In this document: piece by piece, positions 1-64,000 of the stretch
How positions within the stretch are numbered: the stretch's first letter is position 1
Layout: every line of letters starts with the position of its first letter
The notes under the pieces: generated by a model
Told to the model about the DNA's origin: nothing
The model's database searches: none
The model's input: only the letters and a program-made list of their open reading frames with translations
Made by a program: the position numbers and the translations under genes
Assembly: GCA_963771175.1 (NCBI GenBank)
Contig: CAVYSY010000001.1
Location: forward strand, 128,001 to 192,000
DNA: 64,000 nucleotides
Direction of reading: 5' to 3'
Source: an uncultured delta proteobacterium
GTDB lineage: Bacteria > Myxococcota > Myxococcia > Myxococcales > Myxococcaceae

Positions 1-1
1 G

Positions 2-475
2 CAGACGACCTTCACGGGCCGCGCCGGACCGGTGTCCTACGTCGGGGCGGACGGCACCCGGGGGCTGCTGCCGAGGGTGAAGCTGGAGTTGATGCACGAG
101 GCCGGGCGCTTCGACATGGGTTTCGTCGCCGGGCATGACCTGGTGGGCGCCAGCGGCTTCAGCAACGCGCTGTGGGCCGACTACGCGGGTCTGGTGTTCA
201 ACCATCACTTCACCCACCGGCTGTCGGCGTATGGCGCCACCAGCTTCTTCCGCAACGGGCGCGCGCCGGATGAGGGGGCCTTCACCCTGGGCGGGGGCTC
301 GCGCGTGGCGCAGGGCTACGCGCTGGGGGCGGGGCTTCAGTTCAGGGTCAATGAGTACGTGTCGGTGCAGGGGGCCGTGGACCGCATCGCCCAGGTGGGC
401 GTGGACGGAGCCGCGGAGGACTTCGGGCTGACCCGCAATGTCGCGGCGGTCCGCCTGCACATGACGGCCTGGTAG
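2..475 (+). CDS. exoB: Outer-membrane beta-barrel protein of Wzx/Wzy polysaccharide export (ExoB-like), 5'-truncated by the window
   Basis: Frame is open from base 2. Amphipathic beta-strand pattern ending in an aromatic residue (VRLHMTAW). Lies directly upstream of a polysaccharide co-polymerase, as in the myxobacterial exo locus. Confidence 0.65.
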   Translation, partial: QTTFTGRAGPVSYVGADGTRGLLPRVKLELMHEAGRFDMGFVAGHDLVGASGFSNALWADYAGLVFNHHFTHRLSAYGATSFFRNGRAPDEGAFTLGGGSRVAQGYALGAGLQFRVNEYVSVQGAVDRIAQVGVDGAAEDFGLTRNVAAVRLHMTAW

Positions 476-520
476 GCACGGATGGATGGCGCACAGGTGG
501 AGCGAGAAGGAGGGGCGCAC

Positions 521-1943
521 ATGGAGCGTGGGATGACGGCAGACCAGGTGCTCAAGGCACTGTGGCGCCGAAAGGTGCTGGTCGGGGCCATCGTGCTGGG
601 AGTCTTCGCGGTGGGGGCCGCCATCGTGCTGAGCCAGCCGAGTGTGTACGAAGCGACGGCGGTGGTGCGAGTACAGCCGCAGCGGCCCGGAGAGGAGATG
701 GTGCAGCGCACCGTGAGCGAGCTCGTCGAGCAGCGGCTGCTCACCGTCCGCCAGGAGTTGATGGCGCGCCCCGTCCTGCAGCGGGCCATCGAGGAGATGA
801 ACCTCTATCCGGAGATCGTGTCCGAGGACGGCATGGAGGCCGCCGTCAACCGCATGCGCAAGGAGCTCACCGTGCGCGTGGAGGGCGAGAGCGCCTTCGA
901 GCTGACGTACTCGAGCCGCGACTCCGCAGGTGACGGCGCAGGTGGCCAACCGGCTGCCGGAGATCTTCGCCGAGCAGGCGCTGAAGTCGCGCCAGGAGCA
1001 GGCGGCCCGGGCCACGAAGCTCTTCGAGGATGAGCTGGTGTCGCTCTCCAGGAGCGTCACCGACTGGGAGAAGAAGATCGCCCAGTTCAAGGTGGACCAT
1101 ACGGGCGAGCTGCCCGAGCAGCTCGAGATGAACATGCGCGGGCTGGAGCGCGTGGGCGCGCTGATGCAGACGAAATCCGAGGAGCTGCGCGTGGCCGAGG
1201 CGCGGCGCTCGGAGCTGGCGCGGACGCGCAACGCCGCGGACAGCGAGGCGGGCCGGCTGGAGTCCGCCGAGCACTCCCTCACCGAGGCGCTGGTGGGCGC
1301 CCGCTCCTCCTGGACGGCGGATCACCCCGAGGTGCGGCGGCTCACCCAGGAGCTCGCCTCCATGCGTCAGAAGCGCAAGGACGCCGAGAGCAGCCAGTGG
1401 GTGGAGCGTCAGGAGCGCGCCCGCGTGGCCGACCTCATCGGCACCATCCAGAAGGAGATCGAGGGGCTGCACCAGCAGGCCAGCGACTACCAGGAGCGGC
1501 TGGACCGCACTCCGAAGTGGGCCCACGAGCTGGGCGTGCTGCAGCGCGACTATGAGATCGCCCGCACCAAGTACCAGAGCGTGGTGTCGCGCCGGGTGGA
1601 GGCGGAGATCGCCCAGGAGCTGGAGGCCAAGAGCGCAGAGAGCCTCTTCAACGTGGTGTCCCCGGCGGGCGTGCCGGCGTCGGCGGCCCGGCCGGACCGG
1701 ATGAGCGGCCTGCTGATCGCCTTCCTGATCGCCCTCGGCCTGGGGGTCCTCACCGGGGTGGTGCTGGAGATGCGTGACGACAGCATCCGTGACACCCAGG
1801 AGCTGCGCGAGCGCCTGCCTCTCCCCGTGCTCGCGGTGGTCCCGAACATGCAAGGCAAGGGGGAGAAGCGGGTGCTGATGCCCGCCACGGGAGCTCGCAA
1901 TGGGGTGGTGACACCGCCTTCGTCGGACTCGCCTCTGAACTAG
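521..1943 (+). CDS. exoC: Polysaccharide co-polymerase (GumC/Wzc-N-like); one apparent +1 frameshift near 923
   Basis: ATG 521 follows AGGAGG. N-terminal TM (VLVGAIVLGVFAVGAAIVL), coiled coil with DHPEV motif, C-terminal TM. ORFs 482-1033 and 930-1943 join if the extra T in gacTccgcag is removed (SRDPQVTAQ). Confidence 0.85.
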
Positions 1944-1983
1944 GGAACCTCGGGTGAGCAACGCGAAAGTTGGGAGGGCTGAG

Positions 1984-2721
1984 ATGGAACAGACGATGGA
2001 GCGGGCGGGAAACTTCCTTCCCCGAGTGGATGACGCCGCGGGCTCTCCGAACGCGGTGGACAAGCGGGTGGTGTCGCTGACGGCACCGGCCTCGAGCGCG
2101 GCGGAGCAGTACCGCAGCCTCTACTATCGGCTGGAGCGGATGCGCGAGCTGCGGCCGCTCAAGGTGGTGGGCATCACCTCGGCGCTGCCCGGCGAGGGCA
2201 AGACGGTCACCACGGTGAACCTCGCCCTGGTGGCGGCCCGGGCCAACCCCGAGCGGCGCATCCTGCTCATCGACGCGGACCTGCGTCGCGGTCAGGTGGC
2301 CGACGTGCTCGGCATCAGGGGCCGGCCGGGGCTGTCGGAGTTGCTGGCCGGCGAGTGCGAGGTGCGCGACCTGGTGCGCCGCTTCCATGCCACGCGCATG
2401 GCCGTCATCACCGCGGGCGCCACGCCGGAGGAGCCCACCCAGGCGCTCGCCAGCGGGAAGATGAAGCAGTTCCTCAAGGTGGTGCGCGAGCACTTCGACG
2501 AGGTGTACGTGGACCTGCCGCCCACGCTGCCGTTCGCGGACTCGGCGATCCTCGGCCACCAGACGGACGGCCTGCTGATGGTGGTGCGGGCCAACGTCAC
2601 CCCGGCCCGGGCCATCAACCAGGCCGTGGAGCAGCTCGGCGGCGCACCCATCGTGGGCTGCGTGCTGAACGGGGCGGAGCTGAGCGACACCCCGTACATG
2701 AAGAACTACCTGCGGAAGTAG
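1984..2721 (+). CDS. exoD: Bacterial tyrosine (BY) kinase, CapB/CpsD family
   Basis: Walker A GEGKT, A' DADLR, Walker B YVDLPP, AEQYRSL motif; GGGAGG upstream of ATG 1984. Confidence 0.9.
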   Translation: MEQTMERAGNFLPRVDDAAGSPNAVDKRVVSLTAPASSAAEQYRSLYYRLERMRELRPLKVVGITSALPGEGKTVTTVNLALVAARANPERRILLIDADLRRGQVADVLGIRGRPGLSELLAGECEVRDLVRRFHATRMAVITAGATPEEPTQALASGKMKQFLKVVREHFDEVYVDLPPTLPFADSAILGHQTDGLLMVVRANVTPARAINQAVEQLGGAPIVGCVLNGAELSDTPYMKNYLRK

Positions 2722-2805
2722 GCATACCGGCGACCCGGCCGCGCAAGGGGGGACTCCTGACCGGGTGACATGGCGAGGGGCGACGAGGCGGTAGGAGGGT
2801 CATCC

Positions 2806-4191
2806 GTGCTTCGGGTTTTCCACCATTACTTCTCATCCAGGAAGCTGACGCTCTTCGTCATCGAGGGCGCCGCCATCGCCCTGGCCTGCCTGCTGGGGGC
2901 GGCATGCGTGTCGAGGGTGCTGGCGCCAACGAACACCCACCTGTCGCTGGCCCAGTCACTGCCGGCGCTGCTGCTGCTGGGGGCCACCTTCGTCCCCACG
3001 TTCCAGTTCGCCCTCTACCTGATGGATCTGTATGACCTGCGGGTGGCGGCGGAGGATCGGGGCCGGGGTGCGCGGCTCCTCAAGGCGGCCGGGGTGACGA
3101 CGGCCGTCGTCGGGGTGTTGATGCTGGCGGCGCCGACGGTGCTGCCGGTGCGCCTGCCGCCCGGGGCGCTGCTGGGCGGGGCCATGGGGGCGCTGGGCGG
3201 GACGTTGCTGGTGCGTGCCTCACTGCGCGCGGTGGTGGGCGTCCCCAGCCGGGTGCTCATCGTGGGGGATGGGCTCAAGGCGCGCGCGGTGGCCAGCGCC
3301 ATCGAGCAGGGCTGCGAGGACAGCTTCCGGGTGGTGGCCCTGGTGGACCCCCGGCGGGCGGTGGCCGAGGGCAAGCAGCTCGAGCAGGTGGACGCGCTGG
3401 CCGAGCGGCTCGGGGCCGAGTTCGTGGTGCAGGCCGCGGATGACATGCGCGGGGCCAACTGGATGGAGGCGCTCCTGCGCTGCCGCCTGGCGGGGCGCCG
3501 GGTGTACGACGCCAGCGGCTTCTGCGAGCGCGTGCTGCGCCGCATTCCGGTGGCCCATCTGCGCACCAGCGACTTCGCCTTCGCGGACGAGCTGACGGTC
3601 TCGCCGCTGCGGCGCATGACCAAGCGGGCCTTCGACGTCGCCGTGGCCTCGGTGCTGCTGCTGTGCGCCGCGCCCTTCCTGGTGCTGGTGGCGCTGGCCA
3701 TCAAGCTGGACTCGAAGGGTCCTCTCTTCTACCGGCAGGAGCGCGTGGGGCTGGGCGGCAGGCGCTACTGGCTGTGGAAGTTCCGCAGCATGCGCACGGA
3801 CGCGGAGAAGGACGGGGCGGTGTGGGCCCGGGCCAATGACGACCGCGTCACCCGGATGGGGCGCTTCATCCGCAAGACGCGCATCGACGAGATTCCCCAG
3901 GTGTTCAACGTGCTGGTGGGGGACATGAGCTTCGTGGGGCCTCGGCCGGAGCGCCCCGTCTTCGTCGAGCAGCTCAAGCAGCAGATTCCCTTCTACGGGC
4001 TGCGCGAGGCGGTGAAGCCCGGCATCACCGGGTGGGCGCAGATCCGCTACCCCTACGGAGCGTCGGTGGAGGATGCTCGCAACAAGCTGGAGTTCGACCT
4101 GTACTACGTGAAGAACGGCTCCCTGTTCCTGGACCTCGGCATCATCTTCCACACCGTCAGGCACGTGTTGCTGGCGCGGGGAGCGAGGTAG
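2806..4191 (+). CDS. exoE: Polyisoprenyl-phosphate hexose-1-phosphate transferase (priming sugar transferase)
   Basis: N-terminal TM helices; KRAFD, KFRSM, RIDEIPQ, GDMSFVGPRPE, KPGITGWAQ motifs; GTG start after AGGAGG. Confidence 0.92.
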   Translation: MLRVFHHYFSSRKLTLFVIEGAAIALACLLGAACVSRVLAPTNTHLSLAQSLPALLLLGATFVPTFQFALYLMDLYDLRVAAEDRGRGARLLKAAGVTTAVVGVLMLAAPTVLPVRLPPGALLGGAMGALGGTLLVRASLRAVVGVPSRVLIVGDGLKARAVASAIEQGCEDSFRVVALVDPRRAVAEGKQLEQVDALAERLGAEFVVQAADDMRGANWMEALLRCRLAGRRVYDASGFCERVLRRIPVAHLRTSDFAFADELTVSPLRRMTKRAFDVAVASVLLLCAAPFLVLVALAIKLDSKGPLFYRQERVGLGGRRYWLWKFRSMRTDAEKDGAVWARANDDRVTRMGRFIRKTRIDEIPQVFNVLVGDMSFVGPRPERPVFVEQLKQQIPFYGLREAVKPGITGWAQIRYPYGASVEDARNKLEFDLYYVKNGSLFLDLGIIFHTVRHVLLARGAR

Positions 4192-4291
4192 CGGAGGGGC
4201 AGGCCGGGCCCGTTGAGGCTCGAGTGCCGCCACCGGGGGGCCGGTGGCGGGGGTGTACGGATGGGGTTGGAGAGGGGACGGGGACGGGGAC

Positions 4292-5362
4292 ATGCTCGAG
4301 TCGGAATCGCCTCTCGACGAGGCGTTGGGGGAGAGTGCGCGCCGGACGGCCAGCCGGAACGAGCTGCTGCAGGCGCTCGACGTACGGCCGACGCGCATCG
4401 TGGCCATGGGGGGCGGGACGGGTCTCCCCATGGTGCTGCGGGGTCTGGCCCGGCGTGCCGGGCCGAGAGCGGGGGAGCCGGGCCTGGATATCACCGCCGT
4501 CGTGGCGATGAGCGATGACGGGGGAAGCTCCGGCCGGCTGCGGCGCTCGCGCGGGGTGTTGCCGCCGGGAGACGTGCGCAACTGTCTGGTGGCCCTCGCG
4601 GGCGGCAAGGGCACCAGCCCGCTCAGCGAGGTCTTCCAGTACCGCTTCGCCGGGAAGCGGGGGCTGGCGGGCCACGCGGTGGGCAACCTGCTGATCGCCG
4701 CGCTCGCCGAGCTCAAGGGGGACTTCCTGGAGGCGGTGCGCGTCTCCGGGGAGCTGCTCGGGGTGAAGGGGCGGGTGCTGCCCAGCACCACCTCGCCGGT
4801 GCAGCTCGTGGCGCGAATGGAGGACGCCACCGAGGTGGTGGGCGAGCGCAACATCTGCCGCGTCCATGGCCGTATCCAGAAGGTGCTGCTCAGCCCCCAC
4901 GCGCCGCCTCCGGTCGACGGGCTGCTGGAGGCCATCTACACCGCGGACCTCATCGCCATCGGGCCGGGCTCGCTGTACTCGAGTCTCATGCCCAACCTGC
5001 TGGTGGACGGGGTGGCCCAGGCGCTGTGCGAGACGCGGGCGCTGAAGGTGCTGGTGGCCAACTTGATGACGCAGCCGGGCGAGACGGATGGCATGGACTG
5101 CCTGGACCACGTGCGCGCCGTCATCGACCACGTGGGCCCGCTGCTGGACGCGGTGCTGGTCAACGGTGCCTCGCCCTCCGACGAGGCCGTCCGCCGCTAC
5201 GGGCTCAAGGGCTCGTCCCCCGTCCGGGTGGATCGCCGCGCCCTCATCAGCGCGGGCGTCGTCCCGGTGGAGGCGGATCTCCTCAAGGAGGGCCCACGGA
5301 TCCGCCACGACAGCCGCAAGGTGGCGCGCTGCCTGCTGAAGATGGCGCGCACCGGGTTGTAG
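4292..5362 (+). CDS. exoF: YvcK/CofD-like (UPF0052) gluconeogenesis-factor family protein
   Basis: GGGTG, SDDGGSSGRLR, PPGDVRN, GHAVGNL and GPGSLYSS motifs; position after exoE. Confidence 0.85.
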   Translation: MLESESPLDEALGESARRTASRNELLQALDVRPTRIVAMGGGTGLPMVLRGLARRAGPRAGEPGLDITAVVAMSDDGGSSGRLRRSRGVLPPGDVRNCLVALAGGKGTSPLSEVFQYRFAGKRGLAGHAVGNLLIAALAELKGDFLEAVRVSGELLGVKGRVLPSTTSPVQLVARMEDATEVVGERNICRVHGRIQKVLLSPHAPPPVDGLLEAIYTADLIAIGPGSLYSSLMPNLLVDGVAQALCETRALKVLVANLMTQPGETDGMDCLDHVRAVIDHVGPLLDAVLVNGASPSDEAVRRYGLKGSSPVRVDRRALISAGVVPVEADLLKEGPRIRHDSRKVARCLLKMARTGL

Positions 5363-5369
5363 GGCGGGC

Positions 5370-5397
5370 GGGGCTCCACCCCGGGAGGTGGAGCTCC
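5370..5397. terminator. GC-rich hairpin between convergent genes (possible bidirectional terminator)
   Basis: GGGGCTCCACC / GGTGGAGCTCC inverted repeat with a 6-nt loop; no U-tract. Confidence 0.45.
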
Positions 5398-5402
5398 CTG
5401 TC

Positions 5403-6809
5403 TCACGCCGCCTGGGACCGAGGGGCGAAGGCCGGCTCCGGCTGGCGGTTCAGATCGGCCGCGGCCGGCCTGGAGGTGAGCGCCTTGAGCACCATCCGCG
5501 GGGAGAAGAGGGCCGCGGGCGACTCGAGCATGTGCATGACCCGCACGAACGTCCGCAGCGCTTCCTCATCGTGGTTCGCGAGCCGATGCACCTGGTCGCC
5601 GTACCAGTTCAGCAGGCCGCTCGCCGGCGGGCGCTTGCCCTCCACCTCGGGGAAGCGCAGGTCCCCACTGGTTGCCATGGACCAGGGCAGCTCGAGCAGC
5701 TTGCCCACTTGCTGGCGGTAGCGCTGGGACACTCCGCCCAGGCCCTGGCGCAGGCACTCGCCCAGCGTCTGGGCCTGCAGCGCGCCCGTGGTCATGCCCT
5801 GGCCGTAGATGGGGTTGAACGAGCAGAACGCGTCCCCCACCGTGACCAGGCCCTCGGGGAAGCGCGGCAGCCGCTCATAGTGACGCCGCTGGTTGTGCGA
5901 GAAGCGGAAGACGGTGATGGGCGAGAGGGGCTCGGCGTGCCTGAGCGCCTCGTGGATGTGCGGCTGGCGCAGGCTCCGGGCGAACTCGACGTAGCCGGCA
6001 TCGTCCAGCGGTGGTTGCTCGCCCAGCCATCCCCCCATCGAGACGAGCCAGCGATCGCCCTCGATGTTCTGGATGGAGGCCAGCCGCCGCTCCTTGGGGA
6101 GCTCGGGCGCGATGCTCATCATCTTCCAGTTCCCCACGAAGTCGGGCGGCCGCCGGTAGAGGCGGCTGGCGTAGACCACGTCCACGTGGATGCGCGTCTC
6201 CTCCACGCGCGGGTAGCCCAGCGCCTCCAGCCACTGGGGCGTGCGCGAGCCGCGGCCACTGGCGTCCACGACCAGCTCGCCCTCGAGCGTCTCCTCTTGT
6301 CCGCCCCCGGGCGCCCGGAGCTGGACGCCGGTGACGCGGGCCTTGTCCGCGCTCGTCAGGTAGCCGGTCACCTCGCGGCCGTCGAGGACCGTCACGTGGG
6401 GCAGGGCCTGGAGCTGCTCGCGGAGCACGCTCTCCAGCAGCGGCCGACTCTGCGCGTAGAAGGTGATGCCACTCGGGATGCGAGGGCGCCAGATGCCGGA
6501 CATGTACCAGGCATGGTCCGCGGTCATGTCCATGAAGTTGGAGCCGGCGGCCTTCAGGGCCTCCCGGAAGCCGGGGAAGAGCTCGCAGAGGATGTCCATG
6601 CCGCGCGTGAGCAGACCGTGGACGTGCATTCCCTGGGGGACGCCCTTGCGCGGCTGTGCGCCCGGCTCGAAGCGGTCCCGCTCCACCAGCGTGACGCGCT
6701 CGAAGTGACGGGCGAGTACGCCCGCTGCGATCAGCCCCGCCATGCTGCCGCCAGAGATGATGGCGTGCTTGCCAACAGGGTTGGAGGGAACGGCGTTCGG
6801 TGTGCTCAT
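5403..6809 (-). CDS. FAD-dependent monooxygenase/epoxidase-like oxidoreductase
   Basis: GGSMAGL Rossmann motif, RKGVPQGxHxH, DASGRGS and GDAFCSFNPIYGQGM motifs. Confidence 0.85.
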   Translation of the reverse strand: MSTPNAVPSNPVGKHAIISGGSMAGLIAAGVLARHFERVTLVERDRFEPGAQPRKGVPQGMHVHGLLTRGMDILCELFPGFREALKAAGSNFMDMTADHAWYMSGIWRPRIPSGITFYAQSRPLLESVLREQLQALPHVTVLDGREVTGYLTSADKARVTGVQLRAPGGGQEETLEGELVVDASGRGSRTPQWLEALGYPRVEETRIHVDVVYASRLYRRPPDFVGNWKMMSIAPELPKERRLASIQNIEGDRWLVSMGGWLGEQPPLDDAGYVEFARSLRQPHIHEALRHAEPLSPITVFRFSHNQRRHYERLPRFPEGLVTVGDAFCSFNPIYGQGMTTGALQAQTLGECLRQGLGGVSQRYRQQVGKLLELPWSMATSGDLRFPEVEGKRPPASGLLNWYGDQVHRLANHDEEALRTFVRVMHMLESPAALFSPRMVLKALTSRPAAADLNRQPEPAFAPRSQAA

Positions 6810-7056
6810 ACGGTCCTCGGCTAGAAAAGGAGTCGGAGAGTAGGCGACACGTCTGGAGGCGTCGAATGACGGACTCCTGGCTCGTTCCTCCCTGGTTCAT
6901 GCGGTGTCCGACAGATGACCGGCCGGACCCGTCCGCTCGAACGCTCCCCATCGGGTGAAATGGGGCTCGTGGGTTGTTGGCGGGCAGGGCCGTTACCACC
7001 TTGCGGCGCACGCGGGACCTCGGGGGCCCCGCGCCGTCAGGAGCCGGACACAAATC

Positions 7057-8175
7057 ATGGAAGCCAGACAGCTCACCCCCGCGCCAGGCATCGTCGAGGT
7101 GACGGATCGCACCTCCTTCATGTCTCTCGAGCCGGAGTGGAACGCGCTCGTGGGGTCCACGGCCGACGAGCCCTTCTATCGCCATGAGTTCCTCCGGGTG
7201 TGGGTGGACAACTTCGCCCCGGAGTCGCGGCTGCGTGTGCTGACGCTGCGTGATGGGGAAGGGCACCTCGCCGCGGGCCTGCCGCTGCTGGCCGGGCGCG
7301 CCTCGATGTATGGCGTGCCGGTGCGACAGCTCTCCGCCACGGCCAACTCGCACTCGTGCCGCTTCGATTTGGTGGCGCGCGAGCCCGAGGTCGCCGCGAA
7401 GGCGTTCCTCGGACACCTGCGCGAGGACTCGAGCTGGGACGTGCTGCTGCTCACGGACGTGCCCGAGGGGGGCGCGGGCTGGACGCTGTACGAGGCGGCG
7501 AAGGCCTCGGGGCTGCCGGTGGGGACGTGGGAGTCGCTGCGGTCGCCCTACATCCCGCTGCCGGGCTCGTGGGACGAGTACCAGAAGACACTTCAGTCCA
7601 AGTTCAAGGCCAACTGCCGCCGCCGGCGCCGCAAGCTGGAGGAGAAGGGCCGCGTCACGGTGGAACGCGTGGAGGGAGGGCTCGAGCTGGAGGCACGGCT
7701 GGAGGAGGGCTTCGCGCTGGAGGCGAGCGGGTGGAAGGGCCGTCGCGGCACGGCCATGGCGCAGGACGCGCGCACCCGGGGCTTCTACTCGGAGCTGGCG
7801 CGGGACGCGGCGTACGCGGGCCGGCTGGTGCTCTATTACATGAGGCTGGACGGGCGCGCGGTGGCCTTCCAGTACGCGCTGGAGTACGGCGGGCGCTACT
7901 TCCTGCTCAAGCCCGGCTACGACGAGTCGCTGGGGGACTGCAGCCCGGGTCAGCTCCTCATGGAGGACGTGCTGCGCGACTGCATGCAGCGGGGCGTGCG
8001 CGAGCTCGACTTCCTCGGGCCGGACATGGTGTGGAAGCGGGACTGGACGGACAAGGTCCGCCGCCACACCTGGCTCTACCTCTTCAACGACACGGCTTTG
8101 GGTCGCGCGCTGTGCGCGGCGAAGTTCCGCTGGGCTCCGGTGGCCAGGGAGGTGGTGGCGCGATGGAAGCGGTGA
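7057..8175 (+). CDS. exoG: GNAT-family (CelD/BcsL-like) N-acetyltransferase
   Basis: SKFKANCRRRRRKL, KPGYDE...SPGQLL and ELDFLG...WKRDWT motifs; order within the exo locus. Confidence 0.82.
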   Translation: MEARQLTPAPGIVEVTDRTSFMSLEPEWNALVGSTADEPFYRHEFLRVWVDNFAPESRLRVLTLRDGEGHLAAGLPLLAGRASMYGVPVRQLSATANSHSCRFDLVAREPEVAAKAFLGHLREDSSWDVLLLTDVPEGGAGWTLYEAAKASGLPVGTWESLRSPYIPLPGSWDEYQKTLQSKFKANCRRRRRKLEEKGRVTVERVEGGLELEARLEEGFALEASGWKGRRGTAMAQDARTRGFYSELARDAAYAGRLVLYYMRLDGRAVAFQYALEYGGRYFLLKPGYDESLGDCSPGQLLMEDVLRDCMQRGVRELDFLGPDMVWKRDWTDKVRRHTWLYLFNDTALGRALCAAKFRWAPVAREVVARWKR

Positions 8176-9338
8176 AGCATACGAGGTTGTTCGTTCCCGC
8201 CCAGCCCACGCTGTGGCCGGGCATGCTGTTCGGCCACCGCGAGCCGAGCGGCTTCATGCCCTTCAGCGCGCCCAACGTCCGCTGGTTCTACTTCGCCCGC
8301 AACGCCGTCTGGACGACGGTGAAGATGCTGGGGCTGGACAAGGGCGAGGTGCTGATGCCGGCCTATCACCACGGTGTGGAGGTGGAGGCGGTGGTGGACG
8401 CCGGCGCCATGCCGCGCTTCTACCGGGTGGGCAGCCGCTGGGACGTGGATGTGGAGGACGTGGAGCGGTGCCTCGGGCCGAAGACGAAGGCGCTCTACCT
8501 CACCCACTACGCGGGCTTCCCGGGTCCGGTGGACGCGATGCGCGCCCTGGCGGACAAGCACGGCCTGCCGCTCATCGAGGACTGCGCCCTGTCGCTGCTG
8601 AGCGCGGATGGCTCGGTGCCGCTCGGGACGACGGGGGACATCGGCATCTTCTGCCTCTACAAGACGCTGCCGCTGCCGCACGGCGGGGCGCTCACCGTCA
8701 ACGGCCCCCGGCAGTACAGCCTGCCCGAGCCTCCCGCGCCGCCGTTCGCCTCCACGCTGAGCCACACCCTTTCCGCGCTGCTGCAGAACCTGGAGCTGCG
8801 CGGTGGGGCGTTCGGGCGCGGGGTGCGCCGCTTCATCCGGAGCCTCGGCAGGGGGGCGGTGAAGGCGGCGGACATCGAGCGGGTGGCCACGGGCACGCAG
8901 CACTTCGACAGGCGCCACGTGGACCTGGGGATGAGCCCGTTCGCGAAGCGGATCGCCCAGGCGCAGGATCTGGAGGCCATCGTCGAGCGGCGGCGGCGCA
9001 ACTACTTCTTCCTGCTGGGGCGGCTGCGGGACGTGTCGCCGCCGCTGTTCAACCAGCTCCCCGCGGGGGTGAGCCCGCTCTTCTACCCGCTGGTGGTGGA
9101 GGACAAGGCGGAGGTGCTCGCGCGGCTGCACGCGAGGGGCCTCGAGGCCATCGACTTCTGGAGGCACTTCCACCCGGCGTGCGACGCGGCGGCCTTCCCC
9201 GAGGTGGCACAGCTCCGCCGGAGCATCGTGGAGATTCCCTGCCACCAGGACCTCACGCCGGAGGTGATGGCGGAAGTGGCCACGGTGGTGCGCGGGGCGC
9301 TGACGACGGATCGCCGCAGCCGCAAGCACGCGGGCTGA
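8163..9338 (+). CDS. exoH: DegT/DnrJ/EryC1/StrS-family PLP-dependent sugar aminotransferase
   Basis: True start MEAVKH at 8163 overlaps the exoG end. EVLMPAY, THYAG, IEDCA, FCLYKTLP (PLP lysine) and IPCHQ motifs. Confidence 0.85.
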   Translation: MEAVKHTRLFVPAQPTLWPGMLFGHREPSGFMPFSAPNVRWFYFARNAVWTTVKMLGLDKGEVLMPAYHHGVEVEAVVDAGAMPRFYRVGSRWDVDVEDVERCLGPKTKALYLTHYAGFPGPVDAMRALADKHGLPLIEDCALSLLSADGSVPLGTTGDIGIFCLYKTLPLPHGGALTVNGPRQYSLPEPPAPPFASTLSHTLSALLQNLELRGGAFGRGVRRFIRSLGRGAVKAADIERVATGTQHFDRRHVDLGMSPFAKRIAQAQDLEAIVERRRRNYFFLLGRLRDVSPPLFNQLPAGVSPLFYPLVVEDKAEVLARLHARGLEAIDFWRHFHPACDAAAFPEVAQLRRSIVEIPCHQDLTPEVMAEVATVVRGALTTDRRSRKHAG

Positions 9339-9367
9339 GCTGCTGAAACAGACACGAGGTTCATACC

Positions 9368-10579
9368 GTGATTCACGAAGCGGAATTGTCTCCCAAGCCG
9401 AGCCCCGCTCTGTGGTTGGACGTGAGCGCCGTGGGGGACTTGTCGAAGCTGGCGGCCATGCGGGGCGCCTGGAACGCGCTGCTCGACGCGAGCAACGCGG
9501 GGCCCTTCAACGCGTGGGAGTGGCTGTACCCGTGGTGCCGGCGCATCGGGGCGGACCGGACGCCCTTCGTGTTGCAGGCGAAGGACCGGAGCGGCGAGCT
9601 GGTGGGGCTGATGCCGCTGGGCTTCGAGTACCAGTGGGTGCTTGGGCGTCCCATCCGGCGCCTGGCGTTCCTGGGCGAGACGCACGTGGGCAGCGACTAC
9701 CTGGACGTGGTCGCGCGGCGCGAGTGCGAGGAGGAGGTGACGCACGCCTTCGCCGGAGCCCTGTGGGAGCTGAGGGACCAGTGGGACGTACTGGACCTGA
9801 CGGACCTGCGCGAGGACTCGCTGTCGGTGCGGGTGCTGCGGGAGACCTTCGAGAAGAACCGGGCGGATTTCCGGATGTCGACGCGGTACGTGTGCCCGTA
9901 CGAGTCGCTGCCCAAGGGCGAGTCCTTCGATGACTTCCTGCGGCGCACGAGCCGGCGGGACAACTTCCTGCGCCGGAAGAAGTGGCTGGAGAAGCAGGAG
10001 GGCTACCGCATCGAGAAGACGGAGGCGCCGGGCGCGCTGGCGGGGCCGCTGACGGACTTCTTCCGGCTGCACGCGATGCGGTGGGAGTCGGACGGGGGCT
10101 CGCAGGGCATCAAGGGCCGGGGCGTCGAGGCCTTCCACCGGGATGCCACGCAACTGCTCGCCGAGCGAGGCCGGCTGCGCCTCTACACGATGAAGGTGGG
10201 GGGCCAGGCGGTGGCCTCGGTGTACGGCATCCTGCATCGGGACTCGTTCATCTACTTCCAGTCCGGCTATGACCCGGCCTGGCGCAACCGCAGCGTGGGG
10301 CTGGTGCTGGTGGGCGAGACGTTCCGCGACGCCCTCGAGGCCGGGCTCACCGAGTACGACTTCCTCCGGGGCACCGAGTCCTACAAGTCCGACTGGACGA
10401 CGCAGCAGCGGCGCACGGTGTCCCTGCGGGTGCTCTCGCCCGGCGGGGGAGGGGAGTGGCTCGTCCGGCGCGAGGCGGCGATGCGGCGGGTTCGCGAGGT
10501 GGCCCGGCGAGTGCTGCCGCGGAATGCGGTGGAGCGGGTGCGCCGGTGGCGGCGCGAGCTCGCCGCGGTGCGCGGATAG
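9368..10579 (+). CDS. exoI: GNAT-family (CelD/BcsL-like) N-acetyltransferase
   Basis: GSDYLD, YFQSGYDP...SVGLVL and YDFLRGTESYK motifs; last gene of the exo locus. Confidence 0.82.
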   Translation: MIHEAELSPKPSPALWLDVSAVGDLSKLAAMRGAWNALLDASNAGPFNAWEWLYPWCRRIGADRTPFVLQAKDRSGELVGLMPLGFEYQWVLGRPIRRLAFLGETHVGSDYLDVVARRECEEEVTHAFAGALWELRDQWDVLDLTDLREDSLSVRVLRETFEKNRADFRMSTRYVCPYESLPKGESFDDFLRRTSRRDNFLRRKKWLEKQEGYRIEKTEAPGALAGPLTDFFRLHAMRWESDGGSQGIKGRGVEAFHRDATQLLAERGRLRLYTMKVGGQAVASVYGILHRDSFIYFQSGYDPAWRNRSVGLVLVGETFRDALEAGLTEYDFLRGTESYKSDWTTQQRRTVSLRVLSPGGGGEWLVRREAAMRRVREVARRVLPRNAVERVRRWRRELAAVRG

Positions 10580-10612
10580 GAGGCGGGGAGGGCGCCCCGC
10601 GTCAGGCCGGAT

Positions 10613-13600
10613 TCACTGCTGGCCGGCGCGGGACAGCACCCCGCGCCGCATGCGTGTCTGCGCCAGTCGCGCGAAGAGCAGCAGCTTCCGCTCCGCGGCG
10701 TACTTCTCCAGCACCTGGAGCTGCTCCTGGGCCGCCTTGGCGTGGCCCGCTTGCGCCTCCACCTCCGCGAGCGCGAGCCGCGCGTCACACTCGGCCAGCA
10801 CGCTGCCCAACTGCCCGGCTTCCGCCACCGTGGCCTGGAGCTGAATGTTGGCGTCCGCGTCCTGCTCGGCCGAGGCCACGAGGGCTGACGTGACCGCCCA
10901 GGCCAATTTCACCAGGGCGTTCTGGTTCGCCCTCGCGAGCGGTTCCGCCCGCTCGCACGCGGCCCGCGCGTCCGCGAGGCGCCCCTGCGCCAGTCCCACC
11001 CGCGCCAGCAGGAGGGCCGCCTCGGCCTCTCCGTCCCGCACCTTCAGCGTCTTGAAGGTCTCCTCCGCCTCTCGCAGAAGCCGTGTGGCCTCTTCCGCAC
11101 GCCCTTCTTCCAGCGCGAGCCGCCCGAGCGCGATCTGCGCTAGCGCCAGCTCGCTCCGCCCGCCCGCCTGCTTGCGGATCCGCACCGCCTCCTCGAGGAG
11201 GCCGCGGGCACGGACGAGCTCATCCGACAGCATCGCCACGTTCCCGGTGGACACCAGATTGTAGGCGATCATCCGCTGGTCCCCGATGGCCTGGGCGGAC
11301 TCGGTGCTCTCCGCGAAGTGCTTCTGCGCGATCGCCAGGTCCCCGGTCTCCAGGTAGAGGGTGCCGAGGATCCACTGGCCCGCGTGCATGCTGTAGCGGT
11401 ACTCCGTCTCCCGGCTCAGGCGAATGCCCTCGACGGCCAGCTCCTTTCCCTTCTGGAACGCCCCCTGGTGGTGGTGGATGACGGCGAGATTGACGAGCGC
11501 CCCGGCCTCCACGCGGCGGTTGCCGAGCTCGTGAGCGATCCCCACGGACTCCTCGAACAGTGCCTTGGCCCCCGCCAGATCTCCTTGCATCAACAGGCAG
11601 TCCGCGAAGCCGTGGAGTCCGGTGGCCACGCCCTGCCGGTAGCCGAGCTCCCGCCAGATGCGCACGGCCTCGCCGAACAGCCGCTTGGCCTCCTCGTAGT
11701 CCCCCGCGCCGTGGGCGATGATGGCCATCTGCTTGAGCGTCTTGGCCTCGGCGTTCCGGTCCCCGGCGGCGGTGAAGATGCGGCGGGCCTCCTCGCAGAT
11801 AGCGAGGGCCTCCTCGGGGGGCTTGCCCAGACGCAGCAGCGCGTGTCCCTTCACCGAGAGGGCCTGCGCCACCAGCAGTCGCGCGCCTTGCTCCGTGCCC
11901 TCCTTCGCCGCCCGACCCGCCGCCTCCAGCGCGCCCTTGTAGTCGGACGTGGCGTCCATCACCTCGGCCTGGGCGAGGTGGAGCCGGCCCCGTTCCGAAG
12001 CCGAGGCGGGGAGCTGCTGGAGCTCCTCCAGCACACCGAGCGCGTCCCGGCCATGCCCACCGGAGAGCTGCGCGGAGGCCAGCTTCAGGCCGTAGTCGAG
12101 GTTGTCCGGATAGGTCTTGTAGAGGGTGTCGTAGATGTCGATCGCCTTGTCCCACTCCTTGCCGAACTCGCGCAGGCGTCCGTCCACCAGGAGGCGATCC
12201 GCGCGGTTCAGGGTGCCGGCCAGCGCGAGGGCCTTCTGTGCCTCCTCCAGCGCGCGGGTGTCATAGCCGAGCGTGGACCAGGCCTCCGCCAGGGCGGAGT
12301 GGGCCAGGGCGTACTGGGGATCCGCCTCCACGGCCTGCGTGAGCCGCTCCTGGGCCAGGAGCGTGTCATAGCTGCGGAGGTGGGAGAGCCCCTCGGCGTA
12401 GTACCGCAGCGCGTCCGCGTTGGCCGGCAGCGAGGCTCGCGCGTCCGGGCTGTTGGAGGTGGCGTCTTCGGCGCCGAGACGTCCACGAAGGCGCGCGCCC
12501 ATCCGGGAGATGAGCTTGAGCACATCCTCCATCATATCGGTCTCCGTGAGGGTGGTGAGGGTGTCACCAGTCGCGGTGTCCTGGAGCCGCACCACCAGTC
12601 GGAGCTGCCCGCCCGAGGAGCCCGGGACCGCCAGGTACGAGCCCAGCACGACGTAGTCCGTGCCGAGGTTCGCGTGGAGCCTTGCCAGGGTGTCCCTGGA
12701 GAGCCCGTCGCTGTCCTTCAGGGCCAGCTCCTGCTTGAGGCGGATGACGTTCTCGCCGGGGATGGTCCGGAGATCCTCCACGGCCGCCAGCTCCGCGAGC
12801 AGCATCTCGGCGAGCGCGGGGGACAGCCAGGCCACGTCCGGGTTCCCCGAGAGGTTCTTGAAGCCGAGCACCGCCACGACCCGGCGGGATCGGCTCTCTC
12901 CCCGAGGTGCCCGGCCGCCAACCAGCAGCCGGAGACCGGGACACGACACCACACCGGTGGCGCCCGCGAGCAGGAGTGCCCCCGCGGTGAGGAGGACGGT
13001 CCTCCGCCGCACCCGTGACGGCGCGAACCCCGGGGCGCGCGCGCGTCGCACCTTGTGGCCATCTCCGGGCGGCGGCGACAGGGGCGCGAAGCCCGGTATG
13101 CCTACCTCACAAATCTCGGTCGGTTCCTCCACTCCGGCGAAGACGTATGGCCCGTGGACCACCCACTCGGGGGCGCGCTCGGAATGGCTGGTGCCCACGA
13201 AGGCCCGGCGAGCCAGGTCGAAGGCGGCGCGCGTCATCAGCGTCTGTCGGGCGATCGCCAGTGACATGGTGCGGGCCGCCACCGGCTTGGCCAGTCCCTC
13301 GACCTCCACGGGCTTGGCTCCCCGTGCCACCGCGGCCGGTGGATTCTCGTGGAGGAACACCTCGCCCAGGTGGATGCCCGCCCGTGCCGCCAGCGGCACA
13401 CCCAGCTCCACGCCCAACGCGGCCAACGCCTGGTGGTAGGCGAGCGCGTAGCGGGTCGCATCCACCGGCCGGTCGAAGAGGAGGAGGAAGCCGTCGGTCT
13501 TGTCGATCTCCTGGCCCCCGTGCGCGCGGAGCAGGTCGCGGGCAAGCCGGTCGTGACGGTTGAAGAGCTGCGCGGCGCGGGTATCGCCCAGCGTCTCCAC

Positions 13601-14440
13601 CATTCGGGTGCTCTCGACGAGATCCGTCATCAGCAGGGTGCGGATGGCGATGCTCGGCTGGGCGGCAACGGTCAGCGCCCGGCTCACCTGGCGGGCGCTG
13701 GCGAAGCGGGCGTGCGGGTCGCGATCGAGACAGCAGAGGATGGCCTCGCGCCATCCCGGGTCCATCCCCGCGAGCCGGGGGAGCAGGGCCCCGTCGAGCA
13801 CCTCCGGGGAGGGCCGCTCGCCCGTCACCATCTCCAGGAGAACGGCGCCGAGTGCCCAGAGGTCGGAGCGGGTCGTCGCCGGTGCGCCCTCGCGCTGCTC
13901 GGGGGCGGGGTGGGGCAGCTCGGTCGCGGAGGGTTCGCGGCCCAGCTCGAAACCCATCACCAGGGCGCGGAGTCCGGCCCCACCGGGCACCAGCACCACG
14001 CGGGAGCTCGAGAGCGCCCGGTGGACGAGCCCCGCCTCGTGGGCCGCCGCCAGTCCTTCGACGAGCTGGTTGGCCAGCGCCAGCGCCTCCGGCCCCATCA
14101 GCCGTCCCCGGTGACGCAGGTGCTGCTCGAGCGTCTCGCCCTCCAGGAACTCCGTCACGAGGAAGGTGGACTCGGTGCCGGACGCGTCACGGTCGCGGAC
14201 GAGATCCAGCACCCGGCTGACGTTGGCATGTGACACGCCGCGGGCCTGGTTGAACTCGCGTCGCAGCCGCGTCATGGCTTCCGCGGAGGCGGCCACTTCC
14301 GGGCGCATGCGAGTGAGCATGACGGGCTGCTCGAGCGTGAGGTCGAGCGCCTCGTGGACATCCTCCCAGCCGGGACGGGCGATGCTCCGCCGCAGCAGGT
14401 AGCGCTGGGCAATGAGCTGCTCGTCCACCTTAGAAGTCAT
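10613..14440 (-). CDS. Membrane signalling protein: degenerate Ser/Thr kinase + class III nucleotide cyclase-like domain + TM + TolB-N-like + TPR repeats
   Basis: Kinase fold (HANVSRVLD, APE, DLWALG) with HRA in place of HRD and no DFG. Cyclase motifs LMTDLVEST, IDKTDGFLLLF, RAGIHLGEV, VEGLAKPVAAR. Hydrophobic helix VLLTAGALLLAGATGVV, then VAVLGFKNLSG and many TPR-like helices. Confidence 0.8.
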   Translation of the reverse strand: MTSKVDEQLIAQRYLLRRSIARPGWEDVHEALDLTLEQPVMLTRMRPEVAASAEAMTRLRREFNQARGVSHANVSRVLDLVRDRDASGTESTFLVTEFLEGETLEQHLRHRGRLMGPEALALANQLVEGLAAAHEAGLVHRALSSSRVVLVPGGAGLRALVMGFELGREPSATELPHPAPEQREGAPATTRSDLWALGAVLLEMVTGERPSPEVLDGALLPRLAGMDPGWREAILCCLDRDPHARFASARQVSRALTVAAQPSIAIRTLLMTDLVESTRMVETLGDTRAAQLFNRHDRLARDLLRAHGGQEIDKTDGFLLLFDRPVDATRYALAYHQALAALGVELGVPLAARAGIHLGEVFLHENPPAAVARGAKPVEVEGLAKPVAARTMSLAIARQTLMTRAAFDLARRAFVGTSHSERAPEWVVHGPYVFAGVEEPTEICEVGIPGFAPLSPPPGDGHKVRRARAPGFAPSRVRRRTVLLTAGALLLAGATGVVSCPGLRLLVGGRAPRGESRSRRVVAVLGFKNLSGNPDVAWLSPALAEMLLAELAAVEDLRTIPGENVIRLKQELALKDSDGLSRDTLARLHANLGTDYVVLGSYLAVPGSSGGQLRLVVRLQDTATGDTLTTLTETDMMEDVLKLISRMGARLRGRLGAEDATSNSPDARASLPANADALRYYAEGLSHLRSYDTLLAQERLTQAVEADPQYALAHSALAEAWSTLGYDTRALEEAQKALALAGTLNRADRLLVDGRLREFGKEWDKAIDIYDTLYKTYPDNLDYGLKLASAQLSGGHGRDALGVLEELQQLPASASERGRLHLAQAEVMDATSDYKGALEAAGRAAKEGTEQGARLLVAQALSVKGHALLRLGKPPEEALAICEEARRIFTAAGDRNAEAKTLKQMAIIAHGAGDYEEAKRLFGEAVRIWRELGYRQGVATGLHGFADCLLMQGDLAGAKALFEESVGIAHELGNRRVEAGALVNLAVIHHHQGAFQKGKELAVEGIRLSRETEYRYSMHAGQWILGTLYLETGDLAIAQKHFAESTESAQAIGDQRMIAYNLVSTGNVAMLSDELVRARGLLEEAVRIRKQAGGRSELALAQIALGRLALEEGRAEEATRLLREAEETFKTLKVRDGEAEAALLLARVGLAQGRLADARAACERAEPLARANQNALVKLAWAVTSALVASAEQDADANIQLQATVAEAGQLGSVLAECDARLALAEVEAQAGHAKAAQEQLQVLEKYAAERKLLLFARLAQTRMRRGVLSRAGQQ

Positions 14441-14582
14441 TCATCCCGTCCGGAAACCAGAGGCGCCGGATTCTGCCACATGCCCGGAGTCGGCACAGGA
14501 CGTATCCGATGACGGTTGGCCCATATCCACGAAGCGGTCTTGCTTGTTGCCTCCTCCCCTCGGGACTACATTCGCGCACCCA

Positions 14583-16451
14583 ATGAGGATAGCTCTCGTC
14601 GTGATGCCGCTCGCGGCGGCGGATCGCCCGAGCTTGGCGGTGGGGCTGCTGCAAGCTGCGCTGAAGGCCCGGGGCTTCGAGTGCCACGCCAAATACTTCA
14701 ACGTCCTGCTCTGGAAGATGTTGGGCCAGGAGGCGTACGGCGGGCTCGCCCAGCGCGCGTCGATGACGTGCCTGGGGGGTGAGTGGGCGTTCTCGCAAGC
14801 CTACTGGGGCACGCGCTTTTCCCACTGGGAGTCCTTCTCGCGCGAGGTTCTCGAGCATCCCGTCTGGGGCGCGAGCTCCGAGGAGCGCGAGTCCATCTGG
14901 CGGCTGAAGGAGCTGGCCCCCGCCTTCTTGCGTCTGGCCTTCGAGTCCTGTGACTGGGGCCAGTACGATCTCGTGGGCTTCACCAGCACGTTCGAGCAGA
15001 CGATGCCGAGTCTGTGTCTTGCCCGGATGATCCGCGAGCGCTACCCGCGGGTGCGGCTGGTGATGGGAGGCGCCAACTTCGAGGGCCGGATGGGGCGGCC
15101 GTACCTGGAGCACTTCGACTTCCTGGACTACGTGTCGACGGGGGAGGCGGACGACTCGTTCCCGCGCCTGTGCGAGAACCTCCGAGCGGGCCGGCGGGAG
15201 GTGCCGCCGGGCTTTCTCCATCGCGAGGGGGGCGAGCTCCGGGACTCACCGAGGGAGCGGGCCACGGGGCCCACCGCTCTCGACGCGCTGCCGACGCCGG
15301 ATTTCGAGGACTACTTCCGGGTGGCGAGTGCCAGCACGCCCGGGGGCCAATCGCTGGTGAACTGGCTGCCGGTGGAGGCTTCGCGGGGATGCTGGTGGGG
15401 CGAGCGCTCCCACTGCACCTTCTGTGGCCTGAACGGCGAGACGATGGCCTTCCGGAAGAAGAGCTGGCGCCGGGTAGTGGACGAGTCGGAGGAGCTGGTC
15501 CGGCGTCACGGCGTGGGCGCGCTCCAGTTCGCGGACAACATCCTGGCGATGAGCTACTTCGAGGAGCTGCTCCCCTTCTGGGCGAAGCAGCCGGAGGGCC
15601 CGTACAAGTTCTTCGAGATCAAATCCAACCTGAAGCGCCGCCAGGTGGGCCTGCTCCGGGAGGCGAAGGTCACGAGGGTGCAGGCCGGGGTGGAGAGCCT
15701 CCTGGATGGGACGCTCAAGCTGATGCGCAAGGGGGTGACCGGCGCGCAGAACGTGGCGCTCCTCCGCTGGTGTACGGAGCTCGGCATCCACCCCTCGTGG
15801 AACCTGCTCTACGGCTTCCCGGGGGAGGACCTGGCCGGGTACGCCGAGCAGCGCGCGCTGATGGAGAAGCTCGTCCACCTCGCGCCGCCCGTGGCCTGTG
15901 CCCCCATTCGCATGGATCGCTTCAGCCCCAACTTCATGAGCTGGCGTGAGCACGGCTTCGCCCGGATGGAGCCCATGCCCGCGTACCGGCATGTGTTCCC
16001 GTTCCCGGAGGACACGCTCCGCGAGCTGGCCTACTTCTTCCAGTACGAGCATTCGCGGTTCGGGCAGGCGTTGGAGCTGGGTTCCGGGCTGGAGGCGTTC
16101 CGACAGTCCTGGGTGGAGCGGGCCGGGCGCGGCGAGAGCGGGGAGCTGGCGGTGAAGCCCCATTGGCAGGGGGGCTATGTCCTGGTGGACACCCGTTTCA
16201 CGCATCCACGCTCCGCGGTCCGGTTGGACGAGGACACGCTGGCGCTGTTGCTCGCGTGTGATGCGCCCACCTCTCAGGAGGCGGCGCTGAAGAGCGCGGT
16301 CCAGGCCCGGTCGGGCAGGGCGGCCGAGCTCTCGGCCAGGCTGACGGAGCTTCTCGCGCAGAACGTGATCGCGCGGGTGGGGTCTCTCATGGTCACATTG
16401 GCGCTGTTGCCAGAAGGGCTGTCGCTGCAGCCGCTTCGTCGTGCAACCTAG
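14583..16451 (+). CDS. Cobalamin-dependent RiPP-maturation radical SAM C-methyltransferase (TIGR03975-like)
   Basis: N-terminal B12-binding region (VMP...PSLAVGLL, VGFTSTFEQ, MGGAN, GEAD); cluster motif SRGCWWGERSHCTFCGLN (CX7CX2C); FADNIL, QAGVESL, WNLLYGFPGE and DRFSP motifs. Confidence 0.88.
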   Translation: MRIALVVMPLAAADRPSLAVGLLQAALKARGFECHAKYFNVLLWKMLGQEAYGGLAQRASMTCLGGEWAFSQAYWGTRFSHWESFSREVLEHPVWGASSEERESIWRLKELAPAFLRLAFESCDWGQYDLVGFTSTFEQTMPSLCLARMIRERYPRVRLVMGGANFEGRMGRPYLEHFDFLDYVSTGEADDSFPRLCENLRAGRREVPPGFLHREGGELRDSPRERATGPTALDALPTPDFEDYFRVASASTPGGQSLVNWLPVEASRGCWWGERSHCTFCGLNGETMAFRKKSWRRVVDESEELVRRHGVGALQFADNILAMSYFEELLPFWAKQPEGPYKFFEIKSNLKRRQVGLLREAKVTRVQAGVESLLDGTLKLMRKGVTGAQNVALLRWCTELGIHPSWNLLYGFPGEDLAGYAEQRALMEKLVHLAPPVACAPIRMDRFSPNFMSWREHGFARMEPMPAYRHVFPFPEDTLRELAYFFQYEHSRFGQALELGSGLEAFRQSWVERAGRGESGELAVKPHWQGGYVLVDTRFTHPRSAVRLDEDTLALLLACDAPTSQEAALKSAVQARSGRAAELSARLTELLAQNVIARVGSLMVTLALLPEGLSLQPLRRAT

Positions 16452-16465
16452 GAGGGGAACAACGC

Positions 16466-16796
16466 ATGTCGAATCTCATCAGGTATCTGCTCACCGTGGA
16501 TTCCACGACGGGAGCAACGGTGAAGGTGGAGCGGTTGGGAGAGGCGGGCGAGCTCACGGAGGTTCCCGTCGGAGTCGATCCCCAGTCCACAGGGGATGGT
16601 CACCCCGTCGTCACCGCAGTCCGTGGTGGTCAACATCTACATGGGCGGGCCCCAGCCCACGGTGACAACCGGCCCGGCCCATCCGTCGCAGAAGGGCGGA
16701 GCCACGGTCCGGAGCGGCTCTCCTTCCCTTTCCGATGCCGAGCCGCCGCCGCCGGACATCATCCCGGGCGGTGGTTCGCACCGCGAGGGTAGCTAG
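16466..16796 (+). CDS. Small (~109 aa) protein, candidate RiPP precursor or rSAM partner; probable frameshift in GGGG at 16592-16595
   Basis: Strong RBS (AGGAGG) 15 nt after the rSAM stop. High-GC3 codon pattern switches frame at the G run, giving MSNLIRYLLTVD...PQSTGMVTPSSPQSVVVNIYMGG...PPPPDIIPGGGSHREGS. Confidence 0.6.
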
Positions 16797-16832
16797 GGGC
16801 ATCGCGCGGCGGTGGTGGGGAAGGAGGGCGGT

Positions 16833-17777
16833 CTACTTCCTTCCCAGCTCGGAGCGGAGCTGCTGGATGGCCATGAGCAGCGGCGGCGGCTGCATGCTGG
16901 CCGGCACCTCCACCGCGAAGCGCTCGAACTTCTCCAGCGCGCTCGCCTTGTCGCCCCGGCGCACCGCGAGCGCGCCCACGAACAGCAGCGCCTCCTGGGC
17001 GTCCGGGTACGTGTCCACCAGCTTCATCAGCTCCTGCTCCGCGCCGGTCTCGTCGCCGCGCACGGCCCGCAGCACGCCCTTGTGGACCCGCAGCTCCACA
17101 TGGAAGGGATCCACCGCCAGCCCGCGCAGCGTGACGCGCTCGGCGTCCTCGTACATCTGCTGCCGGATGAGCTCGTGGCTCAGCAGGGATGCGGCATCCA
17201 GGTCCGACGGATTGGCCTTCACGCGCTCCCACGCCTCGGCCATCTCCTGGTCCATCTGCGGCTCGCCCTGCTGCTGCGCGTTCGCCGCCATGCCCGGAGG
17301 CACCCGGCCGGTCGCCGAGTCTTCCTCGCCGCGCGGACGCTGCTCGGACACCAGCAGGTAGCCCAGGAAGCCGAAGAACAGCACGATGGCCGCGCCCCAC
17401 AGCGCGCCCTGGAGCTGGGGCGAGAGGGCGCCCTGGGACACGGGCGCCGACCGCGGCGCGGACGCCGTGTCTCCGCCGCCCTGCTTCTTCAGGTGCTCGT
17501 CCTTGGCGCGCAGCGCCGCCGCGGCCTCCAGCTCCAGCCGCGTGCGCTCGGCCTCGTACCGCTCCGTCGGGAGCGAGTGCTTGTCCGCCGCCAGCTCCTT
17601 GAGCTGCTCGATGAGGGACTGGTAGCGCCGCTCCAGGTCCTCGAGCGCACCGTCACGTGGCGCCTGCGCGCTCGCGGCCTTGCTGCGGCTCACGAAGAGG
17701 AAGAACGCCGCGGTGACGAAGCCCACCGCGAGCACGATGATGCCAGGCAGCCAGTTGGTGGTGGTCGAAGGGTTCAT
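16833..17777 (-). CDS. CcmI/CycH-like TPR membrane protein for cytochrome c maturation
   Basis: Two TM helices separated by a coiled segment (YQSLIEQLKEL...YEAERTRLE), C-terminal TPRs; start overlaps the ccmH stop. Confidence 0.7.
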   Translation of the reverse strand: MNPSTTTNWLPGIIVLAVGFVTAAFFLFVSRSKAASAQAPRDGALEDLERRYQSLIEQLKELAADKHSLPTERYEAERTRLELEAAAALRAKDEHLKKQGGGDTASAPRSAPVSQGALSPQLQGALWGAAIVLFFGFLGYLLVSEQRPRGEEDSATGRVPPGMAANAQQQGEPQMDQEMAEAWERVKANPSDLDAASLLSHELIRQQMYEDAERVTLRGLAVDPFHVELRVHKGVLRAVRGDETGAEQELMKLVDTYPDAQEALLFVGALAVRRGDKASALEKFERFAVEVPASMQPPPLLMAIQQLRSELGRK

Positions 17778-18271
17778 TGATCCAGCTCCCGGCGCACGGC
17801 CGCGAGGTACGGGTCCACGGAGTCGTTGGTGGAAGAGGGGGCAGCGGGCGTGGGAGGCGCGGCCGCCGGGGCGGACGGCTCGGGCTCGCGCCGCACCTGC
17901 CGGTAGATGACGAAGCCTCCGCCGAGCAGCAGGACCACGGGCCCCAGCCACACGAAGAGGTTGAAGCCCTCGGCCTTGGGCTGCAGCAGCACCCACTCAC
18001 CGTAGCGGGCCACGAAGTACTCGCGGACCTCCTGGTCCGACTTCCCGGCGGACACGAGCTCGCGGATTTTATCGAGCTGGGCGCGGGCCATGGAGGAGGG
18101 GCTGTCCGCGACGGACAGGCCCTGGCACACGGCGCAGCGCAGCTCCTTGCCGAGTGTCTGGACGCGGGCCTCCAGGGGAGGCGCGAGGGGTTCACTTCCG
18201 GCCTGCTGGGGCGCGTACTGGCCCGTGGCGATGCCGAGGAAGAGGGTGAGCGAGAGGAGGGCAGCGGTCAT
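17774..18271 (-). CDS. ccmH: Cytochrome c-type biogenesis protein CcmH
   Basis: Signal peptide, LRCAVCQGLSVADS motif, YFVARYGEWVLLQP, C-terminal TM. Confidence 0.9.
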   Translation of the reverse strand: MTAALLSLTLFLGIATGQYAPQQAGSEPLAPPLEARVQTLGKELRCAVCQGLSVADSPSSMARAQLDKIRELVSAGKSDQEVREYFVARYGEWVLLQPKAEGFNLFVWLGPVVLLLGGGFVIYRQVRREPEPSAPAAAPPTPAAPSSTNDSVDPYLAAVRRELDQ

Positions 18272-18391
18272 GGGTGGGCCAAGGGCTCACCTACCTATCG
18301 CTACTGGCCGGGTGTTGCCCAGGGAAACCCGAGGGCAGGGGAGCGACCTGCGTGCCCGCCCGCCCGCTGTCCGGGGGCCGAGGGGGGGCTG

Positions 18392-18808
18392 CTAGGAGGC
18401 GGCGGACTCGTGCTGCCCCCGCCCGTGCCGCATCTGCCGCAGGCGCAGCAGGCCGGTGGCCATGAGGCCCAGCAGGCGGAACTCGGCCGGCTCCAGCTTC
18501 TTCACGGTGCGGACCAGCCGGCGGATTTCGGCGGGCTCCTCGGTGGGTCGGGGCGGGGCTTCCTTGGCCCAGAAGTTCTCCTGGGCGGGCGTGAGCCCCA
18601 GCAGCACGTCCGAGGGGATGCGCAGGGTCTCGCACAGCTTCCGGAGCGTGGGGACGCTGGGCAGCATGCCGCCGCGCTCCAGCCTGCCGTACACCTCGGT
18701 GGCGAGCCCCACCCGCTCGGCCACGTCCTCCTGGGTGAGATTGGCTCGGACTCGCGCGGCTCTTGCCGCTGTACCGATGGTCGCTGCCAGTCCTCGTGGG
18801 AGAGCCAT
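18392..18808 (-). CDS. XRE-family helix-turn-helix transcriptional regulator
   Basis: LTQEDVAERVGLATEVYGRLERGGMLPSVPTL HTH_3 signature. Confidence 0.88.
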   Translation of the reverse strand: MALPRGLAATIGTAARAARVRANLTQEDVAERVGLATEVYGRLERGGMLPSVPTLRKLCETLRIPSDVLLGLTPAQENFWAKEAPPRPTEEPAEIRRLVRTVKKLEPAEFRLLGLMATGLLRLRQMRHGRGQHESAAS

Positions 18809-18851
18809 ATGCCGTGCAGTCCTGGGTGGTGGGGGGGGCGCCGGGGTGACG

Positions 18852-18923
18852 TGACTTTAAAGATAACCGGAATAATGGTGACTTCAAGAGTCATGTGTGA
18901 GGAAGATATGACTCCGGAGGTCA
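18852..18923. promoter_or_regulatory. Three TGAC-N7-GTCA-type palindromic operator-like sites
   Basis: TGACTTTAAAGATAA (18852), TGACTTCAAGAGTCA (18879) and TGACTCCGGAGGTCA (18909) in the AT-richer gap between the divergent XRE and kinase genes. Confidence 0.45.
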
Positions 18924-19051
18924 GTGTTCGGACATTGGCCCGCCTCCAGCCTCGTCATCCTTGTTGTCCCGTCATCCTTCTTGGTCGTTCGTGAAGCGCA
19001 TGTTCACCTTTCGAGTCGTCTCGCCGACATCTCGGCGAAGGAGCTGCCCGC

Positions 19052-20212
19052 ATGTCGCGCCGGTCATCCGCTGACACCTCCCTACCCGGTTCCCCTTCCG
19101 TGGTCCTCGATGCCGGGTTGGCGTCGTACGAGCTCGTCCGGACGTTGGGACAGGGCCACCATGGCGAGCTGCTGCTGGCCCGCCAGCGCTACCACCATGG
19201 GCTCGGGGGTCTCACCCTCCTCAAGCGGCTCAACAAGGTGGCGCGGCAGCTCGACTACCAGCGGCTGGTGGAGGAGGCGCGGCTGGGGGGGCAGCTCCAG
19301 CACCCCAACATCGCCTCCGTGCAGCTCATGTGCGGTACCGCGGAGGAGCCCGTCCTCCTCATCGCCTATGTCGAGGGGGACCTGCTCGGTGACCTGATGC
19401 GTCGGGCGGCCGGGATGGACCTGTCCCTCTCGGAGGCCTTTGCCTGCCATGTGACCGCGGAGGTCGCGGACGCGCTGCACTACGCGCACGCGCTCGTCGA
19501 CGAGAGGGGCCGGTCCCTGGGCATCGTCCACCGGGATGTGACGCCCCAGAGCATCCTCCTCGGTCGCCAGGGCGAGGTGAAGCTGATGGACTTCGGGGGG
19601 GCCTGGTCCCGCCTGGAGGGGCGCATGTCCACGGAGGGGGACACCGACATGGTCCCCCTGGCGTACAGCTCTCCCGAGCGGGTCTCGATGGATCCGCTCG
19701 ACGGGCGCTCGGACCTGTTCTCCCTGGGGCTCGTCTTCCTGCGGCTCCTCACCGGCCGGCACCTCTTCGACGCCGACGCCCGTTACGAGGCCGAGCTGCG
19801 TGCCCGTCAGCTCCGGGCGCGCGGGGACTTCCCCGGGGCCAGCCGGGTGCCGGGGCTCGAGGAGTTGGGCCCCCCTCGCACCACCGACCTGATGCGGCGC
19901 ATCCGCCTCCTGAGCACGCGGCAGGTGGAGGAGGCCACGCGCTCGTTGCCAGAGGGGCTGCGCCCCGTCCTCCACCGGGTGCTGGCGCCGAAGCGGGAGG
20001 ACCGTTACCCAACAGGGGCGGAGCTGAGCCAGGCCCTCCGCGACTACCTGTGGGCATCCGGCCAGCGGTATGGGCGGATGGAGCTGGCGGCGGAGGTGTC
20101 CGCCCTGCACGAGGCCGCCCTGCGGGACGGGGAGGGGGAGCCCTCCGGCGACTCGAAACGGGAGGGGGCGGCGTCTCGGGGACGCCGTAAGGGACCTGTC
20201 AGGGAGTCCTGA
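19052..20212 (+). CDS. Serine/threonine protein kinase (myxobacterial type)
   Basis: LGQGHHG, LLKRL, HPNIASV, HRDVTPQSILL, DFG, YSSPE and DGRSDLFSLG motifs. Confidence 0.85.
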   Translation: MSRRSSADTSLPGSPSVVLDAGLASYELVRTLGQGHHGELLLARQRYHHGLGGLTLLKRLNKVARQLDYQRLVEEARLGGQLQHPNIASVQLMCGTAEEPVLLIAYVEGDLLGDLMRRAAGMDLSLSEAFACHVTAEVADALHYAHALVDERGRSLGIVHRDVTPQSILLGRQGEVKLMDFGGAWSRLEGRMSTEGDTDMVPLAYSSPERVSMDPLDGRSDLFSLGLVFLRLLTGRHLFDADARYEAELRARQLRARGDFPGASRVPGLEELGPPRTTDLMRRIRLLSTRQVEEATRSLPEGLRPVLHRVLAPKREDRYPTGAELSQALRDYLWASGQRYGRMELAAEVSALHEAALRDGEGEPSGDSKREGAASRGRRKGPVRES

Positions 20213-20282
20213 CGCTTGGCCAGAAGCCCCGGCCCGTGTTAGTCCGCCGCCTTCCTGCTTCTGTTGGAGAAGGAGTCCGGAG

Positions 20283-20690
20283 ATGGCTCGCCGTCACATC
20301 CGCGTCGTCGGCGCGATGCTTCAGAATTCCGAGGGGCGCTACCTCATCACCCAGCGCCCCCCCAAGGCGACGCTGCCGCTGCTATGGGAGTTCCCGGGCG
20401 GCCGCGTGGAGGAGGGGGAATCGGATGAGCTGGCGCTCGCCCGGGAGATCCGCGAGGAGATGGGCGTGGCCGTGGAGGTGCTGGAGCAGGCTCTCCACAC
20501 CCACCACGATTACCCCACCTACGACATCGACTTCCGCGTCTACCGCTGCCGGCTCACCAGCCCCGAGTCCGCCATCCAGCACCTGCGCGTGCATGACCAC
20601 CGCTGGGTGACGCTCGAGGAGATGTCGAAGTACCAGTTCCCCGACGCCGACGCGAAGACGCTGGCCAAGCTGCTGGGGCTGGAAGGCTGA
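20283..20690 (+). CDS. NUDIX hydrolase, MutT/NudG-like (d)NTP pyrophosphohydrolase
   Basis: WEFPGGRVEEGESDELALAREIREEMG Nudix box. Confidence 0.9.
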   Translation: MARRHIRVVGAMLQNSEGRYLITQRPPKATLPLLWEFPGGRVEEGESDELALAREIREEMGVAVEVLEQALHTHHDYPTYDIDFRVYRCRLTSPESAIQHLRVHDHRWVTLEEMSKYQFPDADAKTLAKLLGLEG

Positions 20691-20691
20691 C

Positions 20692-21654
20692 GTGCGGCGT
20701 TGCGCCGTGGTGTTCGCGGGCGTGCTGCTGGGCGCCTGCTCGACGAAGAAGCCGTCGGGCCCCGAGGCCACCACCCAGGCGGTGGATTCACGCTATCCGC
20801 CCGCCGAAGGCCTGCCCGGCTGCACCCTCTACGGGGAGCCGCACGTCACCGGTCGTCCGCCGGACACCGGCCGCGTCCCCCTGGTGCTGGCCGAGATGTC
20901 TGGCCTCGCCGCGAGCACCCGCCACCCGGGCGTCTTGTGGACCCACAACGACTCCGGCAACGCCTTCCAGGTGTTCGCCATCAATGAGCTGGGGGCGGTG
21001 CTCGCCACCCTGACCCTCACGGGCGTCGACGCGACGGCGCTGGGCCGGTTGGACCTCGAGGACATCGCCGTGGGCCCGTGTGCCCCGGGCGATGGGCGCT
21101 CGTGTCTCTACGTCGCCGACATCGGGGACAACTTCGAGCGCCGCAAGCAGGTGCGCCTCTTCCGCTTCCCCGAGCCGGAGCAGGTGGCCGACGCCCCCGT
21201 CACCGTGGAGATGCTGCCCTTCACCTACCCGGACAGGCCGCACGACGCCGAGTCCCTCGTCATTGAGCCGAGGACCGGGCGGCTGGCGGTCATCACCAAG
21301 GAGCGCGCCTCGCTGGGCACCGTCTTCGCGCTGGACGGGCTGGTGCCGGACTCCGTGACGAAGGCCACGCGCCTGGGCGAGCTGCGCACGCCGGGGGATG
21401 TCGACTTCCGCACCACCGCGGCGGACCTCCACGAGTCGGGGCAGCGCCTGCTGCTGCGCACCTATACGCGCGTCTGGGAGGTGCGTCGTCCCGGAGCCAC
21501 CCGCCTGGAGGAGCTCGTCCAGGGGCAGGTGGCCGAGGTGCCCGGTCCGAGCCAGGCCCAGTCCGAGGCCCTCACGTACCTGCCTGGAGGCCGTGCCTAC
21601 CTGCTGGGCTCCGAGTTCGCTGGCCAACTCCTGTACCAGGTGGACTGCCGCTGA
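20692..21654 (+). CDS. Putative lipoprotein, probable beta-propeller, function unknown
   Basis: Lipobox LLGAC; EMSGLAAS, WTHNDSG, EDIAVGPC, DIGDN and DAESL repeats. Confidence 0.65.
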   Translation: MRRCAVVFAGVLLGACSTKKPSGPEATTQAVDSRYPPAEGLPGCTLYGEPHVTGRPPDTGRVPLVLAEMSGLAASTRHPGVLWTHNDSGNAFQVFAINELGAVLATLTLTGVDATALGRLDLEDIAVGPCAPGDGRSCLYVADIGDNFERRKQVRLFRFPEPEQVADAPVTVEMLPFTYPDRPHDAESLVIEPRTGRLAVITKERASLGTVFALDGLVPDSVTKATRLGELRTPGDVDFRTTAADLHESGQRLLLRTYTRVWEVRRPGATRLEELVQGQVAEVPGPSQAQSEALTYLPGGRAYLLGSEFAGQLLYQVDCR

Positions 21655-21861
21655 TCGGTGTCCCTGGGCGGAGGGTGTCTTGTGGTCGGCATTGGGCCCG
21701 GCCGGATGGACGGGCGGTGTTCCGGCGTTACCTCAAGTACCCAAGGTGTATCTGCATGGCGGGTTGACCGCCGAGCAGGTGTGAACATCTTTGGCCAGCA
21801 GCGAAGTCGTACCACGTACCACCAGGGGTGCGTGGCATGGGGGAGGGGGAGTGCGTCGACG

Positions 21862-23927
<2,066 letters not shown>

Positions 23928-24045
23928 ATCCGCTCGGCGGGCGTCTGGTCGCCTGCCCCCTGAGCTTGCCATCGCCCTTCCACGTCTGCATGTTCTGCGG
24001 TGTGGGAAGGGCGAAATTATCTTGCCCGGGAAGGAGGGAGAGGCC

Positions 24046-24292
24046 GTGGAAAACAGAATCGGTAAGAGCTACATGGCTCGCAAGGCACTCTTCGCCAAGG
24101 GGCTGCGTGAGGGGCGCCTCACGGTGCAGGAGATCGAGGACGGCTCTGCCCGCTGGGACACTCACGGCGGCCGAGCGCTGGTTGCTGTACTACTCGCTCC
24201 GGGCGGCCCAGGTGGAGATCATCGACGAGGTGACCGGTCAGGTGGACCACGGCTTCATGTCCGAGCAGCCCGCCGCCCCCGCCGAGCACTAG
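24046..24292 (+). CDS. Small stand-alone sigma-70 region 1.1-like protein; frameshift near 24140
   Basis: GTG after [31 protein letters not shown]....[19 protein letters not shown] resembles the region 1.1 pattern (L...G...G.LT..EI...LP...L....IEII). Confidence 0.6.
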
Positions 24293-24309
24293 CCGTGTCA
24301 TCGCATACG

Positions 24310-24337
24310 TTGACACACAGTCGGGGCTGGTTAGGTT
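24310..24337 (+). promoter_or_regulatory. Sigma70-type promoter of grpE, probably giving a leaderless mRNA
   Basis: TTGACA-16 nt-TAGGTT, with the ATG 7 nt after the -10 element and no Shine-Dalgarno sequence. Confidence 0.5.
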
Positions 24338-24343
24338 CGCCGC

Positions 24344-24967
24344 ATGAACGGCAATCCCCGGACAGATGGGCCGTCCCAGGACGGGACGCAGGCCCAGGAC
24401 GCAGCCAGCACGGCCGCGCCTGAAACGTCCGCCGAGCAGCAGGAGCAGTCGGCCCAGTCGGCCGCGCCGGCGGTGGACCCCGAGCGACAGCGGTTGGAGG
24501 CGGAGCTGGATGCGACCCGGCGCCGCGTGGACGAGCTCGCGCGCGCCTACCAGGAGGTGCAGAAGGATCGCGAGGAGTTCAAGCAGCGCCTCACCCGCGA
24601 GCGTGAGCGGATGATGGACGTGGAGCGCGGCAACGTGGCCACGGCGCTCCTGGAGGCGGTGGACGAGCTGGACCGCAGCCTCTCGATGAGCGGGGCGGAC
24701 AACACCTCGCCCCTGGCGCAGGGCGTGCAGATGATCCGCGACGGGCTGCTCTCGAAGCTGCAGCAGATGGGCATCGAGCGCATCCAGGTGGTGGGCCGGC
24801 CGTACGACCCGAACACCGCCGAGGCCACCGACATGGAGATCACCCCCAACCCCGACGATGACCAGAAGGTCGTGGCCGAGGTGCGGGCGGGTTACAAGCT
24901 GAAGGATCGAATCATCCGTGAGGCGCGCGTGAAGGTGGCGAAGTACGTCGCCCCCGCGCAGGCCTGA
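24344..24967 (+). CDS. grpE: Nucleotide exchange factor GrpE
   Basis: Coiled coil, [20 protein letters not shown] and [18 protein letters not shown] motifs. Confidence 0.88.
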
Positions 24968-25080
24968 GTCCCTCCGGGGCTGCTAGGGTGGGGGGTTCCT
25001 CCCCTCGCCCTTCCGCTCCGTGAACGCGGGCCCGGTATTTCGGGAAATAGACGGAGGGGGCGGTTGTTCGAGCCCTCGCC

Positions 25081-26533
25081 ATGGCCCCCGTCGTGACCCG
25101 CCGCTGTCCCTCCCTGACCCCCCTGCTCGTCCTGCTTCCGCTGGTGCTCGCTTCCCGAGCGGGGGCGGACCCGGGAGCGCTCGCCCCGTGGCTCCAGGCT
25201 CGGGCACGGGAGCATGCCTCCTGGGTGGAGGACTCCAGCCCGCGGGCGCAGCGGCCCGATGGGGCTGTGGCGCGAGTGGGGCTCGAAGGAGCCGATGCTG
25301 CCGGGCTTCGTGCCCCCCACCTCGCTGGCGCCGCTCATCCGGGCGGTGGAGGCGGGCGTGGTGAACATCAACATCATGGGCGCGGGGAGCCCGCTGGAGG
25401 GCGCGAGGCGCTCGGCCACGGGCTCGGGCTTCATCCTCACCCCGGACGGGCTGGTGGTGACGAACAACCACGTGGTGGCGCGCCAGGACGTGGGGCGCGG
25501 AGATCGAGGTGCGCCTGTCGGACGGGCGCGAGTTCCCCGCCGAGGTGGTGGGGCGGGACTCCTCCACGGACGTGGCGCTGCTTCGGCTGCTGCGGCAAGG
25601 GCGTGGGCGGGCTGCCGGCGGTGTACCTGGGGGACTCGGACAGGCTGGAGGTGGGCGACTGGGTGGTGGCCATCGGCAACCCGTTCGGGCTGGACCACTC
25701 GGTGTCGCACGGGATGATCTCCGCCAAGGAGCGGGTGATCGGCGTGGGCCTCTTCGACGACTTCATCCAGACGGACGCGCTCATCAACCCGGGCAACTCG
25801 GGCGGGCCGCTCTTCAACATGCGCGGCGAGGTGGTGGGCGTGAACACGGCCATCATCAGCCAGGGGCAGGGCATCGGCTTCGCGGTGCCCATCAACATGG
25901 TGAAGGACCTGCTGCCCAACCTGCGCGAGAACGGTCAGCTCCAGAGCGCGGCTGGCTGGGCGTGGTGCATCGACGAGCAGCCGCAGGTGGGGGCGCGGGC
26001 GGCGGTGGTGAAGGAGGTGTACCGCGAGCAGCCCGGCGGCGAAGGCGGGCATCCGCACGGGGGATCAGGTGGTGGGGGTGAACGGGAAGCAGGTGGACTC
26101 GTACCAGCAGCTGCTGCGCAGGGTGGCGATGCTGGCGCCGGGCACGGAGGCGAAGCTGACGCTCCTGCGCGGTGGGGAGACGCAGGACGTGGTGGTGAAG
26201 CTGTCGGCCCGTCCGGCGCCGGAGGTGCTGGAGGCCCTGGCCAGTCCGGGCAACCTGAGCGAGCTCGGCCTGGTGCTTCGGGACGTCACGCCCGAGGTGG
26301 CGGCGCCCATGGGGCTGCAGCCCTATGAGGGCGTGCTGGTGTCCGGGGTGGTGCCGCGCAGCGTGGCGGCACAGGCCGGGCTGCGGCAGGGAGACGTGGT
26401 GACGGAGGTGAACCGCCGCAAGGTGAAGGACATCGCGGCGGTGAAGGGCGCGCTCGAGCGGGGCGTGGGCGCGGCGGTGCTCCTGCGGGTGCGGCGCGGC
26501 GAGACGCAGCAGTACGTCGCGCTGGAGCCCTGA
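25081..26533 (+). CDS. HtrA/DegQ-family trypsin-like serine protease with two PDZ domains; several frameshifts
   Basis: GSGFIL, TNNHVV, TDVALL, AIGNPFGL and IQTDALINPGNSGGPL motifs, then two PDZ domains, split across reading frames. Confidence 0.85.
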
Positions 26534-26542
26534 GCCCCGCGG

Positions 26543-27202
26543 CTACTTCTTCTTTCCGCCCGTCTTGCCACCCCCGGAGCCGGGCTCCTCGGCGAACCAC
26601 ATCCCGAGCGGCTCGCCCGTGCGCGCGTGCGTCAGGAGGATGCCCTCCACGCGGGCGGCGACGCCGTACTGCTTCCCGCCGCCCCGCTTGCGCGGGAGGC
26701 TCCACACGCCCTGCGGGGTGAAGACGAGCTGCGCGCGCACCTGGTGTGTGGAGAAGAGGCGCAGGAAGTTGCTGGCGTTCCAGCCCTCGGGCGTGGTGCC
26801 GGTGATGCGCAGCAGCGGCAGCAGCGGGTTGCCCTCCGTGTCCGTCTGCGAGGGCACGCCCTGGGTCATCGCGTAGGCGCCTCCGGGGAAGTACGGGGTG
26901 ACGTGGATGACGTAGTTGCCGGTGCCGGGCTGGTACGGGCCCGGGCTGAGCATGGTCGCCACGTCCTCCCCGACGATCATGTAGAGCTTCTTGTCCTTGT
27001 ACTTCTCGCGGAAGGCCTCGGCCTCCTTGCGGCAGGACGGGCCGGAGAACACGCTGCCGCACTCGCCGATGTACTTCTCCAGGAACGTCGAGAGGCTGCC
27101 CAGGGGCTCGGCTTGATCCCTCAGGCGGGCGAAGCGCGGGTCCACGTCCGCCAGGGCGAACACGGGCAACAGCAGGACGGCGGCCAGGATGAGTCGTCTC
27201 AC
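26543..27202 (-). CDS. Secreted hypothetical protein (possibly DUF6066 family)
   Basis: Signal peptide RRLILAAVLLLPVFALA; high-GC3 codon usage; Cys pair. Confidence 0.65.
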   Translation of the reverse strand: MRRLILAAVLLLPVFALADVDPRFARLRDQAEPLGSLSTFLEKYIGECGSVFSGPSCRKEAEAFREKYKDKKLYMIVGEDVATMLSPGPYQPGTGNYVIHVTPYFPGGAYAMTQGVPSQTDTEGNPLLPLLRITGTTPEGWNASNFLRLFSTHQVRAQLVFTPQGVWSLPRKRGGGKQYGVAARVEGILLTHARTGEPLGMWFAEEPGSGGGKTGGKKK

Positions 27203-27317
27203 GCGGAGGGCACTCCAGGGGGTGGAAAGGGGAGGCCGATGGTGCCACCCCGGGCCGCTTCAAGCACCGGTGATGTAGGTACGTAGCGGTACGTGCTGGT
27301 ATGGGCTGGTGGATATT

Positions 27318-27345
27318 TTGACTACATGTCCGCACCATGTAGTTT
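27318..27345 (+). promoter_or_regulatory. Promoter of the PilZ gene overlapped by an inverted repeat
   Basis: TTGACT-16 nt-TAGTTT with an ACTACATG-N7-CATGTAGT palindrome across it. Confidence 0.45.
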
Positions 27346-27378
27346 CCGTGTCACCTTCCACCTACCCGGAGGCCTCAC

Positions 27379-29421
<2,043 letters not shown>

Positions 29422-29651
29422 GTGTAAAATCGCTCCTTGGGGTGAGGCGATTGTTAGGTAGAGGCGGGGCCCTTATGTGCATAGCAGCCACATGGGGTCA
29501 ACCGCTGGCCCGCGTTGTTTGGAACCAAACTGTCAGTTGTTTCAGGTAGTTAGCCAACGCGGCGTGTCAATTCACCGGGGGTGCTTGCCTGTCTGCTCCC
29601 TGGGACCGGGTGGGGGCGTGGAGGCGGAGCGGGGCGGGATGAAAGAAGTGC

Positions 29652-29680
29652 TTGCCGTGGTTGGGGCAGCGTGGTACTTC
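29652..29680 (+). promoter_or_regulatory. Putative tRNA promoter
   Basis: TTGCCG-17 nt-TACTTC with an extended TG and a GC-rich discriminator, 40 nt upstream of the tRNA. Confidence 0.45.
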
Positions 29681-29719
29681 GCCCGCCCACATCGGTGACG
29701 CCAAAAGCGTCGCCCCTGT

Positions 29720-29795
<76 letters not shown>

Positions 29796-29804
29796 AGAAA
29801 AACG

Positions 29805-29845
29805 AGGGCTTGGGAGGCAGTTCGCCCCCAAGCCCTTTTTCTTTG
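29805..29845 (+). terminator. Rho-independent terminator after the tRNA
   Basis: AGGGCTTGGG...CCCAAGCCCT stem followed by TTTTCTTTG. Confidence 0.8.
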
Positions 29846-30125
29846 TTGCCGCTGTGGAGAAGGAAGCGAAGGAGGCAGCAGGGCGCGCGGAGGTTAGGAC
29901 GGACCCCGAAGAGGCGCAGACCAACGCCCCGCTCCGCGACAGCACGAGCCTCGCCAAGCGGGTCCGAAAAGAAGGACGAGCCGCAGTAGGCCGGGAATTC
30001 AAGAGCTTCCTTGAAGTTGCCCGGATTCTAGGGGCCACCGGTGGACGAGGGACGGCCGAAGCGCTGCGTGGCGTCGGTCGGCGGCTAACCGTTGTAGGAA
30101 CCTCGCAGCCAGCTGTAAAAGCCGG

Positions 30126-31421
30126 CTAGGCCCGTGCCTGCGGTGCGTCGGGCAGCGTCGCCTCGACGTCTCGGATGAGCGGATTCATCCAGGCCCAGGT
30201 GGTGAAGCCAAGCGTCACCAGCCCCATGAGCGCCATGATGACGGCCACTCCGCGGCCCGCGCCGACTCCGAAGAGCGGTCCCAGCCAGTCGGCGAGCCGT
30301 CCCTCGGGCCTCATCGCCGGCTCGAACACCGCGTCGGACAGCGGCCCGGACAGTGCGAAGGCCAGTGGCAGCGTCGCCCCCAGCACCAGCCGGCGCGCGG
30401 CGAACACTCGCCCTTGCAGCGCCGCCGGCACCTTCACCTGCCAGATGGCCTGCACCGCCGAGTTCACCAGCGGGCTGGCGAACCCCACCGCGAAGGCGCA
30501 GGCACCCACGCCCAGCGCGCTCCGCGCGGCGCCGCCCGCACCGAGCGCCACCGCCATCAACAGCCCGCCTGCCCACACCGCCTGGACCCGCCTCCGCGGC
30601 CCGCCCCGGGCCGCCACCAGCCCAGCCCCGGCCAGCATCCCTACGCCTGCGGCCGACATCACCCCTCCGAAGGCCGCCGCCGTCGACAGCGACAGCACCA
30701 GCGGGAGGAGCAGCACCGTGGCCATGCCCAGCGCGAAGTTGATGGCGGCCTGTATCACCAAGGTGCCCAGGAGCCCGGGCCGCTCACCGACGTAGCCAAT
30801 GCCGAAGCGCCACGAGGTCGCCTCTCGCTTGGGCGCCTCCCCGGCCTCCGGCACCTCGGTCAGGGCCACCGCGGTCAGCGCGAAGACGAACGTCAGGGCG
30901 TTGACGACCAACACGCCCGAGAGCCCGATGCCCGCCAAGAGCGCCCCGGCCGCTGACGGCGCCACGAGCTGCGCCAAGGCCTGGCCGGTCTGCTGCGCCC
31001 CGCTGGCCCGGGCCAGCTGCGTCGGCGGCACCAGGAGCGTGGTGGCCGCCTCGAAGGCGAGCCCGTGAAACGCCGCGACGAGCGAGTTCACCGCCGAGAG
31101 CACCCCGATGTGCCACAGCTCGAGTTGCCCGGCGAGGCCGAGCGCCGCGACCAGGCCCGTGCTGACGGCCGACGCGAGGTTGCCCAGCCGCATCACCGTG
31201 CCCCGCTCCAGCCGGTCGACCACCTGCCCAGCGAAGGGCGACACCAGGAGGCCGGGGAGGATGGCGGCCAGGGAGATGAGCGCGTAGGTGGTGACGGTGC
31301 GCGTCTGTTGGAACGCGTGAATGGAGACAACAAAGCCCGACAGCAGGCTGCCCAACAGCGACATCGTCTCTCCGGTGAGGATGACGGGAAAGGCGGCCCC
31401 GCCTCGGATGAGCCGCCTCAC
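30126..31421 (-). CDS. MFS transporter (macrolide-efflux/DHA3-like), probable product exporter
   Basis: About 12 hydrophobic helices; GQVVDRLER and VPAALQGRVFA motifs; GTG start overlaps the TEII stop. Confidence 0.85.
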   Translation of the reverse strand: MRRLIRGGAAFPVILTGETMSLLGSLLSGFVVSIHAFQQTRTVTTYALISLAAILPGLLVSPFAGQVVDRLERGTVMRLGNLASAVSTGLVAALGLAGQLELWHIGVLSAVNSLVAAFHGLAFEAATTLLVPPTQLARASGAQQTGQALAQLVAPSAAGALLAGIGLSGVLVVNALTFVFALTAVALTEVPEAGEAPKREATSWRFGIGYVGERPGLLGTLVIQAAINFALGMATVLLLPLVLSLSTAAAFGGVMSAAGVGMLAGAGLVAARGGPRRRVQAVWAGGLLMAVALGAGGAARSALGVGACAFAVGFASPLVNSAVQAIWQVKVPAALQGRVFAARRLVLGATLPLAFALSGPLSDAVFEPAMRPEGRLADWLGPLFGVGAGRGVAVIMALMGLVTLGFTTWAWMNPLIRDVEATLPDAPQARA

Positions 31422-32170
31422 TGGGCTACCACCCACGGGCGCAGCACGCCCTCGAGCTCCCGGAGGACGGCCTGGCGGTTGTGCAGCACGAAGAAGTGGC
31501 CGCCCTCCACCGTCACCGCCCGGAAGGGGCCGCCGGCGTGGCCGCGCCAGGCCTCCAGCGCGCCGGGCGGCGCGAGGGCGTCGGCCGTGCCGCCCATCGC
31601 CAACAACGGGCATCGCACCGCCGTCCCCGGAGCCACGGAGTGCGTCTCGTCCACCGCGAGGTCCGCCCGTAGCACCGGCAGTATCATCCGCATGAGCTCG
31701 TCGTTCTCCAGCACCTCGTCAGGGGTTCCGCCCAGCCGCTTGATGGCGTCGCGGAACGCCCCGTCGGGCAGCGTGTGCATCGGCGCGTGCTCCCGAACCG
31801 ACGGCGCCGCCCGCCCCGAGGCCACCAGGTGCTTGAGCTCGACGGCGCCGTCGGCTTCGAGCCGCCGCGCCAGCTCGAAGGCGACCAGGGCCCCGATGCT
31901 GTGGCCGAACAGCACCACCGGCAGCTCTCCCAGCGGGCGGAGCGCCTCGGCCAGCGCCTCCACCACCGGCGCCATCCGGGTCAACGCTGGCTCCTTGAAG
32001 CGCATCTCGCGACCGGGGAGCTGAGCGAGGCATAGCTCCACACCGGGCGGCAGCAGGGGCAGCCAGCTCCGGTAGGCGTTGGTGCCCCCGCCGGCGAAGG
32101 GCAGACAGACGAGGCGCACCCGGGCATCCGGGCGCACTCGCGGGCGCACCAGCCAAGGCCCCTCAGCCAT
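31418..32170 (-). CDS. Type II (editing) thioesterase
   Basis: [27 protein letters not shown] and GGHFF motifs. Confidence 0.92.
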
Positions 32171-32366
32171 CCATCTTCTTCCGCAGGCTCAAGGGCCGCA
32201 TGTCGGTCCATACCTGCTCGATGAAGGCCAGGCACTCGGCCTTCGGGCCTGACTTGCCCGCCGCCCGCCAGCCGGCCGGGAGCGCCTTGTCGGCGGGCCA
32301 CAGCGAGTACTGTTCCTCGTGGTTCGTCACCACCTCGTAGACGGTCGTGTCGGCGTTGTCGCTCAT
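32163..32366 (-). CDS. mbtH: MbtH-like protein
   Basis: [10 protein letters not shown]....PAGW....C...I...WTDMRPLSL signature. Confidence 0.95.
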
Positions 32367-34753
32367 CGTATGCCCTTGGGCGGGTGGAGTGTCAGCGTTT
32401 CGCCGGGCGCGGCCATCGCCGCCTCGCGGCCGTAGTACATCGGGTGGTGGGTCACGTGGGCCCAGGCGTCCACCTGGTCCTCGCGGTGTGGGTGCAGGGA
32501 GAGGCCGCTCTGGCCCACCGGAGTCGACCCGACCGACGCCCCCAGGTTCGAGAGGTCCGCCACGAAGCGCTGCGCGGGCCCCGAGGCCACCGCGAAGGGC
32601 ACGTCGGTGTTGTGGAAGGTGGCGTTCACCGAGTAGGGCTCCCCCGAGGCCTCGACGGTGTGGGTGTTGAAGAGCCACTCCAGCGGCTTGATGCCCGCCA
32701 TGCCGAAGGGCTGGTGGGCGAACGTCATGGTGTGCAGCCGCCCCCACCGCCACTGCGTGGGATCGGGTCCGAGGCGGCCGGACAGCCACGCCACCGCCTG
32801 GGTGAAGGCCCGGGCCGAGAGCTCGTCGCGGGTCTCCTTCTCGGGGGTGCGCACGTCGTCGAACCACGGGGAGTCGCCCGACTTCATCATTTGGATGAAG
32901 AGCGGGGTGTGGGTGAGGGCCACCGGGCGGAAGTCCTTGAGCAGCGCCTCGCCCAGCTCGTCACCGATGATCTCATCGAGCAACGTGGCGTACCAGACGT
33001 AGTACACCGAGGCCGCGGTGCTGCTGGTGGTGAAGCGTCGGTCCCACCCCTCGAGCTGGGCGAAGGCCTTCTGCTCCAGCGCTCCGCTGGGCTTCACCTT
33101 GAGCAGGAAGGGGAGGAGCGCCTCGGCCGGGAGCGAGGCGTCGTCGGCCTGGAGCGCCCGCATGTCGTCCGGGGAGACGTGCGGGTTCTTCGCCAGCACG
33201 TCCGTGATGCGCTGCACGCGGAACGGATCGCCCCAGTCATCGGTCAGGTGGTGCGCGTAGCTGTCGGGGGCCACCTTGTTGTTGGCCGAGACGATGAAGC
33301 CGGCCGGCGGGTTGATGGCGAAGGGCAGCTCCTCGAAGGGGATGAAGCCGGTCCACTCGTGCGCTCCCGTCCAGCCCTCGGCCGGGCGGGTGCCATGGCG
33401 ATCGCCAGCCCGCATCGGGATTCGCCCCGTGCCCTGGTAGCCGATGGTGCCGTCGACGTCCGCGAAGACGAAGTTGAGGCTGGGGCTGTCCCACGCCCTC
33501 AAGGCCTGGCGGAACTCCTTCCAGTCCTGAGCGCGGTCGATGGCCTCCAGGGCGTTGAAGAGGGTGCTGCCCTCGCGGGCCGCCCAGCGCAGCGACACCG
33601 GCGGCAGCTCCTTGGCCCCGAACAGCACCTCGTTCACCAGCGGCCCGTGGCGGGTGCTGCGCACCACCAGGGGCACCGGTGCTCCGCCCTTCACCTCGAT
33701 GGACTCCTGCCGGACGCCGAGCGGCTCCATCACCCCTTGGTACTCGGCGGCGGTGGGCGCCTTCGGGTCGTCGAGCTTCTCGAGGTACAAGTCCTGGACG
33801 TCGCTGCACATGTTGGTGACGCCCCAGGCCACGTGGCCGTTGTGGCCCACCGCCACGAAGGGTGCGCCAGGGAAGCTGAAGCCCACTACCTGGTGGCGCC
33901 CCGCGTGGAGACCGTTCTCGTACCAGATGGAGGGCAGCGCGAGCCCGAGGTGTGTGTCGTTGGCCAGCAGCGGCTTGCCGGTGGTCGTCCGCGAGCCGTG
34001 CACCACCCAGGCGTTGCTCCCCCCGGGGAGGCCGGCGAGCGCGCCCAGGAGCGGGGGCAGCGTGGACCTCACGGGAGCCTCGCGCTGAGGCTCGTCCGCC
34101 CGGGTGAGGGTGGTGGGCCCGTCGGCGGGGTAGAGAGGAATCAGCTCGCCGCCGCGCTCGCCCACGGCGTTCGACAGCCGCACCCGCGTCACCTCGTAAT
34201 AGGAGTTGAGCGACATGGCGAGCTGGATGCTCTCGGCCACCAGCATCACGTCGAGCGGCTCCCACTTCCCGGGCTTCACTCCCAGGATGGTCATCTCCAC
34301 CGGGAGCTGCGCGCCGGACGCCAGGAAGGCGTTGACGCCGTCGACATATGCGTTGATGGCGGCGCGGGCGTCGGGGGTGAGCAGCTCCAGGTCTTTCTTG
34401 GCGGCGGGCACCAGTCCCAGCGTGCGGGTGGCCTTGTCGGACTCCAGCGCGGCCTGGCCGAGCATCTTGGAGAGCTCTCCGCGGCCGAGGGCCCGGCCGA
34501 GGACCAGCTGCCAGAGGCGGTCCTGCGCGTGGACGTAGCCCTGGGCGAAGAAGAGGTCGTGCTCGTTCTTGGCGAAGATGTGGGGCACTCCGACGCTGTC
34601 TCGGCGGATCTCCACCGTGTCGATGAGGCCCGGTGCCGCCAACTCTCCGCTCATCTGCGGCCAGGCCGAGCGCAGGTAGAGCCACCCTCCCGACCAACCC
34701 GCTGCCAGCAGCCCTACGAGCACCGCCAGTATCCACTTGAGGGCGCGCTTCAT
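32363..34753 (-). CDS. Penicillin-acylase family (peptidase S45) Ntn hydrolase with N-terminal membrane anchor
   Basis: [29 protein letters not shown] (nucleophile Ser), LLANDTHL and SANNK motifs. Confidence 0.93.
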
Positions 34754-35704
34754 GACTCTCCTCCCGACGTGCCGTGCAAGAGCCTATCGAGGAGCGCTCC
34801 TAGCATCTCGACCTGTGGCGAGGCCATGAGTGAGTGGTGGTCCCCCGGTGTCTCCAACACGGTGAGCGGGCCGTGGCACAGGCGAGCCCAGCTCTCCTGC
34901 GCTCCGGCCTTCCAAGGTTCGGCGGCCGCCCCAAGGATGAGGGTGGCCCCGCCGGCGTAGGCCCGCGGCTCGTACGCCATCAGCGCCCGGAGGTTGCTGC
35001 GGTACACCGCTACCAGCCGCGCGAGCTGCGCCGCGCTCGGTGCGCCCCCTGACAGGCCCCCGCCGGCGCCCAGGCGAGCGGCGAAGGTGGCCAGCTGCGC
35101 CTCGGCGCCGAGGCCCTCGAGGCCCTCGGTCGAGACGCGGCGGCCCCACAACTGCTCCAGGTACTGGGCGATGCCCTTGAGCCAGGGGAGCGGCGTCTCG
35201 AAGGTCGCGGCGTCGCAGGCGACGCGCGCCCTCGCGCCGGCCTCCGGGTCGCCGTCGATGAGGCCGAGGAAGGCGATGGCCTCTCCGCCGCGCGACAGGT
35301 GCTGGGCCACCTCGAAGGCGACCTGCGCCCCCAGGCTCCACCCGGCCAGGCGGTAAGGCCCCTGTGGCTCGACCGCGCGGATCGCCTCCGCCAGGTGCGC
35401 CGACAGCTGGCCCAAGGTCGAGTAGGGCTCGCACTCGCCCGCCAGCCCTGGCGCTTGGAGTCCGTATACCCTCCGCTTCGGCATGGCTCGGGCCAGCGGA
35501 GCGAAGCAGGTGACGTCGCCTCCGGCGGGATGCACCAGGAAGAGCGTGGGGGCCGGACCTTCTCCGAGCGGCACGACGCAGGGGGGACGCTCGGGGGCCT
35601 TGGGGCCTGCTCCCGCCAGGGTGCGCTCCAGCGCCTCGCGCTGGGCAGAGGGAAGGCGGGCTCGCCTGGCTTCGAGCGTGGCTCGCCGGTGGGCGAGGGC
35701 GTCT

Positions 35705-35712
<8 letters not shown>
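34750..35712 (-). CDS. Stand-alone type I (release) thioesterase with N-terminal docking-like helix
   Basis: LFLVHPAGG, GWSLG and PGDHHSL motifs; ATG 35712 overlaps the NRPS stop. Confidence 0.88.
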
Positions 35713-48096
<12,384 letters not shown>

Positions 48097-48100
<4 letters not shown>

Positions 48101-50867
48101 GATTGCAGGTGCTCCAGCGCGGCGAGCTCATCGGGCGAGGCGGCGGCGGCCTGGGCCACCAGGGCCTCGAGTTCGGCCGCCGGCGTAGCGAGGGCAAGGG
48201 TCGACACCACGAGGCACGCCATGCCCTCGATGGTCGGCTTCTCCAGGAGCTCCTGAAGGGGGAGCTCGACCCCCAGCCGCTCGCGGAGGCGTGAGACGAG
48301 CCGAGTCGCCATGAGCGAGTCGCCTCCCAGTTGGAAGAAGTTGTCGTGAACCGACAGGCGCTCGAGGCCCATGATCTCGTGCCACGCCGCGGCCACCTCG
48401 CGCTCCAGGGGCCCCCGGGCATCGAGGCAGCCGGTGAAGGCCGGCGCTAGCGCCTCGGGGTGATGAGGCGCTCCCGCCTCTGCGGCCGGGCGACGCGCCA
48501 CCCAGTGCGGCTCGGGCTCGAAGTCGTAGGTGGGCAGGGGCACGCGCCGCGGCGGCCCGGCGTGGATCGTGCTCCAATCGGGCGTGGCTCCCAGGCACCA
48601 GGCCTCGCCGAGCGCCCCGAGCAGCGACGCCACCTCCCCTTCGCCCGGCTCGAAGCCGCCCACCGTGCGCGCGTCGATGCGCCGGGCCGACTCCGAGGTG
48701 GCCCCGACTTCGACAACCATCGCGCCGGAGGCCTTCAGCGCTTCGAGGCCCTCGGCGACGCGCGCCGGTCGGGTGAGGTGCGCGACCCACGAATCGGCCG
48801 AGGTGGCCTCCTCGGCGCTCATGGCTCGTCCGGTGAGGGTGGAGACGATGGGGATTCGCGGGGCCGAGAGGACGGCGGAACGCAGACGCCCGCGGAAGCG
48901 CTCCACCAACGCCTCTGCGGCCGGGCCGGCCCCCACGGACTCGACGAAGTGAGCGCGGGCTGCGGTGAGCGCCACCGCGTCGTCGAGGGACAGCACGCCA
49001 GCGAGGCAGGCCGCCACGTACTCACCCACGCCCGACCCCATCAGCAGCGCCGGAGTCACGCCGCGCGCCATCCACCAGCGGGCCGTGGCGTACGACACCG
49101 CGAAGAGGGCGACGTCACCGAGCGCCGGAGCGGGGCTCGGTGCGAAGGCAGCGGTAGAGAGCTCGCCGCCCCCCGCCTTGGCGTGCGCTCGGGCGCAGGC
49201 GTCGAAGGCCTCGCGGAACGCGGGCTCGGCGCGGTACAGCCGGGCGCCAGCACCCGGCCGCCGCTCTCCCGAGAAGAGGAATGCCACCTTGAGCCCCGTC
49301 TCCTGCGCCTCCACCGGCGCCTGCGGCCTGGCGAGGGCGGTTGCCGCTGCGCGAGGGTTCTCGGCCACCACCGCTCGCCGGAAGCGGAACGGGTGGCGCC
49401 CGGCCTGGAGCGTCCAGGCGACCTCGCGGAGGCCCACCGGGGTGCGCTCGAGGTGCGCCGCCAGCTTCGTCGCCGCCGCCTCGAGGGCGCGAGGAGTGCG
49501 TGCCGAGAGGACGAGCAGCTGCGGGCCGGCGGGCGCGGCCGTCACTTCGCGTCGGGGCGCCTCCTCGAGCACCACATGCGCGTTGGTCCCTCCGAAGCCG
49601 AAGCTGCTCACCCCGGCGAGCCGGCGCCGGGTTCCCCGCGGCCAAGGCCGGAGCGTCGCGTTGACGTGCACCGGGCTCGAGGCGAAGTCGATGCGCGGGT
49701 TGGGCGTGTCAAAGCCCACGCTGGGGGGAGCTCCTCGTGCTCGAGCGCGAGGACCGTCTTGAGCAGGCCGGCGATGCCCGCCGCCACGTCGAGGTGGCCG
49801 ACGGCGCCCTTCACCGAGCCGAGCGCGATGGTGCCCCGGCGGCCGCTCGGGCGGCCGAGAGCCTTCTTGAGCGCTTCGATCTCCACCGGATCTCCCAGCG
49901 CCGTGCCGGTCCCGTGGGCTTCGATGTAGTCGAGCTCGTCGGGCCGCACGCCGGCGACCGCGAGCGCCTCGGAGACGACGGCCGCCTGGCCATTGACGGC
50001 CGGGGCGGTGAAGCCCACCTTGAGGTGCCCGTCGTTGCCGATCGCGGTGCCGCGGATGACGGCGCGGATCGGATCGCCGTCCTTCACCGCGTCGGCCAGG
50101 CGCCGCAGCACCACCACGCCGAGGCCGCTGCCGAAGACGGTGCCGCTCGCCTTCGCGTCGAAGGGCCGGCAGACGCCGTCGGTGGCGAGGATGGATCCGT
50201 CCACCGCCACATAGCCCGCCCCCTGGGCGAGGTTGATGGACACGCCGCCGGCGAGAGCCACGTCGCACTCCTGATTGAGGAGGCTCTGGCAGGCCAGGTG
50301 CACCGCCACCAACGAGGAGGAGCAGGCGCTCTGCACCGCGAAGCTCGGGCCGGTGAGGTCCAAGAGGTAGCTGACCCGCGTGGCGAGCGAGTCGTTGATG
50401 TTGTTGACGAAGACCTGCAGCGCCCCGGCACCGTGGCTCTCGGGCCGGCTCATCAGGTTCAAGAGGAGGTAGTTGCTGGTGGTGGCTCCGGCGAAGACAC
50501 CCGCGGGCTGCGGGGCGCGCCGAGGGTCGATGCCCGCGCTCTCCAGCGCCGCCCAGGCGACCTCGAGGAAGAGGCGCTGCTGGGGGTCCATCTCCTCCGC
50601 CTCGCGGGGGCTCAGGCCGAAGAAGGCGGCGTCGAAGAACTCCTTCCCCTCGAGCGGCGCGGCGACCGGGACGAACCTCGCGTCGCCCCTGAGCCTCTCG
50701 TTCACCTCGAGCGCCTTGAGCTCCTCGGGCGACAGTCGGCGGATGGCCGAGCGCCCGGCGCGCAGGTTGGCCCAGAAGGCGCTGAGATCCGCCGCGCCTG
50801 GGAAGCGCCCGGCCATGCCGATGAGGGCGATGTCGGGACCGTTGGCATCACTCACGGCCAGCTCCAT
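48097..50867 (-). CDS. Type I PKS: KS - degenerate AT - ACP; -1 frameshift in the G run at 49723-49728 (alternative GTG start 50855)
   Basis: KS motifs DPQQR, VQSACSSSL, EAHGTGT, GHL and SSFGFGGTNAH. AT motif reads GSGVGEY instead of GHSxGE and the domain is shortened. ACP GGDSL. Confidence 0.88.
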
Positions 50868-53800
50868 TTCGACGAGTCCTGAGCTCCCGGCGCTTCGAGC
50901 CGCGCGTTTGGGCCTCGTCGGAGTCCTCGGCGGACGGCTCGGGGGCTGGAGCCGCGGCGGGCAGCCCCTCTCTAATCAGCGCCGCCAGCGCCCGCACCGT
51001 GGGCGCCTGGAAGAGCCCCACCTCGGACAGCCGCACCTTGAACTCGTTGCGCACCTGGTTGATCAGCTTGATGCCCACGATCGACGTGCCGCCGATGTCG
51101 AAGAAGTTGTCGTCGAGGCCCACCTCGTCGACGCCCAGCGCCTCCTTCCACAGCGCGATGAGCTTCGGCTCCACCTCACCCTCGGCCACGACGGGGACGG
51201 GCGCCGGCCTCGGCTCGACGGGCGCGTCCGCCGGGGCTTGGGCGATGGCCCTCGGCGCGGTGAGCCGGACGGCCATCGAGTGCGTCGATACGGCGACATG
51301 GCTCAGCCCGCTCGCCACCGCGGCCCAGGCGCAGCGGACGCCCTCCTCGGTGGTGAGGCCGTCGGCCATCATGGTGCTTCGCCACCGCTCCAGGGCCGGG
51401 TCTGCCTCCACTCGAGCCGCCATGCCCACCTCGCGCCAGGCGTCCCAGCCGATGGACGTCCACGGCTTGCCCGCTCGGGCCTGGGCGCGAGCAAGCGCGT
51501 CGAGCACCGCGTTGGCGGCCACGTAGTCGGCCTGCCCGGGCATGGGCACCGCCGCAGTGAGCGAGGAGCAGAGGATGACGAAGTCGAGCTCGAGCCCCTC
51601 GAGGGCCTCGGCGAGGCCGAGCGCCCCGTAGGCCTTGCCCGCCATCACCGCCTCCTGGGCGGAGCGCTCCCTCAGCTGCACCAGGCCTCCGCCCGGCACA
51701 CCCGCCGCATGGATGACGCCGTGCAGGGCCCCGAAGCGCCGTCGCACCTGCTCCACCACCGCCGCCGCCTCGCGGGAGACGTCCGCGCCCAGCACCTCGA
51801 CCTCGGCCCCGTGTCGCCGCTCGAGCTCCATGAGCCGCTCGAGCCGCTTGGCGAGCCCGTCGCCAGCGCGGGCACGGGCGGCCCACTCGGCTCGTGGCGG
51901 CACCCACGTGCGCGTCACCAGCGCCAGCCTGGCCCGAGGCGTCCGGGCGGCGAGGTCGGCCACGAGCTCGAGGCCGATGCCGCCCAGGCCGCCTGTCACC
52001 AGGTACACGCCGCCGTCTCGCACCGGCGCCGTCGTCGCGTCGAGGCGCGGCACCCGCTCCCAGGTGAGCGTCCAACGGCGTCCGCCCCGCATCGCCACCT
52101 CGGTCGGCCCGTCGCGCTCGAGCTCCTCGAGCAACCGGGCGGCCTGCTCGCCATCGGTCACGTCGACGACGCGGCAGCGCAGCCCGGGGAGCTCGAGCGG
52201 CAACACCCGCGCCGCGCCCAGGACCGCTGCCCGTGAGGGCGCGAGCGACTCGTTGCCGCTGACGTCGTGCAGCCCGGTAGTGACGAAGGCGAGCTCAACG
52301 GCGGCGGACGGGCGCCGGCCCAGCGCCCGGGCGAGGGCGACGGGCCCGAAGAAGCAGCCGCCGGGCGACGAGGCGCCGGTCGACAACCACACCACGCGCT
52401 CGGGCGTGGCGAGCTCCGACAGTGCGCGCGCCCAGGCGTGCTCGTCCTCCAGCGGCAGGGCGACACCCGCGCCCCCCCGCTCGAAGGTCGGGCCGTCAGC
52501 GAGTACCTCGAGCGGGCAATTCGAGCGGCGCAGCGCCTCGCACAGGCCGGCCGCAAGAGGACCGCCGTCGCTCACCACCCAGGTGGCAGCGCCCGAGCCG
52601 CGAGGCGCCGCGGCCTTCGCTCGAGGAACTTCCCGGTAGGCCGGAGCGTTCAGCCAGTCGCTCTCGGGCAGGCGCGGGTCGGCCTCCGCCGGCCGGGGTG
52701 CGGCGACCACCGGCCCCGGATCAACCCAGGAGCGCTTGCGCTCGAAGGGATAGGTGGGCAGGGGCACGCGCCGCCTCGCCTCGCCAGCGCGGTACCTGGC
52801 CGGGTCCACCTCGATCCCGGCGACCCAGAGTCGGCCCAGGGCGCGGGCGACCGCCCGGGTGTCGTCGATGGTCTCCTGAGGGTGCCGGAGGAGCGTCACC
52901 ACCTCGTGACGCGCGGTGCGCGCCGGGTGAGTCCGCACGAGGCCGCTCAGCACCTGACCGGGGCCGACCTCGATGCAGGCGCGGGCGGGGGTTGCGAGCA
53001 GCGCGCCGGCCGCCGTCGCGAAGCGCACCGGCTGGCGCATCTGCCGCACCCAGTACTCCGGATCCGTCGCCTCGGCCGCGGTGAGCCAGGTGCCGGTGAG
53101 GTTGGAGAGCACCTTGAGGCGCGGCGCTGCCAGGCGCACCCGCTTCACCTTCTCGAGGAGGAGCGGCGCCGCCTCGTCGAGCATGGCGGAGTGGAAGGCG
53201 TGTGACGTCTTGAGCGCCCGGCCCTCGACGCCCTCGGCCCGGAGGGTCGCGGCGAAGGCCTCCACCGCCGGCGTGGGGCCCGATACCACGCAGGACTCAG
53301 GGTGGTTCACTGCGGCGAGGTCGAGCTCCCGGCCCAGGCGCGCCTCCACCGCCGCGGCGGGCAGCGGCACCGCCAGCATGCTTCCGGGCTTCATCTGTTG
53401 CATGAAGCGCCCGCGCGCCGCCACCAGCGTCACCGCGTCCTCAAGCGAGAAGACGCCGGCCAGGCACGCGGCCACCAGCTCACCCAGGCTGTGCCCCAGC
53501 ATGGCCTCGGGCTCGAGCCCCCACGACATCAGCAGGCGAGCCAGGGCGTACTCGACGGCGAAGAGGGCGGGCTGGGTGACCGACGTCTGGGCCAGCGCGT
53601 CGGCGGCGGCCCGGCGATCCGCCTCGGCCGGCGGATAAATGCGGGTGCGAAGGTCGAAGCCCAGCTCGGGCTCGAACAGCGCGCACGTCCGGTCGAGCTC
53701 GGCGGCGAAGACCGGCTCGCTTTCGTACAGCCCGCGAGCCATGTCCACGTGCTGGCTCCCCTGGCCGGGGAAGAGGAAGGTGAGGGGCCGGTCGCGCTCG

Positions 53801-56800
53801 GCGGACCCGGCGATGGCGTCGGGGGCCCGCAGCGCGGCGATGGCCTCGTCGCGCGAGGCGCAGGGCACGGCGCGGCGATGGGTGAAGGCGCGGCGGCCGG
53901 CGTGCAGCGTATGGGCGACGTCGGCCAGCGGGAGCTCGGGGTGCGCCTCGAGGTGGGCGGCCAGTCGCTCGCTCATCACCGCCAGGGCGCTCTCGGTCTT
54001 GGCCGAGAGGAAGAGCAGCTGCTGCGAGCGGGAGGAGCCCGACGGCGGGCGCGCTGGCGCCTCGGCCACGATGACGTGGGCGTTGGTGCCGCCCATGCCC
54101 AGCGAGGTGACGCCCGCCACCCGGGGCGAGCGCGGCCAGTCGCGGAGCTGGGTGTTGACGAAGAAGGGCGTGGCGTCGAAGTCGATGCCCGGGTTGGGCT
54201 TTTGGAAGTGGAGCGTGGGCGCCAGCTTGCCGTGCTCGACGCTGAGGACGGCCTTGATGAGCCCCACGACGCCGGCGGCGTTGTCGAGGTGGCCGATGTT
54301 CGTCTTGAGCGAGCCGAGCGCCACCGAGCTCTTGGGCAGGGGTTCGCGGCCGAAGGCCTGGGTGAGGGCGGCGATCTCGATCGGGTCGCCCAGGGCGGTG
54401 CCGGTGCCGTGGCACTCGATGGCGACGATGTCCTTGGGGCTCACCCCGGCGGCCGCCATCGCCTGCTGGTAGACGTCGACCTGCCCCGCGACGCTGGGCG
54501 CGGTGTAGCTCACCTTGAGCGCCCCGTCGTTGTTGCAGGCCGAGCCGCGGATGACGGCGTGGATATGGTCTCCATCGGCCAGCGCGTCCTCGAGGCGCTT
54601 GAGCAGCACCACCCCGGCGCCCTTGCCCGAGACGAAGCCGCTGGCGTCGGCGTCGAAGGCCCGGCAGTGCCCATCGCGCGAGGTGGTGCCGCCGTCTTGG
54701 AAGAGGTAGCCCGACTTCTCGGGCAGGTGGATGGACACGCCGCCAGCCAGCGCCATCTCGCACTCCCCCGAGAGGAGCGTCTGGCAGGCCATGTGCACCG
54801 CCACCAGTGACGTGGAGGACGCCGACTGGATGGTGACGCTCGGTCCCTTGAGGTCGAGCTTGTACGAGACGCGCGAAGTCAGCGGGTCCTTGTCGTTGCC
54901 CAGCGCTGCCTGCAGGGTGTCGAGCGACGCCACCAGCTTGAGGTGGGGCAGCAGGTTCATCAGGAGGTAGGTGTTCATGCTGCAGCCGGCGAAGACGCCG
55001 ACTCGCCTGGGGTACCGGGACGAGTCGTAGCCGGCCGCCTCCAGGGCCTCCCAGGAGCACTCGAGGAAGATGCGGTGCTGAGGGTCCATCAACTCCGACT
55101 CCCTGGGGGAGAGGGAGAAGAACTGCGCGTCGAAGCGATCGATGTCCTCGATGGTGCCGCCGGCCTTGACGTAGTTGGGGTCGTCCAGCAGTGCCTGCTC
55201 CACCCCGGCGGCCCGCAGCTCCTCGTCAGTGAAGAAGGTGATGGACTCGACGCCCTTCACCAGGTTGTCCCAGAACTTCGATGGGCTCGACGCCCCAGGG
55301 AAGCGGCCGGCCACCCCGATGACGGCGATGGCGCCGCTCGAGGGCCGGGCCGGCGCCCGCACGGTGGCGACGGCCCGCTGCTGGCCCTCGGGGGCGAGGG
55401 CGGCGGCGAGGGAGCCCACGGTGGGGTAGCGGAAGAGGTCCACCAGCGTCAGGTCTCTTCCCAGCACCCGCTGGAGCTCGGCATGCACCTTCACCAGGAG
55501 GAGCGAATGCCCGCCGAGGTCGAAGAAGTTGTCGCTCATCCCCACCTGGTCGACCTTGAGAGCGGCCCTCCACACGCTGGCGATGCGCTCCTCGAGCTCG
55601 CCTCGCGGGGCGAGGTAGGCCGTCTCGAGCTCCGGGCGCGCCGAGGTCGGCTCGGGCAGCGCGCGCACGTCCACCTTGCCGCCCGCGCCACGAGGGAGTG
55701 CCTCGAGCACCACCACCGCCGCCGGCACCATCGCCTCGGGCAGCCGCTCGCGAGCGAAGGTGAGGAGCTCGCCCTGGCCGGCCGTGCCCGCCACGTAGGC
55801 CACCAGCCGCCGCTCATCGGCCCGCTCGCCTCGGAGCACCACCGCCACGTCGCGCACACTCGGGTGGCGGCGCAGCGCTGCCTCCACCTCATCGAGCTCG
55901 ATGCGGTGGCCGCGCACCTTTACCTGTCGATCGCCGCGCCCGAGGAAGGACAGGGTCCCGTCGGAGCTCCACCGGGCGCGATCGCCGGTGCGGAAGAGGC
56001 GCTCGCCGGGACGGAAGGGGTTGGGCACGAAGCTCTGGGCGGTCGCCGCCGACCGGCCGACGTACCCGCGGGCGAGCCCGGTGCCGCCCACGTACAGCTC
56101 GCCGGCGCAGCCCACCGGCAGCGGCTCCATCTCCGCGCCGAGGACGTACACCTGCGTGTTGAGGACGGGCCGGCCGAGCGACACCGGGCCGGGGCGTCCG
56201 AGCTCCTCGGCCGAGACGCGGTGGAAGGTGGAGCAGATGCCCGTCTCGGTGAGGCCGTAGCCGTTGACGAGGGTGAGGCCTTGGCCGAGGCCCGGCAGCT
56301 CCGCGGCGGTGAGGGCCTCGCCGCCGCTCAGCACCAGGCGCACCCGCGCGAGGCTCCGCTGCGCGTCGCGGAGGCTCACCAGCCGCGAGGGCAGCGTGCT
56401 GACGATCGTGACGCCCGAGGAGGCGATGAGGCCCGCCAGCTTCGACTCGTCGAGCATCTCCTCGCGGGTGGGCAGCACGAGCGCGCCGCCGGCGCAGAGC
56501 AGCGGGAAGACCTCACCCACGAAGCTGGCGGAGGCGAGCGAGGTGACCGGCAGCATCCGGTCATCCGGCCCCGGCTGGTAGGAGTCGATGAAGGAGGCGA
56601 CCAGGTTGGCGAGGGCGCGGTGCTCGAGCACGGTGCCCTTGGGCTCACCGCTGGAGCCGGAGGTGAAGATGACGCAAGCCGAGGCCGCGGGGTCCGCCTG
56701 GGGGCCGGGCGCGTCGTCGGCCTCGCCCCCGTCGACCGAGACGGTATCGATCCCTTCGAAGGACGGGGCGGAGCCGTCGCCCACCACCAGCCGCACTCTA

Positions 56801-59800
56801 GCGTCGGCCAGCATGCGACGGGAGCGCGCCACCGGGGCCTCGGGCTCGAGGGGCAAGTAGGCCGCGCCGGCCTCGAGTACTCCCAACAGCGCCACCACCA
56901 GATCGGCGCTCCGCTCAAGGCAGACGCCCACCACCTGCTCGGGTCCCGCGCCCAACGACCGGAGTCGGCGAGCGAGGTGGCACGCCCGGCGGCGCAGCGT
57001 CAGGTAGTCGAGCGTCTCGCCTCGACACACCAGTGCCACGGCGCGCGGCGTCTTTCGCGCTTGCTCGGCGATCCAGGCCTGCACGGTGGCCGGGGTCTGC
57101 CGCTGTGCCTCGGTGGCGTTCCACGCCTCGAGCTGGGCGCGGCGCTCTTCAGGGGAGAGGAGCGGCGCCTCGAGCACCGGCCGGGACGGCTCGGCCACCA
57201 GCGCCTCGACGAGGGTGACGAAGTGCCGTGCGAGGGTTCGCACGAAGGCCTCGTCGAAGAGGTCCACGCAGAAGTCGAAGGACGCGCGGAGCACGCCGTC
57301 GACCACCCCGGCGGTGAGGGGAATGTCGAACTGGGCGCGGCGCTGGGCGAGGGGCACCGACTCGAGGGTGAAGCCGGCCCATGGCAGCCGGACGTCCGGC
57401 ATGTTCATCGCGAAGCCGGTGAGGGCGTCGCCGTCGGGCCCCGTCCCCTTCTGGAAGACGAACATCGTCTGGAACAGCGGCGGGCGCGACGCGTCTCGCC
57501 GGGGCCTGAGGCGGGCCACCAGGCTGGTGAAGGGGTAGTCCTGGTGCGCCAGGGCACCCAGCACCTGCGCCCGGGTGGCAGCGAGGAAGTCAGTGAAGGA
57601 TTGCCCGGGGCCGAGGCGGCTGCGCAGGGCGATGGGGTTGGCGAAGTAGCCGGGCACGTCCCCGGTGCCGGCATGGCGCCGCCCGGTGGCCACGCTGCCC
57701 ACCACCAGGTCGTCCTGCCCCGTGTAGCGGTGGAGGAGCGTCTGGTAGGCCGCGAGGAGCACCATGAAGGGGCTGGCATGGTGGGCCTGGGCAAAGGCCC
57801 TGAGTCGAGCAGTGAAGGCGGGCTCGAAGGCCATGTCCACGACCGCGCCGCGGGTGGACTGCACCGCGGGCCGCGGGCGGGCGGTGGGGAGCTCGAGCAC
57901 CGGCAACTCGCCGGAGAGCTGGGACTCCCACCACCGGGCCTGGCGTTCACCCTCGGCGCCGGCGAGGAGCCGGCCCTCGGCCTCGACGTGGTCCTGGAAG
58001 TCAGCCTTCACCGCGGACAGGCCGGAGGGGCGACCGGTCGCCTCGGCGACGTAGAGCGCGCCGAGCTCCTTGAGCAGGAGGCCCTGGGACCAGAAGTCGG
58101 TCACTATGTGGTGCAGCGTCACCACCACCACGTGGCTCCCGTCGCCTGGGTCGAGCACTCGCATCCGCGCCGGGGGCTCGGCATCGAGGGCGAAGGGCCG
58201 CTCGGCCTCGGCATCGGCCTGGGCGTCCAGCTCGCTGGGAGCGACAGGCTCGACCGCGAAGGGGATCGTCTCGGCGGGGCCCACGCACTGGATCGGCACG
58301 CCGTCAACCGAGGGGAACCGACTGCGCAAGAGTGGATGCCGCGCGGCGAGGGCACGGAAGGCGCGCTCGAGGGCGCGCACGTCGAGGTCTCCCCGCACTC
58401 GGAACGCCGCCGGCACGTGGTAGCTCGTGCTCCGGGGATCGAGCTGGTGGAGGAGCCACAGCGCCCGCTGCCCCTCGGAGAGCGGCCAGTCTCGCGCCGT
58501 CCAGTCGCGCCCGCTCGTCGCGGTGGCGCCGGCGGCCTTGGCGGCGGCGCGGCGGCCGAGGTCCTTGAGTGGCGTGGAGCCGAAGAAGTCCTCGAGGGGG
58601 ACGGTGAGCCCGTAGGTCGCCTCGAGCTCATGGCCGAGCTCGACGAGCTGCAGGGAGTCGAGGGCGAAGCTGCCCACCGGCGCGTCGAGATCAATCGAGG
58701 CGGGGGCGACGCCTAGCCGCGCGGCGATCGCCGTCTGGAGCCACTCGCCGAACTCGCGGCGGGGGGCCGGCGGAGCAACCGGCGCCGGCTCGCGACCCAC
58801 GACCTCGAGCTCGCCGGCGAGGTAGGCGGCCCGGCACGCCCCGCGTTGGATCTTCCCGCTCGACGTCTTGGGGATGGACCGGGGGGCGATGCAGCACCAC
58901 CTCGTGGGTCTGCACTTCGTGCTCGCGGGCGATGGCCCGCTTCACCGCGTCGATGACCGCCGGCGCGTCGAGGCCGTCGGATGACACCACCTCGTGCACC
59001 ACCACCAGGCGCTCCTCGCCGTCGACCTCGAGGGCGAAGGCGGCGCCACACCCGGGCCGTAACCCGGGGTGGCTCTCCTCGGCGGTGAGCTCGAAATCCT
59101 GCGGGTAGTGGTTGCGCCCGCGGATGATGAGCATGTCCTTGATGCGGCCCGCGACGAAGAGCTGCCCCTCGTCGATGAAGCCCAAGTCTCCGGTGCGCAG
59201 GAAGGGCCCTTCGCCGGAGGTGGTGGTGGCGCGGAACGTCTCGGTGCTCACCTCCGGTCGGCCCCAGTAGCCCTTGGCGACACTGTCGCCCCGCACCCAG
59301 ATCTCCCCCACCGCCTCGGGCGGCAGCTCGGCTCGGGTGGAGGGGTCCACCACCTTCACCAGGCTGGCGTCGCCGCAGGCCACCAGGCGGCGAGCGACGG
59401 AGTCTTGCGAGCGCTGGACCCGGCGCTGCTCCAGGGCCTTGGGATCGAAGCCCCGCGCCCGCGGCTCGGGTTTGCCTCCGCTCGCCAGCAGGGTCGCCTC
59501 GGCCAGGCCGTAGCAGGGGACGAAGGCATCGCGGCTGAAGCCCGAGACGGCGAAGGCGTCGGCGAAGCGGTCGAGGGTCTCGGGGCGGATCGGCTCAGCG
59601 CCGTTGAAGGCCACCGTCCAGCGGCTCAGGTCGAGGGTGCGGCGCACCTCGGGGGGGATCTTCCGCACGCAGAGGTCGAACCCGAAGTTGGGGCCACCGC
59701 TCACCGTGCCACCGAAGTCCGAGATGGCCTTGAGCCACCGGAGCGGCTCCTTGAGGAACTCGAGGGGCGAGAGCAGCACGCAATGGGTGCCCAGCCACAT

Positions 59801-60473
59801 CGGGTGGAGCACGTTCCCGATGAGGCCCATGTCGTGGTACAGCGGCAGCCACCCCACCACCTTGGAGTCGGGCCGCGTGCCGAAGGCGCGCTGGATGAGG
59901 CTCTGGTTGTGGAGGAGGTTGCGGTGCGACACCATCACGCCCTTGGGGCTGGCGGTGGAGCCCGAGGTGTACTGGAGGAAGGCAATGGCCTCGGCGTCCA
60001 GCGCGGGGGGCGTCCAACGCTCGGTCCAGCTGCCGTCCAGGGTATCGGTGGCCAACCACCGCAGTGGGCGGTGATCAGCCATGAGCTGCTCGCCCACGGC
60101 ACAGACGGCCTCGGTCGCCAGCGCATGGGCCGGCTCGGCGTCCTCGATGATGGACAAGAAGCGGGTGAGCGGCCGGTCGAGGCGAGGCGGGTAGACCGGC
60201 ACCGCCACCGCTCCGGCGTAGAGGCAGCCGAAGAAGCCCGCCACGTAGTCGAGACCGGGTGGGTAGAGCAGGAGCACCCGCTCGCCCGAGGCGCCCTGGG
60301 CCATGAGCCTCGCGCCGATGTCTCGGGCCTGGGCATCGAGCGCCTGGTAGGTGAGGTTCACCTCACCCTCACCACCGTCGAGGAGAAATGTGTAGGCCGT
60401 GGCCTGGGGGTCGGTCGGCTGCGCGGGAGCGGAGCAGTTCGACCAGGGTCTGGGCGTGAAGATCTGAGCTCAT
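50848..60473 (-). CDS. Hybrid FAAL-ACP-C-A-PCP-KS-AT-KR-ACP synthetase; apparent frameshifts near 60408 and 58891
   Basis: FAAL (QYTSGST..PKG, WLPLYHDMGLIG, CYGLAEATL, PKTSSGKIQR after frame repair), ACP LDSL, C HHIVTDFWS, A FTSGSSGEPKG, PCP GGHSL, KS, AT GHSLGE/HAFHS (malonyl type), KR GGLGGIG/YVAAN, ACP GGTSI. ATG 60473 overlaps the upstream stop. Confidence 0.9.
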
Positions 60474-62920
60474 GGTGTGCAGGAGTCGAGCGTTCCGGCG
60501 AGGCGGGTGGTGGGCAGGCGCGACGCCGCGGCATCCATCATGGCGCAGCCGCGGCCGTCGATTTCCGAGGGCGAGAGGGCGACGAGTGGCTCGGTGCGGG
60601 GTGCTCCCGCTGGGCCCCAGGTGAGGTTGAACTTCACCGCCACGGTGAGGGCGTCGAGCCAGGGGCGCCCGCCGAGCAAGTCCACCTGCTTGTCCACCAC
60701 CAGGGAGACGTTGGCGGCGTAGGTGGCCGGCATGTTCCAGTTCGCCAGGAGGCTCGCCCGCACGGTGTTCTCCGAGGCGTATTGGAAGGTGAGCCGCGAA
60801 GTGATGGTGGGCGACAACGCCCCGTTGGCGACCACCGAGACGATGTGCGAGGTGAAGTCGGCCAGAGGGAGCCAGACCTGCTCGCGATCGTAGATGGCCT
60901 GTACCCCCAGGTTGGGCAGGGGCCGGGCGAAGAGGTTGAAGCGAGTCCGGAAGCGCCTGCCGTTGTAGAACCGCCCTCCGTCGAGCCAGAGGATGCCGGC
61001 GTAGGGCCGCGACAGATCGGTGCCAAAGCCGAAGAAGAGGTTGCGGTAGTGGTAGGTGCCGGTGGGGATGACCAGGTCTGTCCGGCTCTCGTCTCCGGTA
61101 ATGGCGAAGGGCTCGTTGAGCTTCTCCACCTGGTCCACCGTGGGGATGATGGCAAAGGCGTAGCCGTTGTTGAAGATCACCAGCGTCTCGGCCTTGTTCT
61201 TCATCGTCTGACGCGACCAGTCGCGGTCCATCACGAGGTTGAAGTCGTAGATGAGGCTCGCCTGTTTGATGCCCCAGAAGCCCGGGCGCGCCGTGAGGAT
61301 TGGCACCACCTGCGCCTTGCGGATGCTCGGCCGCGTCAGGTAGCCCATGTCCGGGCGGAAGTTCTGGCCGATATCCGTGTAGAGCGCGTGCAGCGAGAGG
61401 TGCTGCGTCTGCAGTACCGCGTCGACCGAGCCGGCGAGGTCGCCGCCGGGCCCCTGAATGGGCCGGTCGGTGGGCCCCACGTCATGGGTGAACGTCTTCG
61501 CCAGGTAGCCGCCGAAGCGCAGGTAATCGGTCACCACCAGGTTGCCGTCGACCCCCACCCCGCGGTTGAAGGCGCCGTCTTTGCCCTGCTTGTTGAGGCC
61601 CATGAGGCCCAGGCTCGAGCTGTTGGGGAAGTCGTAGCGCAGCCTCATGACGGTGTAGTTCTCGAGCGGCACCTGGATGGTCGTCTCGGGGTCGTCGACC
61701 TTGGGTGTGGTGAGGTTGAGCAGGCCGACGTTGAGCTCGCCCACCTTCCCGGTGATGCGGGCTCCGCCGATGACCGGGATGGTGGCCTGGCCGCCCTTGG
61801 CGAGGCCGATCTGGCGGCTCTGGAAGAAGATGAACTGCTCCAGCGTCTCGTTGGACGTGTCGACGACTCGATCGCCGAAGTAGAAGAGGCTGGCGCCCTC
61901 CTTGAAGAACTCGCGCTTCTCGGGGAGCAGCAGCGGGAAGCGCGTGAGGTTGAGTTGCTGCTCGTCGGCCTCGGCGTCGGCGAAGTCGGGGTAGACGGTG
62001 AGGTCGGCGGTGAGGCTGGAGGTGATGGGGATCTTCACGTCGATCCCGAACCGGACCATGGGAGACGGCTTGCCCGCGCCGCGCCTGGTGGCGCCGGTGA
62101 AGACGTATGGGCGGGCGTCGAAGAGGTGCCGGCGCTCGATGGCCGAGAATCCGGAGAGCTCGGCGTAGTTGGCCACCTTGTATCGGGAAGACCACAGCCC
62201 CCGGCTGTGGGGCATCGGCTTCCAGTACGAGACCTCGTGGTCCGCCGCCACGAACCGGCCGAAGTTGGCGCCGAACACCGGCTCGGACGTGTCCTTGAAG
62301 CGCAGTGTGGCGAAGGGAATGGAGAACTCGGCGGTCCACCCCCGCTCGTCCCGGGTGGTGGCGACTGCCCAGAACGCGTCGTCCCAGTCGTAGCGGAGGT
62401 CCTCCCCGTTGTCCCGAATGGTGCCATCCACCCGCACGCCGAACGGGTTGGTGCGAAAGAGGAAGGCGTTCTGGCGATCCTGGAAGGTGTCGAGGGCGAG
62501 CTCGACGTGGTCCTCGTAGCTGAGGTCGGCGTCGTGGTTCATCGACAGCGCCACCATCGACGACGGGCCGGCCCACTCGCACCGAAAGGCGACGTAGAGG
62601 GCGTGGGCGTTGTAGCCCACCCGCACTTCGGTGCGCCGCGTCGCCGGCGCTCCGTCGGACGGCTCGGTCTGCACGAAGTCGCCCAGCACCGGGGCCTCCG
62701 ACCACGCGGCGTCGTCGAGCTGCCCGTCGATGACCGGGGCGGACTTCAGGCGAGGGACGTGCAGGCGGAACTGCTCCGCCGCCGATACCTCCACGCCGGC
62801 TGGGGCGCTGGGTGCTTCCTCAGCCGCCTGGGCAGGACGAAAGGCCCCAGTGACGAGCACGAGGACCAAGAGAATGGTGAGTCGGGGCGTCCGCTGGGCG
62901 CTCGGCTGAACGAGGTTCAT
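60470..62920 (-). CDS. CBM9-like + DUF5916-like outer-membrane protein
   Basis: Signal peptide; PVIDGQLDDAAW, DTFQD..NAFLFRTNPFG, GWTAEFSIPFATLRF and PDF...EAD...LNLTRF.L..PEKREFF.EG motifs; C-terminal beta-strand pattern. Confidence 0.8.
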   Translation of the reverse strand: MNLVQPSAQRTPRLTILLVLVLVTGAFRPAQAAEEAPSAPAGVEVSAAEQFRLHVPRLKSAPVIDGQLDDAAWSEAPVLGDFVQTEPSDGAPATRRTEVRVGYNAHALYVAFRCEWAGPSSMVALSMNHDADLSYEDHVELALDTFQDRQNAFLFRTNPFGVRVDGTIRDNGEDLRYDWDDAFWAVATTRDERGWTAEFSIPFATLRFKDTSEPVFGANFGRFVAADHEVSYWKPMPHSRGLWSSRYKVANYAELSGFSAIERRHLFDARPYVFTGATRRGAGKPSPMVRFGIDVKIPITSSLTADLTVYPDFADAEADEQQLNLTRFPLLLPEKREFFKEGASLFYFGDRVVDTSNETLEQFIFFQSRQIGLAKGGQATIPVIGGARITGKVGELNVGLLNLTTPKVDDPETTIQVPLENYTVMRLRYDFPNSSSLGLMGLNKQGKDGAFNRGVGVDGNLVVTDYLRFGGYLAKTFTHDVGPTDRPIQGPGGDLAGSVDAVLQTQHLSLHALYTDIGQNFRPDMGYLTRPSIRKAQVVPILTARPGFWGIKQASLIYDFNLVMDRDWSRQTMKNKAETLVIFNNGYAFAIIPTVDQVEKLNEPFAITGDESRTDLVIPTGTYHYRNLFFGFGTDLSRPYAGILWLDGGRFYNGRRFRTRFNLFARPLPNLGVQAIYDREQVWLPLADFTSHIVSVVANGALSPTITSRLTFQYASENTVRASLLANWNMPATYAANVSLVVDKQVDLLGGRPWLDALTVAVKFNLTWGPAGAPRTEPLVALSPSEIDGRGCAMMDAAASRLPTTRLAGTLDSCTP

Positions 62921-63277
62921 GTCTCTGCGCCATCGGGGGGGGTGGCACACCAGGTCGTGATGATCCGATAGATGCTTAACAGTAGAGCAAAACCGGCGCG
63001 ACTGGACAAACGTTAAAAGCAGGGAATGCCCTTCGGCGGGGTGAGGCCCGGGGCCCAGCCCCGCGTCGAGGATCTGGCCTCTGTGCGCTGGCCTCAAGGC
63101 ATCTTGGCTGTGTACGCGCCACCGAAGGTGGGGGCAGACACGCGCGCGGTTCTCAAGCGCCTGCGCCGGGTTCTTGGGCCAGGGGTTTCGGGTAACTGAC
63201 ATGGCCGACGTCATGGCGCACCCTACGAAGTCCGCGCAGCGGCTCCCTAAGAGATAGGGCTGCTTTCGGCCTTGCCG

Positions 63278-63301
63278 TGTTGGGTGATTTGTTGGGTAAT
63301 T
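63278..63301. repeat. Tandem 12-bp direct repeat, possible integrase arm-type sites
   Basis: TGTTGGGTGATT / TGTTGGGTAATT about 100 bp inside the right att site. Confidence 0.4.
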
Positions 63302-63397
63302 CAAGCCGCCACCGGCGACCAAGCATGGCCAAAAGAGGCCAGATTTCGCAGTGGTTCCAGTTGGTTACGATGGAAGCCCTGGAGGTCCCACTCATTC

Positions 63398-63440
63398 CGT
63401 AATCAGTAGGTCTCCGGTTCAAATCCGGATGTCGGCTCCA
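63398..63440 (+). repeat. 43-bp att direct repeat, right copy (tRNA-Thr 3' fragment)
   Basis: Identical to 29753-29795; the 5' half of the tRNA is absent. Confidence 0.95.
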
Positions 63441-63441
63441 T

Positions 63442-63488
63442 AAACGGGTCGCCAAGCAAGAAGGTGCTTGGCGGCCCGTTTCCTTTTG
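63442..63488 (+). terminator. Rho-independent terminator after the tRNA fragment
   Basis: AAACGGGTCGCCAAGCA / TGCTTGGCGGCCCGTTT stem followed by CCTTTTG. Confidence 0.75.
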
Positions 63489-63523
63489 TGGGCCGCTGAG
63501 GGTGCTTCGAGCGGAGGTGGAAC

Positions 63524-64000
63524 TCAGGCGTCGCCTTCGTCGACGATCGCCTGGGTGGCGGCCTCCAGCCAGCGACGGGTAGAGGCGAGGCGCGCCCCGG
63601 CGAGTGGCTGGATGGGCAGCAGCCTCCAACTGGTGAGAAAGCCGCTCCAGAGAATGTTGAGCCGCGCCGCACGCCCCTCGCCGTCCGGTGGTCCCAGCCA
63701 CCTGGCCAACGGTGCGATCACCTTCGTCTGGAGAAATTCGACGCTCGCCGCGTGCGCCTCGGGGTCGGACGCCGAGAGGATCATCATCATCAGCGGGCCC
63801 GATGCGTTCGGCTCGTCGAAGAAGACCGCCACCATGTCCACTCCGAAGCGGCGCCGATCTCCTTGGAGCATCGGGGAGATGTCGATCTCCTCCAACGTCG
63901 CCCGGAACAGCCCCTGCTTCGAGCCGAAGTAGCGGCCGACGAGCGCGGAATTCACTCCAGCGAGCTCCGCCACCTCGCGCACGCCCGTGTGGGCGAAGCC
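63524..64000 (-). CDS. TetR-family transcriptional regulator, 5'-truncated by the window
   Basis: [35 protein letters not shown] signature. Confidence 0.88.

What the first reader, a model, noticed from the sequence alone, without database searches (positions are those of the whole stretch)
10613..16796. Compact three-gene candidate RiPP signalling system: TPR-cyclase receptor, B12 radical SAM methyltransferase and small peptide
Seen: a membrane pseudokinase/cyclase/TPR gene shares a 142-bp divergent gap with a CX7CX2C B12 radical SAM gene followed by a small ORF, all between core loci (exoI and the CcmI-like gene). No protease, transporter or other tailoring gene is present. Known: TIGR03975-type enzymes C-methylate ribosomal peptides. 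The cyclase motifs (TDL..ST, ID..DG, VEGLAKP.AAR) resemble, from memory, the 'putative peptide modification system cyclase' family (TIGR04510) found beside precursor peptides. Inference: a methylated peptide or protein is made here and sensed or regulated by the cyclase-TPR receptor. I do not recognise this as a described system.
Basis: partly seen in the sequence, partly recalled or inferred. Interest (0 to 1): 0.82.

Follow-up and report, generated by a model that had tools for sequence, protein, structure and literature searches.

The report
Methylated-peptide cassette with membrane receptor
A myxobacterium-like genome carries a three-gene set, a small precursor peptide, a vitamin-B12 radical enzyme that probably methylates it, and a membrane receptor-like protein, and the peptide belongs to a widespread family that no database or paper searched here describes.

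Summary
The radical SAM gene (14583-16451) is a clear TIGR03975 / PoyC-like B12 C-methyltransferase: 580 bits against a cut-off of 282, with the Cx7Cx2C motif. The 1275-aa gene (10613-14440, minus strand) is a single-pass membrane protein. Its cytoplasmic part has a dead kinase and a divergent cyclase-like domain; TolB-like and TPR domains lie beyond the membrane helix. TIGR04510 is its best family but it scores 301, below the cut-off of 400, so it is a relative and not a member.

The small ORF is mis-delimited. The real gene starts at 16466 behind AGGAGG and is frameshifted near 16573-16608 in this assembly.

Intact relatives define an unnamed precursor-like family (54 representative clusters). 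It has a folded 40-residue leader, a VVxNIY-GG strand and a variable Pro/Gly tail with short motifs such as IIPGG, repeated up to seven times.

Peptide and enzyme are adjacent in a Thermoanaerobaculia genome and fused in Archangium lipolyticum. Across 80 TIGR03975 loci, large signalling proteins, mostly carrying TPR repeats, make up 19 of 41 large neighbours but 4 of 44 distant ORFs.

A peptide-maturation pair linked to a receptor is well supported. Methylation itself, and sensing of the peptide, remain untested.

The parts
10613..14440 (-). Receptor-like gene, 1275 aa: pseudokinase, cyclase-like domain, one membrane helix, TolB-like domain, TPR array
   Evidence: Translation. NCBIfam TIGR04510 300.7 bits against a cut-off of 400. 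Pfam Pkinase, TPR_12 and TPR_MalT.
13655..14422 (-). Pseudokinase domain (residues 7-262); catalytic Lys, HRD Asp and DFG Asp all replaced
   Evidence: Alignments to StkP and PknA. The same decay is seen in the myxobacterial homologues P0127-P0144, whereas P0145 and many others keep all motifs.
13061..13648 (-). Divergent class III cyclase-like domain (residues 265-460). Both metal Asp residues are kept; the transition-state Asn position is Pro.
   Evidence: Alignment to the Rv1900c/LipJ and Ma1120 cyclase domains. Motif conservation over 74 homologues: that position is Pro in 58% of rows and Pro or Leu in the eight commonest motif variants printed, none with Asn. Pfam Guanylate_cyc gave no hit at E<=0.01.
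12941..12997 (-). Single predicted membrane helix (residues 482-500)
   Evidence: Kyte-Doolittle 19-residue mean of 1.99; the only segment above 1.6.
10616..12928 (-). Presumed extracytoplasmic sensor: TolB-like domain (about residues 505-680) and TPR array (about 680-1275)
   Evidence: tblastn of these pieces finds the same modules in L002 and L022. One source (JGI) names two homologues 'TolB-like protein'. Pfam TPR hits. The topology is inferred.
14441..14582 (.). 142-bp divergent intergenic spacer
   Evidence: No sigma-70-like promoter was found by the consensus scan.
14583..16451 (+). B12-binding radical SAM enzyme, 622 aa, TIGR03975 (PoyC-like RiPP C-methyltransferase family)
   Evidence: 580.3 bits against a cut-off of 281.85, profile positions 1-606 of 606. 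AF2 model pLDDT 89.8. Best Foldseek matches are the B12 radical SAM enzymes OxsB, CysS, TokK, TsrM and MgmA.
15390..15425 (+). Cx7Cx2C iron-sulfur cluster motif (C270, C278, C281)
   Evidence: Invariant in 24 of 24 aligned sequences. The review PMC11285071 (passages) calls this motif unique to PoyC.
16146..16397 (+). C-terminal domain with three strands, then three helices, then a hairpin (RRE-like topology), residues 522-605
   Evidence: Secondary structure of the AF2 model. No Pfam hit for this part at E<=10, so the RRE reading is inferred from topology only.
16450..16455 (+). AGGAGG ribosome-binding site overlapping the radical SAM stop codon
   Evidence: Sequence.
16466..16594 (+). Leader part of the precursor-like peptide (first reading frame)
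   Evidence: Homologous to residues 1-40 of P0250, P0251, P0252 and to the L002 peptide. A local HMM scores 70.3 bits. The AF2 model of homologue P0252 folds residues 1-40 with pLDDT 85-94.
16573..16608 (+). Zone in which the reading frame must shift by +1; it holds the homopolymers CCCC (16580), GGGG (16592) and CCCC (16603)
   Evidence: Third-position GC profile. Three-frame translation compared with the intact homologue P0252.
16596..16796 (+). C-terminal part of the peptide (second frame, open from 16524). VVVNIY-MGG lies at 16623-16649 and the single IIPGG motif at 16758-16772.
   Evidence: Translation. Matches the SVVINIFMGG and AAIIPGG segments of P0252.

Best explanation
This is a compact peptide-maturation cassette coupled to a membrane signalling protein.

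The operon 14583-16796 encodes a PoyC-like cobalamin radical SAM enzyme and, translationally coupled just behind it, its substrate. That substrate is a precursor-like peptide of a family that carries no name in the libraries searched. It has a folded leader of about 40 residues (three strands), a conserved VVxNIY-GG strand, and a disordered Pro/Gly-rich tail with a short hydrophobic motif. The motif is IIPGG here and is tandemly repeated in relatives.

Inferred mechanism: the leader docks on the enzyme's C-terminal RRE-like domain. The enzyme then methylates unactivated side-chain carbons of Ile or Val, either in the tail motif or in the VVxNIY strand.

The divergent gene encodes a single-pass receptor-like protein. 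Its TolB-like and TPR region is predicted to lie outside the cytoplasm and to act as the sensor. Its cytoplasmic output is a dead kinase plus a cyclase-like domain. This protein is functionally tied to the pair, either controlling it or responding to its product; the direction is unresolved.

Shown: family memberships, domain anatomy, conservation, synteny and fusion, and enrichment of TPR signalling neighbours. Inferred: methylation, its site, the topology, and any binding.

In this assembly the peptide gene is frameshifted, so the system may be inactive here, or the shift may be a sequencing error.
For: Enzyme:
- TIGR03975 at 580 bits, well above the cut-off.
- Invariant Cx7Cx2C motif, the PoyC hallmark; PoyC C-beta-methylates Ile and Val (PMC11285071, passages).
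- B12 radical SAM fold.

Peptide:
- AGGAGG and ATG lie directly after the enzyme's stop codon.
- L002 has an intact 72-aa homologue in the same position.
- Word-indexed and exhaustive searches gave 8 and 54 relatives. Most have a conserved leader (53 of 60 by regex). A 4-residue word occurs three or more times in the tail in 18 of 60.
- The leader folds confidently while the tail is disordered.

Linkage:
- P0009 of Archangium lipolyticum is one 771-aa ORF, with TIGR03975 over residues 3-605 followed by the peptide.
- P0260 joins the end of a radical SAM enzyme to a peptide.
- P0250 and radical SAM homologue P0007 both report a contig of 17495 nt.

Receptor link:
- The arrangement in the window.
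- L002 has two kinase/TolB-like genes flanking the pair; the downstream one also has TPR.
- Archangium Cb G35 locus tags 43435 and 43445.
- Six equal contig lengths between the two homologue lists.
- Across 80 TIGR03975 loci, 19 of 41 ORFs of at least 650 aa within 1 kb of the enzyme are kinase-, SARP- or cyclase-type signalling proteins, 17 of them with TPR. Only 4 of 44 such ORFs at 4 kb or more are (Fisher p = 1.7e-4).
Against: - No chemistry was tested. B12 radical SAM enzymes in RiPP pathways can do other reactions, for example the C-C cross-linking by PbsB (PMC12257519, passages).
- The peptide gene is out of frame in the window.
- The closest locus in the genome collection by radical SAM identity, L001 (59%), lies inside the window's clade on the tree. 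Yet it sits in an NHLP-like/YcaO/SagB cluster with neither this peptide nor a receptor. Enzymes of this clade are therefore not bound to this cassette.
Direct neighbourhood evidence is thin.
- No exporter or leader protease is nearby. A periplasmic sensor would need the peptide to be exported.
- The C-terminal domain has no Pfam match.
- The equal-contig-length argument is indirect.
- Kinase-TPR proteins are common in these phyla; the control ORFs also come from only 80 loci, and some of those hold kinase arrays.
Confidence: 0.6

Rival explanations
1. The methylated peptide, or fragments cut from its repeats, is exported and acts as an autocrine or paracrine signal. It binds the receptor's extracytoplasmic TolB-like/TPR region, which signals through the cyclase-like/pseudokinase module.
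For: The TolB-like/TPR sensor module stays constant while the output differs. L002 has active kinases. Relatives of 950-1050 aa have a cyclase only. The window clade has pseudokinase plus cyclase. A TPR-bearing signalling neighbour recurs across phyla with kinase, SARP or cyclase-ATPase outputs. The peptide tails are hypervariable and repeated, as expected of strain-specific signals. There is one membrane helix between output and sensor.
Against: No signal peptide is visible in the peptide sequences, and no exporter or protease was found in the scanned flanks. The SARP and cyclase-ATPase partners have no convincing membrane helix, so their TPR arrays would be cytoplasmic; one common ligand location does not fit all. 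Binding could not be modelled.
Confidence: 0.22
2. The receptor-like protein is an ordinary cluster-situated regulator. It senses an unrelated cue and merely controls, or is co-regulated with, the radical SAM operon. Alternatively it is an unrelated neighbour.
For: SARP/NB-ARC/TPR regulators are usual pathway regulators in actinomycetes (recalled, not from a call), and they are the partner type in 7 actinomycete loci. Kinase-TPR genes are numerous in Acidobacteriota; L022 alone holds five kinase hits. L001 shows an enzyme of the same clade working without such a partner.
Against: The window protein has no DNA-binding domain. The enrichment right beside the enzyme (19 of 41 against 4 of 44) argues against chance. 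So does the retention of the partner between Myxococcota and Acidobacteriota in the peptide-bearing clade.
Confidence: 0.3
3. The TPR protein is a biosynthetic accessory: a scaffold or substrate-presenting partner of the radical SAM enzyme, as the NCBIfam name 'peptide modification system cyclase' implies. It would not be a sensor.
For: The best family is TIGR04510. The TPR region also hits NF041717, the 'cyclophane-containing RiPP biosynthesis TPR protein HaaT', at 73 bits. TPR arrays bind extended peptides (general knowledge).
Against: Both hits are far below their cut-offs (301 against 400; 73 against 1125). A membrane helix separates the TPR array from the cytoplasm, where a radical SAM enzyme must work. 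The enzyme has its own RRE-like domain.
Confidence: 0.08
4. In this genome the cassette is a decaying remnant. The precursor is a frameshifted pseudogene, the kinase domain is dead and the cyclase lacks its catalytic Asn, so nothing functional is made.
For: The frame change within 16573-16608. Kinase motifs are lost. The cyclase Asn position is Pro.
Against: Both halves of the peptide keep coding-type third-position GC and the conserved motifs. The shift zone holds three 4-base homopolymers, a typical place for assembly errors. The radical SAM and receptor ORFs are intact and 90-92% identical to relatives. The kinase and cyclase substitutions are conserved across the clade, which suggests selection and not decay.
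Confidence: 0.2

Closest known systems
PoyB/PoyC and the proteusin (polytheonamide) pathway; NCBIfam TIGR03975
   Same: The enzyme family is the same (above cut-off, full-length match), as are the Cx7Cx2C motif and the B12 radical SAM fold. A ribosomal peptide is encoded next to the enzyme.
   Different: The precursor has no NHLP or Nif11 leader; there was no NCBIfam or Pfam hit for 10 and 5 peptides respectively, even at E<=10. No epimerase, dehydratase or N-methyltransferase is present. The tail is Pro/Gly-rich with short repeated motifs. The partner is a membrane receptor-like protein.
NCBIfam TIGR04510 'putative peptide modification system cyclase', with its companion TIGR04511 'putative peptide maturation dehydrogenase'
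   Same: Cyclase-like domain followed by TolB-like and TPR regions, matching profile positions 5-624 of 814. It stands beside a peptide-modifying enzyme.
   Different: The score is below the curated cut-off in the window and in 13 of 13 homologues tested. The window has an extra N-terminal pseudokinase. The neighbouring enzyme is a B12 radical SAM enzyme, not a SagB-type dehydrogenase. I recall a companion peptide model (TIGR04509) but no call showed it, and none of the peptides matched any model.
TOMM system kinase/cyclase fusion protein (TIGR03903)
   Same: Kinase plus cyclase in one protein, encoded beside a RiPP pathway. It gave a weak hit of 66.7 bits over the kinase part.
   Different: The score is far below the cut-off of 705.75. 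The pathway type is different (azoline-forming).
TvgA/TvgB poly-cyclopropylglycine peptides
   Same: The precursor is built of a short repeated motif with an aliphatic residue followed by Gly-Gly (TVGG), modified repeatedly by one radical SAM enzyme (PMC9062424, abstract).
   Different: TvgB comes from a screen of peptide-modifying radical SAM enzymes 'known to bind up to three [4Fe-4S] clusters' (PMC9062424, abstract); it is not shown to be of the B12/TIGR03975 type. The chemistry is cyclopropanation. The leader is different.
RRNPP-type peptide quorum sensing (Rap, NprR, PlcR, PrgX); recalled, not from a call
   Same: A small gene-encoded peptide paired with a TPR-domain receptor.
   Different: RRNPP receptors are cytoplasmic, found in Firmicutes, and bind unmodified imported peptides. 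Here the TPR array is predicted to lie outside the membrane, the peptide is probably modified, and the outputs are kinase or cyclase domains.
SARP/NB-ARC/TPR (AfsR-like) pathway regulators
   Same: In 7 actinomycete TIGR03975 loci (L007, L042, L051, L052, L064, L066, L072) the neighbour is BTAD plus TPR, with NB-ARC also detected in five of them. This is the same 'output plus TPR' logic.
   Different: They are soluble DNA-binding activators. The window protein has no DNA-binding domain and sits in the membrane.

Membership tests
TIGR03975 RiPP maturation radical SAM C-methyltransferase (PoyC-like) | Profile score above the curated cut-off over the full length | tested here: met
   580.3 bits against 281.85; residues 3-608 match profile positions 1-606 of 606.
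TIGR03975 RiPP maturation radical SAM C-methyltransferase (PoyC-like) | Cx7Cx2C cluster motif in place of CxxxCxxC | tested here: met
   C270, C278 and C281 are invariant in 24 of 24 sequences. The motif is described for PoyC in PMC11285071.
TIGR03975 RiPP maturation radical SAM C-methyltransferase (PoyC-like) | N-terminal cobalamin-binding domain and B12 radical SAM fold | tested here: met
   Pfam B12-binding is weak (20.5 bits against 32.1). The AF2 model (pLDDT 89.8) matches OxsB, CysS, TokK, TsrM and MgmA at E of 1e-11 to 1e-15.
TIGR03975 RiPP maturation radical SAM C-methyltransferase (PoyC-like) | Catalyses C-methylation of a ribosomal peptide | not testable with these tools
   Needs expression and mass spectrometry.
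TIGR04510 putative peptide modification system cyclase | Profile score above the curated cut-off (400 bits) | tested here: not met
   300.7 bits. All 13 homologues tested score 148-319 bits.
TIGR04510 putative peptide modification system cyclase | Cyclase-like domain followed by a TPR-containing region | tested here: met
   Profile positions 5-624 of 814 align to residues 266-904.
Class III adenylate/guanylate cyclase (catalytically competent) | Two metal-binding Asp residues, plus the transition-state Asn and Arg | tested here: not met
   The Asp residues and the Arg are present. The Asn position is Pro in the window (58% of 74 homologues) and Pro or Leu in the eight commonest motif variants printed, none with Asn. 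Pfam Guanylate_cyc gave no hit at E<=0.01.
Hanks-type Ser/Thr protein kinase (active) | Gly-rich loop, VAIK Lys, HRD Asp, DFG Asp | tested here: not met
   All four are replaced. The fold is retained (Pkinase 55.6 bits).
RiPP precursor peptide (generic) | Small gene beside the modifying enzyme, with a conserved leader and a variable core | tested here: met
   Adjacent in the window and in L002, and fused in P0009. The leader regex matches 53 of 60 family members, while the tails are hypervariable and often repeated.
RiPP precursor peptide (generic) | The peptide is post-translationally modified and the leader is removed | not testable with these tools
   No protease was found nearby. Needs experiment.
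Proteusin precursors (NHLP or Nif11 leader) | Match to the NHLP (TIGR03793) or Nif11-type leader models | tested here: not met
   No such hit for 10 peptides at E<=10. The model is in the library, since it hit the L001 ORF at 37.2 bits.
RRE (PqqD-like) leader-binding domain in the enzyme | Three strands followed by three helices (winged helix), or a PqqD profile match | tested here: inconclusive
   The topology is present at residues 522-592 of the AF2 model. There is no Pfam hit at E<=10. The domain could not be compared on its own.

The most novel reading that the evidence does not exclude
Myxococcota, Acidobacteriota and other phyla may use a so far unrecognised class of ribosomal peptides as modified signalling molecules. 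These peptides carry a folded mini-leader and tandem 'aliphatic pair plus Pro/Gly' cores, C-methylated by PoyC-like B12 enzymes. Each would be paired with a dedicated receptor whose TolB-like/TPR sensor reads the peptide. The receptor's output module (kinase, cyclase or SARP) has been swapped repeatedly in evolution. That would amount to a Gram-negative counterpart of peptide quorum sensing, built on radical methylation.
Probability: 0.15. Interest if true: 0.85.

Novelty: new variant of a known kind. Interest (0 to 1): 0.62.

Why it matters
C-methylation of unactivated carbons in ribosomal peptides is so far known mainly from proteusins, bottromycins and a few others. Here the same enzyme family serves a precursor family with no name in Pfam or NCBIfam and no hit in the paper library. 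That family has 54 representative clusters at 50% identity.

Its multi-copy short cores would make it a convenient system for studying the substrate rules of PoyC-like enzymes and for engineering methylated peptides.

Receptor-like TPR signalling proteins recur beside TIGR03975 enzymes, with outputs that differ by phylum. This raises a testable question: are some radical-SAM-modified peptides signals and not antibiotics? That would bear on cell-cell communication in social bacteria such as myxobacteria.

Tried and rejected
- Complex prediction for enzyme plus peptide was not available, so no binding test was made for enzyme-peptide or receptor-peptide.
Accession-based adjacency could therefore not be checked beyond the two locus tags printed.
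It returned mostly relatives of 32-42% identity, and no Archangium or Hyalangium genome. The peptide HMM found only the window and L002 among 81 sequences.
- The protein-atlas search gave no usable hit for P0252.
- Foldseek of the peptide model gave 0 matches at E<=0.001.
- Pfam on the enzyme's C-terminal 123 and 183 residues gave nothing.
- Promoter and terminator scans of 14300-17100 found none; this is uninformative for this high-GC organism.
- One Pfam call was too large. It was replaced by a local phmmer screen and two smaller Pfam calls.
- The phmmer screen used queries taken from the neighbours themselves, so it is biased towards them. The counts given in this report rest on the library scans (Pfam; NCBIfam).
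- The idea that the peptide is a TIGR04509-type or NHLP-type precursor was rejected, since no model matched.
- The idea that L001 is an orthologous cassette was rejected: it is an NHLP-like/YcaO/SagB cluster.

Full report
**What is in the sequence**

The region is about 70% G+C. The minus-strand ORF 10613-14440 encodes 1275 aa. The plus-strand radical SAM ORF is open from 14412. Its homologues begin at the residues encoded from ATG 14583 (MRIALVVMP; consensus of 24 sequences). The enzyme ends at TAG 16449-16451. AGGAGG at 16450-16455 overlaps that stop codon, and an ATG follows at 16466.

**The enzyme**

- P0003 (622 aa) scores 580.3 bits on TIGR03975, 'RiPP maturation radical SAM C-methyltransferase'. 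The cut-off is 281.85 and the match covers the whole profile.
- C270-x7-C278-x2-C281 is invariant in 24 of 24 aligned sequences.
- A review of RiPP methyltransferases (PMC11285071, passages read) calls Cx7Cx2C unique to PoyC. It states that PoyC C-beta-methylates Ile3 and Val5, 10 and 21 of the polytheonamide precursor.
- The AF2 model is confident (pLDDT 89.8, pTM 0.89).
- Its best Foldseek matches are all cobalamin radical SAM enzymes: OxsB, CysS, TokK, TsrM and MgmA, at E of 1e-11 to 1e-15.
- By sequence, the only solved relative is TokK (E = 3.6e-7).
- Residues 522-605 of the model form three strands, three helices and a hairpin. That is the order of elements in RiPP recognition elements, but no Pfam model matches this part even at E<=10. 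The RRE reading is therefore an inference.

**The receptor-like protein**

*Kinase domain.* Residues 7-262 are a protein-kinase fold (Pkinase 55.6 bits). In alignments to StkP and PknA, VAVK is VMLT, HRDLK..N is HRALS..R and DFG is MGF. It is a pseudokinase.

I aligned 47 kinase-bearing homologues. The myxobacterial group P0127-P0144 and the window have lost all these motifs. A second group has lost the HRD motif and most of the Gly-rich loop but keeps DFG. Many others (P0145, P0147, P0150 and further) keep all of them. The dead kinase thus descends from an active one.

*Cyclase-like domain.* Residues 265-460 align to the cyclase domains of Rv1900c/LipJ and Ma1120. Both metal-binding Asp residues and the Arg are kept. 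The transition-state Asn position is Pro. Over 74 homologues this position is Pro in 58% of rows, and it is Pro or Leu in the eight commonest motif variants printed, none with Asn. EIDKxDGF, GIHLGE and VEGLAK are 80-100% conserved. This is a constrained but probably non-canonical cyclase-like domain.

*Membrane helix and sensor region.* One hydrophobic helix (residues 482-500) is the only segment above threshold. The rest consists of a TolB-like region and TPR arrays. With the nucleotide-using domains in the cytoplasm, the TolB-like/TPR part should lie outside. This topology is inferred.

*Family.* TIGR04510, 'putative peptide modification system cyclase', is the best family at 300.7 bits but falls below its cut-off of 400. 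All 13 homologues tested also fall below it, at 148-319 bits. The protein belongs to a sister group of that family, not to the family itself.

**The small ORF**

Neither frame alone is the gene.
- The frame from ATG 16466 (P0004) has coding-type third-position GC only up to about 16545.
- Beyond that point the frame of P0005 (16596-16796, open from 16524) carries it.

Locus L002, a Thermoanaerobaculia MAG whose radical SAM enzyme is 50% identical, has an intact 72-aa ORF in the same place (11883-12101). It aligns to both parts. A search with the two-row alignment found 8 proteins. Among them, P0252 (122 aa) covers in a single frame the window's N-terminal part and its C-terminal part, including SVVINIFMGG and AAIIPGG.

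The window gene is therefore shifted by +1 between about 16573 and 16608. That stretch holds CCCC, GGGG and CCCC runs. I cannot tell an assembly error from a real mutation.

**The peptide family**

An exhaustive profile search of 1.84 billion representatives found 54 proteins at E<=1e-3 and 10 at E<=1e-10. I examined 60 peptides, P0245-P0304.
- 53 match a simple leader pattern ([YF]-aliphatic-aliphatic-[TS]-x-[DNE]). The seven that miss it are the L002-type peptides, which have V at the T/S place, and the fused P0260.
- 23 match a strict pattern for the second conserved element, VV[IV]N[IV][YF]. More carry it by eye in the alignment.
- 33 have a 4-residue word repeated in the tail. In 18 a word occurs three times or more; some of these are plain Pro or Gly runs.

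Clear tandem cores, with copy number:
- PGIIPGGP, 4 copies (P0250)
- AIIPGGPPPP, 3 copies (P0251)
- E[KR]IIPTPGP, 4 copies (P0263)
- ASIVHxP, 7 copies (P0274)
- ASIVNQPS, 4 copies (P0287)
- PMMWPGTQTA, 3-4 copies (P0282)
- PGIIMGGTP, 2 copies (P0284)
- APGWISP, 3 copies (P0297)
- xVGPGGPAPS, 5 copies (P0256)

The window has one DIIPGGG. The L002 type ends in GPIIRG.

AF2 folds residues 1-40 of P0252 with pLDDT 85-94 (three strands and a helix) and leaves the rest at 50-60. Nothing in the PDB resembles this fold (0 matches at E<=0.001). No Pfam or NCBIfam model matches any peptide at E<=10, apart from two chance-level rows. The Atlas search gave nothing usable.

A conserved folded leader joined to a hypervariable, repeated tail is the signature of a multi-core RiPP precursor.

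**Linkage of peptide and enzyme**
- The window and L002 show direct adjacency.
- P0009, named by NCBI as the radical SAM C-methyltransferase of Archangium lipolyticum, is 771 aa. TIGR03975 covers residues 3-605 and a complete peptide of this family follows in the same ORF.
- P0260 joins the end of a radical SAM enzyme to a peptide ending in AVIIPGS.
- P0250 and the 90%-identical enzyme P0007 both report a longest contig of 17495 nt.

On the enzyme tree a clade with full support and a long stem holds eleven rows: the window, P0007, P0009, P0010, P0013, L001, P0021, P0045, P0083, P0105 and L002.

Against a strict rule, L001 lies inside that clade but sits in a different cluster. That cluster has an NHLP-like ORF (37.2 bits, below the cut-off of 50.9), a YcaO/SagD cyclodehydratase and a SagB dehydrogenase. 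It has no peptide of this family and no receptor.

**Linkage to the receptor**
- In L002 the pair is flanked by two kinase/TolB-like genes (7456-9867 and 12107-15610, both minus strand). Both have intact kinase motifs and no cyclase domain; the downstream one also has TPR repeats.
- In Archangium sp. Cb G35 the enzyme homologue is BO221_43435 and the receptor homologue is BO221_43445.
- Six contig lengths are shared between the two truncated lists of 120 hits: 96107, 315310, 45371, 21883, 4426 and 6494. This is indirect evidence.

*A wider pattern among the 80 TIGR03975 loci.* I took non-overlapping ORFs of at least 650 aa.
- Of the 41 that end within 1 kb of the enzyme, 19 are signalling proteins; it is 20 if L068 is counted, which only my local phmmer screen detected.
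  - Ser/Thr kinase with TPR or TolB-like parts: L002 (two genes), L017, L022, L034, L047, L050, L074, L079, L080.
  - Kinase with PD40 repeats: L041.
  - SARP/BTAD with TPR, NB-ARC also detected in five: L007, L042, L051, L052, L064, L066, L072.
  - Cyclase/ATPase/TPR: L069.
- Of the 44 ORFs lying 4 kb or more away, 4 are kinases (L022, L044, L074, L076) and none is a SARP or cyclase.
- Fisher's exact test gives p = 1.7e-4.
- One near ORF (L002:12611-16153, plus strand) is a wrong-strand shadow of the real minus-strand gene and was counted as that gene.
- Other near neighbours are subtilases (4), YcaO (2), MacB-type permeases (2), histidine kinases (2) and proteins with no family hit.

The association occurs in several enzyme clades. 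The TPR part is the most constant element, seen in 17 of the 19, while the output domain changes with phylum.

**A sister precursor type**

Directly after the enzyme in L050, L034, L022 and L049 lie Lys/Ala-rich ORFs of 37-58 aa. They end in a short hydrophobic motif: VGCIFPG, RGPILGNGND, DLIGTPMHFGKAAKR and DVGVI. Their enzymes form one clade (95% support). The three whose upstream flank is available have a kinase-TPR gene upstream. The motif theme (Gly or Pro, an aliphatic pair, then Pro or Gly) is shared with IIPGG, GPIIRG and the PGCIFRGP of P0293. This points to that motif as the likely site of modification. The conserved VVxNIY strand is the alternative site.

**Context in the window**
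- Upstream lie a polyprenyl glycosylphosphotransferase (2770-4191), a YvcK-like gene (4244-5362) and two GNAT acetyltransferase paralogues (6955-8175 and 9368-10579).
- Downstream lie a weak TPR protein (16833-17996, minus strand) and a 386-aa Ser/Thr kinase (19052-20212).
- This fits a polysaccharide locus, but I could not verify the name 'exoI'.
- No protease or transporter was found there.

**Literature**
- No paper in the library holds 'TIGR04510', 'TIGR04509' or 'peptide modification system cyclase'.
- Three papers hold 'TIGR03975' (two listed, listing only).
- The leader and core motifs return only unrelated proteomics and other papers (14 papers, listing only).
- A term search for B12 radical SAM with TPR or cyclase found only the biphenomycin papers. 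Passages of PMC12257519 show that a B12 radical SAM enzyme, PbsB, can cross-link instead of methylate. This is why methylation is stated here as likely and not as shown.
- TvgA/TvgB (PMC9062424, abstract) is the nearest published analogue of a repeated aliphatic-Gly-Gly core. It was found in a screen of a different radical SAM subfamily, one that binds up to three [4Fe-4S] clusters.
- PMC10288494 (passages) lists a PoyB group annotated as B12-dependent C-methyltransferases and does not mention this cassette.
- Supplements of these papers were not opened. A precursor list there could in principle hold this family.

**Verdict**

The enzyme assignment is solid. The peptide is real but frameshifted here, and it founds a precursor family that Pfam, NCBIfam and the searched papers do not name. 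The receptor-like gene is a non-member relative of TIGR04510 and is linked to the pair beyond chance.

Noticed in passing
window 16573-16608: The precursor peptide gene changes reading frame by +1 within a stretch that holds three 4-base homopolymers. This is either an assembly error or a true frameshift.
   Followed up: partly
P0009 (Archangium lipolyticum, 771 aa) and P0260 (188 aa): Natural read-through or fusion ORFs that join the radical SAM enzyme to a complete peptide of the family. P0260 lacks the enzyme's C-terminal domain.
   Followed up: partly
L050 12071-12184; L034 5397-5564; L022 12137-12262; L049 2467-2643: Lys/Ala-rich, histone-tail-like small ORFs lie right after TIGR03975 enzymes and end in a short hydrophobic motif (VGCIFPG, RGPILGNGND, DLIGTPMHFGKAAKR, DVGVI). 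They look like a second candidate precursor type that matched no model in NCBIfam.
   Followed up: partly
80 loci (for example L047 7703-9997, L042 6492-9422, L069 6135-9464): TIGR03975 enzymes are recurrently flanked by large signalling proteins, 17 of 19 with C-terminal TPR arrays, whose output domain differs by phylum (Ser/Thr kinase, SARP/NB-ARC, cyclase/ATPase). The count is 19 of 41 near ORFs against 4 of 44 distant ones.
   Followed up: yes
L001 5833-11851: A Myxococcaceae MAG has an NHLP-like precursor, a YcaO/SagD cyclodehydratase, a SagB dehydrogenase and a radical SAM enzyme that nests inside the window's enzyme clade. The same enzyme lineage therefore serves two different precursor types.
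   Followed up: partly
P0127-P0199 (homologues of window 10613-14440): A graded series of kinase-domain decay in kinase/cyclase/TolB-like/TPR proteins: fully canonical; HRD and most of the Gly-rich loop lost with DFG kept; all motifs lost. The cyclase-like motifs stay conserved throughout.
   Followed up: partly
P0255 (160 aa), P0261 (177 aa): Two peptides of the family carry two leader domains in tandem within one ORF.
   Followed up: no
L014 5129-7147; L015 8013-9983; L030 8067-10070; L043 11833-13797: In another set of TIGR03975 loci the large neighbour is a subtilase (Peptidase_S8), a possible leader protease. The window lacks one.
   Followed up: no
window 2770-10579: A polysaccharide-type gene run: polyprenyl glycosylphosphotransferase, YvcK-like protein, FAD monooxygenase-like protein and two GNAT (Acetyltransf_6) paralogues. 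One ORF-rich stretch, 8076-9346, has no family hit on either strand.
   Followed up: partly
window 16833-17996 (minus strand) and 19052-20212 (plus strand): A weakly scoring TPR protein lies convergent to the peptide gene, and a short 386-aa Ser/Thr kinase lies just beyond it. Whether they belong to the cassette is unknown. In L002 the convergent downstream gene is the second kinase/TolB-like/TPR protein.
   Followed up: no

Follow-up and report, generated by a model that had tools for sequence, protein, structure and literature searches.

The window analysed here, a 64,000-nucleotide stretch of contig CAVYSY010000001.1 (positions 128,001 to 192,000) from an uncultured delta proteobacterium of the Myxococcaceae, carries on its minus strand an assembly line of polyketide synthase (PKS) modules together with nonribosomal peptide synthetase (NRPS) modules (Table 1). 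One of its frames, of 2650 aa (50848-58800), is resolved by Pfam into ACP-C-A-PCP-KS-AT-KR-ACP with three PP-binding stretches, so that an adenylation domain, its carrier and the first ketosynthase (KS1) are contiguous in one frame. A fatty acyl-AMP ligase (FAAL) gene precedes this frame, and a second PKS module, an NRPS, a thioesterase, an acylase, a type II thioesterase and a transporter follow it. KS1 has Ser in place of the catalytic Cys, and the acyltransferase of module 2 (AT2) has lost its catalytic Ser.

Table 1. Features of the cluster, with positions in the window, strand and supporting evidence.
Feature	Position	Strand	Evidence
FAAL	58691..60469	-	Pfam AMP-binding; top NCBIfam hits: fatty acyl-AMP ligase models, PRK05691 N-terminus
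ACP, putative carrier for the fatty acyl starter	58561..58752	-	Pfam PP-binding; approximate place from DSLQLVEL
Condensation (C) domain	57136..58491	-	Pfam Condensation, residues 104-555; aligns with the E. coli ClbH C domain
Putative ClbH-A2-type adenylation (A) domain	55675..57069	-	Pocket TSLASASFVGE and NGYGLTETGICS; closest solved match 8xjz_C
PCP, would carry the SAM-derived residue	55411..55608	-	PP-binding stretch; FFDLGGHSL aligns with the ClbH carrier
KS1, putative ClbI-type, Ser1328 at the Cys position, both His intact	54205..55332	-	Pfam, alignment, reciprocal best hit, tree
AT1, intact malonyl-type acyltransferase	52813..53781	-	Pfam; GQGSQ, GHSLGEL, HAFHS; aligns with ClbI AT
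KR, NADPH motif and catalytic Tyr motif	51430..52011	-	Pfam KR; TGGLGGIG, GQADYVAANAV
ACP1	50974..51165	-	PP-binding, residues 2546-2609
KS2, normal Cys (QSACSSSL), both His	49719..50834	-	Pfam; 47% identical to ClbC KS
Run of six C, module 2 frame break	49723..49728	-	DNA; one more base in X1 and X20 contigs
KS-AT linker and decayed AT2	48400..49718	-	FSGERRPG for GQGSQ; GSGVGEY (49018-49038) for GHSxG
ACP2 (GGDSL)	48217..48399	-	PP-binding, residues 624-684 of frame 48097-50268
NRPS, 4131 aa, three A domains and three carriers, continues the assembly line	35705..48100	-	
Thioesterase, frame overlaps the NRPS end	34750..35862	-	Pfam Thioesterase
Penicillin-amidase family acylase	32363..34753	-	Pfam Penicil_amidase, 747.6 bits
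Type II thioesterase	31418..32188	-	Pfam; ClbQ match, 32% identity
MFS transporter	30126..31718	-	Pfam MFS_1

Three single-base indels within 12.6 kb distinguish the window from contigs of four public runs (X1, X20, X4 and X8). The X1 and X20 contigs have one additional base in the run of six C (X4 and X8 have no coverage there), which restores a single frame for module 2; in the window this module is split across frames 49608-50867 and 48097-50268, a break that the earlier note overlooked. At 58892, where the FAAL is separated from the next frame in the window, the X1, X20 and X4 contigs have one base fewer and the two are fused. The contigs of all four runs likewise have one base fewer at 60406, where the window truncates the FAAL N-terminus. 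Since each indel is absent from two to four of the other assemblies, all three are probably errors of this assembly.

The active-site motif of KS1 reads IQSASSTSL (minus-strand codons atc cag tcg gcg TCC tcc acg tca ctg), and its Ser codon TCC, at 54819-54817 on the minus strand, encodes residue 1328. The contigs of all four runs span 54817-54819, and this codon is unchanged among the differences from the window listed for them (8 of 8 for X1, 4 of 10 for X20, 2 of 10 for X4 and 1 of 3 for X8). The list is complete for X1 alone, an independent short-read contig that carries the same TCC, with all 8 of its differences elsewhere, and that may come from the window's own source sample. A base-call error at this codon, or decay of the cluster to a pseudogene in this strain, would be in keeping with the single base that separates TGC from TCC, with the three indels and with a genome completeness of 81.7%. 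However, both proposals are at odds with the X1 contig, with Ser in 62 of the 62 other KS domains found beside the same kind of A domain, with the GC3 of the cluster frames (0.91-0.93), with stop codons confined to the indel sites and with the absence of those indels from other assemblies; we regard this explanation as already largely refuted and as extremely unlikely. The one-base caveat attached to the codon in the earlier note is thus answered by the X1 contig and by the conservation of Ser across the clade described below.

Few other KS domains carry a Ser at this site. KS1 is the single case among the 21 KS of this genome; there was none among 276 KS in the 120 nearest proteins and one among 51 KS in 150 representative megasynthases. 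One Ser-for-Cys KS, in protein P0122, falls outside the clade that contains ClbI, so the Ser by itself is not diagnostic of function. The rest of the KS1 module is as intact as previously described, with both KS His motifs (CHGTGT, KTNIGH), the malonyl-type AT motifs (FPGQGSQ, GHSLGEL, HAFHS), and the KR nucleotide-binding (TGGLGGIG) and Tyr motifs all present.

Decarboxylating loading KS domains, like KS1, have lost the Cys and retained both His residues. Such loading domains (KSQ and Ser-type) sit at the start of the line, and the KS0 domains of trans-AT PKSs lose a His and keep the Cys. All of these share with KS1 a changed catalytic residue, and KS1 might accordingly be a decarboxylating or inactive domain that primes or passes on a chain with no role in ring formation. 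Unlike them, KS1 retains both His and lies mid-line after a PCP, and it is linked tightly to one special A domain and groups with ClbI, the KS protein of the colibactin pathway. In ClbI, according to a passage of a review, Ser178 replaces the Cys, S178A abolishes activity and the enzyme cyclises S-adenosylmethionine (SAM) carried on ClbH; the same review describes the role of Ser178 as uncertain. We therefore consider a decarboxylating or inactive KS1 very improbable.

The resemblance of KS1 to ClbI is borne out by several comparisons. KS1 has moderate identity (57%) to the E. coli ClbI KS, for KS1 plus AT1 the identity to the E. coli protein is 47% over 973 aa, and Ser1328 aligns with Ser178 of ClbI from E. 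coli CFT073, whose motif is QTSSSTSL. The best single-domain solved match, 8xjy/8xjz_A (476 bits), reads QTSSSTSL as well, and within this genome KS1 and ClbI find each other as reciprocal best hits. A tree of 74 KS separates the 19 Ser-KS from the others at one branch (SH-aLRT 96, and 97 after removal of 21 motif columns), so that KS1 groups with ClbI and not with Cys-KS domains of similar identity; within the clade its own branch is long (0.42) and arises at an unresolved fork, and KS1 has four of the eight clade-specific columns and lacks the other four. On the strength of these comparisons, KS1 is classed as a ClbI-type KS. The KS phylogeny, a check proposed in the earlier note, places KS1 with ClbI, and that note's ClbI/ClbH precedent agrees with the review passage and with the ClbI sequence.

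The A domain fused upstream of KS1 points in the same direction. Its pocket, TSLASASFVGE, compares with TSVASASFVGE in ClbH-A2, and Ala replaces the amino-group-binding Asp of other A domains; the domain thus carries the ClbH-A2 pocket features (TSxASASFVGE and NGYGLTE, without the usual Asp). Identity between the A core and ClbH-A2 is likewise moderate (50%), and the best solved match of the core is the second A domain of 8xjz_C (184.6 bits), against 83 bits for the next protein and 70 bits for the first A domain of 8xjz_C itself. The domain and ClbH-A2 are reciprocal best hits (152 versus 99 bits), and the whole C-A-PCP region aligns with C-A2-T of E. coli ClbH at 35% over 1093 aa. Judged by pocket and homology, this is a ClbH-A2-type A domain.

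The two unusual domains also occur together elsewhere. Among genomes, loci picked by the A motif alone numbered 13; two were cut short, and the KS in the flank had Ser in 11 of the remaining 11. In 10 of these 11, A domain, carrier and Ser-KS follow one another directly; the exception is L020, whose KS comes about 5.4 kb further along. Relatives yielded seven Ser-KS, and an A domain of this kind stands before every one of them. The 61 true-motif loci from metagenomes comprised 44 with a Ser-KS, none with a Cys-KS, eight without a KS within 3 kb and nine cut short. The 63 Ser-KS fall into 21 clusters at 90% identity; since the gene clusters are mutually related, the counts do not represent independent events. 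With reciprocal best hits for both domains and Ser in every KS found downstream of a true A motif, homology lends strong support to the earlier suggestion of non-canonical KS1 chemistry acting on whatever residue the unusual A domain upstream loads.

The order FAAL-ACP-C-A-PCP-KS(Ser)-AT-KR-ACP is common to the loci checked outside Enterobacterales. Pfam finds AT, KR and ACP after the Ser-KS in all six other non-enterobacterial cassettes checked, with intact AT motifs in all six and strict KR motifs in three. Retention of these domains suggests that the Ser-KS module itself condenses, and this bears on the other proposal of the earlier note, namely that two complementary half-modules share a single extension: KS1 could not condense and AT2 could not load, and KS2 would use AT1, the KR and one ACP. 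The window does place a KS without Cys beside an AT without Ser, with KS2 and AT1 intact, as this proposal supposes. Yet in the six cassettes the Ser-KS retains an AT, KR and ACP of its own, and the modules that follow vary (KS-AT-ACP with an intact AT in G041, KS-AT-KR in G042 and G008). Moreover, the same Ser occurs in E. coli ClbI, beside which no such partner is encoded, clbI being followed by the NRPS gene clbJ. We therefore consider a shared extension quite unlikely. The observation of the earlier note, its ClbI precedent and its idea of non-canonical chemistry are supported; the shared single extension is not.

Module 2 was otherwise as that note described it, with a normal Cys in KS2 and an AT2 that lacks the catalytic Ser and is shortened by about 68 residues, its Pfam match covering profile positions 3-134 of 319. 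The catalytic motifs survive in KS2 and ACP2 and are lost in AT2, a combination also found in ClbC. The nearest KS to KS2 (61%) is the one after the Ser-KS gene in G041, where the counterpart module has a full-length AT with FSGQGSQ and GHSLGEY. Because the related cassettes keep their own AT, KR and ACP, differ in the next module and, in G041, retain an intact AT there, the loss in AT2 appears to be lineage-specific and not the mark of a Ser-KS partner. In the window frames scanned, no free-standing AT turned up, and AT1 is the nearest candidate for loading ACP2. Module 2 is probably ClbC-like, with ACP2 loaded in trans.

Taken together, we consider it likely that the region from 58.9 to 51.0 kb is one cassette whose C-A-PCP-KS-AT core is a fused homologue of ClbH (C-A2-T) and ClbI, followed by a ClbC-like module 2. 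The FAAL would load a fatty acid onto the first ACP, and the A domain would load SAM onto the PCP. The C domain would then N-acylate the PCP-bound residue by linking the fatty acyl group to its amino group. From the tethered residue the Ser-KS would form 1-aminocyclopropane-1-carboxylate, releasing methylthioadenosine, after which module 1 could extend the residue with malonate from its own AT and the KR could reduce the new ketone. Module 2 would probably add a second malonate, loaded in trans by AT1 or a housekeeping AT, and the NRPS and thioesterase would complete the chain. The most likely function of the cassette is thus to turn SAM, on the assembly line, into an N-acyl aminocyclopropane unit that is subsequently extended and reduced. 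The sequence features, homology, clade membership and co-occurrence are direct observations, and the substrate, cyclopropanation, trans-loading and deacylation are deductions.

The conserved pair could instead handle a different substrate here, such as methionine or a related residue, or catalyse a different reaction, such as oxoester elongation or formation of another ring. The enzymes assayed so far are those of colibactin alone, the A core shares 50% identity with ClbH-A2, and the family context differs (FAAL, KR, acylase). Against this, the pocket segments are almost invariant across phyla (TS[LVI][AS]SASFVGE and NGYGLTE), which argues for one substrate, and we give a different substrate or reaction a small chance. 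Under the preferred SAM-derived cyclopropane reading, later removal of the fatty acyl group may fall to the penicillin-amidase-type acylase. In G041 and G043 an acylase homologue is found directly upstream of the Ser-KS gene, and the acylase adjoins the cassette in only two of five related genomes.

Removal of a starter acyl group has a counterpart in pyoverdine biosynthesis, in which a FAAL-primed NRPS (PvdL) is paired with an Ntn-hydrolase acylase (PvdQ) that removes the fatty acyl group. The window shares with this system a penicillin-amidase family gene and a FAAL that, within NCBIfam, best matches the N-terminus of PRK05691; this NRPS/PKS model of 4334 positions we take to be PvdL-like. 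The acylase matches the PvdQ model weakly (81 bits against a cut-off of 950) and is therefore not a PvdQ equivalog, and the remaining pathway is unrelated.

Within colibactin biosynthesis, ClbC resembles module 2 in having a KS with Cys and, before its ACP, an AT relic without the catalytic Ser, dead at the same place (GAGTG in ClbC, GSGVG here), in line with the degenerate ATs that the earlier note mentioned for colibactin PKSs. However, ClbC precedes ClbH, whereas module 2 comes after the Ser-KS module, and the two relics align weakly (25% identity). Because the counterpart AT in G041 is still intact, the loss in AT2 looks independent of that in ClbC.

The cluster as a whole is not a colibactin (clb) cluster. 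When nine Clb accessory proteins were compared with the whole genome (81.7% complete) by tblastn, ClbS, ClbM and ClbE had no match. The best ClbP-, ClbG-, ClbF- and ClbD-like matches were on other contigs and the best ClbL-like match was on the same contig outside the window, leaving ClbQ as the only one with its best match inside the window, in the type II thioesterase. The window is also distinguished from ClbH/ClbI by its single polypeptide with a FAAL-ACP starter and a KR and without the ClbH A1 domain. What it shares with ClbH/ClbI is the A pocket motifs, the KS Ser, the A-carrier-KS order, an intact malonyl-type cis AT and the KS clade. By these sequence features, a ClbH/ClbI-like pair here lies in a different, fatty-acid-primed cluster, beside a module with a decayed AT.

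The ketosynthase of the first module (KS1) carries a real and conserved serine in place of the active-site cysteine, and this residue marks a ClbI-type ketosynthase (KS) coupled to an adenylation (A) domain of the ClbH-A2 type, ClbH and ClbI being the NRPS/PKS pair of colibactin. The active site reads I-Q-S-A-S-S-T-S-L, with the serine codon TCC at 54819-54817 in minus-strand DNA. KS1 retains CHGTGT and KTNIGH, its acyltransferase (AT1) has GQGSQ, GHSLGEL and HAFHS, and both the NADPH and the Tyr motif of the ketoreductase (KR) are present, so that the DNA and the motifs bear out an earlier note that described a Ser-for-Cys KS with intact His motifs, AT and KR. According to a review, Ser178 of ClbI replaces the conserved Cys and S178A abolishes activity; SAM is borne on the ClbH carrier and ClbI cyclises it to an aminocyclopropane unit, while the role of the serine is still uncertain and the mechanism unsettled. 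In the same review, ClbI is the sole KS for which cyclopropane formation from SAM on a carrier has been assayed.

Compared as a single domain with solved structures, KS1 scored highest against 8xjy/8xjz_A/8xju (476 bits), which reads QTSSSTSL, followed by 4wky (439 bits), which has Cys. The A core upstream of KS1 matched the second A domain of 8xjz_C with 184.6 bits, against 83 bits for the runner-up protein and 70 bits for the first A domain of 8xjz_C; the 8xjz chains were named through the annotated colibactin island of E. coli CFT073. The 2650-aa window protein aligned to ClbI at 47% over 973 aa, from KS through AT, placing Ser1328 opposite Ser178, and to the C-A2-T part of ClbH at 35% over 1093 aa. 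Searches in the opposite direction, against the genome of the window, returned the same domains: the ClbH-A2 core found the window A domain first (152 bits versus 99), and the ClbI KS found KS1 first (447 bits versus 333 for KS2, the KS of the following module). In alignment, the A pocket reads LPVTSLASASFVGEVFPLL in the window and LPITSVASASFVGEVLPLL in ClbH. Clade A domains have Ala-Ser...Gly in place of the Asp-Ala...Trp of other A domains and NGYGLTE in place of N.YGPTE, and both features are missing from ClbH-A1 and from the next A domain of the window.

Cysteine was found in 19 of the 21 KS domains of this genome, the other two being KS1 and one KS in a garbled frame. It also occupies the site in 275 of the 276 KS domains of the 120 nearest database proteins (His in one, Ser in none) and in 49 of 51 from 150 representative megasynthases, with Glu in one and Ser in one. 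The database list was ranked by summed score and filled by multi-KS proteins, the best listed identity being 62%; for this reason the clade recovered by the pattern scans is absent from it. The serine among the representatives lies at about residues 5870-6250 of P0122, a pure PKS megasynthase, where the KS reads QTFSSTSG and its sister KS domains read QTFCSTS; it has no relationship to the ClbI-type clade, and no ClbH-like A domain accompanies it. A KS on another contig of the genome (G000:C25:134083-134778) translates as CRRPAPRSLV over the active-site stretch and is probably another local frame error of the assembly.

We built a tree of 74 KS domains comprising 19 Ser-KS, KS1 and KS2, other KS of the genome, ClbC and ClbB of E. 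coli, KS following Ser-KS genes, and, from the 25 highest-ranking database proteins, the best KS; we excluded matches shorter than 340 aa (locus L020 among them), those interrupted by stop codons, and L001, a duplicate locus. All 19 Ser-KS fall on one side of a branch whose SH-aLRT support is 96, or 97 without the 21 columns around the active site. The comparison with ClbI suggested in the earlier note thus places KS1 inside the Ser-KS group together with ClbI, on a long separate branch (0.42). Its nearest relatives are from a Thermoanaerobaculia MAG (69%) and from soil metagenome contigs (70.7%) with an identical IQSASSTSLV; the nearest metagenome loci are L056, L037, L076, L066 and L054 (KS 70%). 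Eight columns separate the other 18 Ser-KS from 41 near Cys-KS, and KS1 has the clade residue at four of them.

The coupling of the two domains was examined at loci picked by the A-domain motif (SASFVGE) alone, with the KS read afterwards. Scanning one genome per species gave 13 loci, in colibactin-type islands of Klebsiella, Erwinia and Serratia and in Pyxidicoccus, Myxococcus, Holophagales and Thermoanaerobaculia MAGs and one unclassified MAG. Eleven have a KS in the flank, with Ser in every case, and the remaining two end before a KS could appear. The seven KS that matched best among relatives of this genome (six from the same genus, one from the same family) all have Ser, and in each case the preceding A domain reads TSL[AS]SASFVGEI. 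The metagenome scan gave 66 loci, 61 with the true motif; a Ser-KS lies within 3 kb in 44 of these 61 and a Cys-KS in none, the others having no KS within 3 kb (eight) or a contig cut short (nine). The other five of the 66 were discarded as chance matches of the degenerate pattern that lack SASFVGE, one of them (L041) near a Cys-KS. Enterobacterial colibactin islands account for about 30 of the 44, and at 90% identity the 63 Ser-KS fall into 21 clusters, of which colibactin is one. The motif was absent from the best 150 representative megasynthases matching A-PCP-KS, a set used only as a control.

The eight metagenome loci whose 3-kb flank holds no KS are of a low-G+C type like L020. This subfamily of A-motif loci (G+C 0.45-0.56) comprises L020, L048, L052, L079, L080, L081, L084, L096 and L100. 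The ClbH-like NRPS gene of L020 comes after a sulfotransferase gene and is separated from the Ser-KS, about 5.4 kb further along, by two other genes of the DUF5916 and FGE-sulfatase types. A DUF5916 protein also flanks the window cluster at 60470-63322 (-), the L020 gene lying at L020:2457-4682. We rejected DUF5916 as a cluster marker: its best homologues in the Thermoanaerobaculia MAG (G041) and in another genome (G042) stand at a distance of 30-50 kb from the cassette, which makes for a weak link.

The window has a G+C content of about 0.72, and between 30 and 64 kb only minus-strand frames show gene-like third-position G+C. Long plus-strand ORFs over the cluster region fail this filter and were rejected as antisense artefacts of high G+C. 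Within the NRPS, at about 40700-44850 (-), five condensation-type domains stand against three A domains and three carriers; the order by motifs is C-A-PCP-E-C-C-A-PCP-C-A-PCP, which leaves one C-type domain without a carrier of its own.

Genes of the cluster, listed in the direction of the minus strand
Feature	Position	Strand	Basis
FAAL (fatty acyl-AMP ligase)	58691-60469	-	Pfam
ACP-C-A-PCP-KS-AT-KR-ACP, 2650 aa	50848-58800	-	Pfam
KS (KS2)	49608-50867	-	Pfam
Linker, AT remnant and ACP, in a different frame from KS2	48097-50268	-	Pfam
NRPS, 4131 aa	35705-48100	-	Pfam
TE, then penicillin-amidase family acylase, type II TE and MFS transporter	after NRPS	-	Pfam

Near-identical sequence occurs in public sequencing runs: 24 were listed, 20 of them with part of the stretch, from 12 studies, and at least half of the sampled words were found in nine of the 24. 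Logan contigs of four runs from four studies (X1, X20, X4 and X8) were aligned to 47900-60500. In each of the four, the Ser codon is covered by a contig, with no difference listed there; for X1, for which alone the accounting is complete, all eight differences were listed and none falls at the codon. The codon is therefore unchanged in the X1 contig, and the serine is conserved among related KS, which answers the caveat of the earlier note that TGC to TCC is a one-base change. X1 may be the source sample of the window. The same contigs bear on the reading frames. Module 2 switches frame at a run of six C (49723-49728), a break absent from the earlier note, and one extra base after 49722 in X1 and X20, a site uncovered in X4 and X8, puts KS2, its AT (AT2) and its ACP (ACP2) into a single frame. 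One base fewer at 58892 (X1, X20 and X4) joins the FAAL to the ACP-C-A frame, after which the FAAL C-terminus looks normal by eye, and a further base is missing at 60406 in all four runs.

The window thus differs by three single-base, frame-breaking indels within 12.6 kb from two to four other runs. It is improbable that these breaks are real and belong to a strain whose cluster is decaying. Their absence elsewhere, the low completeness of the genome (9.8 Mb in 58 contigs, completeness score 81.7%) and overlapping same-strand frames point instead to indel errors, which suggests that all three are errors of this assembly and that such errors occur throughout it. Overlaps are also present between the TE frame and the NRPS end at 35705-35862 (-) and between the frames of the type II TE and the MFS transporter at 31418-31718 (-); further indel errors may have split or merged these genes. 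At 18995-21654 (+), three successive overlapping same-strand frames with gene-like third-position G+C, the first a Ser/Thr kinase, may be one gene broken by indels.

The decay of AT2 is, in contrast to these likely assembly errors, a real loss in the window's lineage. KS2 reads QSACSSSL, and KS2 and ACP2 retain their catalytic motifs; AT2 has FSGERRPG and GSGVGEY, and its Pfam profile match is limited to positions 3-134 of 319. The shortened AT without a catalytic Ser noted earlier behind a normal KS is accordingly confirmed by sequence and Pfam. The closest KS to KS2 (61%) immediately follows the Ser-KS gene in the Thermoanaerobaculia MAG, in a KS-AT-ACP module with FSGQGSQ, GHSLGEY and a full-length AT; AT2 lacks those motifs and is about 68 residues shorter. 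In G042 and in a same-genus relative (G008) the following module is KS-AT-KR. The X1 and X20 contigs carry the same decayed AT2, with no indel inside it except the frame fix, and together with the intact counterpart this establishes the loss. Judged from its motifs, module 2 most likely would still work, with either AT1 or a housekeeping AT loading it in trans. The suggestion that the two modules cooperate for a single extension found no support, AT-KR-ACP being kept behind the Ser-KS in relatives.

Outside Enterobacterales, the A/Ser-KS pair occurs in a fixed context, FAAL-ACP-C-A-PCP-KS(Ser)-AT-KR-ACP. Three Acidobacteriota MAGs encode the cassette as one protein of about 3390 aa; Pyxidicoccus, Myxococcus and the genus of the window divide it between two proteins of about 1830 and 1575 aa, and in the window it forms a single polypeptide once the frame breaks are discounted. 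In six cassettes, AT motifs are intact in all, Pfam detects a KR in all, and strict KR motifs are present in three. The conservation of AT-KR-ACP behind it argues that the Ser-KS would perform a condensation, since without one the KR would have no ketone to act on. The most likely role of the pair, as predicted from sequence, would be to form an N-acyl aminocyclopropane unit from SAM on the assembly line, which would then be extended and ketoreduced. Among protein family models, the FAAL best matches those of fatty acyl-AMP ligases and the N-terminal part of a large NRPS/PKS model. In two of five related genomes searched, the gene immediately upstream of the Ser-KS gene is a homologue of the acylase, and it may reasonably be inferred by analogy that the acylase would strip the fatty acyl group after assembly. 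In G008, the FAAL-ACP-C-A-PCP gene is immediately preceded by a peptidase M28 gene (L030:14889-16106), which has no counterpart at that position in the window.

A more far-reaching reading, which we consider improbable, is that the cassette marks a widespread, undescribed family of cyclopropane metabolites in which the acylase would remove the acyl cap and the freed 1-aminocyclopropyl amine could close onto the ketone that module 2, having no reductive step, leaves behind, giving a spiro-cyclopropyl pyrroline. If true, this product would be an electrophile reminiscent of the colibactin warhead. The cassette itself is present in Myxococcota, Acidobacteriota and other environmental bacteria, across 20 lineages other than colibactin. 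For the on-line formation of an N-acyl aminocyclopropane, our findings provide a set of uncharacterised clusters whose products likely contain an aminocyclopropane unit, natural variants for probing the serine and other clade-specific residues, and, in the A motif, an easily applied sequence criterion by which cyclopropane pathways can be mined. Both the dead AT and the apparent frame breaks are incidental to this. The freely accessible literature that was searched yielded no published ClbH/ClbI-like pair outside colibactin and no myxobacterial aminocyclopropane pathway.

The comparison with colibactin itself is one of a shared pair in a different setting. KS2 is 47% identical to the KS of ClbC, which has GAGTG at the AT GHSxG position. 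The remainder of the colibactin pathway is absent: ClbS, ClbM and ClbE of E. coli have no match in the window's genome, the best ClbP, ClbG, ClbF and ClbD matches are on contigs other than the window's, the best ClbL match is on its contig outside the window, and only a type II TE (ClbQ-like) falls within it. The A/KS pair extends beyond the colibactin island, as a conserved, fatty-acid-primed, KR-bearing cassette in 20 other lineages found in soil, sediment and other metagenomes.
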